Positions 1 to 64,000 of a stretch of 64,000 nucleotides of DNA are shown one piece after another; within the stretch, counting starts at the first letter, position 1, and the number at the start of each line of letters is the position of its first letter. The position numbers were made by a program, and so were the translations under genes. Source of the stretch: an uncultured Candidatus Saccharibacteria bacterium (GTDB taxonomy: Bacteria > Patescibacteriota > Minisyncoccia > Phycocordibacterales > UBA9973); contig CAYRQJ010000004.1 in NCBI GenBank assembly GCA_964426555.1, positions 19,109-83,108 of the forward strand, read 5' to 3'. The notes beneath the pieces were generated by a model that was not told the origin of the DNA, ran no database searches, and worked only from the letters and a program-made list of their open reading frames with translations.

Positions 1-50
1 AGGACCTTCGCTTTACAAAAGCGTTGCTCTACCAACTGAGCTAAAGCGGC
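1..50 (-). tRNA. tRNA-Thr (anticodon UGU), 5' 50 nt only; T-arm/3' acceptor lie beyond window start
   Basis: Reverse complement of 1-50 reads GCCGCTT-TA-GCTC-AGTTGGTA-GAGC-A-ACGCT-TTTGTAA-AGCGA-AGGTC-CT: canonical acceptor stem, D-arm, anticodon arm with U33, anticodon TGT, A37. Confidence 0.8.
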
Positions 51-219
51 AAACTATGTCACGCCAGCGTTGTATATTTAGAGATATGTGCGTTGTTCAT
101 ACCTACCAAAACAGCTAAAGCGGCATAGCTAAATAAATTGATGTTTAATAAATTAAACGATAATCTATTTAGCTATGAATATATTAGCATTTTGTTTAGA
201 CTTTTTCAAGTCCTGGTTT

Positions 220-933
220 TTAGTTAGCGTCTTTTTCTTCTTGTTTAATTTGAGCTGCTTTTTTTGCATCCAGTAACATTTGAGCCTTCATTTTTAGGAT
301 TTCAGGAACAGCTTTCTCTATTTCTTCAGTAGTCTTAAAGCCCGTATACAATTTTTCGTTCATTACCAATGCCGGCAATTTTGTGTCTTCAACTTTAAAG
401 ATTTTTATTAAAGACTGCAATGCGGTTAAATCCAAATTATAGTCAAAAGAATATATACGAACTTCAGGATAATTGTTGCGTAGTTCGGTAAGCACAGCAG
501 ATTGCTTTATACATTCACTACAATTTTCAGCTGTAGTATAAAAGTAAAATATTGGGACTACGGCTTCTCCGCATTTTGCTTTTATCTTTTGCATTAAAAG
601 ATAGTCTTTGATTTGTAGTAACGAATAGTAACGTTTTAATTCTGTGACTTCTTCTTTGTTTTTTATATTAGATTCACTGTATGCAATCTTTGCTGCCAAG
701 TCATTTAAAGTATCTGACAATGTATTTGCTGCTACATCTTTACAAGACAATTCTTGCAACAATTGAAACTGGGTCTCAGAAGACATAATGTCTATACCTA
801 TAGAATCTTGGATAGATTTTATATTTTCTAATTTTCGATTTGAAAGAAAAGAAGAAAGCCCAAGTGTAGTTATAAATAATGCCAAAGTTATAAGGAAAAC
901 CACAAAGTATCTTTTAGTGTCTGTTTTTTGCAT
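220..933 (-). CDS. membrane-anchored thioredoxin-like protein (CxxC: NCSEC)
   Basis: ORF 237 aa; N-terminal hydrophobic helix (FVVFLITLALFITTLGL), CSEC redox-type motif in C-terminal half; start codon abuts IR element. Confidence 0.6.
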   Translation of the reverse strand: MQKTDTKRYFVVFLITLALFITTLGLSSFLSNRKLENIKSIQDSIGIDIMSSETQFQLLQELSCKDVAANTLSDTLNDLAAKIAYSESNIKNKEEVTELKRYYSLLQIKDYLLMQKIKAKCGEAVVPIFYFYTTAENCSECIKQSAVLTELRNNYPEVRIYSFDYNLDLTALQSLIKIFKVEDTKLPALVMNEKLYTGFKTTEEIEKAVPEILKMKAQMLLDAKKAAQIKQEEKDAN

Positions 934-1051
934 CCCGTTAGAAGCAGATCGCGATCAATTCACGATTTTGCTTTATTACATTTATAATTTTTGTTTGTTT
1001 TAAATTCATACATTTACACATATTTACATTGCGATCGCGGCTTCTAACGGG
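934..1051. repeat. 117-bp IR-bounded element copy 1 (TIR CCCGTTAGAAGCAGATCGCGATC ... GATCGCGGCTTCTAACGGG), abutting start codon of 220..933
   Basis: Perfect 11-12 bp terminal inverted repeat, about 19 bp imperfect; AT-rich interior about 80% identical to copy at 35195-35310; CAT of the gene at 931-933 immediately precedes the element. Confidence 0.8.
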
Positions 1052-1075
1052 ATTGCATATTTCTATATCCTAACA

Positions 1076-2341
1076 TTAAATTCCGCGCGCGTCACGTTCA
1101 CCTGTCCAACTGGCTTCATAAGACCTGATAGCGTTGTACAGTGCCTTCATAAGCCAAAATGGAGCTACAATACTGTATATAAAGAAAAATAAGATAATGT
1201 TTATAGAAAGCTTGATTTTACCCTGTTTGATTTTTTGTCCAATAAACAGTGAATTAAACACCGCTAAATACACTAAAATAGTTAGAAATAATATGGCATT
1301 TGTAGGCACATAAAACCAGTCAAAACCAGCGCTGGGCATTTTAAAAACTTGACCAGTAGCTGAAACAGAAAGATATTTTACATATAAATAATTTACAATA
1401 TTATATATAGTAAACAAAAACAAAAATACAACTGATAATGCAGAAACTATACCACTGGGTAATGTTATAAACCCAATATTCCCATACTGTCTTCGGAACA
1501 ATAAATGCCTGTAATCAAATACATTTTTAAAAAAACCATAAAGCCAACGAATGCGTTGACGATACAACCCACCAACAGTTGGTGGCGCAATAGTGTAAAC
1601 ATAAGCATCAGGAGCATGTTCAATCTTCATATGGTTTTGCTTCATACGTAATGCAATTTCCTGATCTTCGGTCATATAAGCATGACGATACGGACCAATT
1701 TTATCAAAAACAGCTTTTCTAAAAATAGAAAACGGACCAGGTGTAACATGAATAGCATCCACAAAAGCCAACATCTTTTTTACAAAAATAGAAAAATCAT
1801 ATTCTACTGCTTGTGCGCGCTGGACAATAGTTTTAGGTTCGTGGGTTACAATAGTTGGAGCTACCGCCATAACATCTGGAGAAAAGAAATAAGTCATGAT
1901 GCGTTTTAAAGATTGCGGATGAACCATAGAGTCTGAATCCAGACAGCCAACAAACGGAGTATGCGAATTTTCTAAACCAAGATTATTAGCAGAAAATTTA
2001 CCACCATTTTCTTTTGTAAAAAGTTTTATATTGGGTACATCTTTATACTGTTGCATTATTTGCCAAGTATCGTCCGTGGACCCATCGTCAACAATATTTA
2101 TAAAAAGCTTATCCATTGGATAATCTAATTCTAAAAGAGATTTTACCGTTTTTTCTATATTATGAGATTCGTTATATGCAGGGATGGTTATAGTTACCCC
2201 AGGATAGTCTGGGAGTTCAATTTTTTCAGTACGAACCAATAAATCCTTTCTTTTTTGTAAAAAAACATACAAAAAAAACACCTGCACATAAAGAGATACA
2301 AACGAAAATGCATAAAATAGAACCATGCGCAGATCTTCCAT
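1076..2341 (-). CDS. processive family-2 glycosyltransferase (PgaC/IcaA/NodC/cellulose-synthase-like)
   Basis: 421 aa; DGSTDDT (DXD) motif, QRIRW (QxxRW) processivity motif, N- and C-terminal TM helices. Confidence 0.8.
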   Translation of the reverse strand: MEDLRMVLFYAFSFVSLYVQVFFLYVFLQKRKDLLVRTEKIELPDYPGVTITIPAYNESHNIEKTVKSLLELDYPMDKLFINIVDDGSTDDTWQIMQQYKDVPNIKLFTKENGGKFSANNLGLENSHTPFVGCLDSDSMVHPQSLKRIMTYFFSPDVMAVAPTIVTHEPKTIVQRAQAVEYDFSIFVKKMLAFVDAIHVTPGPFSIFRKAVFDKIGPYRHAYMTEDQEIALRMKQNHMKIEHAPDAYVYTIAPPTVGGLYRQRIRWLYGFFKNVFDYRHLLFRRQYGNIGFITLPSGIVSALSVVFLFLFTIYNIVNYLYVKYLSVSATGQVFKMPSAGFDWFYVPTNAILFLTILVYLAVFNSLFIGQKIKQGKIKLSINIILFFFIYSIVAPFWLMKALYNAIRSYEASWTGERDARGI

Positions 2342-2418
2342 ATATATTACAACTATAGCACAAAAGGCCTATTTTTTAAATGGTGGTATAGATTTTATAA
2401 AATGCTACAATATACAAA

Positions 2419-3251
2419 TGGAACAAGAAAATAACACACAAGACAATTCTACGCATTCACAAAATGATGTAGAAAATAATATTAATAGCACAGTTTCTAA
2501 TGTTACTAATGAAAATAGCGAAGCAGTGATAGTAGAAAAATCTGCAAAAACTGGTAGCAAAATTAGTCCGTCAAATGCAATTGTAATTGCCGGAGTATTA
2601 ATAGCGCTAGCAGTAATTGTAACTGGGCGCGGAAGTATAGATGGTAAAAAATTAAAATCTGGAGACAAATTAGAAGTTAAAGAAATTTCAGAAACTCGTA
2701 GCTTGTCCCCTGTTTCAAAAACAGAACACGTTCGCGGGGATTTATCTAAAGCTAAAGTTGCAATTGTAGAATTTTCAGACTTTCAATGTCCATACTGTAA
2801 AGCAATGCACCCAAATTTATTAAGTATCATGGAAAATTACGGAACTGATGTTGTTTTGGTTTATCGTCATTACCCATTGGAATCTATTCACCCATTAGCA
2901 AGACCAACAGCAATAGCCAGTGAATGTGTAGCTGAAATTGCAGGAAATGATGGGTTTTGGAAATTTACAGATAGTATCTTTAATTATACAGGATCAGGTA
3001 ATCCATTAGAGCAAACTAATTTAGAAACAATTGCAGTATCAAGTGGTGCTAATTTAGAAAAAATTAAAAGCTGTGTTAATAGTGGTAAATACGACAAACT
3101 AATTGACGCTTCAATAGACGATGGTAATAATGCTGGTGTACAAGGAACTCCAGATCTAACAGTGATAAATCTTGAAACTGGTGAAGCTATCCATGCCGGC
3201 GCCGACCCACGAGCTTTAATGCAAATACTTTCAAAAATTTTAAAAAAATAA
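2419..3251 (+). CDS. DsbA-family thiol:disulfide oxidoreductase, membrane anchored
   Basis: FSDFQCPYCK thioredoxin-fold CPYC motif; TM helix IVIAGVLIALAVIV. The ORF track starts at 2325, overlapping the 5' end of the divergent GT2 gene, so the internal ATG at 2419 is preferred. Confidence 0.75.
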
Positions 3252-3269
3252 ATTAAAATTTATAAACAA

Positions 3270-3296
3270 TAAAACCCCATTTAATGGGGTTTTATT
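3270..3296. terminator. bidirectional rho-independent terminator hairpin (AAAACCCCATTTAATGGGGTTTT)
   Basis: GC stem CCCCAT/ATGGGG flanked by A-run and T-run between convergent genes. Confidence 0.7.
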
Positions 3297-3888
3297 GTTT
3301 TTCTTTATTTTTTAACCGTAATACAAGTAAAAATACCGTAAAAGTAGACACTGTGGCACGAATGCCATATACCAAAGGCAATAATGCCATTGTTTTTAAT
3401 GGTTGTATTGTACCCAGACCTGACGCTAGTGCGTTAATTCCCCACATACTAAGAGATTCGGTATTTTTTGAAGATTTCCATAAATGGACAAATGTTGGAA
3501 AATAAGCAATAACTAAAATAAACTGAATGGCTAAATGCGCTAAGATATTTTGACCACTGACTAGCCAACCAATAAAAATAACTCCAGTTAAAAGCAAACA
3601 ATATTTTTCAAATTTATTAAATATTCTACGAGTATTTTTATTAAACAAAACAACAAAGAAAATTGTTATTGTTGAAAAACTATCAATAATATTAAATGCA
3701 TTAGAAGTTATACCATTTATTCCTGTTTCCTTATAACTAGTTAGTATGCTTAATAAATTAGCAATTACTAAGAAAAGCCATGTTGCAAGAATTGGTTTTG
3801 ATTTCCCAGATTTAATTGAAACCAAATAGATACTGCAATATGTAATAATAAAAATAACCATTAAAATCTGCGGAAGGAATTTTATCAT
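3292..3888 (-). CDS. hypothetical polytopic membrane protein
   Basis: 198 aa, about 6 predicted hydrophobic helices, no recognisable motif. Confidence 0.5.
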   Translation of the reverse strand: MIKFLPQILMVIFIITYCSIYLVSIKSGKSKPILATWLFLVIANLLSILTSYKETGINGITSNAFNIIDSFSTITIFFVVLFNKNTRRIFNKFEKYCLLLTGVIFIGWLVSGQNILAHLAIQFILVIAYFPTFVHLWKSSKNTESLSMWGINALASGLGTIQPLKTMALLPLVYGIRATVSTFTVFLLVLRLKNKEKQ

Positions 3889-3909
3889 GTAATTTATTCT
3901 ACTACGAGT

Positions 3910-5271
3910 TTAGTCGAAGTAATTTCTTAGACGAATTATTTTTTGGTGAGTACGCAACTTTTCGTGGACCTTGGCTTCGATTTGGCGAATACGTTCACGA
4001 GTAACTTGGAATTCTTGACCTACTTCTTCCAGTGTATGCTGTACACCGTCTAGTAGTCCAAAACGTAGTTCTAATATGCGACGTTCTTTAGGAGAAAGTT
4101 CTGCTAAAACTTCACGAATTTGGTCTTGTAAAATTCGTCTAGAAGATTCTTGGTCGGGTCTTAAAATTTTATCATCGGCAATAAAATCACCACGAGCTGA
4201 TTTGTCTTCATCGTCACCAATAGGTTGTTCCAACGACACTGTGTCTTGGTTGATTTGCTGAATCATATGGATTTTGTCTACTTCGATGTCCATTTCAGTA
4301 GCTATTTCTTCGGGCATTGGTTCACGGCCCAAATCTTGAGCTAAACGGCGTACAACTTGTTTGTATTTGGAAATAGTTTCTACCATGTGCACAGGTATAC
4401 GAATAGTACGAGACTGGTCAGCCAATGCACGAGTAATAGATTGACGAATCCACCATGTAGCATAAGTTGAGAATTTGTAACCTTTTGTCCAGTCAAATTT
4501 TTCTACGGCTTTAAATAATCCAAGGTTTCCTTCTTGAATAAGATCAAGTAGTGAAAGATCTGCAGATCGCCCAACATATTTTTTTGCAATAGACACAACA
4601 AGACGCAAGTTTGCACGAGCTAAAATATTTTTAGCTTCTTCTTCACCTTTTTCAATTCTACGCGCTAAATCACGCTCGTCCGCTGCTGTTACCAGTGCGT
4701 ATTGCCCAATTTCACGAAGATACATTTGAATGGAATCGTATTGACTAGACGGCACATCACGCAGTACTTTATCGTTGGCTTTTAATGCATCTACGTCTAA
4801 GTCCAGCAAATTTCCGCCTTCTAATACATCAATATGAACAAATAGAAACATTTCATATAATTCATCTAAAAGAGAAATATTATGTTCAATATCTGGAAAT
4901 TCTTTTAAGATTTCGTCGTATGTTATAAAACCACGTTTTTTACCTTTTTCTAAAAGTACATTCTTTTTTTCTTCAATAAAATTTTTATTTTTACTTAAAG
5001 GAGTATTTTTGGTAGTTGATTTAGATACTGTTTTTGATACAGGTTTCTTTACTACATTTTTTACAGGTTTTTTAGATGGTGTTTTTTTAACAATTTTCTT
5101 TACAATCTTTTTAGGTGCTATTTTTTTAACTACCTTTTTTACAGGTTTAACAACTTTTTTAGGTGCTGCTTTTTTTGCAGGTGTTTTTACTACTTTCCCG
5201 CCTGCGTGGACAGGTTTTTTGTTTTTAGAAACAGGTTTTACAGGTTTTTTTGTTTGTTTTTTTGTTGCCAT
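3910..5271 (-). CDS. rpoD: RNA polymerase sigma-70 factor RpoD with lysine-rich N-terminal extension
   Basis: Region 2.x motif [40 protein letters not shown]; region 4 [19 protein letters not shown]; N-terminal about 90 aa of KKPVK/AKKA repeats. Confidence 0.95.
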
Positions 5272-5398
5272 ATCCCATTAGAAATAAGAAATCAAAGATT
5301 TCTGTATTTGATTATCTATTAAAATTAAATCGATTATATTCATCTATTATACTAAATTAAACTATTAAACTGAACAATTTCTAAACGGGACATGTATA

Positions 5399-7174
5399 TT
5401 ATGTGTTACGACGCTTTTGCTTAATAATTTCAATCTTCTTTTGGAGTATCTGGTATTCTTTAATCAAATCAAGGTTATTTTCGTTAGTGATTAATTTTTC
5501 TTTAACTTGATTTACTATATCACGAATAATATTTTCTTCATATATTAACAATAATTCATTAATGTAAGATTGTTTATTACTGGCTCGGTCAAAGTCTATC
5601 TCAGCAGCTAATGATAATTCTTCAAATTGAGGTTTAAGATTTGATATTTCGTTTTCTAAAATTTCATTGGGGATATTTTCTTTTGCAAAATCTCGAATGG
5701 TGTCTCTATGCGAATATATTTGGCTATTTATATCTTGACTGGCAAAATATATTCCATAAAATTTTTCTTTAATACTACTGGGTTTTTCATTTTGTAAAAT
5801 TTGCACACTGGGATTTTCTACTGAAACTGTATTATTTGTACTATTGTTTTCTTTTTTTATTAAGTCATCTACATCTTTTAAAATAAAATCTATATTAATT
5901 GAAAAATATTTTTCTACAATTCTTGCTGCTTCTTGACGGTCAACCGCACTGGAAAGTATAGCAATTAATGGCAGAATTTCTTTTTTTACTTCTTGAATTG
6001 ATTTTTCTCGAACATCATTTTTATTAATTATTTCTTGACACAAAGATTCTATTGGAAGTTGTGCTTCACGCAAAATATTTTTCCATATGTCTATTCCACC
6101 AACTCCGGAAAGTATATCTGCTGGGTCTTTAGCTCCTGGTAAATTTTTAATTAATTTAATATTTATACCTAATGGCAATGCAACATTTAGTACTCGGATT
6201 TTTGCTTTTCTACCAGCTTCATCATTATCTAATGCTAAAATCATATTTTTAGAAAGTCGTGACAACAAACCAAGATGTGTAGGTGTACCAGTTTCATTTA
6301 TTGTATCCCCGGAGAATGCTGTACCTGATACTGCAACAGTATTAGGAAAACCCGACTGATGGGACAATACTACATCAAACTGTCCTTCTACTACTACAGA
6401 AAAATCATGTTTACGAATATATTGTTTTGCATGAGAAAAACCATATAAAATATTAGACTTGTGATAAACTTCTGTTTCAGGAGAATTTATATATTTCCCA
6501 GTTTTACCATCATCAAGCTGTGGTAGTATTCTTCCAGAATAACCAATTACTCTACCCGCAGAATCTTCAATAGGAAACATTATTCTTCCTCGGAATCTAT
6601 TATAAATGGTATTACCATTTGAATTTTCTTTTTCAGATTTTATAGCAAGACCACATTTTATGATTGTGTCATCTGTATAATTTAAACTTTTTAAATGATC
6701 AGTTAGAGAATTCCAAGAATTATCTGCGTATCCTATTTTAAAGTTTTTAATTGTTTCAGATTTTAACGAACGAGACTGCAAATAATCCATTGCGTCTTTA
6801 TCTTTTAAAAGATTTTCTTCAAAAAATTTTGTAGCATCTTTTAAACAAGAATACATTATTTCTTTTTGATCTATTTCTTGTTTTGAAACTGGCTTCAAAG
6901 TTACACCTGCGCGGCGAGCTAGTTCTTCTAGCGCACCGCGAAAGTCTAACCCTTCGTAACGTTCTACAAAAGAAAATATGTCGCCTTTTTCGCCGCAACC
7001 AAAACAGTAATATGTGCCGCGGTCAGGCGAGACATAAAAACTGGCTGATTTTTCGTTGTGAAAAGGACATCGTGCACTAAGGTATTTTCCTTTTTGGGTA
7101 AGAGTAAGATACGAGCCAACGATTTCATCTATTGGCAGTCTAGATTTAATTTCTTCCACATGACTACCCCACAT
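5399..7174 (-). CDS. dnaG: DNA primase DnaG
   Basis: CHC2 zinc finger CPFHNEKSASFYV...YYCFGCGEKGD; TOPRIM region (VVVEGQFDV, LDNDEAG). Confidence 0.95.
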   Translation of the reverse strand: MWGSHVEEIKSRLPIDEIVGSYLTLTQKGKYLSARCPFHNEKSASFYVSPDRGTYYCFGCGEKGDIFSFVERYEGLDFRGALEELARRAGVTLKPVSKQEIDQKEIMYSCLKDATKFFEENLLKDKDAMDYLQSRSLKSETIKNFKIGYADNSWNSLTDHLKSLNYTDDTIIKCGLAIKSEKENSNGNTIYNRFRGRIMFPIEDSAGRVIGYSGRILPQLDDGKTGKYINSPETEVYHKSNILYGFSHAKQYIRKHDFSVVVEGQFDVVLSHQSGFPNTVAVSGTAFSGDTINETGTPTHLGLLSRLSKNMILALDNDEAGRKAKIRVLNVALPLGINIKLIKNLPGAKDPADILSGVGGIDIWKNILREAQLPIESLCQEIINKNDVREKSIQEVKKEILPLIAILSSAVDRQEAARIVEKYFSINIDFILKDVDDLIKKENNSTNNTVSVENPSVQILQNEKPSSIKEKFYGIYFASQDINSQIYSHRDTIRDFAKENIPNEILENEISNLKPQFEELSLAAEIDFDRASNKQSYINELLLIYEENIIRDIVNQVKEKLITNENNLDLIKEYQILQKKIEIIKQKRRNT

Positions 7175-7185
7175 ACAATATTTAA

Positions 7186-10100
7186 TTACAAGGCTTCCCC
7201 TGTTTCTTCGTCGATAATAATATCGTCAGATATTTCTCTAAATCCAGTACCAGCTGGTATAAGTCTTCCAACAATAACGTTTTCTTTTAGACCACGTAGA
7301 CGGTCAATTCCACCTTTTACAGCATTGTTAATCAAAACACGATTTGTATTTTGGAAAGATGCAGCTGAAAGCCAAGATTTTGCAGTAAGAGAAACTTCTG
7401 TAATTCCAAGAACTAATGAATCTGCTTTTGAAATTCTTAGGCCTTCGTATTCTAAGCGCATGTTTTCTTCGTCTAGTTCAATCTTTTCTACAATTTCTCC
7501 TGGAGACAATGTTGAATCTCCTGTTTCTTTTACACGCATACGAGAGAACATTTGACGGATGATAATTTCAATATGTTTATGGTCAATAGATGCACTTTGT
7601 AATTCGTAAACTTTTGTAATTTCACGAACAATATAATCTTGTGCCATTTTAGCGCCACCTGTTTTAAAGATTTCACCAATATCAGCTGAACCATCAGTAA
7701 GTAATTCCCCAGCAACAACTTTTTGCCCTGGTTTTACGATTGGGTTACGGCGATTTGGTAATACATATTCAATTGAACCATCTTTACTTGCTCCGCGTTC
7801 GTTTGAAAGAACAACTATAGTTTTTTCTGATCCAGTTTGACGAACTTCTAAAACTTCTCCGTCTACTTTACTTAGAATAGCTGGACTTTTTGGAATACGA
7901 CGTTCGAAGATTTCTTCAATACGAGGAAGACCTTGGGTAATATCAGTACCTGCTACACCTCCGGCGTGGAATGTACGCAGTGTTAACTGTGTTCCAGGTT
8001 CACCAATAGCTTGCGCTGCAATAATACCCACAGCCTGACCAAATGCAATCATTTCGTTTCGTCCAAGATCAGCTCCGTAACATAATTTACATACTCCAAA
8101 TCGTCCTTTACATCCAAGTGGTGTACGAACAACTACTTCGGTTACACCTTTGGCTACAATATCAATTGCAATATCTTTTGTTACAAGAGTATTCTTTTTA
8201 TATAATGAATTTCCACCTTTATCTTTAAGATCAATAGCTAATACACGTCCACGAATTTGGCGTAGTAATGGAATTTCTGTACCACCAATAGTTTCTGTTT
8301 TAAGAATTTTTGATTCTTTTGTTTTACAATCTTCTTCAGTAATGATTACGTCTTGTGACACATCAACTAAACGACGAGTCAAATAACCAGCTTTAGCAGT
8401 ATTCAATGCTGTATCGGCAGAACCTTTACGAGAACCGTGAGTAGTAATGAAATATTGAATTGGAGAAAGACCTTCGATGTAAGATGGGATAACTGGGTAG
8501 TCAATAATACGCCCTGTTGTGTTAACAATAAGACCTTTCATTCCACACATTTGAACCATTGACCCCATGTTTCCACGAGCTCCTGAAATGATTAAATCAT
8601 ATGTACTACTTTTTGGATCAAGTGTTGCAGGAATTGCTTTCTCAATTTCTTTTTTAGCTTTTTCCCAAATTTCAAGAACTTTACGATAACGTTCTTCGTC
8701 AGTCAAAAGACCATCTTCGTAGTGACCAATAACAATTAGTTCTTTAGCACGAGCTGCTTTTACGATAGCTTCTTTTTCTACAGGAACACGTACGTTATCA
8801 ATACCCCAAGTAGTTCCTGATTTTGTAGCATAACGGAAACCGAATGCTTTGATTTTATCTAAGAAACCAGCAGTAACATCAATACCGTAGTGGAAGATCA
8901 AATCATCAACTAATGCACTAACGCCTTTTTTACCCATTTCTTCGTTAATATATGGGAATGTTTCTGGCAAAATATTGTTAAACAAAATTCTTCCTACTGT
9001 TGTTTCAAAAACTTTACCTTCAAATTTTGCATATTTTTCTTTTGTAGTTGGTAAAACTTTTATTTTTGTACGGTAGTCAATATGTCCAAAATCAAGTGCT
9101 AAAATTGCTTGGTTTGGTGAAGAGAAAATCATACCTTGACCTTTTTCGTCTGGAACATCTTTTGTCATCCAGAAAGATCCCAATACCATGTCCATTTTTG
9201 GTTCTGTAATTGGTTCACCGTTTTGTGGTTTCAACAAGTTTTTGTTTGCAGCCATTAACATGCGAGCTTCGTCTTGTGAAGCTTCACTAAGCGGTAGATA
9301 TACTGCCATTTGGTCTCCATCAAAGTCCGCGTTGAACCCTGTACAAACCAATGGGTGTAGTTGAATAGCATTACCTTCGATCAAAACTGGCATAAATGCT
9401 TGAATACCTAAACGGTGCAATGTTGGAGCACGGTTTAGTAATACATATTTACCTTTGATTACATCTTCAAGAATTGCCCAAACTTCTGGGATTTGATCTT
9501 CAATTAATTTGTTTGCTCCACGAATATTGTAAGCTAATTCTGTTTCAATAAGTTTTGCAATAACAAATGGACGGAATAATTCCAGTGCCATATGTTTTGG
9601 AAGACCACATTGGTTTAAAGACAGATCTGGTCCAACAACAATTACACTACGTCCAGAATAGTCCACACGCTTACCAAGCAAGTTTGCACGGAAAAGACCT
9701 TGTTTAGATTTCAAGTTATCAGCTAAAGATTTTAAAGCTCTCTTTTGAGATTGACTCATAGCTTGAGCACCATCTTGTTTTGCCATTGAGTTATCAATCA
9801 ATGCATCAACTGCTTCTTGCAAGATTCTTTTTTCATTTCTTAGAATTACATCTGGAGCTGAAATTTCTATCAGCTTACGCAAGCGATTGTTACGGTTGAT
9901 AACACGTCGGTAAAGGTCGTTAATATCACTTGTAGCATGACGTCCACCATCCAGCGCCACCATAGGACGAAGAGCTGGTGGAATAACTGGAATAACAGAC
10001 AAGAACATCCATTCAGGACGAGAATGTGAATGAAGTAGTGAACGAATTAACGCCAATCTTTTTTCTGTTTTTTCACGATCAAGTGATTTTGATTTTTCAA

Positions 10101-10821
10101 GATCTTTTTCTACTTTCTCTTTTAGTTTTTCTAAATCAATGTTTTTAAACAAACTGTAAATTGCTTCGGCCCCAATTGATGCTTCAAAACAACTACCATA
10201 TTTTAATGAATAATGATGATATTGTAATTCGTTCATTACACGGCCCATTTGGATACCATCGATATCATTTTTTGCTTGAGTAAATAATTCTTTTAGTTTT
10301 TCTTTTGATTCTTCGTCTGTAACTGTTTTTATTTTTGATTTGTACTCACTTTCAAGATTCTTACGAACTTCTTCTTTTGATTCTTCATGAACAGCAGTAA
10401 CAATGTATCCTGCAAAGTAAATAACTTTTTCAAGTTCACCACCAGAAATACCCATGATTAATGCCATACGAGATGGAACACCTTTTAAAAACCAAATGTG
10501 TGCAACAGGACTAGCTAATTCAATGTGTCCCATTCTCTCACGACGAACAATTGCGCGAGTTACTTCAACTCCACATTTTTCACAAACAATATCTTTATAA
10601 CGAATACGGCGGTATTTACCACAGTAACATTCATAGTCTTTTTCTGGACCAAAGATTTTTTCGTCAAACAAACCACCACGCTCACTGCGTCCTGTACGGT
10701 AGTTTATAGTTTCTGGTTTTGTAATTTCACCAAATGACCATTCGCGAACTCTTTCTGGTGAAGCCAAACGAAGAGCAATGTAGTCAAAAGATTTTGTATC
10801 AAATGTTTTTTTACTATTCAT
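7186..10821 (-). CDS. rpoC: DNA-directed RNA polymerase subunit beta' (short form, 1211 aa)
   Basis: NADFDGDQMAV catalytic motif, zinc-binding CxxC clusters near N-terminus, bridge/trigger regions conserved. Confidence 0.95.
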   Translation of the reverse strand: MNSKKTFDTKSFDYIALRLASPERVREWSFGEITKPETINYRTGRSERGGLFDEKIFGPEKDYECYCGKYRRIRYKDIVCEKCGVEVTRAIVRRERMGHIELASPVAHIWFLKGVPSRMALIMGISGGELEKVIYFAGYIVTAVHEESKEEVRKNLESEYKSKIKTVTDEESKEKLKELFTQAKNDIDGIQMGRVMNELQYHHYSLKYGSCFEASIGAEAIYSLFKNIDLEKLKEKVEKDLEKSKSLDREKTEKRLALIRSLLHSHSRPEWMFLSVIPVIPPALRPMVALDGGRHATSDINDLYRRVINRNNRLRKLIEISAPDVILRNEKRILQEAVDALIDNSMAKQDGAQAMSQSQKRALKSLADNLKSKQGLFRANLLGKRVDYSGRSVIVVGPDLSLNQCGLPKHMALELFRPFVIAKLIETELAYNIRGANKLIEDQIPEVWAILEDVIKGKYVLLNRAPTLHRLGIQAFMPVLIEGNAIQLHPLVCTGFNADFDGDQMAVYLPLSEASQDEARMLMAANKNLLKPQNGEPITEPKMDMVLGSFWMTKDVPDEKGQGMIFSSPNQAILALDFGHIDYRTKIKVLPTTKEKYAKFEGKVFETTVGRILFNNILPETFPYINEEMGKKGVSALVDDLIFHYGIDVTAGFLDKIKAFGFRYATKSGTTWGIDNVRVPVEKEAIVKAARAKELIVIGHYEDGLLTDEERYRKVLEIWEKAKKEIEKAIPATLDPKSSTYDLIISGARGNMGSMVQMCGMKGLIVNTTGRIIDYPVIPSYIEGLSPIQYFITTHGSRKGSADTALNTAKAGYLTRRLVDVSQDVIITEEDCKTKESKILKTETIGGTEIPLLRQIRGRVLAIDLKDKGGNSLYKKNTLVTKDIAIDIVAKGVTEVVVRTPLGCKGRFGVCKLCYGADLGRNEMIAFGQAVGIIAAQAIGEPGTQLTLRTFHAGGVAGTDITQGLPRIEEIFERRIPKSPAILSKVDGEVLEVRQTGSEKTIVVLSNERGASKDGSIEYVLPNRRNPIVKPGQKVVAGELLTDGSADIGEIFKTGGAKMAQDYIVREITKVYELQSASIDHKHIEIIIRQMFSRMRVKETGDSTLSPGEIVEKIELDEENMRLEYEGLRISKADSLVLGITEVSLTAKSWLSAASFQNTNRVLINNAVKGGIDRLRGLKENVIVGRLIPAGTGFREISDDIIIDEETGEAL

Positions 10822-10827
10822 ATAATA

Positions 10828-13800
10828 TTAAATGGTTTGCCCATTATTAGCTTCTAAATCTTCCGACATTGATTCGTTTATTAATTCAAGTACTTCTGGA
10901 TTTTCTTCTATATCTGCAGTAGCTTCTGTATCGTTACTGAATTTTCTTAAATCTACGTCCAGTGCTAACCCACGCAAGTATGAAAGCATAACGTTAAACG
11001 ATGCTGGGGAATGTGGTTCTGGAATTGGATTACCTTTGATAATTGCATCAAAAGTTTGTGAACGTCCTTGGATATCGTCAGATTTAATTGTAAGCATTTC
11101 ACGTAAAATGTTTGATGCTCCGTAACCTTCCAATGCCCATACCTCCATTTCTCCAAAACGCTGACCTCCGGATTGTGCTTTACCACCCAAAGGTTGTTGT
11201 GTAATAAGAGAATACGGCCCAATAGCACGCATGTGAAGTTTGTCTTCCACCATGTGGTGCAGTTTCAACATATATTTCATACCAACAGCAATATCTTGTT
11301 CAAATCTTTCACCAGTGCGTCCATCATATAATGGAACTCGTCCATTTTCTGGAAGACCTGCTTTTACTAGTTCTTCTTGAATTTCAGCAACTGTTGCACT
11401 CATAAATGGTGGAACTATTGCTTGGTAGCCTAATGTATGAGCAGCAAGACCTAGATGCATTTCTAGAATTTGTCCCAAGTTCATACGAGAAGGAATACCC
11501 AGTGGAGTAAGAATTACATCAATAGGAGTACCGTCTGCCATGTATGGCATTTCTTCAATTGGTAGGATTCGTGAAATAACACCTTTGTTACCGTGACGTC
11601 CAGCTAATTTGTCTCCAATTGAAATATTACGAACTTGCGCAATTTCAATAACAATTCTTTTTAATATTCCTGACTCTAATTTGTTTCCAGCTTCACGAGA
11701 GAATATTTTTACTCCAACGATACGGCCTTTTTTACCATGTTCCAGTCTTAGTGATGTGTCTTTTACATCACGAGCTTTTTCAGCAAAGATACTGCGAAGC
11801 AATCTTTCTTCTGGAGTTAATTCTGTTTCGCCTTTTGGTGTAATTTTACCTACCAAAATATCATTTTCACGAACTTCTGCTCCAATACGAATAACACCAT
11901 CTTCATCAAGATCTTTTAGTTTTGCTTCACCCACATTTGGGATGTCACGAGTAGTTTGTTCGGGTCCAAGTTTTGTGTCACGAACATTACAAATAAATTC
12001 TGTTGTATAAATAGATGTAAATACAGATTCACGAACCATTTTTTCTGAAAGAATAATCGCATCTTCAAAGTTTGCTCCATTCCATGTCATAAATGCAACA
12101 CGTACATTTTGACCCAATGCAATTTCTCCATTTACTGTTGAACTTGTGTCCGCTAAAATATCACCAGTTTTTACTTCGTCGCCAATAGATACTATTGGTC
12201 TTTGGTGGAAAACATTAAAGTTGTTTGTTCGAGAAAAAGTTACTAATGGATAAGTTACTGATTTACCAGCTTTATCTTTGATCATTACTTTTTTACCATC
12301 TACATAAGTAACTGTTCCTGCATTTTTAGCTAAGATTAGGCGTCCTGAATCACGTCCAGCAAGTGCTTCGATACCTGTAGCCACAAGTGGAGCCATTGGA
12401 CGAATACATGGTACAGCTTGTTTTTGCATGTTTGATCCCATCAGTGCACGGTTACCGTCATCATGTTCTAAGAAAGGAATCATAGAAGTAGCAAGTGAAA
12501 ATGCTTGATTAGGAGCAACATCGATAAATTGAACATCTTCACGACGAGCCAAACCTGGAGAAACACGAATACGAGATTCTACGAAATCGTCCATAATGTT
12601 TCCTTTGTCATCTAGTTTAATTGCAGCATGAGCAATAACAGATTTTTCTTCTTCTAACGCATTTAGATAAACAATTTCTCCAGTAACTTTACTGTTTTTT
12701 ACTTTTACATAAGGAGTTTCAATAATACCGAATTCATTAATTTTTGCGTAAGTTGCCAAGTGCAAGATTAGACCAATGTTTGGACCTTCGGGAGTATGAA
12801 TTGGACATACGCGACCATAGTGAGACGTGTGCACGTCACGAACTTCAAGACCAGCACGTTCACGTGTTAGACCACCGGGCCCAAGAGCTGACAATGTTCG
12901 CAAATGTTCTAATTCTGCTAGAACATTTTCTTGGTTCATAAATTGTGACAATTGGTTTGTAGTAAAGAATTCTTTAATACGAGCTTCCAATGGGCGTTGG
13001 TTTAAAATTTGTACAGGCAAAGTCGTATCGATATCAATAGTCGACATACGGTCCTGAATGTTTCTTTTCATTTGTGTAAAACCAACACGAATTTTTTGTT
13101 GAAGCATTTCACCAACATAACGAACACGTCTTTGTCCAAGATGGTCAATATCGTCGGACTTTGCGTTTGGAGTATCGTTAAGTAATAGAATGTTTGAAAG
13201 TATAGTTATAATATCGTCAGCAGAAAGAGTACGAACTTCTAAATTTGCAGGATCCATTGATTTTTCAAAACGATTGTTAAATCTAAATCGTCCTACAGGC
13301 GAAAGATCATATCTTTCAGGTGAAAGAATAGCTTCAATATATTCACGAGCATTGTTTACGTCAGCTAGATCTCCGTCGCGAAGCTTTTTGTACATTTCCA
13401 AATATGCATTTGCACGGTCTTTTACTGGGTCTTTAGCAATTAAACCAGTTATAATTGTTTTTAGTTTTTCGTCTTTACCACAAGCTTTAATAATGTCTTC
13501 ATCTTTTTCAAGACCCATCGCACGAAGCAATGTCACAACATTGAATTTACGCTTTTTGTCAATACGAACATAAAGACCACTATCGGTTTCAGAATCTATT
13601 TCAATCCATACACCACGAGCAGGAATAATTTTAGCTCCAAAATATCTTTTTCCTTTTAAATCTTGGTCAGTAAAGAATACTCCAAAAGAACGAGCCAATT
13701 GCGGCACAATTACACGTTCTACACCATTGATAATAAAAGTTCCATGAGCAGTCATTAACGGCAAGTCTGCCATAAAAATTTCTTGCTCTTTGTCAGAATT

Positions 13801-14103
13801 TAAAGATTTGTTTGTTAGCTTTACGCGAGCTTTTAGTTGCCCTTCGTAAGTTACTTGGTTAAATTTTGCATCTTCTTCAGAACATTTTGGTTCTGAAAGA
13901 GAAAATGATACGAAATTTAATTCAAACTTTTTACCAGAATAATCATTGATTGGAGAAAATTCTTTAAAAACTTCTTTTAATCCAGATTCAACTAACCATT
14001 CAAATGATACGAGTTGGTTCTCTATAAGAGAAGGAAATTCGATCAAGGGTTTTTTGAATCTTGAAAATGTTTTTTTGACGTTTGTTGGTGTAGTCTTAGA
14101 CAT
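10828..14103 (-). CDS. rpoB: DNA-directed RNA polymerase subunit beta (short form, 1091 aa)
   Basis: Conserved beta-subunit blocks (GEMEVWALEGYGA; NMQKQAVP; HGNKGV). Confidence 0.95.
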   Translation of the reverse strand: MSKTTPTNVKKTFSRFKKPLIEFPSLIENQLVSFEWLVESGLKEVFKEFSPINDYSGKKFELNFVSFSLSEPKCSEEDAKFNQVTYEGQLKARVKLTNKSLNSDKEQEIFMADLPLMTAHGTFIINGVERVIVPQLARSFGVFFTDQDLKGKRYFGAKIIPARGVWIEIDSETDSGLYVRIDKKRKFNVVTLLRAMGLEKDEDIIKACGKDEKLKTIITGLIAKDPVKDRANAYLEMYKKLRDGDLADVNNAREYIEAILSPERYDLSPVGRFRFNNRFEKSMDPANLEVRTLSADDIITILSNILLLNDTPNAKSDDIDHLGQRRVRYVGEMLQQKIRVGFTQMKRNIQDRMSTIDIDTTLPVQILNQRPLEARIKEFFTTNQLSQFMNQENVLAELEHLRTLSALGPGGLTRERAGLEVRDVHTSHYGRVCPIHTPEGPNIGLILHLATYAKINEFGIIETPYVKVKNSKVTGEIVYLNALEEEKSVIAHAAIKLDDKGNIMDDFVESRIRVSPGLARREDVQFIDVAPNQAFSLATSMIPFLEHDDGNRALMGSNMQKQAVPCIRPMAPLVATGIEALAGRDSGRLILAKNAGTVTYVDGKKVMIKDKAGKSVTYPLVTFSRTNNFNVFHQRPIVSIGDEVKTGDILADTSSTVNGEIALGQNVRVAFMTWNGANFEDAIILSEKMVRESVFTSIYTTEFICNVRDTKLGPEQTTRDIPNVGEAKLKDLDEDGVIRIGAEVRENDILVGKITPKGETELTPEERLLRSIFAEKARDVKDTSLRLEHGKKGRIVGVKIFSREAGNKLESGILKRIVIEIAQVRNISIGDKLAGRHGNKGVISRILPIEEMPYMADGTPIDVILTPLGIPSRMNLGQILEMHLGLAAHTLGYQAIVPPFMSATVAEIQEELVKAGLPENGRVPLYDGRTGERFEQDIAVGMKYMLKLHHMVEDKLHMRAIGPYSLITQQPLGGKAQSGGQRFGEMEVWALEGYGASNILREMLTIKSDDIQGRSQTFDAIIKGNPIPEPHSPASFNVMLSYLRGLALDVDLRKFSNDTEATADIEENPEVLELINESMSEDLEANNGQTI

Positions 14104-14192
14104 ATTTTATTAATTAAATTTTACTCTCATTTAGACATTCCGTGACCGCGGAATAATTCTACTGAGATCTGCAATGCAATGAAAGGAAGCAA

Positions 14193-14226
14193 TAAAATGA
14201 CAAAAGACGCGGAAGGTAGCTTCCCC
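14193..14226 (-). terminator. putative rho-independent terminator about 150 nt downstream of trmD
   Basis: On minus strand GGAAGC-TAC-CTTCC hairpin followed by GCGTCTTTTGTCATTTT. Confidence 0.4.
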
Positions 14227-14377
14227 GTTTATCGTGGTTTTGTTTTATTTGTATCCTTGTCGCATTAGTAGATACTTTTAGCCCGTAGGCGTTACATTAA
14301 TGTGTGCCGTTCATTCGTAACTCATTCGGTGCACTGTGGATAATATACTATAAAACGCTTGCAATTGCAAGATATAG

Positions 14378-15088
14378 CTAATTCCCTTTTTGCTTCCAAT
14401 TTTCTATTTCTTTATGGTTTCCGGATAGTAAGACTTTGGGTACTTTGTATTTTTTACCATTATAAACCAGCTCTTCCGGGCGGGTGTATATTTCGCTACT
14501 ACTGACCCGTTCTTCTTCACGGGAATCAAAGTTACCCAGTACTCCAGCAACTTGCCGGGAAATACAATCAACCAATATCATTGCTGGCAATTCCCCGCCA
14601 GTCAAAACATAGTCACCAATAGAAACTTCGTCAACTTTTCCAAATTCTTTAGATAAGATTTTATTTACCCGTGCGTCTATACCTTCGTAGCGACCACATA
14701 TCATAACTATGTCTGTGATTTTGTTTTTTCCGTCCCCTGCCAGTTTTTTTGCATAATCTGTATCAAACTTTTTTCCTGCTGGTGAAAAGTTAATAATTTT
14801 GATTTTTGTATTCTTTTTCTTTTCTATTTTTTTGATTAAACTTTCTACTGCTTTTATTATTGGTTCGGCCATCATAACCATACCTGGACCGCCACCATAA
14901 GGACGCTCGTCGATTTGCTGTGAAATATTTCCATCGGGCCAAACTTTTTTATATTTACCAGTTACAAATTTACGCGGGTTTACAAAACTAACTTTGATTC
15001 TCTTTTCCTTTTGCGCCCGCGCCAAAATACTCTCACCCAAGTAAGAGTCAAACATCTCTGGAAATAATGTAATTATATGGAACTTCAT
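14378..15088 (-). CDS. trmD: tRNA (guanine37-N1)-methyltransferase TrmD
   Basis: MKFHIITLFPEMF start, GGGPGMVMMAEP SPOUT knot motif. Confidence 0.95.
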   Translation of the reverse strand: MKFHIITLFPEMFDSYLGESILARAQKEKRIKVSFVNPRKFVTGKYKKVWPDGNISQQIDERPYGGGPGMVMMAEPIIKAVESLIKKIEKKKNTKIKIINFSPAGKKFDTDYAKKLAGDGKNKITDIVMICGRYEGIDARVNKILSKEFGKVDEVSIGDYVLTGGELPAMILVDCISRQVAGVLGNFDSREEERVSSSEIYTRPEELVYNGKKYKVPKVLLSGNHKEIENWKQKGN

Positions 15089-15152
15089 AAGTTTAATATA
15101 ACATAAAATCCGCAGCTAAAATATTAGTGCGGATTTTATGTTTAAGAATTAA

Positions 15153-15521
15153 TTATAGTCCTTTTAGGTCAGCTAATGCTGCGTCCATTGTTTCTCCTGG
15201 ATCAGCAGAAACAGTAGTATTCATAGCACTTGGTGCTTCGTGAGTATTTTCACGAGCGAAACTGTGAGCTTCGCCACCTTCGGGTTCGTTAATTTTAAGA
15301 TTTACACGAGAATTACTTTTCATTCCGATAACACGAAGAAGTGTTCGGATTGCTTTAGCTGTATTACCTTGGCGGCCAATAACTTTTCCCATGTCAGCTG
15401 GGCTAACAGTTAAAGTTAATAATACACCCATTTCGTCAACGGTTCTTGTTATAGAAACATCGTTTGGGTTGTCAACTAAAGACTTTACGACATAGTCTAG
15501 AAATGCTTGATCATTCTGCAT
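15153..15521 (-). CDS. khpA: KH-domain RNA-binding protein (KhpA/YlqC-like, UPF0109) with acidic C-terminal extension
   Basis: YVVKSLVDNPNDVSI...MGKVIGRQGNTAKAIRTLL; position between rpsP and trmD as in many bacteria. Confidence 0.85.
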   Translation of the reverse strand: MQNDQAFLDYVVKSLVDNPNDVSITRTVDEMGVLLTLTVSPADMGKVIGRQGNTAKAIRTLLRVIGMKSNSRVNLKINEPEGGEAHSFARENTHEAPSAMNTTVSADPGETMDAALADLKGL

Positions 15522-15587
15522 ACACTGAATATTATATTACATCTTTTAAAACTCTTATTTGAGTTAAATAAAGTATAACATATTAAA

Positions 15588-15616
15588 CAAAAACCCCGCA
15601 ATGCGGGGCTTTTGTT
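15588..15616. terminator. bidirectional terminator hairpin AAAACCCCGCAATGCGGGGCTTTTG
   Basis: Perfect 7-bp GC stem CCCCGCA/TGCGGGG with flanking A/T runs, between rpsP and khpA. Confidence 0.7.
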
Positions 15617-15625
15617 AATATAAGA

Positions 15626-15931
15626 TTAACTTACTTTTGCGTCTTTCTTTTTACCAGTTTTAGATTTCTTTGGAAGTGCATTTTTCTTTTGTCCTTCAAT
15701 AATTCCTTGTGAGATTAAGAAATTGTGTACAGTATCTGATGCTTGAGCACCTTCAGCCATACGCTTGATAACTTTCTCTTTGTCTACTGTAAAGTTATTT
15801 GCTTTTAAATCATAATTCCCTAATATTTCAATAAAACGGCCACTTTTAGCAGCATTTTTTGAATCAGTAAGAACCACACGAAAAGCAGGATTATTCTTGC
15901 GCCCAAATCTTTGTAAACGAATTTTTAACAT
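15626..15931 (-). CDS. rpsP: 30S ribosomal protein S16
   Basis: MLKIRLQRFGRKNNPAFRVVLTDSKNAAKSGRFIEILGNYD matches bS16 N-terminus. Confidence 0.95.
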   Translation of the reverse strand: MLKIRLQRFGRKNNPAFRVVLTDSKNAAKSGRFIEILGNYDLKANNFTVDKEKVIKRMAEGAQASDTVHNFLISQGIIEGQKKNALPKKSKTGKKKDAKVS

Positions 15932-16003
15932 GTGTGCATATTATCAGTTTATATGGGACTAGTCAAGTGGCTTAAAATAAGTTAGTCTTAGTGTATAAGC
16001 CTG

Positions 16004-16120
16004 TCCCGTTAGAAGTTCTGCTGTTTATCTTGGGAAGGTATATAAAATAAAATTTAAATTTGATTACAGTTATTAATTAAAAAAGTACAGAAATCAAAGG
16101 ATTTCTTACTTCTAACGGGA
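16004..16120. repeat. 117-bp IR-bounded element copy 2 (TCCCGTTAGAAG ... CTTCTAACGGGA), right arm ends in the A of the rnr ATG
   Basis: 12-bp perfect terminal inverted repeat identical to copies at 934 and 35195; AT-rich interior diverged; lies in divergent rpsP/rnr intergenic region. Confidence 0.75.
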
Positions 16121-18108
16121 TGAGAAAAAAAAATACTTTTAATAAAAAACAAGAACCCCAAAATAAACTTCGAAACCAAAACGACAGAAACAAAGCTAAT
16201 AGAAATAAAGACAATAATAAAAATTTACCAACTGGTAAATTTTTAACCGGTGTTATTCGAACTAGTAAGTCTGGAAATGGGTTTATAGACTTTAACGAAA
16301 ATGAATCAGTAATAGTACCCAAAGGTGAATTAAGCACAGCTATTAATGGTGACACTGTGCGTATAGAGCTATTACCAAAAAGACGTGACAAACCCGGTGA
16401 CGCTGGAACAGTAGTAGAAATAATAAAACGTGGCACAACTCATATTGCCGGAACAATTGATTGTGAGGGTACTACATTTTATTTAAAACCAATGAAGTCT
16501 AAATTCCCTTTTTTGGTTTATATTACTCCGGGTCATTTAAATGGGGCTACATGTGGCAGTGCTGCATTTGTAAAAATAACAAATTGGGTTAGTGATATTC
16601 CTGGAAACGTAACTGGTGAAGTAACCAAAGTTTTTGGGACCCGAGGTGAGCACGAAACCGATATGGCTATGATACTGGCCGAATCACTGCAAGATTCTGA
16701 ATTTACAAAAGATTTGTTAGACGAAGTACGAAAATTTAAAGATGTAAATGCAGAAAGTGAATTAAAAAATGGCCGTCGAGATTTTCGTGGAATAACAACT
16801 TTTACTATTGACCCAGAGAGAGCTCAGGATTTTGATGATGCATTGTCGATAGAAGAAAATGCTGACGGTACATATACCATTGGTATCCATATTGCGGATG
16901 TGTCTAACTATATAATAGAAAATAGTAATTTAGATATAGAAAGTTTTCGTCGTGGGACATCAATATATCTTGTAGACCGCTGTATCCCAATGTTACCGGA
17001 AAGATTGTCTAACGACTTGTGTAGCTTGCGTGAAGGCGTACCAAGACTAACCATGAGTACTGTAGTTAAAATACAATCTGATGGCCGTATATTAGAACAT
17101 TGGGTAGGTACAGGTATAATAGAATCTAACAAAAGATTTACATATGGTGATGTAGATAAAATCTTAGAAGACAAAGCCGGACTATATTATAAAGAGCTAG
17201 ACATATTAATGAACTTAGCTGAGATACTGGAAAAAGGCCGCGTAGCCCGTGGTGCGTTGGTATTTAACCGAGATGAAATAAGATTTATATTAGACCCTGC
17301 AGGCAAACCTATAGACATTGTACGTGAGCACAGTAGCCCGTCTCACCTACTAATAGAAAGCTTTATGTTGTTAGCTAACAACATAACTGCCCAAATGATA
17401 GAAGATTATAACAATGGTGAAGGTAAAAAACGCGGCATGTACCGTGTACATGGCAAACCCAACGAAACTGCAATTTTTGATTTGGTAATTTTTGCAAAAC
17501 AATGCGGTATTCGTACTCCGCAAACATTGGAAAAACCTTTGGACATTATCAAACACATTATGAAAAAATCTGTAGGTAATGACATGGAATCTATTCTTAA
17601 CGATATGATAATTCGTGCACAAGCCAAAGCCCATTATAGTGAAGTAAACATGGGTCACTTTGGATTGGCATTATTGTCTTACAATCATTTTACATCCCCT
17701 ATTCGACGATACCCAGATTTGGTAGTACATAGACTGATAAAAAATATAATGGCCGGGAAAGAATTATATTACAGTAAAGCTGAACTACATGGTATTGCTG
17801 AGCATAGTAGTGAAAGAGAAGAAAAAGCTACCGAAGCCGAACGTGCAAGTATTCGCTATAAACAAATTGAATTTTTAGAAAATTCTGTTGGTACTGTACG
17901 TGTAGGACGACTAGTTGGTATGACTGATACTGTAATAAAAATAATTGATGACGAAACTATGGCAATGGTTCACTGTAACCAGTCTAAATATCGTTTTACA
18001 TTAGGACAAAAAGTAGAATACACATTGGACAAAGCCGATAGACTGCAAGATGAATTAAGTGGTGTAGTGAATAAGCCCGTAGAAGTAGTAGAAAAAGAAA
18101 TAAAATAA
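16120..18108 (+). CDS. rnr: ribonuclease R / RNase II-family exoribonuclease (RNB domain) with basic N-terminal tail
   Basis: RNB motifs DFRGITTFTIDPERAQDFDDALSIE, IHIADVSNY; C-terminal S1-like region; N-terminal KKNTFNKKQ...NRNK basic stretch. Confidence 0.9.
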   Translation: MRKKNTFNKKQEPQNKLRNQNDRNKANRNKDNNKNLPTGKFLTGVIRTSKSGNGFIDFNENESVIVPKGELSTAINGDTVRIELLPKRRDKPGDAGTVVEIIKRGTTHIAGTIDCEGTTFYLKPMKSKFPFLVYITPGHLNGATCGSAAFVKITNWVSDIPGNVTGEVTKVFGTRGEHETDMAMILAESLQDSEFTKDLLDEVRKFKDVNAESELKNGRRDFRGITTFTIDPERAQDFDDALSIEENADGTYTIGIHIADVSNYIIENSNLDIESFRRGTSIYLVDRCIPMLPERLSNDLCSLREGVPRLTMSTVVKIQSDGRILEHWVGTGIIESNKRFTYGDVDKILEDKAGLYYKELDILMNLAEILEKGRVARGALVFNRDEIRFILDPAGKPIDIVREHSSPSHLLIESFMLLANNITAQMIEDYNNGEGKKRGMYRVHGKPNETAIFDLVIFAKQCGIRTPQTLEKPLDIIKHIMKKSVGNDMESILNDMIIRAQAKAHYSEVNMGHFGLALLSYNHFTSPIRRYPDLVVHRLIKNIMAGKELYYSKAELHGIAEHSSEREEKATEAERASIRYKQIEFLENSVGTVRVGRLVGMTDTVIKIIDDETMAMVHCNQSKYRFTLGQKVEYTLDKADRLQDELSGVVNKPVEVVEKEIK

Positions 18109-18223
18109 TATGCACCCCGGGAATGAAAGAAAATTTTTTGTAATATTTCTAGTAATAATATTACTTGCCGGATTTTATTTACTATCACGGTATTAAAATT
18201 AATTAATGAGGAAAATAAAAAAG

Positions 18224-18258
18224 ACCTTTGATTTTTAAAATCTCAGGTCTTTTTTATT
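18224..18258 (+). terminator. rho-independent terminator after rnr
   Basis: AGACCTTTGATTTTTAAAATCTCAGGTCT hairpin followed by TTTTTTATTT. Confidence 0.7.
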
Positions 18259-18266
18259 TATATTAT

Positions 18267-21200
18267 CTATTTATTATTTTCTTTATACTGTCTAATTTTT
18301 TCATTTATTTCTGAAGTTTTTGCTGCAAAAATAGCTTGTTCTCTTGAGCTCATTTGTTCTTGATTAATTACCTTATCAGTAATTTGATTTAATCTTTCAT
18401 CTGTAACTACATTTTTATCAACAAAACTATTCCATTCTTCGTCTCCAACTTCAGCTAAGCCTTTATTTTTATAGTATTCTTCAATATTTTTAGTTTCTTT
18501 GTCAAAATCTTCTTTATCTTTTATAGTTTTAGCTAAATTCTCTTCAGATTCTCTATATCTGTCTTCTAAGTCTTGTGGTATTTTTTCATTTGGATTGTTT
18601 TGTTCAAAATCTTCAAATTCTTTAAACAATTCTCTTTCTTTTGAAGTTGCTAAATCAATTTCTTTGTCTAATTCTTCTTCTTTTTCTGCTTGACGATATC
18701 TGTCTTCTAAATCTTGTGGTATTTTTGTATTTGGATTTTTTGCAACAAAATCTTCAAATTCTTGAAAAATAGTTTCTCTTCTTTTTTTACTAGTTTCTTG
18801 TTTTGATTCACTAATTGAACCCACAATATTTCCAGACCTATTATCTACTGCTTTTACTTTACCATCAACGGCTGTAACATCTTTTACTGCAGTTTTTTTA
18901 ACTTTATCTTGTCCACTAGCTTTTTGTTCTCTACCTTTATCTTTTTTATTTTCAGCTTGCTCCATTGGTCTTCGTGGAACTATTGGAACTGGGATCGGTG
19001 GTTCTATTTCAGTTTCTCCTGGTAAATCAAAACGAATATGATTTATTTGGTTATTATTAACAATTGTATCAGTTACACTACCAGCATGATCGGTACCAAT
19101 ATGAGTAGCCAGCATTTGCATATGCTCAACTCCATTAGCATCAACACCATGCAAGTTGCCTATTTCAGCATAAGCACCTGTAAATACAGCATGACCATTT
19201 GATGCTTTTTCTATCATCATTTGGAAAGCTGCACTATCGTGTGGAATTACACCATTACCAAATTCATCTACAGGAATTTTAATTGGAAACATTTGACCAT
19301 CTTTTGTTACAGACAATAATAAAAACAAATTTTTGTTTTCCATTTGATCATGCGCAGCAACGGAAATATCGTCTCTCCATGAACCATCATTTAACATATG
19401 TTTTACATTAAATACAGCATCTCCATTTTCGTTAAAACCAGATCCACCTACTCCGCCCCATTGTGCTTTAAGCTCATTAAAGTCAGCACCCAAAAGATGT
19501 CCTGGGTTATTTGGGTCTTCATACATTGGTGTATCATTACCCATCCAGTCTCTACTAATATGAGTACCTAATTCTTGATGATCACGCATATATTCAGTAG
19601 CAGATTTTGTAACTGTTTCTGTAGTATTTTCACCAATAAATACAGCATCAGTATTTACATCTGCGGCTCTTAATGCTGCAAGAGATTCTGGGGTTAATTG
19701 GTTAGTAGCTGGGTCAATAGTAAGATCTTTTGCTACCACATCACTACCATGCATTAAATTATAAGATCCGTCTGGGTTTTCATGCAAATCAACTCCATCT
19801 GGTAAATGAGCATGGACACCACCAATTATTTCCTCATGACCAACACCCATTGGGATTCTTGGACCACCACCAAATAAAAATCTTCGAGCTGATTCCATTG
19901 CAGTAGCAGTATCACTAACGTGCATGTCATCGTTTGGTCCTGTGAAATGATTATGTATGCCTTTTACAGTTCCTTCAATCACACCATCTTCGTGAGTAAA
20001 TAAAGATGTAACTTCTTGAGTAGCAAAACTAAATATTGCTCCACCGACTACTCCTTTTACAAAAGCTTTTGCAACTCTTTTTGCTTTTATTTTTCTATAA
20101 ACTTTATCTTTTTCACCAATTTCTCCCTCTGTTAGATCATTTGAAAAAGTATCAACTAATGTTTTAAAATTAGCATCAAAATTAGCATGACGAGGACTGC
20201 TTGATTTACGAAGAGCTACTTTTAACATTGCGGCTTTTTCTAAAATAGCAGTACGGTCTGATTCAACTTTATCAAAACTTTCGTATGAGACTAAATCAAT
20301 TTTATTTTTTTCACCAAGTTGAATACGTGATTCAAAATCAACTAATTCGGCAACAATTTGATCCGCTTCGGCATCTGTTAAATCACCTCGTTCAAGTAAT
20401 GCTAATGAATTATCAAATGTAGATTTTATTTCTGTCGCATTTCTTGTTTCGTAAGCAGTTTTGTCCATTTCATTGCGACGTTCCATGTCGGCATCAAATT
20501 TTGTACCCTTTGCTTTTTCGCGCATATGTTGTGTACGTTCTCTTCTTGTACGAACAGATTCTTTTGAAGCTTCAAATGCTCCACCCACAACAAGACCTCC
20601 ACCAAATGCTAACCATTTAGCTGTATTTTTTGCTAGGCTTTTACTTAATGCTTTAATACCAAAATATGCTCCAGCAATAGCCCCAGTAGCTCCTATATTT
20701 ATTAATGCAGTACCTAATTTGGTTTTACCTGATGCTTCCATTATCTTATCAAAAGCAGTCTTTGAAGCTTCAGAATTTAAACTTTCTCGGGCTTTACCAA
20801 GAGTAAGCTGTACATCAAAATCCATATCTTGCAATGATTGGCCGTGGGCAATAGAATCTTTAACTTCTTTAGCGATATCAAACAAATTATCTGCATACAA
20901 ACTATTTTCTTGAGCATAAGCAGGATTATGCAAAAAAATTAATCTATCTTTTTCTGCTTTAAAAGCTTCTTCACTCATTGTATTTGAAGCAGCGTAAGAT
21001 TTGATTAATTCTTTTATTTGATTATTTACAGCAGTATTTCCTTCTCTTTTGGACTCATTTTCTTCTTCTCTTAATATTTCATCAGAAAATTCACTGGTGA
21101 AACGATCAACAATACCTTTCATTGCATTCTTATTATGTTCAGCATCAGCGTGGCCTTCTTCGCCATATTGTTTTTCGCCTTCGTAAAGATTGCCACTGTC

Positions 21201-21482
21201 TAAAATTTGCTGACGAACTTTTTCAACTTCTTTATTGCGATAATAGTCTTGAGCTAAATTATGTTTCCAAATACGTTTAAAAAATCGTTTAGTTCGACTA
21301 CCGGAAAGATCATCTTTTGATTCTGTCATGCGAGCATCAGCAATATCACGAGATTGTGCCGCAGCCAACTCGTCTATATTGATAATTCCAGCTTTAAAGA
21401 CTTTCTTTTCTATTTTTTTAGATGGATCATTATTTTCGTCTTTTTTATTATTGGGAACAGCATTCGGTATTATTTTGTCCAT
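18267..21482 (-). CDS. large hypothetical membrane protein (1071 aa) with glycine-zipper TM segments and tandem 45-aa acidic C-terminal repeats
   Basis: TM-like GATGAIAGAYFGIKAL / WLAFGGGLVVGGAFEA; two copies of F(Q/K)EFEDF..NPN.KIPQDLEDRYR; no catalytic motif recognised. Confidence 0.6.
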   Translation of the reverse strand: MDKIIPNAVPNNKKDENNDPSKKIEKKVFKAGIINIDELAAAQSRDIADARMTESKDDLSGSRTKRFFKRIWKHNLAQDYYRNKEVEKVRQQILDSGNLYEGEKQYGEEGHADAEHNKNAMKGIVDRFTSEFSDEILREEENESKREGNTAVNNQIKELIKSYAASNTMSEEAFKAEKDRLIFLHNPAYAQENSLYADNLFDIAKEVKDSIAHGQSLQDMDFDVQLTLGKARESLNSEASKTAFDKIMEASGKTKLGTALINIGATGAIAGAYFGIKALSKSLAKNTAKWLAFGGGLVVGGAFEASKESVRTRRERTQHMREKAKGTKFDADMERRNEMDKTAYETRNATEIKSTFDNSLALLERGDLTDAEADQIVAELVDFESRIQLGEKNKIDLVSYESFDKVESDRTAILEKAAMLKVALRKSSSPRHANFDANFKTLVDTFSNDLTEGEIGEKDKVYRKIKAKRVAKAFVKGVVGGAIFSFATQEVTSLFTHEDGVIEGTVKGIHNHFTGPNDDMHVSDTATAMESARRFLFGGGPRIPMGVGHEEIIGGVHAHLPDGVDLHENPDGSYNLMHGSDVVAKDLTIDPATNQLTPESLAALRAADVNTDAVFIGENTTETVTKSATEYMRDHQELGTHISRDWMGNDTPMYEDPNNPGHLLGADFNELKAQWGGVGGSGFNENGDAVFNVKHMLNDGSWRDDISVAAHDQMENKNLFLLLSVTKDGQMFPIKIPVDEFGNGVIPHDSAAFQMMIEKASNGHAVFTGAYAEIGNLHGVDANGVEHMQMLATHIGTDHAGSVTDTIVNNNQINHIRFDLPGETEIEPPIPVPIVPRRPMEQAENKKDKGREQKASGQDKVKKTAVKDVTAVDGKVKAVDNRSGNIVGSISESKQETSKKRRETIFQEFEDFVAKNPNTKIPQDLEDRYRQAEKEEELDKEIDLATSKERELFKEFEDFEQNNPNEKIPQDLEDRYRESEENLAKTIKDKEDFDKETKNIEEYYKNKGLAEVGDEEWNSFVDKNVVTDERLNQITDKVINQEQMSSREQAIFAAKTSEINEKIRQYKENNK

Positions 21483-21490
21483 AGGAGTAA

Positions 21491-21874
21491 TTAATTAAAA
21501 TATAAACTTTTAAATTCTTGCATTTCTCTTAGCATAAGTTCTTCTACATTTGGAATATGTGCCATTAGAAATTTATTTATTTCTTCTTCATTATCAGTAT
21601 CCAAAATTTTATCAAATGATGGTAATTGATCTTCAGATAAATGACTAACGATCATGGCATTTATGCGAGTTTCAAATCGATCAGAAAGATCAGATTTAAT
21701 TTGAGCAAGAACTTCGGGGTCTTTATTTTCGTAACCTTTTTCTTTAATAATAAGTTCTATAAAATCTTCTATATTTTTCATATCTAAATTATACAAATTA
21801 AAGGGCGAATATGTCAATAAATAACTAATAATACTTATAGTTACATTATATACTAAGACTTGACTTTTGTCCAT
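21491..21874 (-). CDS. small hypothetical acidic protein upstream of the 1071-aa gene (alternative start at 21781 gives 96 aa)
   Basis: ORF 127 aa; first 31 aa hydrophobic and possibly not translated; internal MKNIEDF start preceded by TATAAT-like sequence. Confidence 0.45.
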   Translation of the reverse strand: MDKSQVLVYNVTISIISYLLTYSPFNLYNLDMKNIEDFIELIIKEKGYENKDPEVLAQIKSDLSDRFETRINAMIVSHLSEDQLPSFDKILDTDNEEEINKFLMAHIPNVEELMLREMQEFKSLYFN

Positions 21875-22012
21875 TAGTATGCTATTATACTACTAATCCC
21901 CTATATGGGCAGTTCATTGAAAAATGACGGTTAAAAAATTTGTATTTTGTCGGGTTTGTGTTGAGTTTTACCATTCAGGTAGAAACAGCACAAATCAAAT
22001 AAAAAACAAAAC

Positions 22013-23065
22013 ATGTTTAACAGCAAAGGAGCCGCAACGGCACCACAAACAGAAGAAGCTCTATTAGAGCAGTTCTTGGTAAACGAGAACAACGTACAAA
22101 TGAACATTAAGTCTCTAGTACGCAAAATCGAGGAATTAAAGAATAAACTTGCTAAAATGAGCAAGGAGTTGTTTGGGACAGAAAACTTTACTGAAAAGAA
22201 AAGTTTTTGGCCTCATGTTCTTCTTTTTTTAATTCTTTTACTGGTTGCTGGAATTGAAATCCCAGTAAACGCGATGTCTTTCGAAATCTTTGACCGTAAT
22301 CCTGAGGAGACTCAGATTATGGCAATCGGTTTTGGTTTTTTAATCGCAGTTTTGGCTCACTTTACAGGATTTAGCCTGAAAAGAGCTTTTTCTGGAGAAA
22401 AGAATTTTTATTTCATATTTTTTGCCTGCATCATAATTGCTGGTTTTGCATTCTACACAACTGCATCATTTAGATTGCAGTATGCAGAAATTATGCATCG
22501 CAATGGGGTTTTAAAGTTTGGTCAGCAATTTTTCTTTGGCGTTGTAATGTACATCGTTGGAGCAATTGCAAGTTTTTTCCACACTAGTGGGGTAAAAAAC
22601 AGTAACCTTGAAAAGGTTTTCAAGGCCGAATTAAATAACCTAAGGTCTACAAAAATAGATCTAGCAAAAAATGTAGCAAAACGAGATCAATTGCGTAAGC
22701 AATATGCACTCGATAAAGCTGCAATTGAGCAAGCTAAAATTGATGAAATTAAACAAGAAAATGAAGAAAACAAAAAAATAGCCAAAAACGAAGCAGACCG
22801 GAATGAAAAATCTAAGAACACTGCAATCGAAATGAGAGCAGAGTTTGAAGAAATTTCAAAAAAGTTTGATATTGATTTAGGTAAAGCACAAGTAATGTTA
22901 AGTGATTCAACTTTTTCTAAGGCTCAAATGGAGGAATTTATTCCTTATATGGAGATAAAAGAAAGACTAGAATTATTATTAGCTGATGCTGCAAAAGTTT
23001 CTTCAAACGAAACCATGGGCAGGCTTGATGAAATGAACAATCAGTTTAACAATTTAAATGCTTAA
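22013..23065 (+). CDS. hypothetical membrane protein: N-terminal coiled coil, 4 TM helices, long C-terminal coiled coil
   Basis: 350 aa; hydrophobic helices at about aa 65-85, 100-120, 133-153, 170-190; K/E-rich heptad-like C-terminal 150 aa; overlaps next gene by 8 nt. Confidence 0.6.
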   Translation: MFNSKGAATAPQTEEALLEQFLVNENNVQMNIKSLVRKIEELKNKLAKMSKELFGTENFTEKKSFWPHVLLFLILLLVAGIEIPVNAMSFEIFDRNPEETQIMAIGFGFLIAVLAHFTGFSLKRAFSGEKNFYFIFFACIIIAGFAFYTTASFRLQYAEIMHRNGVLKFGQQFFFGVVMYIVGAIASFFHTSGVKNSNLEKVFKAELNNLRSTKIDLAKNVAKRDQLRKQYALDKAAIEQAKIDEIKQENEENKKIAKNEADRNEKSKNTAIEMRAEFEEISKKFDIDLGKAQVMLSDSTFSKAQMEEFIPYMEIKERLELLLADAAKVSSNETMGRLDEMNNQFNNLNA

Positions 23066-23762
23066 AAACATGAAAAATTTAAAATTGATTCTAGTTTCTG
23101 GCATTATTATTGCCTTGTTTTTTTCTTCTTGTTCTTCTACGGTTTCAGAAAAATCTACTCAAGATGTTTACATCTTGGTAGATAATACTGAAGCTAATCT
23201 CAATTCTCGTGAAGATCTGGTTACAACCAGTGAAATCGTGGAGATGGTAAAGTCAGGTGGCACTGTTACTTGGCAAAACATAAATGCTGTATCTTTGAAT
23301 TCACGAAAATCTATTGAGGTTACTCTTCCAGAGAACCCAACAAACTTCCAGAAAATGAATGTTCTGGAGCCGTTTGAAAAAGAAGTGAATGAGTTCAATA
23401 AAAAATTTCTGGGTCCTGTCACAAAGGGCACAGACAACAGCAGCATTTACAAGCCGGTATGCCAAGCTTTAACGACATTGTCTAAATCTTCCGCAAAAAA
23501 ACAAACCTTGATAATTGTTTCTGACATGATAGAAAATTCCCAGTTTGGGAATTTCTATAATCAAAAGCAAACTTTTGCTCAGGTAAAGAACCAGCTCGAC
23601 AGTAGTGGTTTTTCCTTTCCAAAAGATACTCGTATCAAAGTTATTATTTTGTATCATGCCGATAACCAAAAGCATGAAAAACAGCATGACAAAGCCATGA
23701 GGTTTTGGCAAAAGTTGTTTGAAGATGCAGACATTGAGTTTGAGGTGAGGGCTAATTTATAA
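23058..23762 (+). CDS. hypothetical lipoprotein/secreted protein
   Basis: Signal peptide with LFFSSC lipobox-like cysteine; 234 aa, no recognisable domain; translationally coupled to upstream gene. Confidence 0.55.
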   Translation: MLKNMKNLKLILVSGIIIALFFSSCSSTVSEKSTQDVYILVDNTEANLNSREDLVTTSEIVEMVKSGGTVTWQNINAVSLNSRKSIEVTLPENPTNFQKMNVLEPFEKEVNEFNKKFLGPVTKGTDNSSIYKPVCQALTTLSKSSAKKQTLIIVSDMIENSQFGNFYNQKQTFAQVKNQLDSSGFSFPKDTRIKVIILYHADNQKHEKQHDKAMRFWQKLFEDADIEFEVRANL

Positions 23763-23767
23763 AGGCC

Positions 23768-24271
23768 ATGGGAAGCGCAGAAAATGAAGCTGTAAAAAAG
23801 CTTGCTGCCCTTCTTCCACAACTAATCGATGTGAAAACTAAAATAGTACAAATTCAGGAAAAACTTTCCCAAATAAAATACTACAAAGAGTTCAAACAAA
23901 ACATCGATGCGCCGAGTGTACTTCCAATCCAAGAAGCCGAGGTTTTTGCAAGGTTTATAACTAATTTTCAAAAAACAATTCTTGATTTCAAGAAGTCGTT
24001 CAATGAGAACGATCTTTCAGAAGAATCAAGAGAAATCTTTCTAAGTATATTTTTATTAGTATGCAAAAAAGGTTTAGTTGTTGATGAAGATCAAATTGTT
24101 TACTTTGACAAAAGCCCCGGTCTTTGGAAAAAGAGTACGGTATATGTTCTGGGAAAATGGGACGATTTACCCTATAAAGCGAAAGCTGGGTATTCGTTAC
24201 AGGCTTATGGATACTTGTTAAGCTACAGTGAACTGGTAAGTCTTATAGACAAACTAGATTCGCTAATCTAA
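23768..24271 (+). CDS. hypothetical cytoplasmic protein (167 aa)
   Basis: No signal peptide, no known motif; starts 5 nt after upstream stop. Confidence 0.5.
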   Translation: MGSAENEAVKKLAALLPQLIDVKTKIVQIQEKLSQIKYYKEFKQNIDAPSVLPIQEAEVFARFITNFQKTILDFKKSFNENDLSEESREIFLSIFLLVCKKGLVVDEDQIVYFDKSPGLWKKSTVYVLGKWDDLPYKAKAGYSLQAYGYLLSYSELVSLIDKLDSLI

Positions 24272-24291
24272 CCGTCATTTAAAATTACAAG

Positions 24292-24322
24292 GCCCGTTCA
24301 AGAAATTGAACGGGTTTTTATT
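24292..24322 (+). terminator. rho-independent terminator
   Basis: CCCGTTCAAGAAATTGAACGGG hairpin followed by TTTTTATTTG. Confidence 0.7.
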
Positions 24323-24375
24323 TGATTTTTTGAATTTGTGTGATATTATATAAAAGAAAAAAATAAAATAAAACT

Positions 24376-25572
24376 ATGAAAATTAAAAATAAAATACTAA
24401 TCTGGATAATATTCATTATTCTTTCCTCATGTTCAAAGTTCCAAAAAGGTGGCGTCGATGAAACTGGCCTTGATATGGTTGAAGTTGAAGTTCCCTATTT
24501 TGGTAAACTATACACATTTGATTTTTATGGCAGAGAAATCACAATAAAAATTAATCCGTCTATAGTAGCTGATCTTGATTTGGAAAGTAACGACACTGCT
24601 CAAATTAGAGAGTTAGTTAAAAATCTAAAAGACAAAAATTTTGATAAAACAGTAAAAATGCTGATTGACCAAGCAAAAGAAATGGAGCTTGATGCTTTTG
24701 GCTATAGATTACTGTTAAAAAAGTTTGTTGAAGAAATTCTTGAAGACAAATCAAAAAACTTTGGAGAAGTCATAATGTGGTATGGGTTACGAACTAATGA
24801 CCTTGATGCGATACTTTCTAAAAAAGGTAAGCGGATTTTTTGCTATTCTTCTGGGTGGGGTTATTATTTTGTGAGAGATAAAACCGATGAAACAAATAGA
24901 GGAATGATGTCTTTAAATATAGAAAACACAGGGTACTGGAATGACAATAAGAATATTAATCCTGAAAACCAAGACCTACTTTTATCTTTTGATTTATTTC
25001 CAAAATCTAAACATTGCGATTTTATTTTTTCTAAAAAACTTCCTAAATTAGGCAAAAAGATTTTTTCTAAAAAAAGAAGCTTTGTTTATAAAGGAAGAGT
25101 TTATCAATTAAAAACATCATACAATAAATACTTTGTGCAATATTTAAACTCTCTCCCAATGAGAGGGCTTGGCAGAGAATATTTTAAAATTGAATTTAGT
25201 AAAGAAACTACGCAAAGTTTTGATTCTATACCTATGTGGATTAATGGCAAAACAAATGATGAAAAATTTAGCTTTTTACTAACTCTTGTGGATCAAGCTT
25301 TTCCTCATAGCGGTGGCGACAAAATTGAAAAATGGAATTATGTTGAACAAACCATGAAAGATGATTACGTCGACTGCGAAGACAGAGCAATTATGTTTTG
25401 CTATTTAGCAGAAAGATTTACAGATTCCAAAGCAGCCCTAGTCTTAAACGATGGTCACGCATGGGGTGCTGTACTAAACCAAAAATCATACAAATATACT
25501 ATGTGTGATCCGGGGTTAAAGTTGGGTCAAATGCTAGAACCAAATAAAAAATTCCGGATAATAGATCCTTAA
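24376..25572 (+). CDS. lipoprotein with C-terminal transglutaminase-like cysteine-protease core
   Basis: Signal plus ILSSC lipobox; C-terminal DCEDRAIMFCYLAERF...DGHAWGAV...MCDPG matches the Cys-His-Asp arrangement of transglutaminase-like superfamily. Confidence 0.6.
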   Translation: MKIKNKILIWIIFIILSSCSKFQKGGVDETGLDMVEVEVPYFGKLYTFDFYGREITIKINPSIVADLDLESNDTAQIRELVKNLKDKNFDKTVKMLIDQAKEMELDAFGYRLLLKKFVEEILEDKSKNFGEVIMWYGLRTNDLDAILSKKGKRIFCYSSGWGYYFVRDKTDETNRGMMSLNIENTGYWNDNKNINPENQDLLLSFDLFPKSKHCDFIFSKKLPKLGKKIFSKKRSFVYKGRVYQLKTSYNKYFVQYLNSLPMRGLGREYFKIEFSKETTQSFDSIPMWINGKTNDEKFSFLLTLVDQAFPHSGGDKIEKWNYVEQTMKDDYVDCEDRAIMFCYLAERFTDSKAALVLNDGHAWGAVLNQKSYKYTMCDPGLKLGQMLEPNKKFRIIDP

Positions 25573-25587
25573 TCCTAATTAACACAA

Positions 25588-25622
25588 ATGCCCTCCTGCA
25601 AAAATAGGAGGGCATTTTTATT
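25588..25622. terminator. bidirectional terminator hairpin GCCCTCCTGCAAAAATAGGAGGGC
   Basis: 8-bp GC-rich stem followed by TTTTTATTT, between convergent genes. Confidence 0.7.
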
Positions 25623-25640
25623 TGTATTTTTATATTATTA

Positions 25641-27935
25641 TTACTTCGCTACTTTTACAGCGTCGCCAAATTCTATGGAAAGTAATTTAGATACAGCGTC
25701 GGACCCCATGGTTACTCCGTATATTGTGCCAGCGCGGGACATTGTTTCCCGGTTATGAGTCACTACAAGAAGCTGTGTTGACGTTGAAAGTCGTTCTAAC
25801 ATGTCACCATAGCGCCTTGAATTGGCTTCGTCTAGCGCAGCGTCAGTCTCGTCCAATACAAGAAAAGGTGGTGGATTAACTTGAGACATTGCAAACAACA
25901 GTGCAATAGAAACCAAAGACCGTTCCCCACCGGAAAGCATGTTTAATTCTTTAACTTTTTTGTTTGGTAAATCTACATGTATGTCTACACCACGTTCAAA
26001 TTTTGGCAAAGTAGTTTCGCCTGCCTGCGCAGACAGGTCTTCATTTTCGAGACCTTCTTCTATTTCTTCTAAAGATAAAGTTTTTTCTTTTCGCATTTCA
26101 GCAACAAGAGAAAGAAATGCATTTCCCCCACCAAACATAGCTTTAAAGAAATTACTAAATTCACTATTTATTTTATCTATTCCGCGACTGAATTCTTTGC
26201 GAACAGTATCACGCAATTCCCCTATTAATCCCAACAGTGACTGCATACTTTGGTGTAAATCAGTTAGTTCTTTTGCTAAATATTCATCACGCTCTTTAGC
26301 ATTATCAAATTCTTTCGTTATTTCGTCACCACTGCCACCACCTAATTCTTCTAACTTCATACGTAGTCTTTCTAAACTGCGTCTTTCAGATTGTAGTATT
26401 TCTTTTGTAGCATTGTCTAATTTTTCTTCTGAATTTAGTGAATGAATTAAAAATGGTTCAAAGATTTTGTATTCTTCACGAAGAAGCATTATGTCCCCCA
26501 GAATTCTTTCCAGCTCATTTTCTCTATTTTGTTTTTCCGCGTTAAGACGAACACGCTCTACACGTTTTTTGTAATTTTCAGATTCAAAGCTACGCATTTT
26601 GGATTCTTCATCCAGTAAATTTGCGCGCTGTAAATGTTCGTCTTTTTCTAGAATACCAATAGAAGCAATGTTTTGTTCTATTTGGTTTTTTAGATCTTCT
26701 TGCATTGCTATAGCTGCTGACAATTCTTCACTATTATCAGTGTCTATATCTTCTCCTATATCTTTATGAATTCTATATTTATTTAAAAATTCTTTTACGC
26801 GGTGGCTAAGATTTTTTAGATTATCTATCCAAACATATTTTTCAGTATCAGGATTGCCTACTAAATTATCTATTTCATCAGCTAAATGGTCACAAAAAGA
26901 TGTAAATTCATCTTTACTAATATGCACAATTTCACTAGCTACTATTGGCTTTTTCTTTGGAGTTTGCAGTGCTTCAACAAGACCTTCGGTGCGACCAAGA
27001 CTGCGCTCTAAATTCTCACGAGTTCGAAGTAATGCAGATTTTTCAATTTGAATTTTCTCTATTGCTTCTTTTAATACAAATATTTGACTATTGTCATACA
27101 CTGCTTCATCTTCTATATTTCCAGAATCTGCACCGTGAGTTAGAATTTCATTTTCAATATTAAAAATTTCTTTTCTTATATCTTCTTCTTTTTTGTTTAA
27201 AATACCGTACGATGCATTTTCGTATTTGTAATATCTTATAGATAATTCTTTGCGAGCTTCTTCTGCTTCGCTAAGTTTTTGAACTTGTTTTTCTAAAAAT
27301 TTAAGATGTGGTAATAATTCCTTGCGTGCTGCTTCTACTTCGGAGATATTTATTTTTGCTTTTTCTAATTTTCTTTCAGCATCACGAATACGCAACTCAT
27401 ATACTCTTAGCCCTAATGCGTCGTCTATCATACTACGACGTTCACGTGGAGATGAAGATAGCAATCTGTCAGCTTCACCCTGAGAAATAATATGGTGCCC
27501 AGATGCTCCAATATGAACTGAAGCCAATAAATCAGTAACATCTTTTAGCCTTACTTCGGTTCCATTAACACTGTATATACTTTTACCATCAGCATACAAT
27601 TCACGAGCTACGGTTACATTATCAAAATCCAGTGAAATATTTTTTCCACCATCGTTAGCTAATGTTAGTAATCTTTTTTTATTATCAAAAGTTATTGCTA
27701 CGCGTAATTTGTTGGCAGCACCAAGACCTTTGGATCCCTTGAATAATAAATCAGTACTACCTTTACCACGAAGAGATTTCATAGACTGCTCTCCCAATAC
27801 AAAACGAATAGATTCTACAACGTTACTTTTACCTGAACCATTAGGCCCAACTACTGCTGTAATTGAAGAATCAATAGTAACAACTATTTTTTTACCAAAA
27901 GATTTAAAGCCAGTTATTTCTAAAGTCTTTAACAT
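25641..27935 (-). CDS. smc: chromosome segregation SMC protein, unusually short (764 aa)
   Basis: N-terminal head (GPNGSGKSNVVESIRFVLGEQS...QGEADRLL) and C-terminal head (LSGGERSLVSIALLFA...LVLDETDAALDEAN...VVTHNRETM) both canonical; intervening coiled coil/hinge only about 430 aa. Confidence 0.85.
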   Translation of the reverse strand: MLKTLEITGFKSFGKKIVVTIDSSITAVVGPNGSGKSNVVESIRFVLGEQSMKSLRGKGSTDLLFKGSKGLGAANKLRVAITFDNKKRLLTLANDGGKNISLDFDNVTVARELYADGKSIYSVNGTEVRLKDVTDLLASVHIGASGHHIISQGEADRLLSSSPRERRSMIDDALGLRVYELRIRDAERKLEKAKINISEVEAARKELLPHLKFLEKQVQKLSEAEEARKELSIRYYKYENASYGILNKKEEDIRKEIFNIENEILTHGADSGNIEDEAVYDNSQIFVLKEAIEKIQIEKSALLRTRENLERSLGRTEGLVEALQTPKKKPIVASEIVHISKDEFTSFCDHLADEIDNLVGNPDTEKYVWIDNLKNLSHRVKEFLNKYRIHKDIGEDIDTDNSEELSAAIAMQEDLKNQIEQNIASIGILEKDEHLQRANLLDEESKMRSFESENYKKRVERVRLNAEKQNRENELERILGDIMLLREEYKIFEPFLIHSLNSEEKLDNATKEILQSERRSLERLRMKLEELGGGSGDEITKEFDNAKERDEYLAKELTDLHQSMQSLLGLIGELRDTVRKEFSRGIDKINSEFSNFFKAMFGGGNAFLSLVAEMRKEKTLSLEEIEEGLENEDLSAQAGETTLPKFERGVDIHVDLPNKKVKELNMLSGGERSLVSIALLFAMSQVNPPPFLVLDETDAALDEANSRRYGDMLERLSTSTQLLVVTHNRETMSRAGTIYGVTMGSDAVSKLLSIEFGDAVKVAK

Positions 27936-27941
27936 ACTATA

Positions 27942-28637
27942 TTAATCTAACCATTTTTTCTTTTCTAATGCGGCACGGGCGGCGGCTTGCTCGGCTTCTT
28001 GTTTACTGTGGCCTTTACCTTCGGCAATACGGTCTGCGCCAAAAAACACTCCAACAGTAAAATGCTTGTCATGGTCTGGACCAGCTTCGTGCAGGACTTT
28101 GTAAGACGGAGTCACAGAATGATGTTCTTGAGATTTTTCTTGAATTAAAGATTTTGCATCACGCCACAACTTTTTCTTTACTATTTCGTCCAGTCTTGGC
28201 AGTAATGTAGTATGGATAAATTTTTCAGCATTTGCGTAACCATTGTCTTCAAAAATTGCACCTACTACTGCTTCATAAGTATTGGCTAATATATATGTAC
28301 GGGCTTTACCAATGTCTCTTGTTTCTCCTTTGGATAACAACAAATATTCACCAATATTCATAGCAATAGCAACTTCGCCAATAATGTTGGCATTTACCAA
28401 TGCGCTACGATATGCGGTTAGCTCCCCTTCGGCACAATTGGGATATGTTTTATATAAAAAATCTGTAACAACTAATTCTAAAACTGCATCACCTAGAAAT
28501 TCTAATCTTTCATTGTGAGGTAAACCCAGTTTTGCATTTTCGTTTAAATATGAACGATGAATAAACGCAGATGTAAGTATATCTTTGTTTTTAAATTTTA
28601 TGCCAATTTCTTTTTGGAATTTTTCAAAATCTGCCAT
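27942..28637 (-). CDS. rnc: ribonuclease III
   Basis: ERLEFLGDAVLELVV signature, C-terminal dsRBD; 2 nt after upstream stop. Confidence 0.95.
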   Translation of the reverse strand: MADFEKFQKEIGIKFKNKDILTSAFIHRSYLNENAKLGLPHNERLEFLGDAVLELVVTDFLYKTYPNCAEGELTAYRSALVNANIIGEVAIAMNIGEYLLLSKGETRDIGKARTYILANTYEAVVGAIFEDNGYANAEKFIHTTLLPRLDEIVKKKLWRDAKSLIQEKSQEHHSVTPSYKVLHEAGPDHDKHFTVGVFFGADRIAEGKGHSKQEAEQAAARAALEKKKWLD

Positions 28638-28638
28638 G

Positions 28639-29568
28639 TTATTTTTTTGTATTTTTTACTAAAATTTCTGTAGCTTTTCCAAGTAGTGGAATAATATTTT
28701 CGTATAGTGCTAAATTTGGAATACTGGATAATGGAAACCATTTTACATCATCAAGTCCACCTTCTTTTTGTAATTTAAGATCTTTAAATTCTGCACGTGC
28801 TAAGAAATAAACAGCTTGTTTACGAATTTTACCTTTTACTGGATGTGATGCAATGTATTCATTGCGACCAAGTTCGTCTTCTACAACTACTTCAATATTT
28901 AATTCTTCTTTAATTTCTCTTGCAGCCCCAACACGTTCGTCTTTAATGTCATCTATTCCGCCTTTACTTAAAGTCCAAAACCCAAAGATATCGTGCACTA
29001 ATGCAAAATAAATAGTGTCTTTTTCTATTGCATAAATTACAGCTCCGGCTTTTTTCTCTATGGGTAGCGTATCCGGGTCTACAACAACAGGTTCAGTTTT
29101 GGTATTTATTTTTCTTTTGCCATTTTTACCATTTTCATCTTTTCCGGGTTGACCCATTTCTTTATAAACTGCACCCAATACTCCATTTACGAATTTAGGT
29201 GACATATCAGCCCCAAACGCTTTTGCTAGTTCTATAGCTTCGTTAATGGCAACTTTTGGTGGAACATGCTCGTTGTCACCAAATATTAATTCGGCAAGTC
29301 CAATGCGTAAAATATTTCGGTCAATGATACCTATTTTTTCTATAGGCCATTCCGGAGCAGCTTTAACAATAACATCATCTAAAATAGATTTTTTACTAAT
29401 TATAAGTTTTGTAAGTTCACGAGCAAAAGCCGCATCAGGATGTCCTGGTGCAAATTCTGTAATATTTCTGTTTACAATAGCTGGAACTTCTTCCACAAGA
29501 AGATTCCTGAAATCCCATTCAAATAGGGACTGTAGTACGATAGAGCGAGATAAATGCCTGTTTGCCAT
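28639..29568 (-). CDS. nusB: NusB antitermination domain fused to a C-terminal Nudix-like hydrolase domain
   Basis: aa 1-140 NusB (IDRNILRIGLAELIF...VAINEAIELAKAFGADMSPKFVNGVLGAV); Lys/Gly linker; aa about 175-309 with REIKEELNIEV (REUxEE Nudix-box core). Confidence 0.7.
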   Translation of the reverse strand: MANRHLSRSIVLQSLFEWDFRNLLVEEVPAIVNRNITEFAPGHPDAAFARELTKLIISKKSILDDVIVKAAPEWPIEKIGIIDRNILRIGLAELIFGDNEHVPPKVAINEAIELAKAFGADMSPKFVNGVLGAVYKEMGQPGKDENGKNGKRKINTKTEPVVVDPDTLPIEKKAGAVIYAIEKDTIYFALVHDIFGFWTLSKGGIDDIKDERVGAAREIKEELNIEVVVEDELGRNEYIASHPVKGKIRKQAVYFLARAEFKDLKLQKEGGLDDVKWFPLSSIPNLALYENIIPLLGKATEILVKNTKK

Positions 29569-29610
29569 AAATTTATACGGTGTTTAAAAAGAACAAAACG
29601 CGCAAAAAAA

Positions 29611-29823
29611 TTACTTTGCGCGTTTTTTCGCTATCTTCTTTTCCACTTTCTTAAGAACATCAATAACTTTTTTACCTTTGTACATTCCTGTCTTCATGTC
29701 TACACGATGACGCAAATGTACAGAGCCTGTATCTTTATCAGTAACAGTCTTGATTTCGCTAAGAGCGTGGTGTGATCGACGGTTGCCTGTGTGGCCCCGT
29801 GTGTGTCTCATTCGAATTACCAT
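29611..29823 (-). CDS. rpmF: 50S ribosomal protein L32
   Basis: [21 protein letters not shown]...[18 protein letters not shown] matches bL32 (RRSHxAL, HLRHH, YRGxKV). The ORF-track 137-aa version has a non-homologous 5' extension. Confidence 0.85.
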
Positions 29824-29900
29824 AGGGTATTTATACCAAAAAAAAGCTTTTTTTGCAACCCTTGCAGAAAGTTTAGTAAAATAGAAATAATATCTAATAT

Positions 29901-31673
29901 GTGATACATTATATAAATATGGATGAGAAAAAATTGGAACATAACCGCCACACTTTAGCCCACCTTTTAGCACAATCAGTGTCAACGCTATACCCACAGT
30001 CTCAGCTGACTCTTGGCCCAGCAATTGATAATGGTTTTTACTATGATATTGATTTTGGTACTGAAAAAATCTCTGATACTGACCTGCAAAAAATTGAAGA
30101 TTTAATGAAAAAGAATCTTATTAATTGGACTGAATTTACACACAAAGTTGTATCAAAAGATGAAGCCTTGGCGATATTTTCAGGCAATGTTTATAAAACA
30201 GAACTAATAAATGAAATTACAGAACGAGCAGAAGAAATTACATTGTACACATGTGGTGGTTTTACTGATCTTTGTCGTGGTGGTCATGCAGAAAATCCTT
30301 CAATTGAAATTCCAAGTGATTCTTTCAAGCTAGACCGTGTAGCTGGAGCATACTGGCGCGGTGATGAAAAAAATAAAATGCTAACAAGAATTTACGGTTT
30401 AGCATTTGAGAATAAAGAAAAATTGGATGAATATATCATCCAACAAGAAGAAGCTAAAAAAAGAGACCATAGGAAGCTAGGTAAAGAGCTTGAACTATTT
30501 ACTATTATTGAAGAAATAGGAGCGGGTTTACCATTGTTTTATCCAAAAGGAGCAATACTACGTAGAACAATTGAAAATTTTATTACAGATGTTCAAGAAA
30601 AACGTGGGTTTGTACCAATATGGATACCTCATATTACAAAAGGTAAATTATATGAAATATCTGGGCATTTAGATAAATACGATGCAATGTATACACCAAT
30701 GACAATTGATGGTGGTGATAATTACTATTTAAAGCCGATGAATTGTCCGCATTTTATGATGCTTTATAAAACACTGCCTCATTCATACAGAGATTTACCT
30801 GTACGTTATGTTTCTACAACAACAAATTATCGTTACGAAAAATCTGGAGAACTATCTGGATTAACTAGAGTTAGATCTTTAACACAAGATGACTGTCATG
30901 TATTTTGTGAACCAACTCAAATCCACAACGAGATTAAAGTAATGCTAGAAATGATAAACGAAGTCTATGATGCATTTGGATTTAAAGATTTTTATGTTCG
31001 TATATCACTAAGAGATTCTCAGAATAAATCAAAATATCTTGGTAGCGATGAAGTTTGGAACACAGCAGAAAATGCATTACGCGAAATTGTAAAACAAACT
31101 GGTTGGAATTATAAAGAAGCTGAAGATGAAGCTGCTTTTTATGGACCAAAATTAGATTTTATGTTTAAAGATGCTATTGGCCGTGAATGGCAATTATCTA
31201 CAATTCAACTGGACTTTAATTTACCAGAAAGATTTGATTTAGATTATGTAAATAGTGAAGGTAATAAAGTTCGCCCTGTTGTAATTCACCGTGCAATGCT
31301 GGGGTCAACAGAGAGATTCATGGGTATAATGATAGAACATTTTGCAGGAGCATTTCCAACATGGCTATCCCCTGTACAAGTTAGTATTGTTCCAGTACGG
31401 GCAGAAATTCACGGCGAATACGCAAATACTATTTTAAACAGTCTAAAAGAAAAAGGAATCCGTGCAGAATTAAGCAGTAGTGATGACTCTCTGGGTAAGC
31501 GGATAAATAGTGCCAAAGCTCAAAAAGTTCCGTATGTTATTGTAATTGGTGATAAAGAAATAGAAAAGAATTTATTAACCGTAGAAACAAGAGGTGAAAA
31601 AATAGTAGACATAACAGTAGTTGATTTTGTTACAAAACTGGAAGACGAAATTAAAAATAAAATATTAAATTAA
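29901..31673 (+). CDS. thrS: threonyl-tRNA synthetase (590 aa, apparently lacking N-terminal TGS domain)
   Basis: HTLAHLLAQ (second additional domain), class II motifs incl. [33 protein letters not shown]-terminal anticodon-binding domain. Confidence 0.95.
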
Positions 31674-31706
31674 ATAAAAAACCGCACATTGTGCGGTTTT
31701 TTATTA
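31674..31706. terminator. bidirectional terminator hairpin AAAAACCGCACATTGTGCGGTTTTTT
   Basis: Perfect stem ACCGCACA/TGTGCGGT flanked by A- and T-runs between convergent thrS and pyk. Confidence 0.8.
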
Positions 31707-33116
31707 TAACTTCATAACCATCATTGTGTTTGTTGACCCGGGTGTACCAAATGGAACACCAGCAGTTAGTATAATACTGTCCCCTTTTTTAACCATTTTA
31801 TTTTTTAATAAAATTTGAGAAATTCCAGAACTGGCGCTAGTTATACCTTTGTATGTTTCAGTAACTATAGGCATTACTCCATAAGAAAGCATAGTTTGAC
31901 GAGCTACTTCTACGTGTGTAGTAGCTGCAACAATAATTTGTACAGGTCTGTGTCTTGAAATAATTTTTGAAGTAAAACCAGATTCAGTCAACGCAATTAT
32001 TAATTTAGCTTTTACATCTTCAGCCACATGAACAAGAGCAGAAGAAAGACTGTCTACTAAATCACCTTGTTTAACTTGAATTCTTTTATGCGTTTTTATT
32101 TCTTCTTCTACACGCAAGGCAGTTTTAGACATTATTTGTACAGCTAGAGTTGGGTATTCGCCAACTGCAGTTTCTTCGCTAAGCATTAATGCATCAGTAC
32201 CATCATAAATTGCATTTGCAATATCTGAGACTTCAGCACGAGTAGGTACAGGTGTACGAACCATGCTTTCTAGCATTTGAGTAGCGGTAATTACTGGTTT
32301 ACCAACTGTGTTACATTTATTAATAATTTTCTTTTGAATATATGGAACATTCTCAGCCCCAACTTCAATAGCTAAATCACCCCGGGCAACCATAATAGCG
32401 TCAGAATTTTCAATAATATTATCAATATTTAAAACAGCTTCTGGGGTTTCAATTTTAGCAATAATTTTTGCTTTTGATTTATGTTTAATTAAATATTTTC
32501 TTAAATCATTTATGTCTTTACTGTTACGAATAAATGATAGTGCAAAATAATCTACTCCATTTTTTATACCAAATAAAACATCTTTTAAATCTTTAGCTGT
32601 TAGTGCACTAATAGACAAATTTGCATTTGGCATATTTACACCACGTCTAGATTTTATTTCTCCACCAACAACTATTTTGGTTTCGATTTCTTTTGAATTT
32701 AATATTTTTGTAACCACTAAACTTTTTTTACCATCATCAAGCATAATAACATTACCCACAGATAAATCTTTTGCAATTTGTGGGTAATTTATATAAACTA
32801 TTTTTTCGTTACCCAAAATTTTATTTGTAGTTAGTATAAATTTTTGACCTTTTACTAATGTTATTTTGTCATTTATAAATTCCCCTATTCTTATTTTAGG
32901 TCCACAAAGATCCATAATTACACCAAGATATACTTTGTTATTATGTTCAAATTCGTTTCGTAATTTAATTGTTTTTTCGTGAGTTGTGTAGTCACCATGG
33001 CTCATGTTTAGTCTTAAAAACGCAACACCATTTTGGTGAAATTTATTAAATAAATCTATCGATTGAGAAGCTGGACCGATGGTTGTAATAATTTTTGTTT
33101 TTTGAAAAGTTTTCAT
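31704..33116 (-). CDS. pyk: pyruvate kinase
   Basis: KTKIITTIGPAS N-terminus, barrel and C-terminal domains; 470 aa. Confidence 0.9.
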   Translation of the reverse strand: MKTFQKTKIITTIGPASQSIDLFNKFHQNGVAFLRLNMSHGDYTTHEKTIKLRNEFEHNNKVYLGVIMDLCGPKIRIGEFINDKITLVKGQKFILTTNKILGNEKIVYINYPQIAKDLSVGNVIMLDDGKKSLVVTKILNSKEIETKIVVGGEIKSRRGVNMPNANLSISALTAKDLKDVLFGIKNGVDYFALSFIRNSKDINDLRKYLIKHKSKAKIIAKIETPEAVLNIDNIIENSDAIMVARGDLAIEVGAENVPYIQKKIINKCNTVGKPVITATQMLESMVRTPVPTRAEVSDIANAIYDGTDALMLSEETAVGEYPTLAVQIMSKTALRVEEEIKTHKRIQVKQGDLVDSLSSALVHVAEDVKAKLIIALTESGFTSKIISRHRPVQIIVAATTHVEVARQTMLSYGVMPIVTETYKGITSASSGISQILLKNKMVKKGDSIILTAGVPFGTPGSTNTMMVMKL

Positions 33117-35194
33117 TAGATATCTAGATTTGCGTATTTGGCATTGGTTTGAATAAAAGATTTTCTTGGGGCAACTTCGCTACCCATTAACATATCAAAT
33201 ATATTGTCAGCTGCTTCAGCATCGTCTACTTGGACTTGCTTAAGAATTCTGCGAGCAGGGTCCATTGTTGTTTCCCATAGTTCTTCAGAATTCATTTCTC
33301 CGAGACCTTTATAACGTTGAATATGGAATTTTGTAGCGGCTTTTTTCTTTGTTTCTTCAGACTCTTCGCCTTCTAATTCTACTACTTCGTCACTATCTTC
33401 AGATTCTATAACTACAGCATCTGGAACTTTGCCAACAACAGCGTCTCGTTCTTCGTCTGAATATGCATACCAAACTTCTTTACCTTTTTTAATTTTGAAA
33501 AGTGGTGGTTGAGCAATGTAAATAAATCCCCCGTCAATTAGCGGACGGAAATATCTATAGAACAATGTCAGAATTAGTGTACGAATGTGTGCACCATCCA
33601 CGTCGGCATCGGTTGCTATGATTATTTTATGGTAGCGTAATTTTGAAATATCAAAAGTATCACCAATAGCACAACCCATTGCAACAACTAAATTTTTAAT
33701 TTGTTCACTGGCTAACATTTTATCCAGTCGTGCTCTTTCAATATTTAGAATCTTTCCACGCAGTGGCAAAATTGCTTGAGTACGACGGTCACGTCCCATT
33801 TTTGCAGTACCACCCGCAGAATCTCCCTCTACAATAAATATTTCAGATTCTTCAGCAGATTTTGTTTGACAGTCAGCAAGCTTACCTGGCAATGTCATGC
33901 CTTCTAATGCTCCTTTACGAAGCACAGAATCTTTTGCAGCTTTAGCGGCTTTACGTGCACGCATAGCCAGCAGTGATTTATTGATTATAGCTTTAGCTTC
34001 ATCAGGATTTTCTTCAAAGAAACTGTTTAATGCGTCACCAAATACAGTGTTAACTGCACCCTGAGCTTCAGTAGAACCCAATTTACCTTTGGTTTGGCCT
34101 TCAAATTGGATTTCTGGCATCTTGATAGACACCACCGCAACAAGACCTTCTAGTACGTCATCTCCTGTAAAACCACCGTCAGCTTCTTTTGCAAGACCAG
34201 CTTTTTTAGCATAGGAATTTATAATACGAGTTAAGGCAGTTTTGAAACCAGTAACATGAGTTCCGTATTCGGGGTTATTTATATTGTTAGCAAAAGCAAC
34301 AATTCTAGTAGACACATCATCAACATAACGAAATACTACTTCTACGGCTACATTATCAATTTCTCTTTCAATATGAAAAATAGAAGAATGAATTGGTTTT
34401 TGATATTCAGTATAATGCTCCACTAATGAACGCAATCCCCCTTCGAAATAATAAGTATGACTTGGTAATTCTAAATTTAAATCTTTAAACCAAAAGACAT
34501 CATCTATATTTGTTTTTTTGCCAGACAAAACATCAGCCCCCATTTCACGAGCGTCAATTGTAGTAATGCGTAAACCTTTTACAAGGTAAGCTTGCTGACG
34601 AAAATGATTTACAATAGTTGTTAAACTAAAATTTGTTGTTTCTTTAAAAATTTCTGCGTCAGGTTGAAAAGTAATAATTGTTCCGCGAAGTTTTGATTTT
34701 TCAACTTGTTTTACATTGGCTTTTTTAATACCTTTTGAATATTCTTGAACATATTTACCACCTTCACGATGTACTACTGCCTGAGTATATACAGACAATG
34801 CATTTACCACAGACGCACCCACACCGTGCAGACCTCCGGAAACTTTATATCCAGATTCATCTCCACCAAATTTACCACCAGCATGCAGTGTAGTCATTAC
34901 AGTTTCCAGTGCAGAAACTTTTGTTTTAGAATGAATTCCTACTGGAATACCACGACCATTGTCGGCAACACGAATACGGTTACCAGGTAGTAGTACTACT
35001 TCGATATTATTACATTCACCGGCCATGGCTTCGTCACGAGAGTTGTCAAAAATTTCCCATACAAGGTGGTGTAGACCTTCGGGGCCAGTAGAACCAATGT
35101 ACATTCCGGGACGGCGACGAACTGGTTCTAATCCTTCTAGAACTGAAATTTCATCAGCTCCATAGTTCTTTTTTGATGTGTTTTTTTCTGCCAT
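33116..35194 (-). CDS. gyrB: DNA gyrase subunit B
   Basis: GHKL ATPase GLHHLVWEIFDNSRDEAMAG, TOPRIM EGDSAGG, LILTLFYRY; stop overlaps pyk start by 1 nt. Confidence 0.95.
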   Translation of the reverse strand: MAEKNTSKKNYGADEISVLEGLEPVRRRPGMYIGSTGPEGLHHLVWEIFDNSRDEAMAGECNNIEVVLLPGNRIRVADNGRGIPVGIHSKTKVSALETVMTTLHAGGKFGGDESGYKVSGGLHGVGASVVNALSVYTQAVVHREGGKYVQEYSKGIKKANVKQVEKSKLRGTIITFQPDAEIFKETTNFSLTTIVNHFRQQAYLVKGLRITTIDAREMGADVLSGKKTNIDDVFWFKDLNLELPSHTYYFEGGLRSLVEHYTEYQKPIHSSIFHIEREIDNVAVEVVFRYVDDVSTRIVAFANNINNPEYGTHVTGFKTALTRIINSYAKKAGLAKEADGGFTGDDVLEGLVAVVSIKMPEIQFEGQTKGKLGSTEAQGAVNTVFGDALNSFFEENPDEAKAIINKSLLAMRARKAAKAAKDSVLRKGALEGMTLPGKLADCQTKSAEESEIFIVEGDSAGGTAKMGRDRRTQAILPLRGKILNIERARLDKMLASEQIKNLVVAMGCAIGDTFDISKLRYHKIIIATDADVDGAHIRTLILTLFYRYFRPLIDGGFIYIAQPPLFKIKKGKEVWYAYSDEERDAVVGKVPDAVVIESEDSDEVVELEGEESEETKKKAATKFHIQRYKGLGEMNSEELWETTMDPARRILKQVQVDDAEAADNIFDMLMGSEVAPRKSFIQTNAKYANLDI

Positions 35195-35310
35195 CCCGTT
35201 AGAAGCAGATCGCGATTAAAACGCGTTCTTGCTTTATTATATTTATAATTTTATCGGTATTTAAATTCATGTTTATATTATGTATTATCGTGATCGCGGC
35301 TTCTAACCGG
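35195..35310. repeat. 116-bp IR-bounded element copy 3, abutting gyrB start codon
   Basis: CCCGTTAGAAGCAGATCGCGAT ... GATCGCGGCTTCTAACCGG inverted termini; interior about 80% identical to copy 1; internal TTTAAA-18-TATAAT on the gene strand. Confidence 0.8.
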
Positions 35311-35344
35311 ACCATGTATACATAAAGTATACCATATACAAAAA

Positions 35345-35375
35345 CTAAATAAAACCCTATTTTGCAAGGGTTTTA
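35345..35375 (-). terminator. rho-independent terminator after the 1310-aa fibre-like gene
   Basis: Minus strand AAACCCTTGCAAAATAGGGTTT hairpin followed by TATTTAGTTTTT. Confidence 0.65.
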
Positions 35376-35389
35376 TTGGTTAATTAGAC

Positions 35390-38300
35390 TTATATTACAG
35401 GCTCTGGGGCTGGTTCAGGATCTGGTGTTGGTGCTGGATCAGGGTCAGGTGTAGGAGCTGGATCGGGCGTTGGAGTTGAGTCTGGTGTTGGGTCTGGAGT
35501 AGGCGTTGGATCTGGTGTTGGAGATAGATCAGGTGTTGGATTTGATGCAGGAGATGGTGTTATTCCACTTTGATTTACCATTTGTAAGAATTGCTCTTCG
35601 TTAACACAGACACTGCCAACACACAATTCTTTTGTTTGAACTTTATCTGCATTTATTAATTTAGTAAAGATTACTTCTATATTATTCCCCACATCTGCCA
35701 AGAATATCTTTATCTTATTTGCTAAACTATTTTCTTTTGTTGTATCAAGTGAAGATAAATCTGTAACTTTTAAATTAAGTTCTTGAATAGCATTTAGTGC
35801 AATCATTTGTAATTCAAGATTATATGAAACTGCATAGTATCCATTTTTTTCTTTAACTAAATCAGGGAAAACTTGTGCCATTTCTTGAGCGATTAAACCA
35901 ACTTGTCTTCCTGATACATAACGTAGTGTTCCACCCAAGCTTTCTATGTCTTCATTCCATTCAAATGATACTGGGCGAAGTTGCATAACTTTTTCTAAAG
36001 ATCCAGTTAGTGAAGTAATATTATGTTTTAATCTTTCGTCAGATGTACATGTCCCAGCAACTTGAGCGCCGGCTTCTCGGAAACAGTCATCAGTATTAAT
36101 ATCGGCTACAACGTCTAGACCGTAGTCGGGAGTAGTATCTCCAATACCGACTTTACCATCACTAATAATTGTCATTCTATCAGTACCTGTTGTGGTTGTG
36201 GTATTAGCCGCAGTATAAAAAGTAATTGTGGTTACAGCGTTTGTAAGTGAACTACCACCACCAATACCAAAATTAGTTACGGCACTACTTGATGTGTAAT
36301 TAAACAATGCTACTGGCTCTTCGGCATTTGTATAATGAGGACCAACGATACGGGCATTTTTATCAGTAACGTTAGTTCTTGTATTTAAAGTATTGTCAGC
36401 ACCCAGCATCATAGTTATACCACCATTACTAATATCTAATGGATATGAAGGAGTTGCGGTAAGAATACCTAGACGATTATTTGTATCATCCCAGAAGAAG
36501 TTTGAATTGTCTTGAGAAATTAAACCGCCTGTCCCAGTAAAAGGAACTGAGCCTGATGTTAATGTAGAAAATGTAATATTCCCAGATGATGTTATGCCAG
36601 TAGCGGCTGCTATTGCACCACTGGAATTGACTTGAAATAAATCACCATCACCAACAGTAAACTTTGCTGCAGGAGACGCGTCCCCTATACCAATATTCCC
36701 AGTAGACAATGTTGTACCTGTACCATCTATTCCAGTACCAAATATTAAGTTACCAATAGTCATCGTATTTGTAGATGTAGCCGTTGGAGCATCAATGTCG
36801 TAGCCGATGACAATGTTATATGAACCAGTAGTAATATTATTACCAGCTTGGTAACCAAAAAGAGAGTTACCATCTGCACCAGTAGCAAATAATCTTGTGG
36901 TATTATGTCCAACCGCAGTATTTCCACTTACTGTTGTATCCGCAACTGTTGCAACCCATGCATGTCCACCTATAACCGTATTATATGAGCCGAGATAGTT
37001 AGCCGTAAGTGCGTAAGTACCCAATGCGATGTTATAAGTTCCAGTACTTGTATTATTCCCTGAAGAATAACCTAGGGATGCATTGTTAGTTCCAGTTGTA
37101 ACACCAGAAAGTGCATATTCCCCAACACCACTATTGTAGCTTCCGGTTGATAAATTAAACAACGATTGCTGACCAACAGCAGTATTGTCGCTTCCTGTAG
37201 TATTGTAATACATACTTGCTTTACCCAACGCAGTATTTGCTTTCCCTGTTGTATTTGCAGCCATAGTATCTGCACCAAATGCAACATTTGAATGACCTGT
37301 GGTTAATGCAGACATTGTATTTTTACCAACAGCACTATTATAGCTTCCTTCCCATACTAATGTAGCAGTTGAGCCTATGGTAAAGTTTCCGGAACTTTCT
37401 CCAACGAAAGTATTTCCCCCCGAAGTTGTCACTGCTCCATTATTCCCATAGTTAAAATCATGGATAAATCTATTTCCATCTTTATAAATAATTCCGTATT
37501 GTGCAGCAAAACTTGTTGCTGGCATTCGGAAGTTTTTTGTAATTTCAAGTTGTTCATTTGGTGTAGCTATACCTATACCAATGTTACCAGTAGACAACGT
37601 AGCATTGACCCCATCAATACCTGTTCCAAAAATAAGATTACCGATATTTAAAGTATTATCCTGAGTATAGTCTTGCGGTTCAATATCGTAGCCAATCATT
37701 ATGTTATGGTCTGCTGAAGACCAGCCAAGACCTGCGTTTTTACCAATAAATATATTGTTACTACCAGAGAAAGCCCCGCCTCCACCAGCAGATTGTCCTA
37801 AAATTGTATTGCCTGAACCAGAAGCATGAGAAGCAGCACTATCTCCAATACCTATATTGTCTGAACCGGTAGAATTACCAAGAGCGCCACTACCGATCGC
37901 AACACCGCTACCACCAGTGGCATCCTGAAGAGCTCCATATCCTATTGCAATAGCTCCGCTACCATCATAATTCTCTAATGCACCATGACCTATTGCGATA
38001 GAATAAGCTGCACCAGTTCCATTTTTTAACGCGTCAACACCTATTGCAACATTAGACTCACCATAATCATTGCTATATAAAGTACGATAACCAATAGCCA
38101 CATTATTATAACCCGAATCATTTACATTAAAAGCTTGATAACCAAAAATAGTATTTGTATTATCATTACTTGGTCCACGCCCAAGTCGTAAACCATTTAT
38201 TAATGCTTCTCCGTTTACATCTAATTTTGCTAATGGAGTCGCAGTACCAATACCAATACTTCCTGTTGAAACCGTTGTGCCTGTACCGTCGATTCCTGTA

Positions 38301-39322
38301 CCAAAAATAAGATTACCAATAGATAGTTGGTTATCACCACCAGCTGTTGGTAAATCAATATCGTAGCCAATAATAATATTATTGTCAGCACCAGTAGTTA
38401 AATTATTTGCGGCTTGGTAACCAATAAAAATATTATTTGCAAATACATCACCACCTTCATTTGCATTAGTACCAGCTCTGGCACCCAAAACAACATTATA
38501 TCCACCAGAAGTGTTACTATATAATCCTCTATTTCCAAAAATAGTATTATAACTACCGGTATTAAAAGGTGCAGAAGAACTACCAACCGCAGTATTGTAA
38601 CTACCGCTAATATTGTAAAGTAAAGACAAACTTCCAACACCAACATTGGCTTGTCCTGTTGTGTTGTTGTATAAAGCACCGTTACCAGCAACAGCTGTAT
38701 TATCTACTCCGGTTGTATTATTTTTTAAAGCGTTATATCCAATACCCGCATTTGAATATCCTGTGGTTACACTATTTAAAGCATTTTTACCAAATCCAGA
38801 ATTATAGCTTCCTTGCCAAGAACTAGTAGCCGTAGAACCCATTGTTAAATTACCAGCACTTTCACCAACAAAAGTACTTGACCCCTCAGTTGTCACTGTT
38901 CCATTGTTTCCATAAGTAAAATTATGAATGAACGTATTTGCCCCTTTGTAAATTATTCCGTATTGTGCAGCAAAACTTGTATCTGGTATTCGGAAGTTTT
39001 TTGTAATTTCTAATTGTTGATTTGGCGTATTCGTCCCTATACCTAATCTATTATTTGTATCATCCCAAAAGAAGTTTGTATTATCTTGTGTTAATGTAGA
39101 ACCATCAGAAAAAGCTATAGAGCCAGTTGTAAGAGTTGGTAGAATTGATACATAACAGTTAGCATCACCAGGTGCACAAGTAGGATCAAGCATAGCGTCA
39201 GATGGTATATATGGTAAACCAAAAGCTACTCCAGTACCAAAAATACTAAATATCACTGTGGCAATAATGAATTGTTTATTGTATTTAAGCCACTTTATCA
39301 TAACTATAATCTTGTCCCACAA
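35390..39322 (-). CDS. giant repetitive cell-surface fibre-like protein (1310 aa) with C-terminal intramolecular-chaperone (Peptidase_S74-like) domain and Pro/Thr-rich tail
   Basis: N-terminal signal-anchor identical to paralog; arrays of about 14-15 aa NTA[VI]G..[AS]L.[NS]N repeats (beta-helix/fibre-like); C-terminal TSDERLKHNI...LRPVSFEWNED...VGLIAQEMAQVFPDLV; ends TPTPDPTPD... Confidence 0.85.
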   Translation of the reverse strand: MWDKIIVMIKWLKYNKQFIIATVIFSIFGTGVAFGLPYIPSDAMLDPTCAPGDANCYVSILPTLTTGSIAFSDGSTLTQDNTNFFWDDTNNRLGIGTNTPNQQLEITKNFRIPDTSFAAQYGIIYKGANTFIHNFTYGNNGTVTTEGSSTFVGESAGNLTMGSTATSSWQGSYNSGFGKNALNSVTTGYSNAGIGYNALKNNTTGVDNTAVAGNGALYNNTTGQANVGVGSLSLLYNISGSYNTAVGSSSAPFNTGSYNTIFGNRGLYSNTSGGYNVVLGARAGTNANEGGDVFANNIFIGYQAANNLTTGADNNIIIGYDIDLPTAGGDNQLSIGNLIFGTGIDGTGTTVSTGSIGIGTATPLAKLDVNGEALINGLRLGRGPSNDNTNTIFGYQAFNVNDSGYNNVAIGYRTLYSNDYGESNVAIGVDALKNGTGAAYSIAIGHGALENYDGSGAIAIGYGALQDATGGSGVAIGSGALGNSTGSDNIGIGDSAASHASGSGNTILGQSAGGGGAFSGSNNIFIGKNAGLGWSSADHNIMIGYDIEPQDYTQDNTLNIGNLIFGTGIDGVNATLSTGNIGIGIATPNEQLEITKNFRMPATSFAAQYGIIYKDGNRFIHDFNYGNNGAVTTSGGNTFVGESSGNFTIGSTATLVWEGSYNSAVGKNTMSALTTGHSNVAFGADTMAANTTGKANTALGKASMYYNTTGSDNTAVGQQSLFNLSTGSYNSGVGEYALSGVTTGTNNASLGYSSGNNTSTGTYNIALGTYALTANYLGSYNTVIGGHAWVATVADTTVSGNTAVGHNTTRLFATGADGNSLFGYQAGNNITTGSYNIVIGYDIDAPTATSTNTMTIGNLIFGTGIDGTGTTLSTGNIGIGDASPAAKFTVGDGDLFQVNSSGAIAAATGITSSGNITFSTLTSGSVPFTGTGGLISQDNSNFFWDDTNNRLGILTATPSYPLDISNGGITMMLGADNTLNTRTNVTDKNARIVGPHYTNAEEPVALFNYTSSSAVTNFGIGGGSSLTNAVTTITFYTAANTTTTTGTDRMTIISDGKVGIGDTTPDYGLDVVADINTDDCFREAGAQVAGTCTSDERLKHNITSLTGSLEKVMQLRPVSFEWNEDIESLGGTLRYVSGRQVGLIAQEMAQVFPDLVKEKNGYYAVSYNLELQMIALNAIQELNLKVTDLSSLDTTKENSLANKIKIFLADVGNNIEVIFTKLINADKVQTKELCVGSVCVNEEQFLQMVNQSGITPSPASNPTPDLSPTPDPTPTPDPTPDSTPTPDPAPTPDPDPAPTPDPEPAPEPVI

Positions 39323-39412
39323 ATAAAGAGTAATCTTGATTTATGTTATGTATATTATACCAAAAAAATCGTTTAATCTTAAACGATTTTTGGGGTTAAA
39401 TGGGGATAAGTA
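39024..39412. repeat. about 390-bp direct repeat (copy B): 5' coding end plus promoter/terminator of fibre gene B, about 95% identical to 44916-45305
   Basis: Direct comparison of the two DNA stretches shows near-identity including the first about 290 coding nt and about 100 nt upstream. Confidence 0.85.
39340..39392 (-). promoter_or_regulatory. terminator hairpin (AAATCGTTTAAGATTAAACGATTT + U7) fused to extended -10 promoter (TGGTATAAT) for fibre gene B
   Basis: On minus strand: perfect 11-bp stem, 7 T, then TGgTATAAT with TTTAAG 18 nt upstream; gene start about 30-40 nt downstream. Confidence 0.6.
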
Positions 39413-39431
39413 ATGAGAGAAATTAGCTAAA

Positions 39432-42400
39432 TTATTCGGTTGTTGTTTCAGTATTAATTACTGGGTCTTCGTTAACTGTTTGGGTTGGTATTTCAGGAAT
39501 AGGTGGTGTTTCAACAGTTGAATTATCAGTATTTTCTTCAATATTTTGGTTCTCTTGTGTAGTATCTGTATTTGGTACTGGGTCAGGTGTTGGGGTTGGT
39601 TCAGGAGTTGAATCAGGAGTTGGTGTTACGTTTTGTGATTGTAATAGCTGTTGTAATTCTTGTTTTGTAATACAAACATCATCAATACAAAGTTTTTTAG
39701 TGTAAACTTCGTCAACAAAAATTGATTGAATTCCGTTCCCTACATCACTCAAGAATATTTTTATACGACTAGCTAAACTATTTTCTTTTGCGGGGTCAAG
39801 AGAATTTAAATCGGTAATTTTTAAATCTAAGTCTTGAATACTTTTAACAATTAATGGAGTTAGTTGAGAATAAGAAACTTTCCAATACTCATCTGGGTTA
39901 GACGGAATGATAACAGCATCAGGGTATGCATTGTACAATTCTTGAGCAACAAAACCATGAACACGAACATTTGGCTCTCGAATATATGAAAAATCTCTTA
40001 CCTTTATATCCATTAAGTTTCTTAGACTTAGACCAGTATCAACAATGTCTTGCTTTAGTCTTTGGTCAGAAGTTGTGGTTAATGTTAGTGTACCGGTTAC
40101 CAAAGACACAGTTCCAACATCACCACCGTCACCATCGTTAAACTGAATCCATTTACCAGCACTAGGAGTGTCTGCTCCGGCTTGATTGACTATACCAAAA
40201 CGGTAAAAATCATTACAATCGATTAAAAAATTTGAAGAATAATCAGCAGCATCCTCAAGAACAGTAAGCCTGTGTGTACCCAAAGTCACACTTCCGATTG
40301 TTGTTTTACCTAGGTTGGTCCAGTTCCCAGCGTCATCTAAATATGCAATAGATGATGAACTAGAATTAAGAGCATGTATGTTTTTTGTTGATGATGTTGC
40401 ACCTTGACCTTTAATCATTAATCTTGTGCTACCTATACCACCATTACTAGTATTACCAATAAAAGCATTACCATTAACATCAAAATCATTAACCGGAGAC
40501 ATTGATACACCAACTCTTCCACCAAAATATGCTGCATAATTATTAGTAGCTCCAGTAGGAACCTCAACATAAAGGCCGTACGCATTTGTTGCACTCGATA
40601 CAGAACTACCTTGTTGAATATACAACCCAATTGAATTTGTTATACTTGCATTTGTACTTTTAATAGGGGCGCCAGCAATAGCCATTGTTGCAGCATTAGT
40701 TATAGTACTTGCCCCCACAAATGAATATGTTGGTTGAGTTATTAATACTTCTCTTTGGGTTGCTATTGCACCTGTTGCCCATTGTCTACCCGCAGTAGTT
40801 AAAGTTAGTGATGGAATCTCAGTTGAGGCTGTTTGATTTGTATTAACAGCACCAGTGTACACAATACCTTTTAATGCACCAGTACTAGTAATAGTCTGAG
40901 CAACCTCAAGTTTGCCAGTGGGTGCAGCTATGCCTATACCAATATTTCCTGTTGATACAGTTGTGCCAGTTCCATCTATTCCAGTACCAAAGATAAGGTT
41001 ACCAATGGATAATTGGCTATCAGTTGTTGCGGATGGTGCATCGATATTATAACCAATTACAATATTTTTAGAACCGGTAGTTAATGCATCACCAGCTTGC
41101 CAACCTAATAAAATATTATAATCACCACTTGTCGCAGCAAGTCCTGAACCATAGCCAATAGATGTATTACCAGTACCCGATGTTGAAGTAAACAAGGCTT
41201 TATAACCAATCCCAATTGATTGATCTGCTGTAGTATTGGTTAATGATTGACTACCAAATACTTGATTACCAATACCCACATTGTCAGTACCGATCGTTTC
41301 AACTGCTGCATGATACCCTAAATAGACGTTATCAGAACTAGTTGTAATTGCTGCACCTGCTAAATATTCACTGGCCATAGCTTCTTGCCCAATTACAACA
41401 TTTCGAAAACCAACAAGTGAATATCCTGCGGCTGAACCCATCAACACATTTCCTCCACTGGTACCACTGGTTGTAATATTGAACCCAGAAGATTCTCCAA
41501 TAGAGATGTTATTACTACTTGTTGAAATATTTCTAAGTGCATCTTTATTTATAGCTACGTTAGAATAACCAGAACTAAGTGGTTGCGCAGCAGCAGCTCC
41601 AATTGCAACATTAAACTGTCCACTAGACAGATTTAACATTGTATTGTCACCAATAGAAATATTTCTATCTCCAGTTGCTGAAGAGTTAAGAGAATTACCA
41701 ATACCGATATTTGAATATGGAGTTACTCCTGTAGATGCAGTTCTGTGAATATACCAGTCACCTGCAACGCTACGAATTCCTGTATCCATAGTTGCTGTTG
41801 TAAATCTTAGTTCAGCGGTAGAAGAAGAGAGTGTGACAGATGCACCAGTTGTACTAACAGCTCCAGTTGAAGTAACTTGGAATTGTGATGTTGATCCAAC
41901 AGAAAACATATTTGTTGGGCTTGTATTCCCACCAATATTTACAAGCCCGCCAGTAGATATTCGCATTCTTTCAACACCAAGTGCTCCATTGTTTGTTCCA
42001 AAAACAATATTTCCACTATAAGTATTAATAACAAAATTAGTTACAGCTCCGCCTATTTGAAAACCAGCTTGACCTGTAGCACCTAAAGACATCTCATTAT
42101 AACCACCACTGGAACCATTTATAAAAAATTTTGCATAGTTTGAACCACTACCACCATTTGCATTGTATAAAGTTAAATCTGGAGTCCCAGTGGTTGATGT
42201 GTTTTCAATTAATATTTTTGTTTGTGTAGCATCGGCGTCTTTAATTAACAAAGCTTCTCCTGGAGCAGTAGCTCCAGTACCTATACCTACACGACCAGTA
42301 TCACGAAAAGTAACAAAAGCAGTACCGTTATCTTTAATTAAGAAATCCCCAGTTGAAGTTAAATCAACAAACGAATCAGTAGAAGTACCAGCAGTTAATG

Positions 42401-45215
42401 AATATATTCCAGATGATGTTATACCAGTCGCAGCTGCTATTGCACCAGATGAATTGACTTGAAATAAATCACCATCACCAACTGTAAACTTTGCTGCAGG
42501 ACTTGCATCACCGATACCCACATTCCCAGTTGAAAGTGTAGTCCCTGTGCCATCTATTCCTGTACCAAAGATTAAGTTACCAATAGACATTTGACCATCT
42601 GTCGTATTGCTTGGTGCGTCAATGTCATAACCAATGACAATATTCTTGTCACCAGTTGTTATTGCATTACCAGCAGCATAACCAATAGCGATGTTGTTTG
42701 CAGCGTCCCCCATACTTTGACCAGCACCAAAACCTATCAAAGTGTTGCCATCAGCAGCTAAATTTAGGCCAGCAATAGTACCAATTATTGTTGAATAATT
42801 AATTGCAGCGGTTGTTTGTCTTGCTGCACCATATCCAATAACTACATTGTCAGCACCAGCTCCATCACGAAGAACGGCTGAACCAATGGCTACGTTTTCA
42901 TTACCCGAACTTGTAAACATTGCTCTGTAACCCATAACTATGTTATCACTATCTCCAGCTAATCCTGATCCGGCTTCATAACCAATAGCAATGTTATCAC
43001 TACCTGTTGTAGAAATACCATTCATGGCACTTGTACCAATAGCAATGTTTTGCGATGCTGTTGTTAATGCATTTAAAGACGATACACCAATACCAATGTT
43101 ATTAGCTCCTTCGGTTACAAGTCTTAAACCACTAATACCCACATTATTACCACCACTTGTTGTGTCTTGTCCTGAATATTGACCAACACCACCTGCGCGA
43201 CCGGCAAAGAAATTGTTTGAGCCTGTTGTTACAGCACTAAATGTTCCCTGGTTTAAAACAGTATTAAGTAATGTTGTATCAAAACGAAGAGCAAATACTC
43301 CACCTATTTTATATCCATTAGTTAATACTCCAGTACTTGATGTGTTAAAGAAACCCGTAGCGCTACTAATCACAGCAGAAGCCCCTGAGCCTGACAATGT
43401 TAGTGCCGCACCAGTTGAATCTAATGTTTTTGCTCCGGCAAAAGTTTGTGTACCTGTTGTAACAACACCACCAAATGAAGCGGAAGCTGGTTCAAGATTT
43501 AAAGTAACCCCAGAAATAGTAGCGCCATTTGAATTTGCTGATGAACCAATAACCCCAATAGTTGTAACACCACCAGATGCTGCTGCCCATGTTAATGTTC
43601 CTGATCCATTATTTGTTAAAACATAACCACTGGCTCCAGCCTGAGATCCGGGCCATGTATAAGTAACATTATTTATTTTTACGATATTCCCAGATGAATC
43701 AACTTGGAATAGGTCTCCATTACCTACGGTTAATAATGAGGCAGGAGTAGTATCCCCAATACCTAAATTACCGGAATTAATTACTCGAATTTTTTCAGTT
43801 AAAGAACCACTAGTTGTTGTTGAGAAAGAAATATATCCAGTATTATTTACTCGGTTTTGGAAATAAAATTGCCCAGCATTAGAAGCTGCAGATTGACTGA
43901 ATCCTCCAACACGATAATTCACAGTTCCTGGCCATGCTCCTTCTCGTAAATCAAGTAATGTTTGATTTGTCCCTGCAACATCTTGCATTACAAATTGAGC
44001 TGCACCACTTGTTGCCCCTGCACGAATAGTCACATCTCCACTGGCTGTCATAACGTCTAATCTTACATTAGGTGATGCAATACCTATACCGATATTTCCA
44101 CTGGAAACTGATGTCCCTGTTCCATCAATACTTGTACCAAAGATTAAGTTACCAATAGATAATTGATTATCACCACTGGCAGTTGGTAAATCAATATCGT
44201 AGCCGATAATAATATTATTACCCGCACCTGATGTTGCATTATTAGCAGCTTGATATCCAATAAAAATATTATTGTCTAAATTACCAGTCCCACCAGTATT
44301 ATAACCAGAATCATATCCCAAGGAAACATTATTACTACCACCAGTATTTGAACGTAATGCATTTAACCCCATTCCAATATTGTAATTACCAGTTGAATTA
44401 TTGTATAAAACATTTCCCCCTATACCAGTATTATATAAACCAGTATTGTTATACAAAGCATTTGTACCGACGGCAGTATTATACCCAGTTGTACTATTTG
44501 AATACAGAGCATTGACCCCAACTGCAGTATTTCCACTACTAGTAGTATTATTTCTTAAGGCATATACACCAAACGCAGCATTAGATACTCCACTACTATT
44601 ATTTTCTAAAGACTGTTTACCAACAGCTGTATTGTCTACACCACCAATATTTGAATATAACGTCCTGTATCCAACAGCAGTACTACCATTCCCTGTATTT
44701 GTATAAAGAGCAGTATATCCAATTGCAGTATTTTGAAGAGCAGAAACTGAACTATATAAAGTCTGATAACCCACGGCAGTATTTTGACTACCATTAGTAT
44801 TTGAATTTAAAGTTTGATAACCCACTGCGGTATTTGTAGCAACACTACCAGCACCAAGACCAACACGAATATTATTTAATAAAACATCAGATCCAGAAAC
44901 TTCAAGTTTATAAGTAGGCGTATTCGTTCCTATCCCTAATCTATCATTTGTATCATCCCAAAAGAAATTTGTATTATCTTGTGTTAATGTAGAACCATCA
45001 GAAAAAGCTATAGACCCGGTAGTAAGCGTTGGTAGAATTGACACATAACAGTTAGCATCACCTGGTGCACATGTAGGATCAAGCATAGCGTCAGATGGTA
45101 TATATGGTAAACCAAAAGCTACTCCAGTACCAAAAATACTAAAGATCACTGTGGCAATAATGAATTGTTTATTGTATCTAAGCCACTTTATCATAACTAT
45201 AATCTTGTCCCACAA
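39432..45215 (-). CDS. giant repetitive cell-surface fibre-like protein (1927 aa), paralog of 35390..39322
   Basis: N-terminal 95 aa identical to paralog except 2 residues; long NTA[VI]G/NN[IV][SA][IL]G repeat arrays; shared 40-aa block NIGIGDASPAAKFTVGDGDLFQVNSSGAIAAATGITSSG; C-terminal TTSDQRLKQDIV...VRDFSYI...HGFVAQELYNAYPDAV chaperone domain; PT/E-rich tail. Confidence 0.85.
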   Translation of the reverse strand: MWDKIIVMIKWLRYNKQFIIATVIFSIFGTGVAFGLPYIPSDAMLDPTCAPGDANCYVSILPTLTTGSIAFSDGSTLTQDNTNFFWDDTNDRLGIGTNTPTYKLEVSGSDVLLNNIRVGLGAGSVATNTAVGYQTLNSNTNGSQNTAVGYQTLYSSVSALQNTAIGYTALYTNTGNGSTAVGYRTLYSNIGGVDNTAVGKQSLENNSSGVSNAAFGVYALRNNTTSSGNTAVGVNALYSNSTTGYNTAVGTNALYNNTGLYNTGIGGNVLYNNSTGNYNIGMGLNALRSNTGGSNNVSLGYDSGYNTGGTGNLDNNIFIGYQAANNATSGAGNNIIIGYDIDLPTASGDNQLSIGNLIFGTSIDGTGTSVSSGNIGIGIASPNVRLDVMTASGDVTIRAGATSGAAQFVMQDVAGTNQTLLDLREGAWPGTVNYRVGGFSQSAASNAGQFYFQNRVNNTGYISFSTTTSGSLTEKIRVINSGNLGIGDTTPASLLTVGNGDLFQVDSSGNIVKINNVTYTWPGSQAGASGYVLTNNGSGTLTWAAASGGVTTIGVIGSSANSNGATISGVTLNLEPASASFGGVVTTGTQTFAGAKTLDSTGAALTLSGSGASAVISSATGFFNTSSTGVLTNGYKIGGVFALRFDTTLLNTVLNQGTFSAVTTGSNNFFAGRAGGVGQYSGQDTTSGGNNVGISGLRLVTEGANNIGIGVSSLNALTTASQNIAIGTSAMNGISTTGSDNIAIGYEAGSGLAGDSDNIVMGYRAMFTSSGNENVAIGSAVLRDGAGADNVVIGYGAARQTTAAINYSTIIGTIAGLNLAADGNTLIGFGAGQSMGDAANNIAIGYAAGNAITTGDKNIVIGYDIDAPSNTTDGQMSIGNLIFGTGIDGTGTTLSTGNVGIGDASPAAKFTVGDGDLFQVNSSGAIAAATGITSSGIYSLTAGTSTDSFVDLTSTGDFLIKDNGTAFVTFRDTGRVGIGTGATAPGEALLIKDADATQTKILIENTSTTGTPDLTLYNANGGSGSNYAKFFINGSSGGYNEMSLGATGQAGFQIGGAVTNFVINTYSGNIVFGTNNGALGVERMRISTGGLVNIGGNTSPTNMFSVGSTSQFQVTSTGAVSTTGASVTLSSSTAELRFTTATMDTGIRSVAGDWYIHRTASTGVTPYSNIGIGNSLNSSATGDRNISIGDNTMLNLSSGQFNVAIGAAAAQPLSSGYSNVAINKDALRNISTSSNNISIGESSGFNITTSGTSGGNVLMGSAAGYSLVGFRNVVIGQEAMASEYLAGAAITTSSDNVYLGYHAAVETIGTDNVGIGNQVFGSQSLTNTTADQSIGIGYKALFTSTSGTGNTSIGYGSGLAATSGDYNILLGWQAGDALTTGSKNIVIGYNIDAPSATTDSQLSIGNLIFGTGIDGTGTTVSTGNIGIGIAAPTGKLEVAQTITSTGALKGIVYTGAVNTNQTASTEIPSLTLTTAGRQWATGAIATQREVLITQPTYSFVGASTITNAATMAIAGAPIKSTNASITNSIGLYIQQGSSVSSATNAYGLYVEVPTGATNNYAAYFGGRVGVSMSPVNDFDVNGNAFIGNTSNGGIGSTRLMIKGQGATSSTKNIHALNSSSSSIAYLDDAGNWTNLGKTTIGSVTLGTHRLTVLEDAADYSSNFLIDCNDFYRFGIVNQAGADTPSAGKWIQFNDGDGGDVGTVSLVTGTLTLTTTSDQRLKQDIVDTGLSLRNLMDIKVRDFSYIREPNVRVHGFVAQELYNAYPDAVIIPSNPDEYWKVSYSQLTPLIVKSIQDLDLKITDLNSLDPAKENSLASRIKIFLSDVGNGIQSIFVDEVYTKKLCIDDVCITKQELQQLLQSQNVTPTPDSTPEPTPTPDPVPNTDTTQENQNIEENTDNSTVETPPIPEIPTQTVNEDPVINTETTTE

Positions 45216-45305
45216 ATTAAGAATAATCTTGATTTATGTTATGTATATTATACCAAAAAAATCGTTTAAGATTAAACGATTTTTGGGTAAATGTGGGGAT
45301 AAATA
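44916..45305. repeat. about 390-bp direct repeat (copy A), partner of 39024-39412
   Basis: See partner; includes 5' coding end of gene A and its upstream terminator/promoter module. Confidence 0.85.
45233..45285 (-). promoter_or_regulatory. terminator hairpin (pheT) fused to extended -10 promoter for fibre gene A
   Basis: Same AAATCGTTTAAGATTAAACGATTT hairpin + T-run + TGGTATAAT as at 39340-39392. Confidence 0.6.
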
Positions 45306-45326
45306 ATTGGTTAAAATAAAATTTAT

Positions 45327-47228
45327 TTATCTTATTTCAAGCCCGGAAATTTGCTTTAAATTAGCTTCTATTTTTTGCATAACTTCAGCTATTTCTGTGT
45401 CGGTTAAAGTCCTGTCTTTTGCTTGAAAAACCATTCGGAATGCGTAAGAATTTTTACCATCTTTACTAAATTTATCAAACAAGTTTGGGCCTACTACAAC
45501 AAGTTCATTGATACTATTTTTTATATTTTCTAAAACTACATCATCTGTTATATCAACTGGCACCCATACTGAAATGTCGCGAGTTATAAATGGGTATTGG
45601 GACCAAGGAGTAAAGGTTCTAGTTTCTAGCTTATAGTTGCTAGTTGAAGCGGAATCAGTGAATGGAATATTACTCACAACCTCGCCTGCTCTATCTGTTA
45701 AATTTTTAGTAAGAATAGATGCAAAATCTATTAAATTAGATTCTTGCACTTCGCTTTTATTCGCATATGCAACATGTATTTCTTCAGTATCATTTATAAA
45801 TACAGTTCCAATTTCAAAGATTTTTATTTCATTTTGGTTCAACAATGGTGCATTATTTTTGTTTAACTCGTAAGACGTCCTTAACCCATCGGTTAAATTG
45901 GTTCGTAGAAAATCTTTACCTTTGGCACCACGAGCTATTTGAATATCCCCTTTTTTACAAAAAGAATATGTCATAACTTCGTTATAACCATTTGATATTA
46001 AATCATTTCTAATGCTTTCTATTTTATTGTATTGTTCATTTTCTTTTGCAGTAAAAATATTTTTTATATCAGGCATTATTGGGACTAATTTGTCGTAACC
46101 ATAAATACGTCCAATTTCTTCTACCATATCTATTTCACTTTCTAAATCAAGACGAAAAACAGGTGCTGTTACTTTAAATGTACCAGCATTAAAAACATAT
46201 TCATATTTATAATTTTTTAAAATATTTTCTATATCAACATCTGTAATACTGCTACCCAATTTTTTATTTACCAAATTTGATGTGAAAGAAATTATTCTTT
46301 CAACTTGGGCTACTGGATACACATCTACAACTTCTTCTAAGACTGCATCGGGACACATCTCGCAAATCAATGCCGATAATTCAAGCATTCCAAAATCACA
46401 TAATTCTGGGGTTAAATTATTTTCAAATCTTTTTGCAGCATCAGATAGTACTCCTATTCTACGAGCGGTTTTACGAATACAAATTGGGTCAAAATTCCCT
46501 ACTTCTAAAACAATGTCCACGGTATCATCCTGGATTCCTGAATTTACTCCACCCTTTATGCCACCCAGTGCTAATGTCTCACCACCAGAATTAGTGATTA
46601 CTAAATCAGTTTCTTTTAGTTTTGCAACTATGGCGTCGCGCCCAACTAAAGTTAGCTCTTCATCCACCCCTGCATTTGTAATAACAATTTTTTGATCAGA
46701 AAATTTACGTAAATCAAAAGCATGTGTTGGTTGCCCGCAATTTAGCATTACTAAATTTGTAGCGTCTACAATGTTATTAATACTGCGTTGTCCTGCATTT
46801 TCCAAATGTTTTACTACCCAATCAGGTGATGGCCCAACTTTAATATTGCGCACTATTCTAGCAGAATATCTACGACAAGAATTTGTTTGAATATCAATTT
46901 GTAAATTAGTTTTTTGTATTTCTTTCTTTGCTAAAATTTTGTCATAGCCATCTTTTGTTTCAACAAAGTTTAAACCAAGTTGACCAGAAATTTCCAAAGC
47001 TACACCTTTGTGAGAAAGTAAATCATGCGCACGATTAGGTAAAATGTTTACATCCAATATCCAATCTGAAATCTCGTTAGAGGCAGGATCTGTTTCAATA
47101 GATCCGTCGGCTCTAATCGGGACTAATCCTTCTACTTCCGTAAGATGGTACGTTAAAACATCGTGCAGTTTTTCTGCATCTGGAGCATCGGGTATATACC
47201 ATTTTAACCAGTTATAAGATATTTTCAT
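45327..47228 (-). CDS. pheT: phenylalanyl-tRNA synthetase beta subunit (short, 633 aa)
   Basis: MKISYNWLKWYIP N-terminus, B3/4 and B5 regions; lacks N-terminal tRNA-binding domain present in the 795-aa E. coli protein. Confidence 0.9.
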   Translation of the reverse strand: MKISYNWLKWYIPDAPDAEKLHDVLTYHLTEVEGLVPIRADGSIETDPASNEISDWILDVNILPNRAHDLLSHKGVALEISGQLGLNFVETKDGYDKILAKKEIQKTNLQIDIQTNSCRRYSARIVRNIKVGPSPDWVVKHLENAGQRSINNIVDATNLVMLNCGQPTHAFDLRKFSDQKIVITNAGVDEELTLVGRDAIVAKLKETDLVITNSGGETLALGGIKGGVNSGIQDDTVDIVLEVGNFDPICIRKTARRIGVLSDAAKRFENNLTPELCDFGMLELSALICEMCPDAVLEEVVDVYPVAQVERIISFTSNLVNKKLGSSITDVDIENILKNYKYEYVFNAGTFKVTAPVFRLDLESEIDMVEEIGRIYGYDKLVPIMPDIKNIFTAKENEQYNKIESIRNDLISNGYNEVMTYSFCKKGDIQIARGAKGKDFLRTNLTDGLRTSYELNKNNAPLLNQNEIKIFEIGTVFINDTEEIHVAYANKSEVQESNLIDFASILTKNLTDRAGEVVSNIPFTDSASTSNYKLETRTFTPWSQYPFITRDISVWVPVDITDDVVLENIKNSINELVVVGPNLFDKFSKDGKNSYAFRMVFQAKDRTLTDTEIAEVMQKIEANLKQISGLEIR

Positions 47229-47232
47229 AAAA

Positions 47233-47937
47233 TTAAAATTGATTAAGTCTTAAATCACCCCCATAAAACAAACGCACATCGTGAATATTCCAACGTATCA
47301 TTGCTATACGGTCCAGCCCCCCACCAAAAGCAAAACCTTGGACTTTCTCTGGATCAAAACCTGCATTTTTTAATACTATTGGGTTTAGCATTCCTCCACC
47401 CATCATTTCCAACCATCGCCCATTAAATTTTGCATGGACTTCTACTGATGGTTCCGTAAAAGGAAAGAAGCTAGGACGAAATTCTATTTCTACATTGAGA
47501 CCTAATGCTTTTTTATAAAATTCAATAAGTACGGCTTTCATGTTAGACAAATTTATATTTTCTCCTATCATAAAACCGTCTATTTGGTAAAACTGCATTT
47601 CATGAGTAGCGTCTGTTGCTTCATTACGAAAAACTTTACCTATGGAAATATATGCGCCATTGGTCTCATTATTTTTTGCCATTTGTTCTAACATTCTGGC
47701 GGTAGTGTTTGTGTTATGAGTACGCAGTACTTTGTCTTCTAAATTCTTTATATAAAAAGTATCCTGCATGTCGCGAGCTGGATGGTCTTTAGGAACGTTC
47801 AGCGCATCAAAATTATGCCAAGTGTCGTCCATTTCTGGGCCATTAGCTATACTAAAACCCATATCGGTAAATACAGTATAAGCTTCATTGGCTAGTAAAT
47901 TCAAAGGGTGTTGTGACCCAGTTGGGTGTTGTTCCAT
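47233..47937 (-). CDS. pheS: phenylalanyl-tRNA synthetase alpha subunit (catalytic core only, 234 aa)
   Basis: HPARDMQDTFYI, FRPSFFPFTEPSVEV class II motifs; N-terminal coiled-coil arm absent. Confidence 0.9.
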   Translation of the reverse strand: MEQHPTGSQHPLNLLANEAYTVFTDMGFSIANGPEMDDTWHNFDALNVPKDHPARDMQDTFYIKNLEDKVLRTHNTNTTARMLEQMAKNNETNGAYISIGKVFRNEATDATHEMQFYQIDGFMIGENINLSNMKAVLIEFYKKALGLNVEIEFRPSFFPFTEPSVEVHAKFNGRWLEMMGGGMLNPIVLKNAGFDPEKVQGFAFGGGLDRIAMIRWNIHDVRLFYGGDLRLNQF

Positions 47938-48051
47938 ATTTAAATACTACCTTTTTTAAGGCTTTTTTTCAAATTTATAATTCATAAGTTACCTCACCCT
48001 TACATCCCTCTCGATTGAATGGCGAGGGAAATCGCAATTAAAGCAAATTAG

Positions 48052-48702
48052 TTATCCGGCTATAAGTTCGTTAACTTTAGACATTGTAGTTCCAGTTACA
48101 ATACCGTCAGCTGTAATTTTGTTAGCAGTTTGGAATTTTTTAACCGCAGTTTCAGTCATTGGACCAAATGCACCGTCAGCTATGCCTGTTAAATATTTAT
48201 TATCAATTAAAAATTGTTGCAGTATTTTTACTTGTTCTCCTTTACTACCCTTTTTTAAAGTTTGAGTAATAGGACCAATAGCAATATCAGTTTCTTCTTC
48301 TACAACTACAGGTTTTACAACGTTTCCACTGGTTGGTATTTTAGTATCATTAGATATAACAGTTTCATTTGCATTACCATTCATAGTAATGGTTACATTG
48401 TCTTTTGTTTTAGTGTTAGCACTGTCTACTGTATTTTCTAAAGTATTTTGGTCTATTACTGTTTCTTCGTCTGTTGTTGGATTTATTTCATTACCAAAAG
48501 GGTCAGTAAGATTTGTTTCTTCTTCTACAACCGTAGCAGTCTTACTGCCAAATATTTTTTTAGACAAAGCCATTTCTGGATTAATCTTCAAATAAAAAGC
48601 TCCGAATGTTCCTGCACATAAGATAAGCAATAATACAATAATAAATGTTAGAGTTTTGTTTGACATAAGAAATAAAATACTTTTACTTTTATAGTATATC
48701 AC
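48052..48702 (-). CDS. membrane-anchored protein with C-terminal peptidoglycan-binding (PG_binding_1-like) domain
   Basis: N-terminal TM; C-terminal GSKGEQVKILQQFL...ADGAFGPMTETAVKKFQ...ADGIVTGTT. Confidence 0.7.
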   Translation of the reverse strand: MIYYKSKSILFLMSNKTLTFIIVLLLILCAGTFGAFYLKINPEMALSKKIFGSKTATVVEEETNLTDPFGNEINPTTDEETVIDQNTLENTVDSANTKTKDNVTITMNGNANETVISNDTKIPTSGNVVKPVVVEEETDIAIGPITQTLKKGSKGEQVKILQQFLIDNKYLTGIADGAFGPMTETAVKKFQTANKITADGIVTGTTMSKVNELIAG

Positions 48703-48835
48703 AATACATATGATATACTAGTAAATATGGAGAAAGAATCCACAAAAATATTGTTGGTTTTTATAATGTTTGTACTACTTTTTGCTGGTTTTTTGTTTGG
48801 GTTTTTAGACAACGGCCCTGAGCATTGGATAAGTT

Positions 48836-51835
48836 TTAATTAAATATCTTTATTGAGAGCGCGCAATATTGGCAAACATTATTTGTACCATAATTTTTTG
48901 TATTACATGGCCGAGTAACCCAGTCTCCTGAATTTAACAAATTGTTATAATCTGCAATATCTCGTATCAACAAATCTACATGTTCATTTGTAATATTTGT
49001 AGAATAAACTGCATTTTTGTCTTTAGAATTTGATTCTAAAAAAAGCAATCTTGAGTTTGTTACAATTTTCCCATGTTCGGCGCCACGAATTAAATAAGAA
49101 TACATCGCCAGTTGACGCATATAAGAAGACAATCTTTCTTCTTCATTTAATTTTTCAATTTCATTTTTAGTTTTACTTTTACCAGTTTTAAAATCTGTAA
49201 CAATAATCTCACCCTCAGAATATCTTTCAGTTAAATCAATTTTTCCATACATTGTTAGATTTGGGAATTGTGGATCTCTAAAAGATATATCTCTTTCTGC
49301 TATTCTATCAGCTGACAAATTGGGGTAATAATTTTTTATCCAATCTGTAGTTATGCTTAGGCCTTCTTTTGTTAATTTTGATAATTCTTTTAAATCCAGT
49401 ACACCATCTTTTTGTAATGATTCTTTTATTTTATTTTCAATTACTGTAACTGGGGGTAATTTATTTTCTTTGATTATATATTCCAAAGCATTATGCACGG
49501 CACTACCTAAAGATAAACTATTACTTTTTGTTTCAGGTAATTTTAAAAAATTTCTAAAATACCATTTCCAACTACACTCAAAAAAATTATTAAGCATTGA
49601 AACAGAAATTCTGGTTTCTGGGAATCTATCTTTTACAAAAGAAATTACATTACCCATTTCAAGATTATCCTGAACTAATTTCGGCTTCAAAGCAAAATTA
49701 TTTATTCCACTATTAATTATAGCATTTTCATTTTCAATACTATTTTTAATAGTAAAATGTTTTGGGTCTAAATCTTTTATTATATTAGCTAAAGTCAAAT
49801 CCCCTCCTTCTAATTTTTCTTTAGCATAAGTAATGGTTAAAAATTCTTTTCCACGAGTTATTGCAACATATAATTCTCTTTTAGCTGTTTCGGTGTCTTT
49901 TTTCTCAATTAAATTATTAATTTTTTCAGGTAATGAAAAAGCATTCTTTTTACTACTCATTAAAATTTCTTGGTTCATATGCGCCACAAATACATGTTTG
50001 TATTCAAGACCTTTTGATCGGTGCAGTGTCATTACATTTACACCATCTAATTTGCCAATTAAAGCCAAGCTGATGTTTGTATCGTAACTGGATAATCTTT
50101 CTAAATAAGAGATAAAATCAACTATTTTACCAGAAGGATTTTTTTCTTCAAATGACTGAGCCAGGTGTATAAAAGTTCTTACTATTTCTACATTCTTTAA
50201 TAGCTCATCGTGATTTTGAGATTTTTCTATTAATAATTCATTGCCAACAAAAGAAACAATATGTGAGATTTTTTCATTATACAAATCTACTGAATATCTT
50301 TTTAATGTCTTACCCCAATTAGACACAGGGTTAACAGATTCAAATAAATTTTCGTTAACTGATAAATTTATTAAATCATCAATTGTTAAATTATCTGGTT
50401 TTTTAAAATCTTTCAAGAATTTTTGTGCCGTATACGAATCAATACCGGAAACTTTATCCAATAATAATTTACTAATAAAAATACTATTAAAAGGATTATT
50501 TATTAAATTAATTACAGAAATTATACTTTCAAATTCTGCTAAATTAAATAAAGATACATTTTTTTCTGAAGTCACTGGAATATTCATATCTGACAAAACT
50601 TGGGCAACTGCTTTTACGTGTTTATTTTTAGGAACAAGGATTGCAAAATCTTCAGGACTAGCACCATTTGCAATGTGGTCTTTTATGTTCAAAGCTATAC
50701 CAATAATTTCATCTCTTGGGTAATTGTATTCTAGTAGATTAATTTCTTTATTTATTTTTGTATTAGTTTTTAAACTATCCTTTGTAATACTACTTTTTAA
50801 CAAATCATCGGCTAAATTTAAAATATTCCCAGTAGAACGATAGTTCTCAACAAGTGTAATTAATTTTGCTTTTCCAAAAATATGCGAGAATTCTTCAAAA
50901 TAATTTATATTTGCCCCAGAAAATCCATATATCAACTGCCTATCATCCCCCACTACAAAAATATTAGGCAATTCCACTTCTTGCCAAACAGCCTTTAGGA
51001 AATTATTTTGGACAAACGATGAATCTTGATGTTCGTCGATTAAGATATATAAATATTCTTCTTTGATATCACTTTGCGCATCACTGCTTTCTTTTACAAT
51101 TTGCAATGCATATTCTAAAACATCATCATAATCCATTAAATTTCTTTCTTTTTTTAGATCTTCATATATTTTATAAAATTTTACAGCTTCAAGAGTACGG
51201 TTATAGGAATTTATTTTAGTTACAATAGCTTGTTTTAGTTGTCCACGACTTTCTCCACGAGAAGAAATATTTTCAGGATCGTTTTCTAAATCTTTAATTT
51301 CAACATCAATTAAAACTTGGAATTCTTCAGGAGTTATTCTTTCTTTTTTTAATAAAGAAATTAAACTTTTTAAATCATTAAAATACTGAGCATTGTTTGA
51401 ACGACTTTTTAAATACTGCCAGTCATGAGAATTTAGAATTTCATCTACCAAAAAAACAGTTTCTTTTTCGTCGATTAATTTCGGAGAATAATCAAATCCT
51501 AAAACTTCGTAGTATTTTTCAACTATATTCCCAGCAAAACTATGAAATGTATTTATTGTTACATCTCTTGAAATATTGCCGACATATTTTTCAAGTCTTT
51601 GGCGCATTGCAGAAACACCAGAGCGTGTAAAAGTTAGTGCCAATATGCCATTGGGTGGCGTATCAGTTTTGTCTATAATATTTGCGATACGCAAAGCTAA
51701 TACTTGAGTTTTCCCTGTACCGGGACCAGCCACAACCATAACAGGCCCGTCAATTGTATCAACAGCGTCTTTTTGAGCAATATTTAGTTTTTTGTATTCA
51801 TTGTTAAATACGTCTTTATCTGGGTTGTGTGACAT
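48836..51835 (-). CDS. UvrD/PcrA-family helicase fused to C-terminal RecB/Cas4-type PD-(D/E)xK nuclease with Cys cluster
   Basis: Helicase motifs I (AGPGTGKTQVL), II (DEHQDSS), IV (ENYRSTGNI); C-terminal GKIDLTE...IIVTDFKTGK nuclease motif and C...C-x2-C (CQYC) cysteines. Confidence 0.85.
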   Translation of the reverse strand: MSHNPDKDVFNNEYKKLNIAQKDAVDTIDGPVMVVAGPGTGKTQVLALRIANIIDKTDTPPNGILALTFTRSGVSAMRQRLEKYVGNISRDVTINTFHSFAGNIVEKYYEVLGFDYSPKLIDEKETVFLVDEILNSHDWQYLKSRSNNAQYFNDLKSLISLLKKERITPEEFQVLIDVEIKDLENDPENISSRGESRGQLKQAIVTKINSYNRTLEAVKFYKIYEDLKKERNLMDYDDVLEYALQIVKESSDAQSDIKEEYLYILIDEHQDSSFVQNNFLKAVWQEVELPNIFVVGDDRQLIYGFSGANINYFEEFSHIFGKAKLITLVENYRSTGNILNLADDLLKSSITKDSLKTNTKINKEINLLEYNYPRDEIIGIALNIKDHIANGASPEDFAILVPKNKHVKAVAQVLSDMNIPVTSEKNVSLFNLAEFESIISVINLINNPFNSIFISKLLLDKVSGIDSYTAQKFLKDFKKPDNLTIDDLINLSVNENLFESVNPVSNWGKTLKRYSVDLYNEKISHIVSFVGNELLIEKSQNHDELLKNVEIVRTFIHLAQSFEEKNPSGKIVDFISYLERLSSYDTNISLALIGKLDGVNVMTLHRSKGLEYKHVFVAHMNQEILMSSKKNAFSLPEKINNLIEKKDTETAKRELYVAITRGKEFLTITYAKEKLEGGDLTLANIIKDLDPKHFTIKNSIENENAIINSGINNFALKPKLVQDNLEMGNVISFVKDRFPETRISVSMLNNFFECSWKWYFRNFLKLPETKSNSLSLGSAVHNALEYIIKENKLPPVTVIENKIKESLQKDGVLDLKELSKLTKEGLSITTDWIKNYYPNLSADRIAERDISFRDPQFPNLTMYGKIDLTERYSEGEIIVTDFKTGKSKTKNEIEKLNEEERLSSYMRQLAMYSYLIRGAEHGKIVTNSRLLFLESNSKDKNAVYSTNITNEHVDLLIRDIADYNNLLNSGDWVTRPCNTKNYGTNNVCQYCALSIKIFN

Positions 51836-51944
51836 AAGTTGATTATAACTTAATTAAATGAATCTAAAAAGGCTCGATATTTTAATATATTTATCATAGT
51901 CAATAGCTTTTTATTACGCCAAATCAATTGTATAATAATACAAT

Positions 51945-52955
51945 ATGAAAAGAATTTTAATGTTTTTAGGATTATTTGTTTTACCCACTACTGGTTTTGC
52001 TCATGTTAGATATGTTTTAGAAGAAAATATAGACTACCATACATTACTGGGACAAAACTGGGGGTTATTAAAATCAGGAATAAATAATTCGGGTTTTATA
52101 GTTGGAACTATTGTTAGTCTTATAATAATAGGAGTAATAATTGAAATGTTGCATACCAAAATATTTAAAAGTTATTTTGACAAAGTAAAAGAAAGATTAA
52201 ATTCATACCATGAATTAGTACCATGGATTATTAGACTTTGTCTTGGTATTGCGTTAATTGGTGCAGGTACAGGACATTTTTTAATATCACCAATAATGGC
52301 AAGCAGCGCATTAATTGCAAATATTGAAATACTATTAGGATTTTTATTCTTAGCTGGATTTTTATTAGTACCAGCAACAATAGCAACAATTATTATATAT
52401 ATTATTGCTATAACTACTGATACATATTTTTTAGGTAATTTAGACTTTTTAGCTTTAGCTATTGGGTTATTAGTATTTCACAGTGCGCGCCCAGGGGTAG
52501 ACGACATCTTAGGAATTTCTTTATTAAAATTTATTAAAATTAAAAGATTATATTTAGACTTGATCTTGAGAATTGGTGTAGGGACAGCAATGATATATCT
52601 TGGTTTATTTGAAAAAATTCTTAATCCCCTTTTAGCAGAACACGTTGTAAATCAATTTAGTTTAACCAGTATAATACCAGTCACAGCTGCTACTTGGACT
52701 TTGGCGACAGGAATAATTGAAACTGCATTAGGGTTAATTATTATGTTTGGATTATTTACTAGAATTGCAGCAATAATTAGTATTATTGTTATTTCTATTA
52801 CTTTTTTCTTTTTTAATGAAGCAGTATTTTCTCATGTTACATTGTTTGGGATATTATCAATCATTGCAGTAGAAGGTAGCAGTATTTTAAGCTTGGATAA
52901 TATAATCAAAAATAAAAAACTATTGACCAAAACAAATAATATTGGAATACGCTAG
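51945..52955 (+). CDS. hypothetical polytopic membrane protein (about 8 TM)
   Basis: 336 aa, highly hydrophobic, no conserved motif recognised. Confidence 0.5.
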   Translation: MKRILMFLGLFVLPTTGFAHVRYVLEENIDYHTLLGQNWGLLKSGINNSGFIVGTIVSLIIIGVIIEMLHTKIFKSYFDKVKERLNSYHELVPWIIRLCLGIALIGAGTGHFLISPIMASSALIANIEILLGFLFLAGFLLVPATIATIIIYIIAITTDTYFLGNLDFLALAIGLLVFHSARPGVDDILGISLLKFIKIKRLYLDLILRIGVGTAMIYLGLFEKILNPLLAEHVVNQFSLTSIIPVTAATWTLATGIIETALGLIIMFGLFTRIAAIISIIVISITFFFFNEAVFSHVTLFGILSIIAVEGSSILSLDNIIKNKKLLTKTNNIGIR

Positions 52956-53109
52956 TTAAATTTGGAATTAAAAAGTATGCAGTGTATAATACTACACGAA
53001 GCGATCCTTTTTACGCAGGTGGTTTTGTTTTTTTTAATTTCTTAACCCCTGTACAAGGCAAACCCCCAATTCGTAAGAATTGGGGGTTTGCTGCAATACG
53101 TTAAATTGA

Positions 53110-53700
53110 TTATATTTTTACTAATTCTGTAAAAATTACTAACCTGTCTGAAGATGATTTTTTAATATTATTCCACAAACCACTACAAGTAATTAGATTT
53201 AAATATGCACCATTAGATTTCGGCACAAATACATCGGTATAATCTTCACCTGGGGTGTAAATTTTAATTTTAATTACATTAAACACAAGAATATTCCCCA
53301 AACTGTCTTCTATATAAATTTTGTCGTCAACACGCAATTTATATAAATTATCAAATACGGCAGGTAAATTCCCTTTCCATCCAGAATGTCCATCGATTAT
53401 GGCTACCCCATTTTCTCCTGGTCGCGGACCTAAATTATACCAACCTACATTTTTGGGTCCAGAAGGAGCATCAACTGCACCATCTTTTGTTAATCCAACA
53501 TGTTCAACTTTTGATACCACCCCAATAATTGGGATTTTTAAATTTACAGGATTTAATTTGCTATTATTTTTAATAACAATATTTTGTAAATTTACAAAAA
53601 GTAAGATTTTTCTTTCTTTTGCTTTTACTATAATAAATAAAAAAACAAAAATTACTAAAAGAAATCCCAATAGTATATTTTTATTTTTAAAATTTAACAT
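53110..53700 (-). CDS. sortase-family transpeptidase
   Basis: N-terminal TM anchor; catalytic His in AIIDGHSG, active-site LNLITCSG (TLxTC motif). Confidence 0.8.
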   Translation of the reverse strand: MLNFKNKNILLGFLLVIFVFLFIIVKAKERKILLFVNLQNIVIKNNSKLNPVNLKIPIIGVVSKVEHVGLTKDGAVDAPSGPKNVGWYNLGPRPGENGVAIIDGHSGWKGNLPAVFDNLYKLRVDDKIYIEDSLGNILVFNVIKIKIYTPGEDYTDVFVPKSNGAYLNLITCSGLWNNIKKSSSDRLVIFTELVKI

Positions 53701-53717
53701 TAATTTTTAAAACAACA

Positions 53718-55010
53718 TTATTTATTGTTTACTGCTTTGCGATGAAAATATATAAACAAAGATGCCCCAATTATTCCTAAAAATATAATTGCGTAACTTA
53801 TATAATTTTTTGACTGAGTTGGGTAACCTGTATTTGGCATGGCTGGCACAAAGACTGTATTTACCGGAGGATTAGAAATTGCAGTAATTACTGGGTTACT
53901 AATCACAACAGGTAAAGTATTATTTTCAAGTAATCTTGCAGCGTCACTCATTGCTTGAAGAATATAAACTGGGATAGACCCACCAGACTGAACAACTGGT
54001 ATTATATAAGTATTTATTATTGTACAAATTTTTTCAGCGCCTGTAGCAAATGTTATAGATCCGGCAGAATCACAATCTCCAGAAAAAGTTTTTGTATAAC
54101 TATTATTTACATCTTCACTAACTTCGTAAGTACCTCCAGATAATGAATACAGTGTTCCAGGTGAGATTACTCCAACAGCTGGACTACCAGACACATTTAC
54201 TCCACCTGTTTTTACATATAAATTAAAATCAGAAGAAGCAAGTAGTCCACCTCCGGTATTAACCACAGTTTTGATTATATGAAAACTGGCATTAGTACAA
54301 GTTGGAACAGTAACGGTACTAGTATCTCCAGTTGTTATTACTCCTGCCCCAATAGAAAGTAGTCTTCCTGTTACAGTTGTATTTGCTCCAATAGTAATTG
54401 CATTTGCATTATCAACTATTGTTCCAGAAAATGTAGTAGTTGCTGCTAATGTTGTAGCTGCAGTTGGTGTCCAGAACACATCACAAGCAGATGGTCCAGT
54501 TAAAGTTACAGTAGTACCAACAGTAGAAGTTAAAGCCCCTACTGGTCTAAAAATATAAGTACCGCTACCACTAAGAGTAATTGGGCTTCCAATATTCATT
54601 GCACCACTACTACAATATACTCCGGGGTTATACACCCCAATTGTCCCATGAGTGGCGTCTGTACCTAAATCAATTGCACCTGGTGCAAAAGTAAAAGTAC
54701 AAGCATTAGCGGCTAAAGACCCTAATAAAGTTGATGTGTCTGTTTGTGCAGTCGGTGTTGGTGCACCTGCTCCATAAATTGTGCCACTGACTATTGGTGG
54801 TGTTACTGGGCCAGTTGTATAGCCTACGTCACCATTAATAGTAGTTGCGGCTGATGTGTTGGTATATGTACCAGCAAGTACCCCGTAACTGGCTGATAAG
54901 CCAAGAGATGGAGTTGTTGCACCAAAACTAATGTTTGGAGAAATTATTCCCAAGACTAAAAATGCTGCTGCTAATACAGTTAGCGCTGGTTCCTTCTTAA
55001 ATTTTCTCAT
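53718..55010 (-). CDS. Thr/Gly-rich secreted surface protein with C-terminal sortase-type sorting signal (MPNTG + hydrophobic segment + HRK tail)
   Basis: Signal peptide MRKFKKEPALTVLAAAFLVLGII; C-terminus ...VPAMPNTGYPTQSKNY-ISYAIIFLGIIGASLFIYF-HRKAVNNK; immediately upstream of sortase gene. Confidence 0.75.
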   Translation of the reverse strand: MRKFKKEPALTVLAAAFLVLGIISPNISFGATTPSLGLSASYGVLAGTYTNTSAATTINGDVGYTTGPVTPPIVSGTIYGAGAPTPTAQTDTSTLLGSLAANACTFTFAPGAIDLGTDATHGTIGVYNPGVYCSSGAMNIGSPITLSGSGTYIFRPVGALTSTVGTTVTLTGPSACDVFWTPTAATTLAATTTFSGTIVDNANAITIGANTTVTGRLLSIGAGVITTGDTSTVTVPTCTNASFHIIKTVVNTGGGLLASSDFNLYVKTGGVNVSGSPAVGVISPGTLYSLSGGTYEVSEDVNNSYTKTFSGDCDSAGSITFATGAEKICTIINTYIIPVVQSGGSIPVYILQAMSDAARLLENNTLPVVISNPVITAISNPPVNTVFVPAMPNTGYPTQSKNYISYAIIFLGIIGASLFIYFHRKAVNNK

Positions 55011-55185
55011 AAAATATTTACTTTTGTTAGCTAGTTATGACCATATACAGTATGACACACTATATACATAATAGATACAAGAGAATTTATAGCTTATATT
55101 ACAAGAGTTTGCGGTGGTAATCTAAAAATGGTAAAACTAGATATCAGTAAAGATATTTTTTCTTAAAAAACTATTTACTAAATAA

Positions 55186-55272
55186 GGAGGCGTCGCATAG
55201 TGGTCTAGTGCACTACCTTGGAAAGGTAGCATGGTGTCAAAGCCATCGGAGGTTCAAATCCTCTCGCCTCCT
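55186..55272 (+). tRNA. tRNA-Ser (anticodon GGA), class II with long variable arm
   Basis: GGAGGCG acceptor pairing CGCCTCC; anticodon stem CTACC/GGTAG, loop TTGGAAA; variable arm CATGG...CCATC; T-arm GGAGG-TTCAAAT-CCTCT. Confidence 0.85.
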
Positions 55273-55281
55273 CAAATAAAT

Positions 55282-56172
55282 CTATATACTATTTCTTAAT
55301 CTTTTTATGCGTTCTTCGGCTGGTGGGTGTGTTGAAAAAAGATTTCCAATTTTTTTACCAACATTACCATTTCCAAATGGATTAGCAATATATAAATGCG
55401 ATATTGCGGTAGATTGATGTTTCATAGGTTGAGAATATGCTGCGATTTTTTCCAATGCACTGGCTAAACCTTCGGGGTATCTTGTAAGCAAAGCACCAGA
55501 TGCATCAGCTAAATATTCTCTATTTCGTGAAATTGCTAACTGCATTAGTGTAGCTAATATAGGAGCAAGGATAGATAATACAATTCCAATAACTACCATT
55601 ATCCCCCCACCATTTTCTCGGTCATCACGTCCACCAAAAAATGACATTCGTATAAACATGTCAGACACAATGGAAATAAATCCCACCAGCACTACTGCTA
55701 CTGTAGATACCAACATATCACGGTTACCAATATGTGACATTTCATGAGCAATTACGCCTTCTAGCTCGGTCTTGTTAAGAATTGCCAGTAGTCCTGTTGT
55801 AGCTGCAATTACAGCATGATTTTTATCACGACCAGTCGCAAAAGCATTTGGTGCAGAATCTTCAACTACATATATTTTAGGCATTGGCAGACCTGCAGTA
55901 ATTGATAAATTTTCCACTGCATTATAAAAATCAAAATATTCTTCCCTACTAGCCGGTTTAGCCCCCGCCAATGTTAATACAATTTTGTCAGAATACCAGT
56001 AACCAACTATATTCATTACAATGCTAAATAAAACAAAAATATATAGAATATTTGGGTTGTGGTAAGTTTGCGCAAAAACAAAACCTAACCCAATTACAAT
56101 ACCAAAGAACAGGCTCATTAGTAGCCAGGTCTTACGAACGCTTTGTGATTGATGAGTATAAAGTGTAGCCAT
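55282..56172 (-). CDS. htpX: zinc metalloprotease HtpX (M48)
   Basis: HEMSHIGNRD HExxH motif, four TM helices, M48 topology. Confidence 0.9.
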   Translation of the reverse strand: MATLYTHQSQSVRKTWLLMSLFFGIVIGLGFVFAQTYHNPNILYIFVLFSIVMNIVGYWYSDKIVLTLAGAKPASREEYFDFYNAVENLSITAGLPMPKIYVVEDSAPNAFATGRDKNHAVIAATTGLLAILNKTELEGVIAHEMSHIGNRDMLVSTVAVVLVGFISIVSDMFIRMSFFGGRDDRENGGGIMVVIGIVLSILAPILATLMQLAISRNREYLADASGALLTRYPEGLASALEKIAAYSQPMKHQSTAISHLYIANPFGNGNVGKKIGNLFSTHPPAEERIKRLRNSI

Positions 56173-56192
56173 GGTCGATTTATTTTATATTA

Positions 56193-56648
56193 CTAGTTAA
56201 TTACAATAGGAATAATTATTTGTTTGATCAATGCTGGGTCACCAGATGGGTTGTCGTTTTCTAAAACTAAATATGCTGGACCAACTGGTAAACCTGTAAA
56301 GTTTACATTAGCAGTAAACGAAACTGGAGCTGTAGTCATCCAGTCAGTAGTAGCGCTACCATGGGTAGTTAGTAATACATTGTTTGAAATATCAGTAACT
56401 TTAACTATTATATTTGCTTCAAAAAAATAAGCATTTTTAATAGAACCTGAAATAATAGATGCCCCAGTTAATGTATCTCCTGGATTAAAAGAAAGACTAA
56501 CTAAATCCAGTGCATTACCTGTTACTACTGGGGCTATTGTATTATTGGTGGGTGTAATTTTTTTAGGACTAAAAAACATAAAACCAAGTATCCCCAAACC
56601 TAGAATGAGTATGACTATGGTTTTTATTTTTGAAGTTTTATTTACCAT
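56193..56648 (-). CDS. hypothetical secreted/anchored beta-rich protein (151 aa)
   Basis: N-terminal TM/signal; no known motif. Confidence 0.5.
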   Translation of the reverse strand: MVNKTSKIKTIVILILGLGILGFMFFSPKKITPTNNTIAPVVTGNALDLVSLSFNPGDTLTGASIISGSIKNAYFFEANIIVKVTDISNNVLLTTHGSATTDWMTTAPVSFTANVNFTGLPVGPAYLVLENDNPSGDPALIKQIIIPIVIN

Positions 56649-56653
56649 AATTT

Positions 56654-57214
56654 TTAGAACTTTACTTCTACAGGTTGTGCTTCTACACCATTGTCATCAA
56701 TATCGAAGAATTCTTTTTTAGCAAAACCAAACATGCTTGCAATAACATTTCCTGGGAAAACTTGTAGTGCAGTATTGAAATCTCTTACATTTGCGTTGTA
56801 GAAACGACGAGATGCTTGGATTTTGTTTTCAGTATCAGATAATTCATTTTGTAAGCCAAGGAAATTTGTATTAGCTTTCAAGTCGGGGTAAGCTTCAGCA
56901 ATTGCAAAAATGCTTTTAAGTGCTCCGGTTAGCATGTTTTCAGCTTCAGCGTGAGCTGGAGTAACACCACCAGAACCCATTGCCATAGCGCGAGCTTTGG
57001 TAACATTTTCAAATGCAGTAGTTTCGTGAGTAGCGTAACCTTTAACTGTACTAACTAAATTTGGTATTAAATCATAACGACGCTTTAGTTGAGTCTCTAT
57101 ATCTGCCCAAGCTTCTTCTGCACGATTACGACGACGAATAAACCCATTGTATGATGCTACAAAAAATAGCACCAAAAGTATTAAAATTCCTAAAAATATC
57201 ATTCCTGTTCCCAT
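56654..57214 (-). CDS. lemA: LemA-family membrane protein
   Basis: N-terminal TM followed by YNGFIRRRNRAEEAWADIETQLKRRYDLIPNLV (LemA signature). Confidence 0.85.
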   Translation of the reverse strand: MGTGMIFLGILILLVLFFVASYNGFIRRRNRAEEAWADIETQLKRRYDLIPNLVSTVKGYATHETTAFENVTKARAMAMGSGGVTPAHAEAENMLTGALKSIFAIAEAYPDLKANTNFLGLQNELSDTENKIQASRRFYNANVRDFNTALQVFPGNVIASMFGFAKKEFFDIDDNGVEAQPVEVKF

Positions 57215-57255
57215 ATTATGTATATACTACTTATATGGGTCTATTATAACATATT

Positions 57256-57289
57256 ACTAAAGAGCGCGCCCATGGGCGCGCTCTTTAGT
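57256..57289. terminator. long perfect palindrome ACTAAAGAGCGCGCCCATGGGCGCGCTCTTTAGT downstream of secF
   Basis: 15-bp perfect stem; weak U-tract, so terminator function is probable but not certain. Confidence 0.5.
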
Positions 57290-57303
57290 AATTGCAGCTT
57301 ATT

Positions 57304-58218
57304 TTACTTCTTCTTATTTAATTTTTTCTTTTCAGAATATTCATGCATCATCACAAGTACTGGTGAAGCCAAGAATATTGAAGAATATGTCCCAAAGAAC
57401 ATTCCAGCAGTTAGCATTATAGCTAATAGTCTTGTAGCTTGTGGACCCCATATAGCAAGTGCTACTAACGCTAATATAACAACAAGAGATGTCATAATTG
57501 AGCGATGGTAAACTTCAGAGATACTTTTACCAACAACTTCTGAGAAAGGTGCATTTGTTTTATTTGTATTTAAATTCTCACGAATTCTATCAAACACAAC
57601 AATAGTATCTGAAACTGAAAGCCCTAGAATTGTTAATATTGAAACAACAAACAATGTATCTACTTCTACGTTGTAAATTTTAGAAACAATTACAAATACT
57701 CCTACTGGAATTAATACATCGTGTAGTAATGTGATTATTGCAGTAACACCATATTTCCAAGATTTTACAGGATAAGACACTTTTCTAAAAGAAAATGCAA
57801 TAAACAATACAATTCCCAAAGATACAAGAATAATTGAAGTTATAGATTTGCGTACCAATTCTTTTCCAACTGATGGACCAATTGTAGTATAACCACGAAC
57901 TTCCATACCAGTAAATTTTGCATTAATTTGATTTGTTATATTTTCTCTTTCTGCAGGAGTAACTTCACGCATTTTTAAAATATAACCATCAGCTCCATAT
58001 GGCTGAACATGGATTTCATTTGCTGTATCCCCCGCCAAAAATGCAGTTACATCTTCTACTGCTGGTTTCGCTCCATTAGCCCATCCAATTTCTATAGACG
58101 TACCGCCTTTGAAATCAATACCAGCCTTAAAACCAAAAACAATAACGCTGGTAATTGCTAATACAGTTAATATAGCCGAAATTAATACAAAGATTTTTTT
58201 GTGTTTAATTATATACAT
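57304..58218 (-). CDS. secF: protein-export membrane protein SecF
   Basis: Six-TM SecF architecture, conserved periplasmic loop and C-terminal RND-like helices. Confidence 0.9.
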   Translation of the reverse strand: MYIIKHKKIFVLISAILTVLAITSVIVFGFKAGIDFKGGTSIEIGWANGAKPAVEDVTAFLAGDTANEIHVQPYGADGYILKMREVTPAERENITNQINAKFTGMEVRGYTTIGPSVGKELVRKSITSIILVSLGIVLFIAFSFRKVSYPVKSWKYGVTAIITLLHDVLIPVGVFVIVSKIYNVEVDTLFVVSILTILGLSVSDTIVVFDRIRENLNTNKTNAPFSEVVGKSISEVYHRSIMTSLVVILALVALAIWGPQATRLLAIMLTAGMFFGTYSSIFLASPVLVMMHEYSEKKKLNKKK

Positions 58219-58223
58219 AAAGA

Positions 58224-59591
58224 TTAAATTTTTGTCTTAGCATTTCTAAATCCTGAACCAAAGATAAATTGTGCAAATTTACCTTCGCGTCCTAACGGCA
58301 TAGCGCGGAAGAATGCTTTACTAATAATATAAGACACAAGTAATGAAACTAATGTTCCCAAGAAAAATGTAAACGCAAAAGATTTAATCAAAGTAGTACC
58401 TGCAGAATAAAGAATAAATCCTGTGATAAGTGACGAGAAGTTTGAATCACGAACTGAACTCCATGCTCGTGCAAAACCAGCATTTAAACCGTCACGTATA
58501 GTACCACCATGACGAATTTCTTCTTTCATTCGCTCAAACACAAGAATGTTTGAATCCACTGCAATACCCAAAGATATAATAAACCCAGCAATACCAGCAG
58601 CGGTTAGTGTAACTGGCCAAAGCTTGAAAACAAATAGCATTATTGCAGTATAAATTGCTAAATTTAGTACTGCTATTACTCCTGAAAAACGGTACCACAG
58701 TATCATACACAGTGCGATAAGCAGGAATCCAATTGCCCCAGCTTTTACCCCAGCATTTGTTGCTGCTGTTCCCAGTGTTGCCCCAATGTTATTTGTAGAA
58801 ACAAGTTCTATTGGTACAGGTAATGCTCCTGAATTTAGTCGGCGTGCTAAGTCTTGTGCTTCTTTTACTGTAAAGCCTCCACTAATTACGGCTTGTCCAC
58901 CAGTAATTTCTTCATTCACTGTTGGAGCTGAAATAATACTTCCGTCTAAATAAATTGCAATAGTTTTACCAATACTTGCTTTTGTTATATCGGCAAATAA
59001 TTTTGAGCCTTCATCATTCCAAGTAATAGAAATAGTAGGTCTTCCAGTAGTACTGTCAAAGACTACTTCTGCGCGTTTTAAGAATCGGCCATCAAGTCCT
59101 GAAGATGTATATTGATCAATACTGCCTAAATCCAACTGCCCATCAGCTCCAACTTTTACTTCAATAGGAGCATCTTTGTTTCTTTCAACTTTAAATTCAA
59201 GAATTGGAGTTTGACCAATCAATGCTACAGCTTGAGCAACGTCTGTTACTCCGGGTAATTCAATAGCTAATCTTTCTTCATTACCATTTGCAAAAGACCC
59301 AGCTTCTGTGCGAACAACTGCTTCGGAAACTCCAAAGGCATTTACACGACGTTCAATAATTTCACGTAGTGATGTCATTGCATTACCAACATCAGTTGCT
59401 GGAATTTTTGAAACATCAGCTTTGTAAACTAGTTGTGTCCCACCTGAAAGATCCAAGCCCAGTTTAAATGGCTTGTTCATAAATCCAGTATGAGTTTGAC
59501 CGGACAATTTTGGTTCACTAGCGTAAATAAAATATCCAATTCCTACTGCCAAAACCAGTAGTAGTAGCGCGGCGATTCTTTTCTTGATCAT
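58224..59591 (-). CDS. secD: protein-export membrane protein SecD
   Basis: SecD periplasmic P1 domain then 5 C-terminal TM with conserved LNLAIYTAIMLF/GFILYSAGT blocks. Confidence 0.9.
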   Translation of the reverse strand: MIKKRIAALLLLVLAVGIGYFIYASEPKLSGQTHTGFMNKPFKLGLDLSGGTQLVYKADVSKIPATDVGNAMTSLREIIERRVNAFGVSEAVVRTEAGSFANGNEERLAIELPGVTDVAQAVALIGQTPILEFKVERNKDAPIEVKVGADGQLDLGSIDQYTSSGLDGRFLKRAEVVFDSTTGRPTISITWNDEGSKLFADITKASIGKTIAIYLDGSIISAPTVNEEITGGQAVISGGFTVKEAQDLARRLNSGALPVPIELVSTNNIGATLGTAATNAGVKAGAIGFLLIALCMILWYRFSGVIAVLNLAIYTAIMLFVFKLWPVTLTAAGIAGFIISLGIAVDSNILVFERMKEEIRHGGTIRDGLNAGFARAWSSVRDSNFSSLITGFILYSAGTTLIKSFAFTFFLGTLVSLLVSYIISKAFFRAMPLGREGKFAQFIFGSGFRNAKTKI

Positions 59592-59742
59592 AGAAATAAT
59601 ACCTGTATATAACGAAAACTATCTAATAACTACAAAACTATATCATAAAATATGGCTTAAATCTACCTTGTTTGAGTTATATATAAACTTGCTTTTTATT
59701 TTAATCTATGGTATAATACTACTTAATAAATAACCCAAACAA

Positions 59743-60192
59743 ATGAAAAAAATTATATTTGTGCTTTTAATAGCACTCAACGGAAGCGCAGTATTTGCGC
59801 AAAAAAATGAAACCAGTATTTCAGCTGGTTTCACGTTAGCTCCACAAGCAGCATTTAACCCTAATGCCCCATCTGATGGATTCAAATATTTAGTTAATCT
59901 GTTCCCGCAGGTAACTATTGCTAAAGGGAAAATGTTTGCTGTTGGATTTTATTCAATAGCTTTTAATAACTTTGGAGCTGCCATTGGAATAAACCCAACT
60001 CCTAAACTTACTAGCTATTTAGTTGGCTTTAAATCAACAATGACTAGCAATAATTACTTGGGTGCTGGAATTGGTACCCCTTTAGCAAGTGGTCGGGCAA
60101 CCGGATTCATAGAATTTGGATCCAGTATGAAAAACTGGACGCCAGCATTCTATATCGGTATGTTTATACCGTTTACCGTAAAGCTACGATAG
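59743..60192 (+). CDS. small secreted protein with alternating-hydrophobic (beta-strand-like) pattern
   Basis: Signal peptide MKKIIFVLLIALNGSAVFAQ; 149 aa. Confidence 0.5.
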   Translation: MKKIIFVLLIALNGSAVFAQKNETSISAGFTLAPQAAFNPNAPSDGFKYLVNLFPQVTIAKGKMFAVGFYSIAFNNFGAAIGINPTPKLTSYLVGFKSTMTSNNYLGAGIGTPLASGRATGFIEFGSSMKNWTPAFYIGMFIPFTVKLR

Positions 60193-60218
60193 CTAAAAAA
60201 TTCACACATCTAGCAGGA

Positions 60219-60791
60219 TTAATCATCCTGCTTTTTTCTTTGTAAAAATTTGTCTTCCAGCCTTAATAATACATGTGATACTGTAATACCGACTATAATT
60301 CCCGCAACAATATCTACTGGAAAATGAACACCAGCAATAATTCGTGCCAGCATTATACAAATAGATGCATAAATTATTGGCATAGCTCGTTTACCACGCA
60401 TGCGATACATTACATAAGATAATGCAGCAAACATTGTAGCGTGGCCAGATGGCATAGAATCCATTCCCCTATGGATAAACAATGGCTGTAAATTTTCATA
60501 TACCAAAAATGGTCTTGGTGCTCCAATAATACCTTTTAAAAATTCGGTAATACCCCACGCAATAACAATTATTATAAATATCCGAATTAATTCATGAATT
60601 ACTTTTTTTACTTGGTACAGAATGCGAAGCCCTGGATAATCTTTATTCATTCGAGAAAGTATTAAAATAACTGCAAAAATTATTACTACGTATTGCAAAT
60701 ACTGTGCGCAAAATATAACAATAGCATCAAAAACTGGGTCTCTCCAAGCTAATGAATGTAATAAATTAAAAATATAACTATTTATTCCCAT
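60219..60791 (-). CDS. PAP2-family lipid phosphatase (undecaprenyl-diphosphatase-like)
   Basis: PAP2 motifs KGIIGAPRP, PSGH, ARIIAGVHFPVD. Confidence 0.8.
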   Translation of the reverse strand: MGINSYIFNLLHSLAWRDPVFDAIVIFCAQYLQYVVIIFAVILILSRMNKDYPGLRILYQVKKVIHELIRIFIIIVIAWGITEFLKGIIGAPRPFLVYENLQPLFIHRGMDSMPSGHATMFAALSYVMYRMRGKRAMPIIYASICIMLARIIAGVHFPVDIVAGIIVGITVSHVLLRLEDKFLQRKKQDD

Positions 60792-60792
60792 A

Positions 60793-61638
60793 TTATTTTT
60801 TGTTTTTAGCTACTAATACTACATTATTCATCAAACATGCCACAGTTACGGGTCCAACACCACCCGGGGTTGGGGTTATAAAGCTACATTTATCTTTCAA
60901 ACTTTCAAAATCAGCGTCCCCTACTAATTCTCCACTAACTTCCAGTGTTCCAGCATCTATTACTATTACCCCATCGCGCACGTCTTCTCCCTGTAATATA
61001 TTAGGACTACCTACTGCGGTTATTACAACATCAGCTTTATTTAGAATTTCTTTTTTTCTAGCATCATCAGTTTTTCGGTCAATAATATTTACAACAGCAT
61101 TTGTTTGTTTTAACAAATGTACTATTGGTTTACCCACTAATTTACCATGTCCAATTATGGCAATATTTTTATTTTCTAAATCAGGCAAAACAAAATTTAA
61201 TATTTTCAATACAGCGTTGGCTGTGGGCATTATTAATGTATCTGTACTATTTTTATTTTCATAAAAAACTTCATCATATTTAGTAGATAACCCATCCACA
61301 TCTAAATGAACTGGGATAGAATCTAATACTGCTTTGGTATCAATACCATCTGGCAATGGTAATTGTACAATTATCCCACACATATTGGGACGTAAAGATA
61401 TTTCATGAATTTTAGAAATTATTTCGTTTGTTGTAATATCTTCATTTAAATTTGCATCAACAAATTCTATACCAATATCACCCGCAATACGTTTTTTCAT
61501 ATTTACATAGCGCACTGACGGGCCATCTTGCCCAACTAAAATATCAGAAAATTCAGGAGTAAAATCTAAACTAGCGATTTGTTTTTTTAAATCACCTAAT
61601 AATTCTTTACTAAATTCACGCCCATTAAATACCACCAT
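60793..61638 (-). CDS. folD: bifunctional methylenetetrahydrofolate dehydrogenase/cyclohydrolase
   Basis: PGGVGPVTVACLMNNVV, GHGKLVGKP, VDRKT motifs. Confidence 0.9.
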   Translation of the reverse strand: MVVFNGREFSKELLGDLKKQIASLDFTPEFSDILVGQDGPSVRYVNMKKRIAGDIGIEFVDANLNEDITTNEIISKIHEISLRPNMCGIIVQLPLPDGIDTKAVLDSIPVHLDVDGLSTKYDEVFYENKNSTDTLIMPTANAVLKILNFVLPDLENKNIAIIGHGKLVGKPIVHLLKQTNAVVNIIDRKTDDARKKEILNKADVVITAVGSPNILQGEDVRDGVIVIDAGTLEVSGELVGDADFESLKDKCSFITPTPGGVGPVTVACLMNNVVLVAKNKK

Positions 61639-62782
61639 ATTCTTTATCTACTCCTAAAAATTCTTTATTAATATCGTCCCGATGAAATGATCTTCCATAT
61701 TTGCGCATTGCTTGCAGTATCCCAAGACCAAGAAATGCTGAAACCAGGTGCGACCCACCATAACTCATAAATGGCAATGTAATACCCGTCACAGGCATTA
61801 CGCCCATATTCATACCTATATTTATAACAATATGACTAAAGAATAACAATGCCATTCCAATACCAAAAAGCATTTCAAAATTGCTAGCTCCATACATTGC
61901 TGTCATTAAAATTCGCGTAATTACAATGGTATATAAAATTAATAAGATTACCACCCCAACAAAACCCCATTCTTCTGCAAAGGCTGCAAAAATAAAGTCA
62001 GTCTCATATTCTGGCAAGAATTGTAAACGTGACTGTGTACCAAAACCAAGACCTTTACCAAATGCCTGGCCTGAACCAACAGCAATTGTTGATTGCAAAA
62101 CATTATAACCCGAACCATGAATATCACTTAATGGATTTAAAAATGTATTAATTCTTTTCTTTTGATAATCTTCAAATACAAAGATATACAAACTGGAAAA
62201 CAATATAACCCCAATTACACTAAGAACAATAAGATGTTTTCGAGAAAGTCCTGATGCCATAACCATTCCAAACCATACAACTATCAATATCATCGCTGAA
62301 CCAAAGTCTGGTTGAAAAAATACAAGTAGAAATGGTAGTAGCATATACATTCCAGATACTATAATATGTCTAAAGTTTGCTATTTCAATATGTCTACGTG
62401 AAAAATATTTGGCTAAAATTAAAATCAGAATAATCTTCATTAAATCAACTGGCTGAAATGCAAAATTACCTAATTTAAACCATGATTGTGCCCCATTAGA
62501 AAGATGCCCTACAGCAAAAAGCATTATTAATAAAAATAAACAAATTGTATATATACTTAGAACAGCCCTGGATTTTCTTAAAAATCTTGGGTCAATACTA
62601 CTGGCTAAAAAGAATACAAACAAAGAAATAATTATAGAAATTAACTGTTTATGGAAAAACACATCACTGCCTGATAATGGCCACAATGCTCCAAGTGATG
62701 CTAATAGTATTGGAATAATTGCCAGTAAAAGTACCCAATCTATATTTTTAAATACAGATAGAAAGGATTTATTATTTGACAT
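61625..62782 (-). CDS. rodA: SEDS-family peptidoglycan glycosyltransferase (RodA/FtsW)
   Basis: 10-TM SEDS architecture, QPDFGSAM, LPEYETDFIFAAFAEEWGFVG motifs. Confidence 0.85.
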   Translation of the reverse strand: MSNNKSFLSVFKNIDWVLLLAIIPILLASLGALWPLSGSDVFFHKQLISIIISLFVFFLASSIDPRFLRKSRAVLSIYTICLFLLIMLFAVGHLSNGAQSWFKLGNFAFQPVDLMKIILILILAKYFSRRHIEIANFRHIIVSGMYMLLPFLLVFFQPDFGSAMILIVVWFGMVMASGLSRKHLIVLSVIGVILFSSLYIFVFEDYQKKRINTFLNPLSDIHGSGYNVLQSTIAVGSGQAFGKGLGFGTQSRLQFLPEYETDFIFAAFAEEWGFVGVVILLILYTIVITRILMTAMYGASNFEMLFGIGMALLFFSHIVINIGMNMGVMPVTGITLPFMSYGGSHLVSAFLGLGILQAMRKYGRSFHRDDINKEFLGVDKEYGGI

Positions 62783-63548
62783 AAGTAAAAGGATTGATTC
62801 TCTTTATTAGCTCGTATCTTTTAGGTGTAGATTTAAATTCATAAGGCCAAGAAAAAAATAGTTCTTCTGAGCTTTTAGATTCCACACTAGCTACAGTTTT
62901 ACTAACTGCAATTGGTTCATCTTTTTCGTCATATACAATTACAATATAATCGGACAGAGGAATTTGTTTTAAAGAATTATTAGTTATATTTACTTTTAAT
63001 CTTTCTGCTCCTAATATAGTTGTTCTATCCCAAAGAGAAACTTCAATTGGTAGTGTGTTTATATTTATATTTGTTTTTTCAAAATAGATTTGGTTTTCAT
63101 CCCAGCTAAATCTTGCGCGTACTGGTACACGGGCCCCGGTACGAACTCCAGATTCAAATACAGCAAATTCACTGGCTGGTGGTATAAATGTACTACCCCG
63201 AACTTCGCTAATTATTTTTCCATCTTGATTATATAATGTAAATTTATAACCTGCATTTTTAGATCCAGCTCCGGATTCTGTAGAAGTAAGCTTGGCAACA
63301 ACATTATAGACATCTTCCGCTACTGGATATACTGCTGCAAAATCTACCTGAGGCAATGCTACAGTTTTTGGACAATATAATCTGCATTGACCGCCACAGT
63401 CTACTCCGGTTTCGGTACCATTTTGTTTTTTATCACTACAAGTTGGTTTTTTAAAAATTACAGGATAAAAAATTACAAACAAAAAAACACAAATGAGTAT
63501 AAAAAAAATACCCAAATAACTCCCCTGTCTTCTTGTTCGCCATGACAT
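62772..63548 (-). CDS. hypothetical membrane-anchored extracytoplasmic protein (258 aa)
   Basis: N-terminal TM (LGIFFILICVFLFVIFYPVIF), Cys-rich segment, no known motif; overlaps rodA start by 11 nt. Confidence 0.5.
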   Translation of the reverse strand: MSWRTRRQGSYLGIFFILICVFLFVIFYPVIFKKPTCSDKKQNGTETGVDCGGQCRLYCPKTVALPQVDFAAVYPVAEDVYNVVAKLTSTESGAGSKNAGYKFTLYNQDGKIISEVRGSTFIPPASEFAVFESGVRTGARVPVRARFSWDENQIYFEKTNININTLPIEVSLWDRTTILGAERLKVNITNNSLKQIPLSDYIVIVYDEKDEPIAVSKTVASVESKSSEELFFSWPYEFKSTPKRYELIKRINPFTYVK

Positions 63549-63646
63549 ATATTTTTAGTATAACATATAAAAATATAGCAAAAAAGACATTTAACCAATT
63601 GGTTAAATGTCTTTTTTTACTTTCAACTTTACATAAAGTTCATGTC

Positions 63647-63764
63647 TCTGTTCTCCCGACTACCTACTTTCCCAATTAATAGTATCATCGGCACTACAAT
63701 GTTTCACTGCTCTGTTCGGAATGGGAAGAGGTGGTTCCACTGCGTCAAATCAGGAGAACGGAAA
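63647..63764 (-). rRNA. rrf: 5S ribosomal RNA
   Basis: Minus strand reads ...GTGGAACCACCTCTTCCCATTCCGAACAGAGCAGTGAAAC...GGGAAAGTAGGTAGTCGGGAGAAC, matching conserved 5S helices/loops. Confidence 0.85.
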
Positions 63765-63887
63765 CCTGAACACCTACATAGAGAATGCAAATTGGCGTTA
63801 TTGTAAACGAGTTCCAAGAAAAAATATAAAACAAACAATATGGTGGTAGCAGAATAAATTCTGCTACCGAAAGTGATCTATATAGTT

Positions 63888-64000
63888 CCTGATAAGATGG
63901 GGTCATTAGTACGCCTTGGCTAAACACAATACTGTGCGTACACCTAGCGCCTATCAACGAAATCATCTCTTACGTCCCTCGTAACGATTTATTATCTTGG
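63888..64000 (-). rRNA. rrl: 23S ribosomal RNA, 3'-terminal about 110 nt (continues beyond window end)
   Basis: Minus strand ...CGTTGATAGGCGCTAGGTGTACGCACAGTATTGTGTTTAGCCAAGGCGTACTAATGACCCCATCTTATCAGG matches 23S domain VI 3' end (GTTGATAGGC...GTGTAAGCGCAG...GGTACTAATGAACCG). Confidence 0.8.

What the first reader, a model, noticed from the sequence alone, without database searches (positions are those of the whole stretch)
35750..36045. C-terminal self-cleaving intramolecular-chaperone domain (SDxRLK ... GxIAQE) followed by a Pro/Thr-rich tail in both fibre proteins
Gene B has TSDERLKHNITSL...LRPVSFEWNED...VGLIAQEMAQVFPDLV...YYAVSYNLELQMIALNAIQEL (DNA about 35750-36045). Gene A has TTSDQRLKQDIVDT...VRDFSYI...HGFVAQELYNAYPDAV...VSYSQLTPLIVKSIQDL (DNA about 39790-40071). 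This matches the consensus of the endosialidase/tail-fibre chaperone (Pfam Peptidase_S74-type), which autocleaves at the Ser of S-D-x-R-x-K after trimerisation. Unusually, both carry a further about 120-aa extension ending in (TPDP)n low-complexity tails, which would be released with the chaperone.
Basis: partly seen in the sequence, partly recalled or inferred. Interest (0 to 1): 0.7.

Follow-up and report, generated by a model that had tools for sequence, protein, structure and literature searches.

The report
Self-cleaving chaperone on bacterial surface fibres
Two giant secreted fibre proteins of an ultra-small (CPR/Patescibacteria) bacterium end in the same self-cleaving folding domain that phage tail fibres use, here extended by a conserved cysteine-hairpin module and an acidic disordered tail that solved and viral versions lack.

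Summary

The genes are not phage genes. They lie between pheT and gyrB on a bacterial chromosome. Each starts with a Sec-type signal sequence and a conserved N-terminal domain. A related Patescibacteria MAG (GyrB 85% identical) has a syntenic pair. The closest described analogue is the S74 subgroup of Bdellovibrio MAT fibres.

The ~120-aa extension is real. It follows the coiled-coil helix where solved ICA domains stop matching, and where T5 pb1 ends. It has two parts:
- a conserved ~60-aa helix / C-x4-C beta-hairpin / helix module;
- a 56-64-aa tail rich in Pro, Thr, Asp and Glu, with no basic residues.

At least ~130 representative proteins share this module. Named genomes carrying it are all Patescibacteria. 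It was never seen apart from S74, and was absent from viral S74 relatives.

Most likely the module is a pro-peptide released by cleavage at T1093|S1094 (B) and T1715|S1716 (A). Cleavage and the extension's role are inferred, not shown. Verdict: new variant of a known kind, moderate interest.

The parts
35390..39322 (-). Gene B: 1310-aa secreted fibre protein (the ORF opens at TTG 39322; an ATG at 39301 is an alternative start). A terminator-like hairpin at 35377-35348 follows the stop codon.
39432..45215 (-). Gene A: 1927-aa secreted fibre protein and paralogue of B. The 1920-aa version starting at the ATG is present in the public protein collection as P0003. A promoter-like site for gene B lies at 39382-39354.
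39218..39322 (-). Gene B N-terminal Sec-type signal sequence (basic n-region KWLKYNK, 17-aa hydrophobic core, AFG|LP site). Cleavage versus signal anchor was not resolved.
   Evidence: sequence inspection plus hydropathy; relatives show AFA|T and TFA|L sites
39023..39217 (-). Gene B conserved N-terminal domain with the Cys loop DPTCAPGDANCYV. It is nearly identical in gene A (44916-45110).
45111..45215 (-). Gene A N-terminal Sec-type signal sequence.
35753..36043 (-). Gene B S74/ICA core, aa 1094-1190, from the catalytic Ser to the end of the coiled-coil helix.
36041..36043 (-). Gene B Ser1094 codon, the predicted nucleophile. The scissile bond is T1093|S1094. Its partner Lys1099 is at 36026-36028.
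   Evidence: the Ser-Lys mechanism is taken from Bd3182 S782 and T5 S1264 (PMC10769870, PMC4690869)
35561..35752 (-). Gene B family-specific add-on module, aa 1191-1254: helix, Cys1234-x4-Cys1239 beta-hairpin (Cys codons 35621-35623 and 35606-35608), helix.
35393..35560 (-). Gene B disordered acidic (TPDP)n-like tail, aa 1255-1310, net charge -10, no Lys or Arg.
39807..40070 (-). Gene A S74/ICA core, aa 1716-1803. Ser1716 codon is 40068-40070 and Lys1721 codon is 40053-40055. The scissile bond is T1715|S1716.
39627..39806 (-). Gene A add-on module, aa 1804-1863, with Cys1843 (39687-39689) and Cys1848 (39672-39674).
39435..39626 (-). Gene A disordered acidic Thr/Pro/Glu/Asn-rich tail, aa 1864-1927, net charge -14, no Lys or Arg.

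Best explanation
Genes A and B encode secreted, phage-fibre-like trimeric surface fibres of a Patescibacteria (CPR) bacterium. They are analogous to the S74 subgroup of Bdellovibrio MAT fibres.

Each protein is made as a pre-pro-protein with these parts, in order:
1. A Sec signal sequence.
2. A conserved N-terminal domain with a Cys loop (probably the cell-proximal attachment end).
3. A long repetitive shaft built of ~520-aa super-repeats.
4. A tip.
5. A C-terminal S74/ICA domain.

Inferred mechanism, based on characterised S74 proteins:
- After export, the three C-terminal ICA domains associate through their coiled-coil helix.
- They template in-register folding of the trimer from the C-terminus backwards.
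- The Ser-Lys dyad (S1094/K1099 in B; S1716/K1721 in A) then cuts the chain just before the Ser.
- This releases a 217-aa (B) or 212-aa (A) pro-peptide and unmasks the distal fibre tip.

The released piece carries an add-on that solved and viral S74 domains lack:
- A ~60-aa helix / disulfide-stapled C-x4-C beta-hairpin / helix module sits directly after the coiled coil, which is where folding is thought to nucleate. My best guess is that it reinforces trimer nucleation and stability outside the cell.
- A 56-64-aa polyanionic Pro/Thr-rich disordered tail follows. My best guess is a solubilising or spacer segment with no positive charge that could hinder export.

What is shown: domain identity, fold, invariant catalytic residues, cellular context, conservation of the add-on, and its absence from viral S74s.

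What is inferred: trimerisation, cleavage, disulfide formation, surface location, and the role of the add-on.
For: S74 identity:
- Pfam 59.3 and 35.5 bits against a cut-off of 22.
- A family profile hits solved S74 domains at E 7e-12 to 2e-4.

Catalytic residues:
- Ser 129/129, Lys 129/129 and Asp 126/129 in full-module relatives.
- The invariant G..AQ motif is also present.

Cellular rather than phage origin:
- The window carries 5S and 23S rRNA, a tRNA, gyrB, pyruvate kinase, thrS, pheST, rpoD, dnaG, RNase R, secD and ftsW. No phage genes were found.
- Both proteins have an N-terminal hydrophobic signal sequence.
- MAG L002 (GyrB 85% identical) also has two tandem fibre genes directly upstream of gyrB, with the same N- and C-terminal modules.

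Fibre nature:
- The shaft repeats hit PHROG tail-spike and virion-structural families at E 1e-38 to 1e-52.
- Gene A weakly hits the Bdellovibrio MAT fibre Bd2133 (8ond, E 7e-4).

The add-on is conserved and family-specific:
- An exhaustive profile search gave 118 representatives at E<1e-30.
- 136 of the top 151 cover the whole module and 123 of those have CxxxxC.
- Both Cys are invariant in the 38- and 74-sequence alignments.
- Solved, PHROG, GenBank-phage and IMG/VR S74 matches all stop at the coiled-coil helix.
- T5 pb1 ends two residues after that helix, and folding is proposed to start there (PMC4690869).

Tails across 133 relatives: 0.6% Lys+Arg, median net charge -13, 99% negative.

Precedent for cleavage in a cell-encoded fibre: Bd3182 self-cleaves at S782, and the S782A mutant blocks it (PMC10769870).
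Against: - No experiment and no proteomic data were available, so cleavage, trimerisation and surface display all rest on analogy.
- Only monomer models could be made. The add-on has moderate confidence (block pLDDT 58-87; extension-only model pLDDT 73), so the hairpin and disulfide are plausible but not established.
- Signal-peptide cleavage versus an uncleaved signal anchor was judged by eye and hydropathy only.
- The proposed roles of the Cys module and the acidic tail have no direct support.
- Taxonomic attribution rests on MAG labels and on 85% GyrB identity to one MAG. The window's own genome was not found in the species-representative collection.
- The similarity to the MAT fibre Bd2133 is marginal.
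Confidence: 0.72

Rival explanations
1. The two genes are phage or prophage tail-fibre genes, possibly a remnant, and the S74 domain works exactly as in a virion fibre assembled in the cytoplasm.
For: The shaft repeats and the S74 core are homologous to phage tail-spike and tail-fibre families.
Against: - Both neighbours are housekeeping genes (pheT upstream, gyrB downstream), and no phage gene was found in 64 kb.
- Both proteins begin with a Sec-type signal sequence, which virion fibres lack.
- The same two-gene arrangement sits at the same chromosomal position in a related MAG.
- The add-on module was not found in any of 259 GenBank phage records or 52 IMG/VR loci with related S74 cores.
Confidence: 0.04
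2. The S74 module is not cleaved off. It stays as a permanent C-terminal trimerisation cap, and the acidic Pro/Thr tail is a functional part of the mature fibre (for example a wall-spanning or host-contacting brush).
For: - Pro/Thr-rich acidic segments often serve as extended spacers in Gram-positive surface proteins (general knowledge, not tested here).
- The tail property is conserved across the family.
- Some auto-chaperone domains, such as the P22 tailspike fin, are not cleaved (PMC4690869).
Against: - The Ser-Lys dyad is invariant in 129/129 members, which is hard to explain without catalysis.
- Every characterised protein with this dyad self-cleaves, including K1F, T5, MyRF and Bd3182.
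- The tail sequence is not conserved and has no terminal motif or sorting signal.
Confidence: 0.12
3. Cleavage occurs, but the released 212-217-aa fragment is itself the functional product, or is a regulated cap. It could be a secreted trimeric factor. Alternatively it could be a safety cap that stays non-covalently bound and masks the adhesive tip until host contact, with the Cys module and tail mediating that function.
For: - The add-on is more conserved between A and B than the S74 core and is conserved family-wide, implying selection beyond a throw-away peptide.
- In T5 the uncleaved chaperone masks receptor binding.
Against: - No homology or fold match points to any effector or binding function.
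- The module is never found on its own. The apparent stand-alone hits are fragments of frameshifted fibre genes.
- Conservation is equally expected for a folding nucleus.
Confidence: 0.12

Closest known systems
Bdellovibrio bacteriovorus MAT (mosaic adhesive trimer) fibres, S74 subgroup, e.g. Bd3182 (Caulton et al. 2024, PMC10769870)
   Same: - Encoded by a bacterial cell rather than a phage.
- Signal peptide, then a conserved N-terminal domain, then a long trimeric phage-like shaft.
- C-terminal S74 domain with SDxxxK. Self-cleavage is proven for Bd3182 (S782).
- Found in a bacterium that must recognise other cells.
- Gene A has a marginal sequence hit to Bd2133 (8ond, E 7e-4).
   Different: - Different phylum and envelope type (the envelope difference is from general knowledge).
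- The N-terminal domain here has its own Cys-loop motif, and homology to the MAT N-domain was not tested.
- The released fragment is 212-217 aa versus ~140 aa in Bd3182.
- The Cys-hairpin module and acidic tail have no counterpart in any solved S74 sequence matched here; MAT S74 sequences themselves were not available for comparison.
Phage C-terminal intramolecular chaperone domains: K1F endosialidase (3GW6), T5 pb1 (4UW8), GA-1/phi29 gp12 (3GUD)
   Same: - Same Pfam family.
- Same Ser-Lys spacing.
- Same position at the C-terminus of a fibrous protein.
- The coiled-coil helix ends the core.
   Different: - Phage domains stop matching at the coiled-coil helix, and T5 pb1 ends two residues after it. 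Here ~120 further residues follow.
- Phage fibres fold in the cytoplasm without a signal peptide or disulfides. These proteins are exported and carry conserved Cys pairs.
Eukaryotic MyRF ICA domain (7DC3)
   Different: In MyRF the cleavage frees an N-terminal transcription factor from a C-terminal membrane anchor. Here the C-terminal piece has no membrane segment and is presumably discarded.

Membership tests
Peptidase_S74 / intramolecular chaperone autoprocessing (ICA, CIMCD) domain, PF13884 | Profile match above the curated threshold | tested here: met
   B scores 59.3 bits and A 35.5 bits against a gathering score of 22. A family profile hits solved S74 domains at 7e-12 to 2e-4.
Peptidase_S74 / intramolecular chaperone autoprocessing (ICA, CIMCD) domain, PF13884 | Catalytic Ser and Lys spaced Ser+5 (S-D-x-x-x-K) | tested here: met
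   S1094/K1099 in B and S1716/K1721 in A. Both residues are invariant in 129/129 relatives.
Peptidase_S74 / intramolecular chaperone autoprocessing (ICA, CIMCD) domain, PF13884 | Conserved G-x-(I/V)-A-Q-E motif in the core | tested here: met
   GLIAQE in B and GFVAQE in A. G, A and Q are invariant in the 38-sequence alignment.
Peptidase_S74 / intramolecular chaperone autoprocessing (ICA, CIMCD) domain, PF13884 | ICA fold (alpha/beta body ending in a coiled-coil helix) | tested here: met
Peptidase_S74 / intramolecular chaperone autoprocessing (ICA, CIMCD) domain, PF13884 | Trimerisation-dependent autoproteolysis that releases the domain | not testable with these tools
   This needs expression with S->A and K->A mutants, or proteomics.
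Bdellovibrio-type MAT fibres (S74 subgroup) | Signal peptide at the N-terminus of a cell-encoded fibre | tested here: inconclusive
   A basic n-region, a 17-aa hydrophobic core and an AFG|LP site are present. 85 of 113 long relatives have such a segment. No dedicated predictor was available, so cleavage versus anchor is unresolved.
Bdellovibrio-type MAT fibres (S74 subgroup) | Homologous ~130-aa beta-rich N-terminal domain | not tested
   No MAT N-domain sequence was available. The proteins here have their own conserved N-domain with a DPxCxPGDxxC loop.
Bdellovibrio-type MAT fibres (S74 subgroup) | Shaft homologous to MAT beta-helix | tested here: inconclusive
   The only support is a marginal hit of gene A aa 960-1103 to Bd2133 (8ond, E 7e-4).
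Phage tail fibre / tailspike gene | Located in a phage or prophage genome among virion genes | tested here: not met
   The genes are flanked by pheT and gyrB. The 64 kb window holds only housekeeping genes and ORFs without a family match. A related MAG has a syntenic pair.
Phage tail fibre / tailspike gene | Shaft repeats homologous to phage fibre or spike families | tested here: met
   PHROG 4636 (tail spike), 23837 and 6002 match at E 1e-38 to 1e-52.

The most novel reading that the evidence does not exclude
The conserved helix / Cys-hairpin / helix module plus polyanionic tail is more than a discarded folding aid. It would be a new extracellular trimer-nucleating or capping device, specific to Patescibacteria, that controls when the adhesive fibre tip is unmasked. 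It could stay bound until host contact, or act as a released factor. On this reading, these hypervariable fibres at a fixed chromosomal locus are the host-recognition determinants of CPR episymbionts.
Probability: 0.15. Interest if true: 0.75.

Novelty: new variant of a known kind. Interest (0 to 1): 0.45.

Why it matters
How CPR/Patescibacteria recognise and attach to their host cells is largely unknown; the papers seen here point to type IV pili and otherwise uncharacterised adhesins. This locus suggests that they also deploy phage-like, self-maturing trimeric fibres. That would parallel the MAT fibres that Bdellovibrio uses to recognise prey.

The fibre locus diverges much faster than its neighbours. 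Fibre modules are 40-60% identical between genomes whose GyrB is 85% identical. The end modules are shuffled, and the 5' ends of A and B are 93% identical to each other. This is the pattern expected of a host-range determinant.

The conserved add-on after the coiled coil gives a concrete, mutable handle for asking how an S74 chaperone, which evolved for cytoplasmic folding, is adapted to fold fibres outside a cell.

In practical terms, the cleavage sites predicted here define the mature fibre tips that could be expressed for binding studies.

Tried and rejected
- Exact look-ups of gene B (both possible starts) and of P0003 (= gene A) found no contig. Only GyrB located a public contig, JAHZTO010001083.1, which breaks inside gene B.
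- The word-indexed protein search gave only 2 hits for the whole module and 5 for the extension. The exhaustive representative search was what revealed the family.
- The short proteins that seemed to be stand-alone extensions (P0160-P0164) start at an internal Met of 'QEMNLKITD'. In L009 they are pieces of a frameshifted fibre gene. An independent extension protein is therefore rejected.
The narrower alignment A4 worked but reaches only A-type S74 relatives.
- The degenerate DNA pattern for TKELC-x4-CVT found nothing in IMG/VR. It also matched none of my own loci, so it is uninformative.
- The apparent 98% coverage hit in Synechococcus virus S-PRM1 is a read-through across two CDS, not an extension.
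- The afdb50 fold library was unavailable.
- NCBIfam gave nothing meaningful.
- The PDB hit to PBCV-1 P14 (C-x4-C followed by a Pro-rich repeat) is mostly low-complexity scoring and was not pursued.
- Literature searches combining S74 or intramolecular chaperone with CPR terms found no paper.
Full report
**What is there**

Two long minus-strand ORFs lie head to tail: gene B (35390-39322, 1310 aa) and gene A (39432-45215, 1927 aa).
- In B, SDERLK is aa 1094-1099 (DNA 36043-36026) and GLIAQE starts at aa 1142.
- In A, SDQRLK is aa 1716-1721 (DNA 40070-40053) and GFVAQE starts at aa 1754.
- Pfam PF13884 (Peptidase_S74, 'chaperone of endosialidase') matches both above its curated cut-off of 22 bits: 59.3 bits (E 4.4e-16) in B and 35.5 bits (E 1.2e-8) in A.

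**Domain identity tested further**

- A profile built from 38 family members hits solved S74 domains by sequence: tail fibre 8jov (7e-12), long tail fibre distal subunit 6f45 (2e-10), MyRF ICA 7dc3 (9e-8), T5 pb1 8hqz (8e-5) and neck appendage protein 3gud (2e-4).
- An AlphaFold2 model of B aa 1082-1262, made with that alignment, has mean pLDDT 79.
- In 129 relatives that carry the whole module, the Ser and the Lys five residues later are invariant (129/129). The Asp is nearly so (126/129).
- The G..AQ motif is invariant in the 38-sequence alignment.
- The same dyad is the proven nucleophile/base pair in Bd3182 (S782) and T5 pb1 (S1264) (PMC10769870; PMC4690869).

Autocleavage at T1093|S1094 (B) and T1715|S1716 (A) is thus strongly predicted but not demonstrated.

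**Context: a bacterial chromosome, not a phage**

- The window carries 5S rRNA, the end of 23S rRNA and a tRNA.
- Around the two genes are gyrB, pyruvate kinase, thrS, NusB-NUDIX, RNase III, SMC, pheS/pheT, a UvrD-type helicase-nuclease, sortase, rpoD, dnaG, RNase R, secD and ftsW. No phage gene was seen.
- Gene A directly follows pheT, and gene B directly precedes gyrB.
- Both proteins begin with a basic n-region, a 17-residue hydrophobic core and an AFG|LP site. Relatives show AFA|T, TFA|L and IFA|I. This looks like a Sec signal peptide, which virion fibres do not have.
- Next comes a conserved domain with the loop DPTCAPGDANCYV.

A scan of one genome per species found relatives with the module in MAGs labelled Candidatus Saccharibacteria, Paceibacterota and Nomurabacteria. 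The MAG locus L002 has a GyrB 85% identical to the window's. It has the same arrangement: two tandem fibre genes immediately upstream of gyrB, then thrS, NusB-NUDIX and RNase III. Both of its fibre genes have the same N-terminal motif and the same C-terminal module plus tail. The window therefore comes from a Patescibacteria (CPR) bacterium, and the fibre pair is a conserved chromosomal locus.

**The fibres**

- The shafts are repetitive. A 221-nt segment recurs five times about 1.57 kb apart (two copies in B, three in A), marking ~520-aa super-repeats.
- The repeats match PHROG tail-spike and virion-structural families at E 1e-38 to 1e-52.
- Gene A gives a marginal hit to the Bdellovibrio MAT fibre Bd2133 (8ond, E 7e-4).
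- The first ~300 nt of A and B are 93% identical, but their C-terminal modules are only 41% identical.
- In L002 the gyrB-proximal gene carries the A-type rather than the B-type S74 module.

The locus therefore evolves by module shuffling and is far more divergent than its housekeeping neighbours.

**The extension**

Solved S74 domains stop matching at the coiled-coil helix. All PDB sequence matches stop by profile position ~108, and T5 pb1 ends two residues after that helix. In B that helix ends at about aa 1190, and 120 residues follow. In A, 124 residues follow.

The extension has two parts.
1. A conserved ~60-aa module (B aa 1191-1254; A aa 1804-1863).
   - It is predicted as a helix, a beta-hairpin whose strands carry the two invariant cysteines (C-x4-C; C1234/C1239 in B, C1843/C1848 in A), and a short helix.
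   - Some relatives have 8-9 residues between the cysteines. That fits an intra-chain disulfide stapling a hairpin better than a fixed-geometry metal site. This is an inference.
2. A 56-aa (B) or 64-aa (A) tail.
   - Across 133 relatives, tails have a median length of 70 aa.
   - Their composition is 12% Pro, 16.5% Thr, 11.5% Ser and 22% Asp+Glu, with only 0.6% Lys+Arg and almost no aromatics.
   - The median net charge is -13, and 99% of tails are negative.
   - There is no conserved terminal motif.
   - B's tail is (TPDP)n-like. A's is so only for its first ~20 residues.

**How widespread is the extension, and is it viral?**

- An exhaustive HMMER search of 1.84 billion representatives, using a profile of the whole module, gave 145,690 hits at E<1e-3 (S74 in general). 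118 hits reached E<1e-30.
- Of the best 151, 136 cover the whole module and 123 have CxxxxC.
- Sources name these proteins only 'hypothetical protein'.
- PHROG S74 tail-fibre families match B only up to aa <=1193.
- Hits in 259 GenBank phage records stop at query residue ~100-113. The single apparent exception is a read-through across two CDS.
- 52 IMG/VR loci all stop by residue 124.
- An extension-only profile found only fragments of frameshifted fibre genes.

The add-on is therefore a family trait of these cellular fibres. It was always attached to S74 and was not seen in viral S74 domains at this sensitivity.

**Mechanism proposed**

By analogy with K1F, T5 and Bd3182, the exported chains associate through the ICA coiled coil. 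The chaperone templates the trimer and then cuts itself off. This releases a 217-aa (B) or 212-aa (A) pro-peptide and unmasks the tip. In T5, only the processed protein binds its receptor.

The add-on sits exactly where folding is thought to nucleate. I propose that it strengthens or registers trimer nucleation in the dilute, oxidising extracellular milieu. I propose that the basic-residue-free acidic tail is a solubilising or spacer segment. These last two points are guesses with no direct evidence.

Rival readings are listed separately with their odds: phage genes, an uncleaved permanent cap, and a functional released fragment or safety cap.

**Comparison with what is known**

The nearest described system is the S74 subgroup of Bdellovibrio MAT fibres (PMC10769870). 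These have a signal peptide, a conserved N-domain, a phage-like trimeric shaft and a self-cleaving S74 end, in a bacterium that must recognise other cells.

The differences here are the phylum, the N-domain motif, and the ~75-residue-longer released fragment with its Cys module and acidic tail. Text searches found no paper linking S74 or intramolecular chaperones with CPR bacteria. A standard Pfam annotation would nevertheless flag the domain.

**Verdict**

The setting is a CPR bacterial surface-fibre locus rather than a phage. The finding is a new variant of a known kind. It is of moderate interest, mainly as a candidate host-recognition system of CPR episymbionts and as an S74 chaperone adapted to extracellular folding.

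Noticed in passing
window 36654-36874, 38217-38437 (gene B); 40903-41123, 42481-42701, 44053-44273 (gene A): A 221-nt segment recurs about every 1.57 kb, so the shafts are built of ~520-aa super-repeats (two in B, three in A). Each ends in the motif '...IGYDIDxPTA...SIGNLIFGTGIDGTGT...'.
   Followed up: partly
window 39005-39304 vs 44898-45197: The 5' ~300 nt of genes A and B are 93% identical, while their C-terminal modules are only 41% identical at protein level. This suggests gene conversion at the N-terminal end and shuffling of the end modules. In the syntenic MAG L002 the gyrB-proximal gene carries the A-type S74 module.
   Followed up: partly
P0006 (5473 aa, from an NCBI contig of 47.8 kb; not in the window): A relative has four to five internal S74 domains. 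At least three are followed by a 'LCLG(G/T)(D/E)CRSSWP' Cys motif. It may be a polyprotein that cuts itself into several fibre units. Other relatives carry two or three S74 domains.
   Followed up: no
window 18267-21482 (-); also 22013-23065 (+) and 24376-25572 (+): A 1071-aa ORF and two ORFs of 350-400 aa have no Pfam match at E<=1e-5.
   Followed up: no
window 53110-53700 (-) and 53718-55010 (-): A sortase gene lies next to a 430-aa protein with an Ice_binding-like domain, which may be a sortase substrate or surface-protein pair.
   Followed up: no
window 35600-35640 (gene B aa ~1227-1245) vs PDB 6ncl chain a0: Chlorovirus PBCV-1 minor capsid protein P14 has 'EETCDGDVCVSDEY' followed by (PAPK)n. 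This weakly resembles 'KELCVGSVCVNEEQF' followed by (TPDP)n (E 8e-4). Most of the score comes from low-complexity sequence.
   Followed up: no
window 28639-29568 (-): NusB is fused to a NUDIX hydrolase domain in one 309-aa ORF. The same fusion is present in the public contig and in the related MAG.
   Followed up: no
L001 (NCBI JAHZTO010001083.1, GCA_020049755.1), locus positions 1-3618: The only public contig found with an identical GyrB ends inside gene B. The repetitive fibre genes therefore break assemblies, and such loci are probably under-represented in MAGs.
   Followed up: no
gene B aa 1081-1093 (window ~36044-36082): Gene B has a Cys pair (C-x10-C) whose second Cys lies two residues before the catalytic Ser. 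75 of 129 relatives have Cys at that -2 position. Gene A instead has a 'TLTLTTT' strand, so two tip types sit upstream of the scissile bond.
   Followed up: partly

Follow-up and report, generated by a model that had tools for sequence, protein, structure and literature searches.

Two tandem tail-fibre-like genes between pheT and gyrB of an uncultured Saccharibacteria bacterium share a promoter-leader module that is probably homogenised by gene conversion

In its characterised members, the Peptidase_S74 domain drives trimer folding and then self-cleaves. Concerted evolution by gene conversion is known from the tuf or rRNA operons and from the Neisseria opa, Mycobacterium PE/PPE, and Wolbachia wsp families. 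The mosaic adhesive trimer (MAT) fibre architecture of Bdellovibrio bacteriovorus has been described together with a definition of the SDxxxK motif, and “tip swapping” was also proposed by the authors of that study (PMC10769870). For host recognition and attachment in Patescibacteria, the literature that we found points to type IV pili and a few adhesins, and we found no paper linking S74-type, tail-fibre-like fibres to Patescibacteria.

The 64,000-nt stretch of DNA analysed here (the window) contains 2 fibre-like genes on the minus strand between the conserved left flank pheT (45327–47228, minus strand; Pfam domains B3_4, B5, and FDX-ACB) and the conserved right flank gyrB (33116–35194, minus strand; assigned by Pfam). 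Gene A (ORF at 39432–45194, alternative TTG start at 45215) encodes a fibre-like surface protein of 1920 residues, and gene B (ORF at 35390–39301, alternative TTG start at 39322) encodes one of 1303 residues. The gene A protein is identical to a database protein (P0011) from an NCBI record of an 83,156-nt contig. Exact-protein look-ups of pheT, gene A, gene B, and P0011 returned no record, and only gyrB gave other contigs. No fibre fragments were found in the window outside 35390–45215. The pair are not phage genes; they have housekeeping neighbours in a bacterial chromosome (rpoB/C, sigma-70, dnaG, gyrB, pyk, thrS, pheS/T, addA-like, secD/F, and ftsW), and among the ORFs of the 64-kb window scanned with Pfam, none was assigned to a phage, a recombinase, or a reverse transcriptase. 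A recA gene was not seen within the window. The closest relatives with the same synteny are Candidatus Saccharibacteria metagenome-assembled genomes (MAGs), in which gyrB amino acid identity to the window is 89% (L109), 88% (L110), and 86% (L002). The pheT side of the synteny is found in L040, L076, L099, L101/L102, and L109, and the gyrB side in L001, L002, L101/L102, L109, L110, and L112. The NCBI title for related proteins is “tail fiber domain-containing protein”.

Both proteins begin with a Sec-type leader, continue as a long repetitive shaft, and end in a C-terminal Peptidase_S74 chaperone. The leader, MIKWLKYNKQ-FIIATVIFSIFGTGVAFG-LP, has by eye a charged n-region, a hydrophobic core, and an AxG/AxA-like end, and the same pattern is present in about 40 family members. 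The shaft is built around VGIG..P...L motifs, which we designate “joint” motifs. The N-terminal segment is short and Cys-bridged: the leader is separated from the first general joint motif by only about 25 residues, among them a DPxCxPGDxxC loop. Gene B has an internal third copy of the joint motif (..QDNSNFFWDDTNNRLGI..; 36449–36571, minus strand), which shows 63% amino acid identity to residues 54–93 of the 5′ module described below in tblastn and belongs to repeat family D11, as well as an internal duplication of about 1.46–1.56 kb (repeats D1 and D6). The Peptidase_S74 domain (PF13884, cut-off 22 bits) was found at 39912–40070 of gene A (minus strand; 35.5 bits, 1.2e-8) and at 35852–36043 of gene B (minus strand; 59.3 bits, 4.4e-16), and the SDxxxK Ser-Lys dyad motif is present in both translations (TSDQRLK in A and TSDERLK in B). 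The Pfam match together with this motif was taken as enough to assign the domain. PHROG tail spike, tail fibre, and virion protein families match A and B with E-values from 1e-38 to 1e-53 (1e-48 to 1e-52 for gene B). Among sequences of solved structures, the best match of the C-terminal domain was a weak one to the MYRF ICA domain (7dc3, E = 0.011), and the VGIG..P...L motifs align 3 times to the sequence of Bd2133 (8ond) with a whole-sequence E-value of only 0.18. The full-length PDB search gave a low-complexity PT-rich match only, and NCBIfam did not yield an informative family for either fibre gene or for 2 neighbouring proteins. Because of their family membership, we infer that A and B are secreted, surface-located, trimeric, self-cleaving fibres, and host binding would be expected on the same ground.

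The preliminary description had reported direct repeats of about 390 bp, near-identical and flanking gene A, and such repeats are present. Copy 1, the 5′ module of gene B (39024–39412, minus strand), and copy 2, the 5′ module of gene A (44917–45305, minus strand), are identical at 366 of 389 positions (94.1%, ungapped, at an offset of 5,893); blastn of the 2 copies gave 94.4% over 393 columns. The coordinates of the first copy stand as given earlier, and the start of the second, placed at 44916, was one base off. Because the repeats are the 5′ ends of the tandem genes A and B, they bracket the body of gene A. Their edges are sharp, in-register identity falling to about 35% beyond 39020 and beyond 39415, and each copy abuts different unique sequence on both sides. 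Perfect tracts within the module reach 71, 47, and 33 nt. The identical blocks reported inside both genes had been overstated, as the longest exact matches between A and B outside the module are only 32, 23, and 20 nt, and the larger internal repeat families of the fibre genes are only 62–88% alike.

The module, which corresponds approximately to the entire intergenic unit plus the gene start, comprises in both copies a terminator hairpin, an extended −10 promoter, the 5′ untranslated region (UTR), and the first 93 codons, which encode the signal peptide, the Cys loop, and the first joint motif. Its coding stretch measures 278 nt when the ATG (39301 and 45194) is taken as the start and 299 nt with the TTG upstream of it; about 290 nt had been given before. 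In total, 23 positions distinguish the copies. Counting from the TTG, the first 100 codons show 13 differences (11 synonymous), and the upstream non-coding DNA contains 10 differences in 111 nt.

The hairpin of copy 1 (39364–39391, minus strand) is an AT-rich palindrome followed by a T-run, with a folding energy of −13.6 kcal/mol (z = −5.0); that of copy 2 lies 3′ of pheT (45257–45284, minus strand; −13.8 kcal/mol, z = −4.3). The loop dinucleotides, TC at 39377–39378 and GA at 45270–45271 on the plus strand, are reverse complements of each other. The hairpin had been noted earlier in both repeats, and its 24-nt pattern indeed occurs exactly twice in the window, with 0 occurrences expected from 100 shuffles. 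The hairpin at 39364–39391, which overlaps the −35 position of the gene B promoter, is likely the intrinsic terminator of gene A. With only 2 G-C pairs in its stem, the module hairpin escaped a terminator scanner, whereas RNA folding against shuffled sequences supports a stable hairpin with a T-run. The extended −10 element TGGTATAAT, likewise noted before, is located on the minus strand at 39354–39362 for gene B, where it was read from the sequence and by a promoter scan (TTAAGA-17-TATAAT with TG), and at 45247–45255 for gene A, where it was read from the sequence. A stem-loop was predicted by ViennaRNA in the 5′UTR (39318–39345, minus strand; 45211–45238 in copy 2). The congeners L109 and L110 have a stem-loop of different sequence in the same 5′UTR position, a weak comparison of few sequences. 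The architecture of hairpin, −10 element, and UTR is common to congeners. Another terminator-like hairpin was identified by scan and folding 3′ of gene B (35348–35377, minus strand), and an Rfam search gave no match within the module.

The module is far more alike within the genome than the rest of the genes, synonymous and non-coding sites included. Between A and B, the dS of the module is 0.216 and its dN is 0.009; the next 281 aligned codons have a dS of 1.09 and a dN of 0.52, and the C-terminal region has a dS of 1.17. The dS within the module is thus about 5-fold below that downstream. Amino acid identity of the modules is 97–98% for within-genome pairs (98% in the window) versus 38–75% between genomes, and the A and B modules of the window are equidistant from either member of the L110 pair. 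That within-genome pairs are closer than between-genome orthologues at synonymous sites is a trend observed in 3 genomes. Such within-genome closeness, extending to silent sites and ending at discrete edges, is the pattern of concerted evolution. The split between the window and the strain L001 corresponds to a dS of 0.11–0.21; the module dS of 0.22 is close to the age of this split, which suggests that conversion is occasional rather than frequent. We consider it likely that A and B are tandem chromosomal paralogues whose front end is homogenised by conversion and provides mosaic fibre genes with an anchor for recombination.

Homogenised 5′ ends were also observed in other genomes. The tandem pair of L003 has about 190 nt in common with a single mismatch, where the related L080 is only about 75% identical. 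We rejected a placement of the L003 pair at the pheT–gyrB site, as its flanks by Pfam are a CarboxypepD_reg protein and rpsG/fusA. L003 still counts as an independent case of 5′-module homogenisation. In GCA_034680565.1 (L110/L108), the two tandem genes have 190 nt in common at 91.6%, with a hairpin, an extended −10 element, and the 5′UTR among them; a third, dispersed paralogue shares 354 nt of its 5′ end (92.4%) and 422 nt of its S74 region (93.6%). The homogenised tracts of the other genomes have other sequences and other edges. The drop in dS, the conserved non-coding DNA, and this recurrence elsewhere are marks of recombination, for which the preliminary description had proposed the repeats as a substrate. 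A search with the N-terminal module alone retrieved no relatives from metagenome contigs or IMG/VR; a query with a 4-sequence alignment of the module found 28 distant loci, few of which have 2 modules, and the pairs in L082 and L100 are only moderately alike.

The fibre bodies are mosaic and vary in number and content among close relatives. The pheT–gyrB site holds one fibre gene in L109 and L101/L102 and 2 in the window, L002, and L110, in agreement with the copy-number plasticity suggested earlier. Congeners with 86–89% identical GyrB share less than 60% identity in their fibre bodies. The same-species strain L001 is 95–100% identical to the window across gyrB and the 3′ portion of gene B and 98% identical over the first 120 nt of the module, but only 47–66% identical over about 1.6 kb between the module start and 3′ gene B. 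Its 5′ half of gene B has been replaced, with one breakpoint within the module, although L001, L112, L080, and L110 are short-read MAG or metagenome assemblies with contigs ending in or beside the module, and assembly may affect the junctions. The gyrB-proximal gene of L112 has 854 nt that are 86% identical to gene A of the window. The idea of a simple A/B chimera was rejected for the L001 allele, since the replaced segment is only 65–73% like gene A; the chimeric fibres of the preliminary description are thus not represented by the variant alleles of L001 and L112, neither of which is a simple A/B chimera. Separately, we observed that the short-read contigs of several relatives end in or beside the module.

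The likeness of the front ends could also have arisen if A and B were old duplicates that never exchanged sequence and were held alike by strong constraint. The low dN of the module, the 11 synonymous changes among the 13 differences in the first 100 codons, the retention of the leader and the Cys-loop motif across the family, and the hairpin, −10, and UTR architecture conserved in congeners all fit such constraint. Strong purifying selection clearly acts as well, given a dN as low as 0.009 and a leader and Cys-loop motif retained throughout a small family, and part of the likeness is constraint and not conversion. As the whole explanation, selection is improbable in view of the 5 times lower dS of the module (0.22 versus about 1.1 downstream) and its abrupt edges. 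Moreover, the modules of congeners, presumably under equal constraints, have 45–75% amino acid identity, whereas the within-genome pairs have 97–98%, and about 190 nt of the L003 pair match but for 1 position, where a relative is about 75% identical. We regard it as very improbable that an assembly error in a repeat-rich region produced the second module copy or the tandem arrangement. Fibre genes rich in repeats do pose difficulties for assembly, and contigs of relatives do end in or beside the module; however, the copies differ at 23 positions, their longest common exact tract of 71 nt is under ordinary read length, and different unique sequence adjoins each copy on both sides. Gene A is an intact ORF of 1920 codons with its own S74 domain, identical to the NCBI protein on an 83-kb contig, and the same tandem design is found in independent genomes.

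If the repeats formed a programmed high-frequency switch, cells would often lose gene A, gain further copies of it, or exchange fibre bodies, resulting in phase or host-range variation. Direct repeats with perfect tracts of up to 71 nt do bracket the gene A body, copy number differs among congeners, and the contigs of relatives that end in or beside the module would fit repeats or heterogeneity alike. Such a switch is nevertheless unlikely: the window contains no site-specific recombinase, invertase, reverse transcriptase, or silent promoterless cassettes; both genes are complete, each with its own promoter; the 2-gene arrangement is kept in 3 congeneric genomes; and 23 differences and a dS of 0.22 between the copies argue against frequent exchange. 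We also considered diversity-generating retroelement (DGR), invertase, and silent-cassette models and rejected them, as their components are absent from the scanned window ORFs. The matches to PHROG tail spike, fibre, and virion families (1e-38 to 1e-53), the S74 chaperone typical of phage fibres, and the tail-fibre naming of relatives at NCBI would be in keeping with tail-fibre genes of a prophage or its remnant, the repeats being cassette boundaries. A phage origin is, however, highly unlikely, because pheT and gyrB are the immediate neighbours in 64 kb without phage genes, fibre genes occupy the same chromosomal site in at least 5 related genomes, and the N-terminal module has no relative among IMG/VR viral contigs. 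In addition, both proteins carry a Sec-type signal peptide, a feature that virion fibres can do without, and homologous chromosomal fibres are known in Bdellovibrio (PMC10769870).

Under the preferred reading of tandem paralogues with a converted front end, the repeat is an ordinary product of gene conversion between paralogues. Occasional RecA-type gene conversion or crossing-over between A and B would homogenise the front end, and incoming DNA from related strains could act as an alternative conversion partner. Purifying selection on export or anchoring would fix the protein sequence of the module, and through the homology of the front ends, which would act as an arm, fibre bodies could be deleted, duplicated, or exchanged. 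By analogy with the Bdellovibrio MAT fibres and with the receptor-binding fibres of phages, the proteins are probably adhesins for the host cell of the epibiont. “Antigenic or host-range variation”, as the preliminary description had it, is at this stage conjecture.

It is possible, although we hold it as a tentative and rather doubtful proposal, that the pheT–gyrB fibre locus is a host-recognition (host-range) determinant and exchange cassette in a clade of epibiotic Saccharibacteria. The cassette would be designed with a constant promoter-leader part at the 5′ end, a semi-constant S74 module at the 3′ end, and housekeeping genes outside, and natural transformation with homologous recombination could swap, duplicate, or delete fibre bodies between strains. 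If true, cells would have an equivalent of the tail-fibre swapping of phages, and an obligate epibiont could thereby change hosts. If the fibres are host adhesins, the locus would combine a fixed chromosomal address, fast evolution, variable copy number, and a recombination-homogenised leader; with these properties, it would be a concrete and testable host-range candidate. The locus illustrates gene-family evolution of an ordinary kind in little-studied candidate host-attachment genes. Because the module breaks short-read assemblies, the fibre genes are probably under-represented or truncated in MAG catalogues.

Among the known systems, the MYRF ICA domain has the same S74 fold family but belongs to a eukaryotic membrane transcription factor, and it is relevant only as evidence for a chaperone and self-cleavage domain. 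Phage fibres and tailspikes with a C-terminal chaperone, such as the K1F endosialidase and T5 pb1, share the S74 chaperone with A and B, and their PHROG families match the shaft. They are likewise modular: an N-terminal part for attachment is conserved, the distal part varies, and exchange occurs at conserved joints. By contrast, A and B are not accompanied by virion or baseplate genes, have a Sec signal peptide, and occupy a fixed housekeeping locus, and their N-terminus presumably attaches to the cell envelope and not to a baseplate.

The MAT fibres of the S74 subgroup resemble A and B in being encoded by chromosomal, non-phage genes of a bacterium that lives on other bacteria. Both have a signal peptide, a family-constant N-terminus, a long repetitive fibre, and a C-terminal S74 domain with SDxxxK, and both occur as several paralogues with differing bodies or tips; the motif ..RM.I...G.VGIG..P...L.V aligns with the sequence of the Bd2133 structure. 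The MAT fibres belong to a Gram-negative predator, whereas A and B belong to a monoderm-like Patescibacterium. MAT fibres have an intertwined trimeric β-helix/prism shaft with capping-loop motifs, and they are displayed on the surface, where they bind glycans of prey or host. The constant N-terminal part is short here (about 25–65 residues past the signal peptide, with a Cys-x6-Cys loop), whereas MAT fibres have a conserved β-rich N-domain of about 130 residues immediately behind the signal peptide, to which no sequence similarity was seen. An N-domain of this type is probably lacking in A and B, and Bdellovibrionales loci match the joint motif only (residues 52–93). Furthermore, the constant part here reaches into the promoter and terminator DNA and would be kept alike by conversion, a feature that PMC10769870 does not describe.

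Families under concerted evolution share with the present pair the greater closeness of segments within a genome than between orthologues, the sharp tract edges, and the reduced dS. No dedicated archive of silent cassettes was found here, which sets the locus apart from them, and the tract itself is of a different kind: it is a regulatory and leader cassette, downstream of which the antigen-like body diverges.

The two copies of the module, a repeat at the 5' ends of two tandem paralogous fibre-like genes (39024–39412 for gene B and 44917–45305 for gene A), are identical at 366 of 389 positions (94.1%) without gaps and at an offset of 5,893 bases; blastn gave 94.4% over 393 columns. In-register identity falls to ~35% just beyond either edge. 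The near-identical direct repeats of the preliminary description are thus real, with the start of the second copy corrected to 44917. Perfect A/B tracts within the module are 71, 47, and 33 nt long. The additional identical blocks described inside both genes exist only as short exact A/B matches, the longest of which outside the module are 32, 23, and 20 nt, and the larger internal repeat families of the fibre genes are only 62–88% alike.

On the coding (minus) strand, each module copy has an AT-rich hairpin of 12 bp with a run of seven T's behind it; the hairpin lies ~40 nt past the upstream stop codon (that of pheT for copy 2 and of gene A for copy 1) and folds with −13.6 and −13.8 kcal/mol (z = −5.0 and −4.3 versus shuffles). 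The 24-nt palindromic pattern occurs exactly twice in the window, versus 0 expected (100 shuffles). The hairpin reported as common to both copies is therefore present in each, except that the central loop dinucleotide differs (TC at 39377–39378 and GA at 45270–45271, plus strand). Because TC and GA are exactly the reverse complements of each other, either hairpin is the precise inversion of its counterpart, which, judged from the sequence, would fit one template switch or loop flip rather than a pair of separate substitutions. The dinucleotide also alters a putative −35 hexamer (TTAAGA in gene B and TTAATC in gene A). The hairpin is directly followed by an extended −10 element (TGGTATAAT), and the module continues with a 5'UTR of ~45 nt, including a predicted stem-loop just downstream of the −10 (39318–39345 and 45211–45238), and with the first 93 codons, ending directly past the first copy of a recurring shaft motif. 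The module therefore takes in nearly all of the intergenic unit, together with the sequence for export and for the N-terminal part of the protein. The congeneric loci L109 and L110 have the hairpin, T-run, TG-n-TATAAT, and UTR stem-loop in the same arrangement (the stem-loop predicted at the same position, ~9960–9990 and ~3070–3090, respectively) with different stem sequences, which argues that these elements are functional. On the few sequences compared, the 5'UTR stem-loop may be a conserved hairpin at the mRNA 5' end, with a role in stability or regulation.

Both proteins start with a Sec-type leader (MIKWLKYNKQ-FIIATVIFSIFGTGVAFG-LP), followed by a short two-cysteine segment (DPTCAPGDANCYV) and then by the first copy of the motif GSIAFSDGSTLTQDNTNFFWDDTNNRLGIGTNTP. 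In other bacteria this motif occurs at any position along fibre-like proteins, and is thus a general “joint” and not an N-terminal feature. The repetitive shaft (1,000–1,600 residues) matches PHROG tail-spike, tail-fibre, and virion-protein families (1e-38 to 1e-53). Near the C-terminus is a Peptidase_S74 (S74) chaperone domain (59 bits in gene B and 35 in gene A; cut-off 22) with the SDxxxK motif, which precedes a Pro/Thr-rich tail; the best sequence matches of the C-terminal region among solved structures were the MYRF ICA domain and then Bd2133, in three motif-level alignments. Gene B has more than 1,000 database matches at E ≤ 1e-30; many are from Patescibacteria, and those with names are annotated as “tail fiber domain-containing protein” or “trimeric autotransporter adhesin”. 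The leader and Cys-loop part is rare: only 41 of 1.84 billion cluster representatives match (E ≤ 0.001), nearly all at the N-terminus and mostly in proteins whose lengths range from several hundred to 4,116 aa. The stretch 2325–3251 encodes a DsbA-like thioredoxin-fold protein; an extracytoplasmic disulfide oxidoreductase would be consistent with the Cys-x6-Cys loop conserved at the N-terminus of the mature fibre.

Gene A (39432–45194, 1920 aa) and gene B (35390–39301, 1303 aa), both minus-strand ORFs, are flanked by pheT (45327–47228) and gyrB (33116–35194), and the same gene order is found in the nearest genomes, which are MAGs titled Candidatus Saccharibacteria and congeners (GyrB amino-acid identity to the window 89% in L109, 88% in L110, and 86% in L002). 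The window (G+C 34%) encodes rpoB, rpoC, sigma-70, dnaG, RNase R, SMC, thrS, pyk, gyrB, pheS, pheT, an AddA-like helicase-nuclease, secD/secF, ftsW, folD, ribosomal protein S16, trmD, and tRNA-Ser(GGA) (55186–55273), with 5S rRNA (63651–63757) and the 3' end of 23S rRNA (63885–64000) at its edge. No phage, integrase, invertase, or reverse-transcriptase domains were found in it. The window is not phage, and the earlier phage framing was wrong. Two other features were observed in the window. A 430-aa protein with an Ice-binding-like domain (53718–55010) is encoded immediately upstream of a sortase gene (53110–53700), and the two are probably a sortase/substrate surface-protein cassette. A large uncharacterised 1071-aa ORF (18267–21874), without a Pfam or NCBIfam family and adjoining a DUF5663 protein (21491–21874), stands out among the otherwise housekeeping genes.

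An assembly artefact is unlikely to have produced the repeat, because the module copies differ at 23 positions, their longest common tract is shorter than one read, distinct unique sequence adjoins each copy on both sides, and the intact ORF of gene A encodes a protein identical to one in NCBI from an 83-kb contig. Between A and B, dS and dN are 0.216 and 0.009 in the module and 1.09 and 0.52 over the 281 aligned codons that follow it; for the 279 aligned codons at the C-terminal end, dS is 1.17. Upstream of the ATG, only 10 differences occur in 111 non-coding bases. The module is 98% identical in amino acids between A and B, but only 45–75% identical to orthologues in congeners, and the two copies lie at the same distance from both members of the L110 pair, with no pairing by position. 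An old duplication would have been followed by later homogenisation of the module, or a recent duplication by replacement of the fibre bodies; recombination ending at the module edge is required under either history. We thus read the repeat, at the level of sequence, as an ordinary gene-conversion footprint between paralogues, with more than constraint alone behind the likeness. Such within-genome homogenisation recurs independently. In L003, a more distant Saccharibacteria MAG with tandem S74 genes at another locus, the pair has ~190 nt in common with one mismatch, in a tract beginning within the coding region (~75% identical in the related L080). In GCA_034680565.1, a tandem pair upstream of gyrB has 190 nt in common at 91.6%, with its own hairpin, extended −10, and 5'UTR, and a third paralogue elsewhere matches one member over 354 nt at the 5' end (92.4%) and 422 nt of S74 (93.6%).

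The proposal that the repeats would serve as a recombination substrate gains support from related genomes. One fibre gene occupies the same address in L109 and the more distant L101/L102, and two in the window, L002, and L110, with lengths of 629 to 1,920 aa. Outside the module, no segment of the window fibres reached ≥60% amino-acid identity over ≥50 residues with congener fibres, in contrast to the 86–89% identity of GyrB. L001 (GCA_020049755.1; GyrB 100% identical by tblastn, dS 0.11 in gyrB and 0.21 in pyk) is 95–100% identical in nucleotides from gyrB through the 3' two-thirds of gene B and 98% in the module's first 120 nt, but only 47–66% across the intervening ~1.6 kb. L112 is ~91% identical in the housekeeping flank, and 854 nt of its gyrB-proximal gene are 86% identical to window gene A (44083–44936). 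These patterns indicate that fibre bodies were exchanged between alleles and positions, with the module as one crossover site. Caution is deserved, since the junctions of L001, L080, L112, and L110 lie at contig ends: these four independent short-read contigs start within the module coding part (L001 1–125, L080 1–200, L112 1–170) or 52 nt upstream of the fibre gene (L110 1–52), which fits a repeat that breaks short-read assemblies. In many cases, MAG catalogues probably lack such fibre genes or include only part of them.

A stretch of ~1.46–1.56 kb is duplicated within gene B (36654–39043; family D6, 37362–37579 versus 38826–39043, 80%; family D1 copies 1563 nt apart), and L001, of the same species, has only one such unit; recombination between internal repeats therefore changes the length of the shaft. 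In L002 (29–6240), the C-terminal chaperone types do not follow gene position but are exchanged: the C-terminus of window gene A has 65% identity to that of the gyrB-proximal, B-like gene of L002, and that of window gene B only ~41% to either L002 C-terminus. The single fibre gene of L109 (10001–14062; P0013, 1159 aa) ends within the S74 domain and is followed by a 163-aa ORF with a Pro/Thr-rich tail; it looks frameshifted or split, possibly a pseudogene or a sequencing error. The module dS (0.22) is close to the divergence between the window and L001 (0.11–0.21) and far below that of L112 (0.36–0.45), which indicates that homogenisation is occasional. Perfect tracts of 71, 47, and 33 nt suffice for RecA-dependent homologous exchange. 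The AddA-like helicase-nuclease is encoded 3.6 kb away, and no recA was seen in the window.

Full-text literature searches turned up no publication connecting S74 or tail-fibre-like proteins, or such a locus, to Saccharibacteria or Patescibacteria. A Southlakia Tn-seq study listed type IV pili, a type IV secretion system, and several glycan-binding adhesins, and S74 fibres are absent from its list. More interesting than the repeat itself are the gene family and locus that it marks: MAT-like fibre genes of an epibiotic CPR bacterium, which occupy a fixed place in the chromosome and evolve fast. Bd2133 is a “mosaic adhesive trimer” (MAT) fibre of Bdellovibrio. MAT fibres are chromosomally encoded, surface-displayed, phage-like trimers with a signal peptide, an invariant N-terminal domain, and variable tips, and 13 of 21 members have a self-cutting S74 chaperone (PMC10769870). 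The constant N-terminal part of the window fibres is much shorter and has no similarity to what the MAT relatives matched, but the two groups otherwise have their architecture in common.

Follow-up and report, generated by a model that had tools for sequence, protein, structure and literature searches.

The locus examined here raises the question of whether a sortase gene and its immediate upstream neighbor encode a true enzyme-substrate pair and, if so, whether the pentapeptide MPNTG near the C-terminus of the putative substrate represents a new sorting code. The window, by which we mean the whole 64-kb stretch of DNA that was analyzed, contains a 430-aa substrate gene (53718..55010) and a 196-aa sortase gene (53110..53700), which are both located on the minus strand and are separated by 17 bp in the ORF list. 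Both ORFs lie where an earlier note on this DNA had placed them, and all features described below are likewise on the minus strand. Profile searches revealed one sortase and one such substrate only in the 64 kb, and a six-frame scan of the same region found a single ORF, that of the substrate, with an xPx[TSA][GASN] motif, a hydrophobic stretch, and a basic tail in this order at its end. Because this is the single motif-bearing ORF in the window, and because both the signal and the adjacency are conserved in relatives, the pairing goes beyond chance. The window also encodes RodA/FtsW, a PG_binding_1 protein, a PAP2 phosphatase, and SecDF, which indicates that a cell wall is present. A scan for promoter and terminator sites across 52800..55400 gave no excess over shuffled sequences and was thus uninformative. 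Our best explanation for the locus, which we consider probable, is that the two genes form a cassette by which a Patescibacteria (CPR) bacterium displays a protein on its cell surface, with the substrate anchored to the wall via MPNTG.

The sortase matched Pfam Sortase PF04203 with 68.1 bits (cutoff 26.6, E 7.5e-19) across profile positions 1-125 of 125, and its AF2 model (pLDDT 79) has the eight-stranded sortase beta-barrel. The sole helix in the model that is long enough to be a TM helix is N-terminal (residues ~8-26). The catalytic residues are His105 (nt 53386..53388), Cys172 (53185..53187), and Arg186 (53143..53145). In an alignment of 31 sortases, G104-H105, L169-I-T-C172 (NLITC, of the TLxTC type), and R186 are invariant, which bears out the GH and LITC motifs that had been read from the sequence before and adds the Arg. 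A Foldseek search with the model resulted in 114 PDB matches at E<=1e-3, and the best 50 of the 114 are all sortases. The matches include sortases of classes C, E, D, and A, which Foldseek does not separate for this model, and class assignment by structure was therefore abandoned; no solved class F structure is among the Foldseek matches listed. Against the NCBIfam model class_F_sortase (NF033748), the sortase scored 103.7 bits over model positions 7-154 of 155, which is below the 166-bit cutoff, and the next class, class C, followed at 34.6 bits, a margin of >60 bits. Homologues that NCBI has named 'class F sortase' fall below the cutoff as well, with 105-121 bits. We refer to the enzyme as class F-like because class F is the best match by a wide margin though under the cutoff, and any class F properties ascribed to it are therefore an extrapolation.

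The prototype of class F is reportedly SrtF of Cutibacterium/Propionibacterium acnes, said to go back to Di Girolamo et al. in 2019 (cited in PMC8225981 and PMC13251363). Like class F sortases, the window sortase has a single N-terminal TM helix, a His-Cys-Arg triad, and an LPXTG-type substrate motif, in that LPxTG or FPxTG is found adjacent to the gene in relatives and MPNTG in the window. It differs from them in its sub-threshold NF033748 score, in its origin from Patescibacteria and not Actinobacteria, and in that its gene is part of a conserved cassette that supplies a single dedicated substrate.

The substrate is rich in Thr (15.1%), Gly (11.2%), Ala (10.0%), and Ser (9.3%), and has 854 homologues at E<=1e-5, several of which are named 'ice-binding family protein' by NCBI. 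An AF2 model was obtained with a pLDDT of 81.7. Residues 1-30 (54921..55010) read as a Sec-type signal peptide, MRKFKKEPALTVLAAAFLVLGIISPNISFG|A, with a helix at residues 8-22 in the model, and thus provide the N-terminal element of a protein with an LPXTG-type signal. Cleavage is predicted at SFG|ATTPSLG, and the conserved mature N-terminus A30/A31-T-T-P34-S-L-G of the homologue alignment begins directly after the signal peptide. The following domain (residues ~31-238, 54297..54920) is an ice-binding-like (DUF3494 / IBP-1 fold) right-handed beta-helix with a flanking alpha-helix and four conserved Cys (104, 133, 176, 238). The substrate passed the curated threshold of Pfam Ice_binding PF11999 (64 bits, cutoff 28.7, E 1.9e-17), and its sequence matches in the PDB include 5uyt (2.6e-19), 6eio, and 3wp9. 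Each of the best 31 Foldseek PDB matches of the model is an ice-binding protein (E 2e-10 to 3e-7), and comparison with these 31 solved chains gave target-normalised TM scores of 0.66-0.87 for most single-domain targets. The pLDDT of the domain is mostly >90, and the helix at residues 85-100 lies beside the solenoid, as is characteristic of the IBP-1 fold.

C-terminal to the beta-helix, strands at residues 241-335 of the model (54006..54290) form an Ig-like / prealbumin-like (SpaA-like, CnaB-type) beta-sandwich stalk. The earlier note had proposed a check for pilin or Ig-like folds, and an Ig-like stalk is indeed found alongside the beta-helix, with weak Foldseek matches (E ~1e-2) to S. pyogenes pilin and Cpa domains. 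Pfam PF19403 is precomputed for most substrate homologues; a Pfam search with the window's substrate returned no PF19403 match at E<=0.1. In the homologue alignment, K247 and E299 of the stalk are invariant and N333 is conserved in at least 90% of the sequences; Cys313 and Cys329 are also present. In the model, K247 and N333 lie on the first and last strands of the stalk and E299 on one in between, which is suggestive of an intramolecular CnaB-type isopeptide triad. The stalk is followed by a low-complexity linker (residues 336-390, 53841..54005) that is predicted to be disordered, with pLDDT <50 at 345-372 and 389-402 in the AF2 model. The length and sequence of the linker vary across homologues, and it would span the wall.

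These features bear on the mode of sortase action, for which the earlier note had offered covalent anchoring or polymerisation. In the latter case, the sortase would join the beta-helix protein head-to-tail via a lysine, in a class C-like manner, to assemble a pilus or fibre instead of or before wall anchoring. The closest solved structures to the sortase are class C pilus sortases (8t28, 1.7e-8 by profile; 7d6t, 1.6e-9 by Foldseek), and the stalk, which carries the invariant Lys247, resembles streptococcal pilin domains and the CnaB-type pilin domains of Gram-positive pilus systems (e.g., SpaA, Spy0128). However, class E, D, and A sortases are nearly equal to class C by Foldseek (E 1e-8 to 1e-7), and class C trails class F among the NCBIfam profiles. 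The hallmarks of class C pilus systems also differ from what we observed at this locus. A sequence scan of the sortase detected no class C lid motif DP[WFY], and the protein has no C-terminal TM, with its end located ~3 residues past the last barrel strand (185-193 of 196). A pattern scan of the substrate found neither a YPK pilin motif nor an E-box. Instead of a multi-pilin gene cluster, the cassette consists of a single sortase and a single substrate gene, with no second pilin gene in the window and usually one substrate gene in relatives. In addition, the strand placement of Lys247, Glu299, and Asn333 in the model would fit an intramolecular isopeptide better than an intermolecular nucleophile. 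Given that there is no pilin motif, class C lid, or second pilin gene, wall anchoring is favored over polymerisation, which we regard as highly improbable.

The C-terminus of the substrate, ...VFVPA-MPNTG-YPTQSKNY-ISYAIIFLGIIGASLFIYF-HRKAVNNK, contains each part of the tripartite sorting signal that had been recognized previously. The MPNTG motif (residues 391-395, nt 53826..53840, ATGCCAAATACAGGT) aligns column for column with the LPNTG of homologues, and P392 and G395 are invariant in that alignment. The rest of the signal (53718..53825) comprises the spacer YPTQSKNY, a hydrophobic helix at ~404-422, the basic tail HRKAVNNK, and the stop codon. The best 19-residue Kyte-Doolittle window of the helix has a value of 2.19 and covers residues 404-422, and the model contains a helix at 403-429. 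The helix and tail lie within the 35 residues after Gly395 at the extreme C-terminus, as in the layout of LPXTG-type signals. No NCBIfam family matched the substrate. Four of the five motif positions are canonical with respect to LPXTG. The earlier note used the term 'non-canonical' for MPNTG, which calls for the correction that the motif departs from the family's LPNTG at the first residue only.

The substitution nevertheless leads to a second alternative, in which Met has killed the sorting signal, the C-terminal helix merely tethers the protein to the membrane, and the neighboring sortase has no bearing on it or acts on other proteins. Position 1 is tightly restricted in wild-type S. aureus SrtA, where Ile is poor and Ala and Cys give non-substrates (PMC9299656), and a TAG stop within the substrate gene of one assembly of the window's clade (L002) could hint at relaxed selection. 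However, decay at further positions would be expected if the signal were dead, whereas the divergence of the clade has left PNTG and its spacing intact, along with the TM helix and the basic tail. The sortase retains an intact catalytic triad, the linkage of the two genes is tight (15-17 bp), and no alternative candidate substrate for the sortase is present in the window. We consider a plain membrane anchor very unlikely.

The conservation of the gene pair was followed in 79 Patescibacteria species-level loci from a sortase-profile contig search, a set from which the window's species is absent and in which the best sortase identity is 60%. In 60 of the 79 loci, the ORF that immediately precedes the sortase on its strand has [LF]Px[TA]G, a TM helix, and a basic tail at its C-terminus, and these upstream proteins are mostly of the ice-binding-like (DUF3494) beta-helix plus Ig-like stalk type. 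The association with a sortase is thus conserved in relatives, contrary to the lack of it that the earlier note had named as counterevidence, and of its reading the genuine, conserved sortase-substrate pair stands and polymerisation is unsupported. Judged from these sequences, the pair is a conserved and widespread two-gene cassette of Patescibacteria. The window pair is an ordinary member of this known cassette, and its sortase most likely fastens the protein to the cell wall. Homologues are already annotated in public pipelines as 'class F sortase' and 'ice-binding family protein'. Sortases are common in CPR (PMC6744442), and the envelope of Patescibacteria is poorly characterised (PMC5220378). 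No account of the cassette or of an MPXTG-type motif was found in the open-access literature, which is weak evidence of absence as it covers open-access papers only. The CPR 'Pam' pilus (preprint 10.64898/2026.03.03.709456) was considered as a related system and dismissed as unrelated, since it relies on donor-strand exchange with no sortase role.

The remaining question is what the Met at position 1 means. Motif statistics were compiled from 120 close homologues, from 60 species-level loci, and from a further set of 142 cluster representatives (50% identity), of which 47 bear a signal. The family consensus is LPNTG, with Leu at position 1 in ~85% and Phe in 10-25%, and with Met confined to the narrow clade of the window. 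Among the close homologues, LPNTG is present in 51/120 and MPNTG in the window protein only. Position 1 is Leu in 52, Phe in 7, and Met in none of the 60 loci, and the corresponding counts for the 47 diverse representatives are 30, 10, and 0. Within the clade, MPNTG is found in 5/5 sequences (the window, L001, L002, L086, and P0241), which stem from at least four independent assemblies and have sortase identities of 75-99%; the nearest outgroup (60% sortase identity) has LPNTG. A sequencing or assembly error behind the Met was discounted because the ATG codon recurs in L001, L002, L086, and P0241. The rarity of Met among hundreds of homologues, together with its fixation in the clade, is a pattern that co-adaptation of enzyme and signal would also produce.

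The Phe variants are informative on this point. The Phe-type sortases are not monophyletic, as five of six have a Leu-type sortase as the nearest neighbor, and in one locus (L024), a single sortase is preceded by adjoining substrates, with FPRTG in one and LPNTG in another. Since Phe and Leu variants interleave phylogenetically and share one sortase, it follows that position 1 tolerates large hydrophobic residues, and from the sequences compared it looks permissive, not re-tuned. The characterised class F sortase recognises LPXTG (PMC8225981), and S. aureus SrtA accepts norleucine, a Met isostere, at position 1 with moderate activity (PMC9299656). As part of the display cassette explanation, and with the same confidence in the whole, Met at position 1 is probably a conservative, clade-fixed substitution of LPNTG that is tolerated (Leu > Phe > Met) and does not constitute a new recognition code.

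The earlier note had instead raised a possibly lineage-specific recognition motif. For this to be the case, the clade's sortase and its dedicated substrate would have co-evolved to make MPNTG the preferred motif, possibly with the benefit of insulation from a second or host sortase. A one-enzyme, one-substrate cassette can drift jointly, and Met is fixed in all five clade sequences across 25% sortase divergence and absent from ~220 other signal-bearing homologues. The clade sortases also have ~20 substitutions of their own, one of which, H166Y, lies six residues N-terminal to the catalytic Cys at a position where 49/50 others have His. However, phylogeny alone predicts clade-specific substitutions, and H166Y was rejected as the determinant of Met specificity because a further sortase (P0155) also has Tyr166 and its adjacent substrate (P0099) has LPNTG. 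The departure from the consensus is a single conservative change, with the Pro, Asn, Thr, Gly, and downstream context the same, and Leu and Phe already vary at this position with no split in the enzyme lineage, even within one cassette. The scan for further [LM]PNTG proteins that had been suggested found no second protein with the motif within the 64-kb window. Taken together, we view a re-tuned specificity as unlikely and retain the reading of MPNTG as a tolerated variant.

Based on the wall-anchoring cassette, our current hypothesis for its action is as follows. Sec would export the 430-aa protein, whose C-terminal hydrophobic helix and basic tail would retain it in the membrane for a short time. 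The putatively co-transcribed, membrane-anchored, class F-like sortase (His105/Cys172/Arg186) would then cut MPNTG between Thr394 and Gly395, a position predicted from sortase biochemistry, and would transfer the substrate to a peptidoglycan precursor through a thioacyl intermediate. The ice-binding-like beta-helix would thereby be displayed at the surface on its Ig-like stalk and flexible linker, where its likely role would be that of an adhesin. This scheme resembles the anchoring of LPXTG (MSCRAMM) proteins by S. aureus SrtA, which shares the tripartite signal, signal peptide, Ig-like stalk, and wall-spanning linker of the substrate and, by analogy, would share Thr-Gly cleavage, the thioacyl intermediate, and transfer to lipid II. 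It differs in that the window sortase is weakly similar to class A (only 7s54, 7.7e-4, by profile), in the Met for Leu at motif position 1, and in that SrtA is a housekeeping enzyme with many dispersed substrates, whereas the sortase here has a dedicated operon partner within the 64-kb window.

With regard to the displayed domain, the DUF3494 beta-helix is shared with Shewanella frigidimarina SfIBP_1 (6bg8) and with the IBP-1 fold proteins matched above (5uyt, 3wp9, 6eio). SfIBP_1 is a cell-surface DUF3494 'ice adhesin' according to Vance et al. 2018, as relayed in PMC9957290 and PMC11645318. The window substrate follows the plan of such ice adhesins, namely a signal peptide, an ice-binding-like domain, and Ig-like domain(s) that tether it to a cell anchor, and differs in that the anchor is a sortase signal and not a lipoprotein/membrane anchor. 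This beta-helix is no less likely to bind another surface, e.g., that of a host cell, than ice, and in organisms living on other cells, a wall-tethered DUF3494 beta-helix on an Ig-like stalk could plausibly mediate attachment.

The tight and widespread linkage of a class F-like sortase to one kind of substrate in Patescibacteria is relevant because actinobacterial class F enzymes are reported to have no known physiological substrates as yet (PMC13251363). Studies of sortase specificity and sortase-tag engineering gain a modest observation from the clade, namely that Met can be naturally fixed as the first residue of a signal that in all other positions is canonical LPNTG. A more far-reaching joint reading would make the cassette the first natural example of a class F-type sortase paired with a dedicated substrate, displaying a major host/surface-attachment adhesin of an episymbiont, and would in addition have the window clade co-evolve a private MPNTG code that is poorly handled by LPXTG sortases and by the ancestral enzyme; we consider this combination unlikely. 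Lastly, the record titles of the loci indicate that the ice-binding-like family is very widespread in Patescibacteria of many non-icy habitats.

The earlier note had described a sortase next to a substrate with a tripartite sorting signal, and our analysis confirmed both ORFs on the minus strand together with the anatomy of the signal. The substrate gene (53718..55010, minus strand) encodes a 430 aa protein, and the sortase gene (53110..53700, minus strand, 196 aa) begins 17 bp 3' of it. The substrate, which by composition count is 15% Thr, 11% Gly, and 10% Ala, starts with the Sec-type signal peptide MRKFKKEPALTVLAAAFLVLGIISPNISFG|A and ends in ...VFVPA-MPNTG-YPTQSKNY-ISYAIIFLGIIGASLFIYF-HRKAVNNK. 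The MPNTG motif occupies residues 391-395 (nt 53826..53840, minus strand), and residues 404-422 are the most hydrophobic 19-residue window of the protein. A six-frame scan of the 64-kb window for ORF ends that combine a Pro-containing pentapeptide, then a hydrophobic stretch, and then a basic tail returned the substrate as the sole ORF with a sorting-type end. Profile searches of the window found a single sortase and a single such substrate.

Relatives of both proteins come exclusively from Patescibacteria/CPR assemblies, including Paceibacterota, Nomurabacteria, and Saccharibacteria, and a sortase family was already known to be encoded by more than half of CPR genomes (PMC6744442). A sortase profile search of species-representative genomes gave 80 loci, and the count covered the 79 whose upstream DNA reached at least 400 bp. 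At 60 of these 79 loci, a same-strand ORF ends just 5' of the sortase gene and encodes [LF]Px[TA]G together with a hydrophobic helix and basic tail, and the majority of these ORFs are homologous to the substrate in the window. In this cassette, sortase and substrate form a dedicated module. The earlier note had considered that relatives might show no sortase association; this is clearly not the case, since the pairing is conserved across them. It is also very unlikely that the signal has decayed and now acts as a plain membrane anchor, because its remaining features and the enzyme are all maintained. The kind of system is well known, with homologues already annotated by public pipelines, and the pair in the window carries a conservative variant of the motif. 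In the open-access literature, for which coverage was incomplete, we found no description of a Patescibacteria cassette combining a class F-like sortase with DUF3494, nor of a natural MPxTG signal. In some relatives, a single sortase has two sorting-signal proteins next to it, and multiple signals or cassettes were found at loci L024 (1022..4201), L014 (2176..5915), L038 (1467..5089), L072 (4186..8894), L028, and L029. Two distinct sortase cassettes lie on different contigs of the MAG H41-bin121_1; FPDTG is the signal in one and LPKTG in the other.

Among the 120 closest homologues of the substrate, LPNTG is found in 51, the rest have mostly other LPxTG or LPxAG motifs and several have Phe first, and MPNTG is found in the window protein only. 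Position 1 of the pentapeptide is Leu at 52 of the 60 cassette loci, Phe at 7, and Met at none, with one doubtful Ile. A further 142 representatives at 50% identity yielded 47 recognizable signals, with Leu in 30, Phe in 10, and Met in none; about two-thirds of the 142 have no recognizable C-terminal sorting signal, and truncated gene calls may account for some of these. MPNTG was found again at the related loci L001, L002, and L086 and in the homologue P0241. The sortases of L001, L086, and L002 are 75%, 76%, and 99% identical to that of the window, and the L001 substrate is 90% identical. Met at position 1 is real and stable. LPNTG is found in the nearest outgroup, L083, whose sortase is 60% identical; a single change from Leu to Met therefore became fixed at the root of a narrow clade of roughly genus rank. 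In L002 (GCA_020049755.1, JAHZTO010024202.1), the substrate gene is interrupted by a TAG at positions 76-81 where the window has TGG (Trp180), and the called product consists of the C-terminal 182 aa only; the TAG is either a real pseudogene/nonsense allele or an assembly error.

Evidently, this sortase family is permissive at position 1. The nearest neighbor of five of the six Phe-type sortases is a Leu-type sortase, and at L024 an FPRTG and an LPNTG substrate are adjacent, both upstream of one sortase. Kruger et al. 2004 (Biochemistry) reportedly found Met to be the best-tolerated natural substitute for Leu in SrtA. Norleucine, a Met isostere, gives moderate activity at position 1 with Staphylococcus aureus SrtA, while Ile works poorly and the enzyme does not take Ala or Cys (PMC9299656). 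A sortase specificity re-tuned for MPNTG and private to this lineage would agree with a Met that is rare yet fixed in the clade, and we regard it as unlikely.

The sortase matches Pfam Sortase (E 7.5e-19), has one N-terminal TM helix, and retains a catalytic triad (G104-H105, NLITC172, and R186) that is invariant among 31 aligned homologues. Its best NCBIfam class is class_F_sortase at 103.7 bits over the whole model, which is below the 166-bit curated cutoff, with class C as runner-up at 34.6 bits; homologues named 'class F sortase' by NCBI likewise score just 105-121 bits against the class F model. Comparison of the predicted structure confirms a sortase barrel and does not discriminate between classes (class C at about 1e-9, classes E, D, and A at 1e-8 to 1e-7). 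The sortase sequence lacks the DP[WFY] lid and a C-terminal TM, and the substrate sequence lacks the YPK pilin motif and the E-box. Polymerization of the substrate into a pilus is thus highly improbable, as every defining feature tested is missing. The sortases of the window clade carry clade-specific substitutions, the most notable being Tyr166 (xYLNLITC; nt 53203..53205), which is His in 49 of 50 compared others. A tie between Tyr166 and Met at position 1 was ruled out, because Tyr166 is also present in the homologue P0155, whose paired substrate has LPNTG.

The substrate has three recognizable parts. An ice-binding-like DUF3494 domain (Pfam PF11999, E 1.9e-17) makes up its N-terminal two-thirds and has PDB sequence matches to 5uyt (2.6e-19), 6eio, and 3wp9. 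An AlphaFold2 model built with 45 homologues as input (mean pLDDT 81.7, above 90 over the solenoid) predicts a beta-solenoid with a long flanking helix. The best 31 Foldseek matches of this model in the PDB are all ice-binding proteins, with target-normalized TM scores mostly of 0.66-0.87, and 6bg8 is among the matches. Residues 241-335 are modeled as an Ig-like beta-sandwich with weak Foldseek matches to streptococcal pilin and adhesin domains, and most homologues have this region annotated as a SpaA-like prealbumin fold (PF19403). In the homologue alignment of this stalk, Lys247 and Glu299 never vary, and Asn333 is kept in at least 90% of the sequences; the model places Lys247 on the first strand, Glu299 on a middle one, and Asn333 on the last, which is the layout of a putative CnaB-type intramolecular isopeptide triad. 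A predicted disordered linker of ∼55 residues precedes the sorting signal. The substrate family is very large (13,687 cluster representatives at E<=1e-3 in a profile search) and includes giant proteins with many stalk-domain copies; many of the representatives P0244-P0384 are 1,000-3,000 aa long, with as many as 18 stretches that match the Ig-like stalk domain.

The substrate has six conserved cysteines, suggesting the presence of three disulfide bonds. The window encodes a DsbA-like thioredoxin protein at 2325..3251 (plus strand; Thioredoxin_4, E 4.7e-19), which fits these cysteines and the MdbA-like family noted for CPR (PMC6744442). Homologous genes are present in the relatives at L084 (5599..6324) and L085 (2542..3267), and in some relatives the DsbA-like homologue, a PG_binding_1 protein, and a GT2 glycosyltransferase directly adjoin the sortase cassette.

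From established sortase biochemistry (the Mazmanian/Schneewind model, and class F data as summarized in PMC8225981), the substrate would be exported by Sec and held in the membrane by its C-terminal helix and basic tail. Cys172 of the sortase would then attack the Thr394-Gly395 bond, and the acyl-enzyme would be passed to a lipid II amine and built into the wall. Anchoring would display the beta-helix on the Ig-like stalk and linker. The substrate has a signal peptide, DUF3494 domain, Ig-like tether, and cell anchor in common with 'ice adhesins', for which PMC9957290 (citing Vance 2018; PDB 6bg8) gives the same proposed plan. Patescibacteria live attached to other cells, and for them attachment to a host or to another surface would be the likelier function.

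The window is a housekeeping part of the chromosome of a low-GC (about 34%) bacterium and encodes RpoB/C, RpoD, DnaG, GyrB, SMC, tRNA synthetases, and SecDF. Genes for RodA/FtsW (61625..62782), a PG_binding_1 protein (48052..48702), and a PAP2 phosphatase imply a peptidoglycan wall. A gene for a 336 aa polytopic membrane protein (51945..52955, plus strand; DoxX 2.4e-7, sub-threshold HTTM 7e-5) is convergent to the sortase gene; it is found at the same place in the close relatives L001 and L002 but not in L084, which is more distant. Four co-directional ORFs (350, 234, 167, and 398 aa; 22013..25572, plus strand) and a 1071 aa ORF (18267..21482, minus strand) gave no match to Pfam at E<=1e-4. 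Tandem giant proteins of 1310 and 1927 aa (35390..39322 and 39432..45215, both minus strand) end in Peptidase_S74 domains (E 4e-16 and 1e-8). This 'chaperone of endosialidase' is a self-cleaving intramolecular chaperone typical of phage tail-spike/fiber proteins. The six-frame scan of the window found no sortase signal on either giant, and their region has a GC content of 0.385-0.40, above that of its surroundings.
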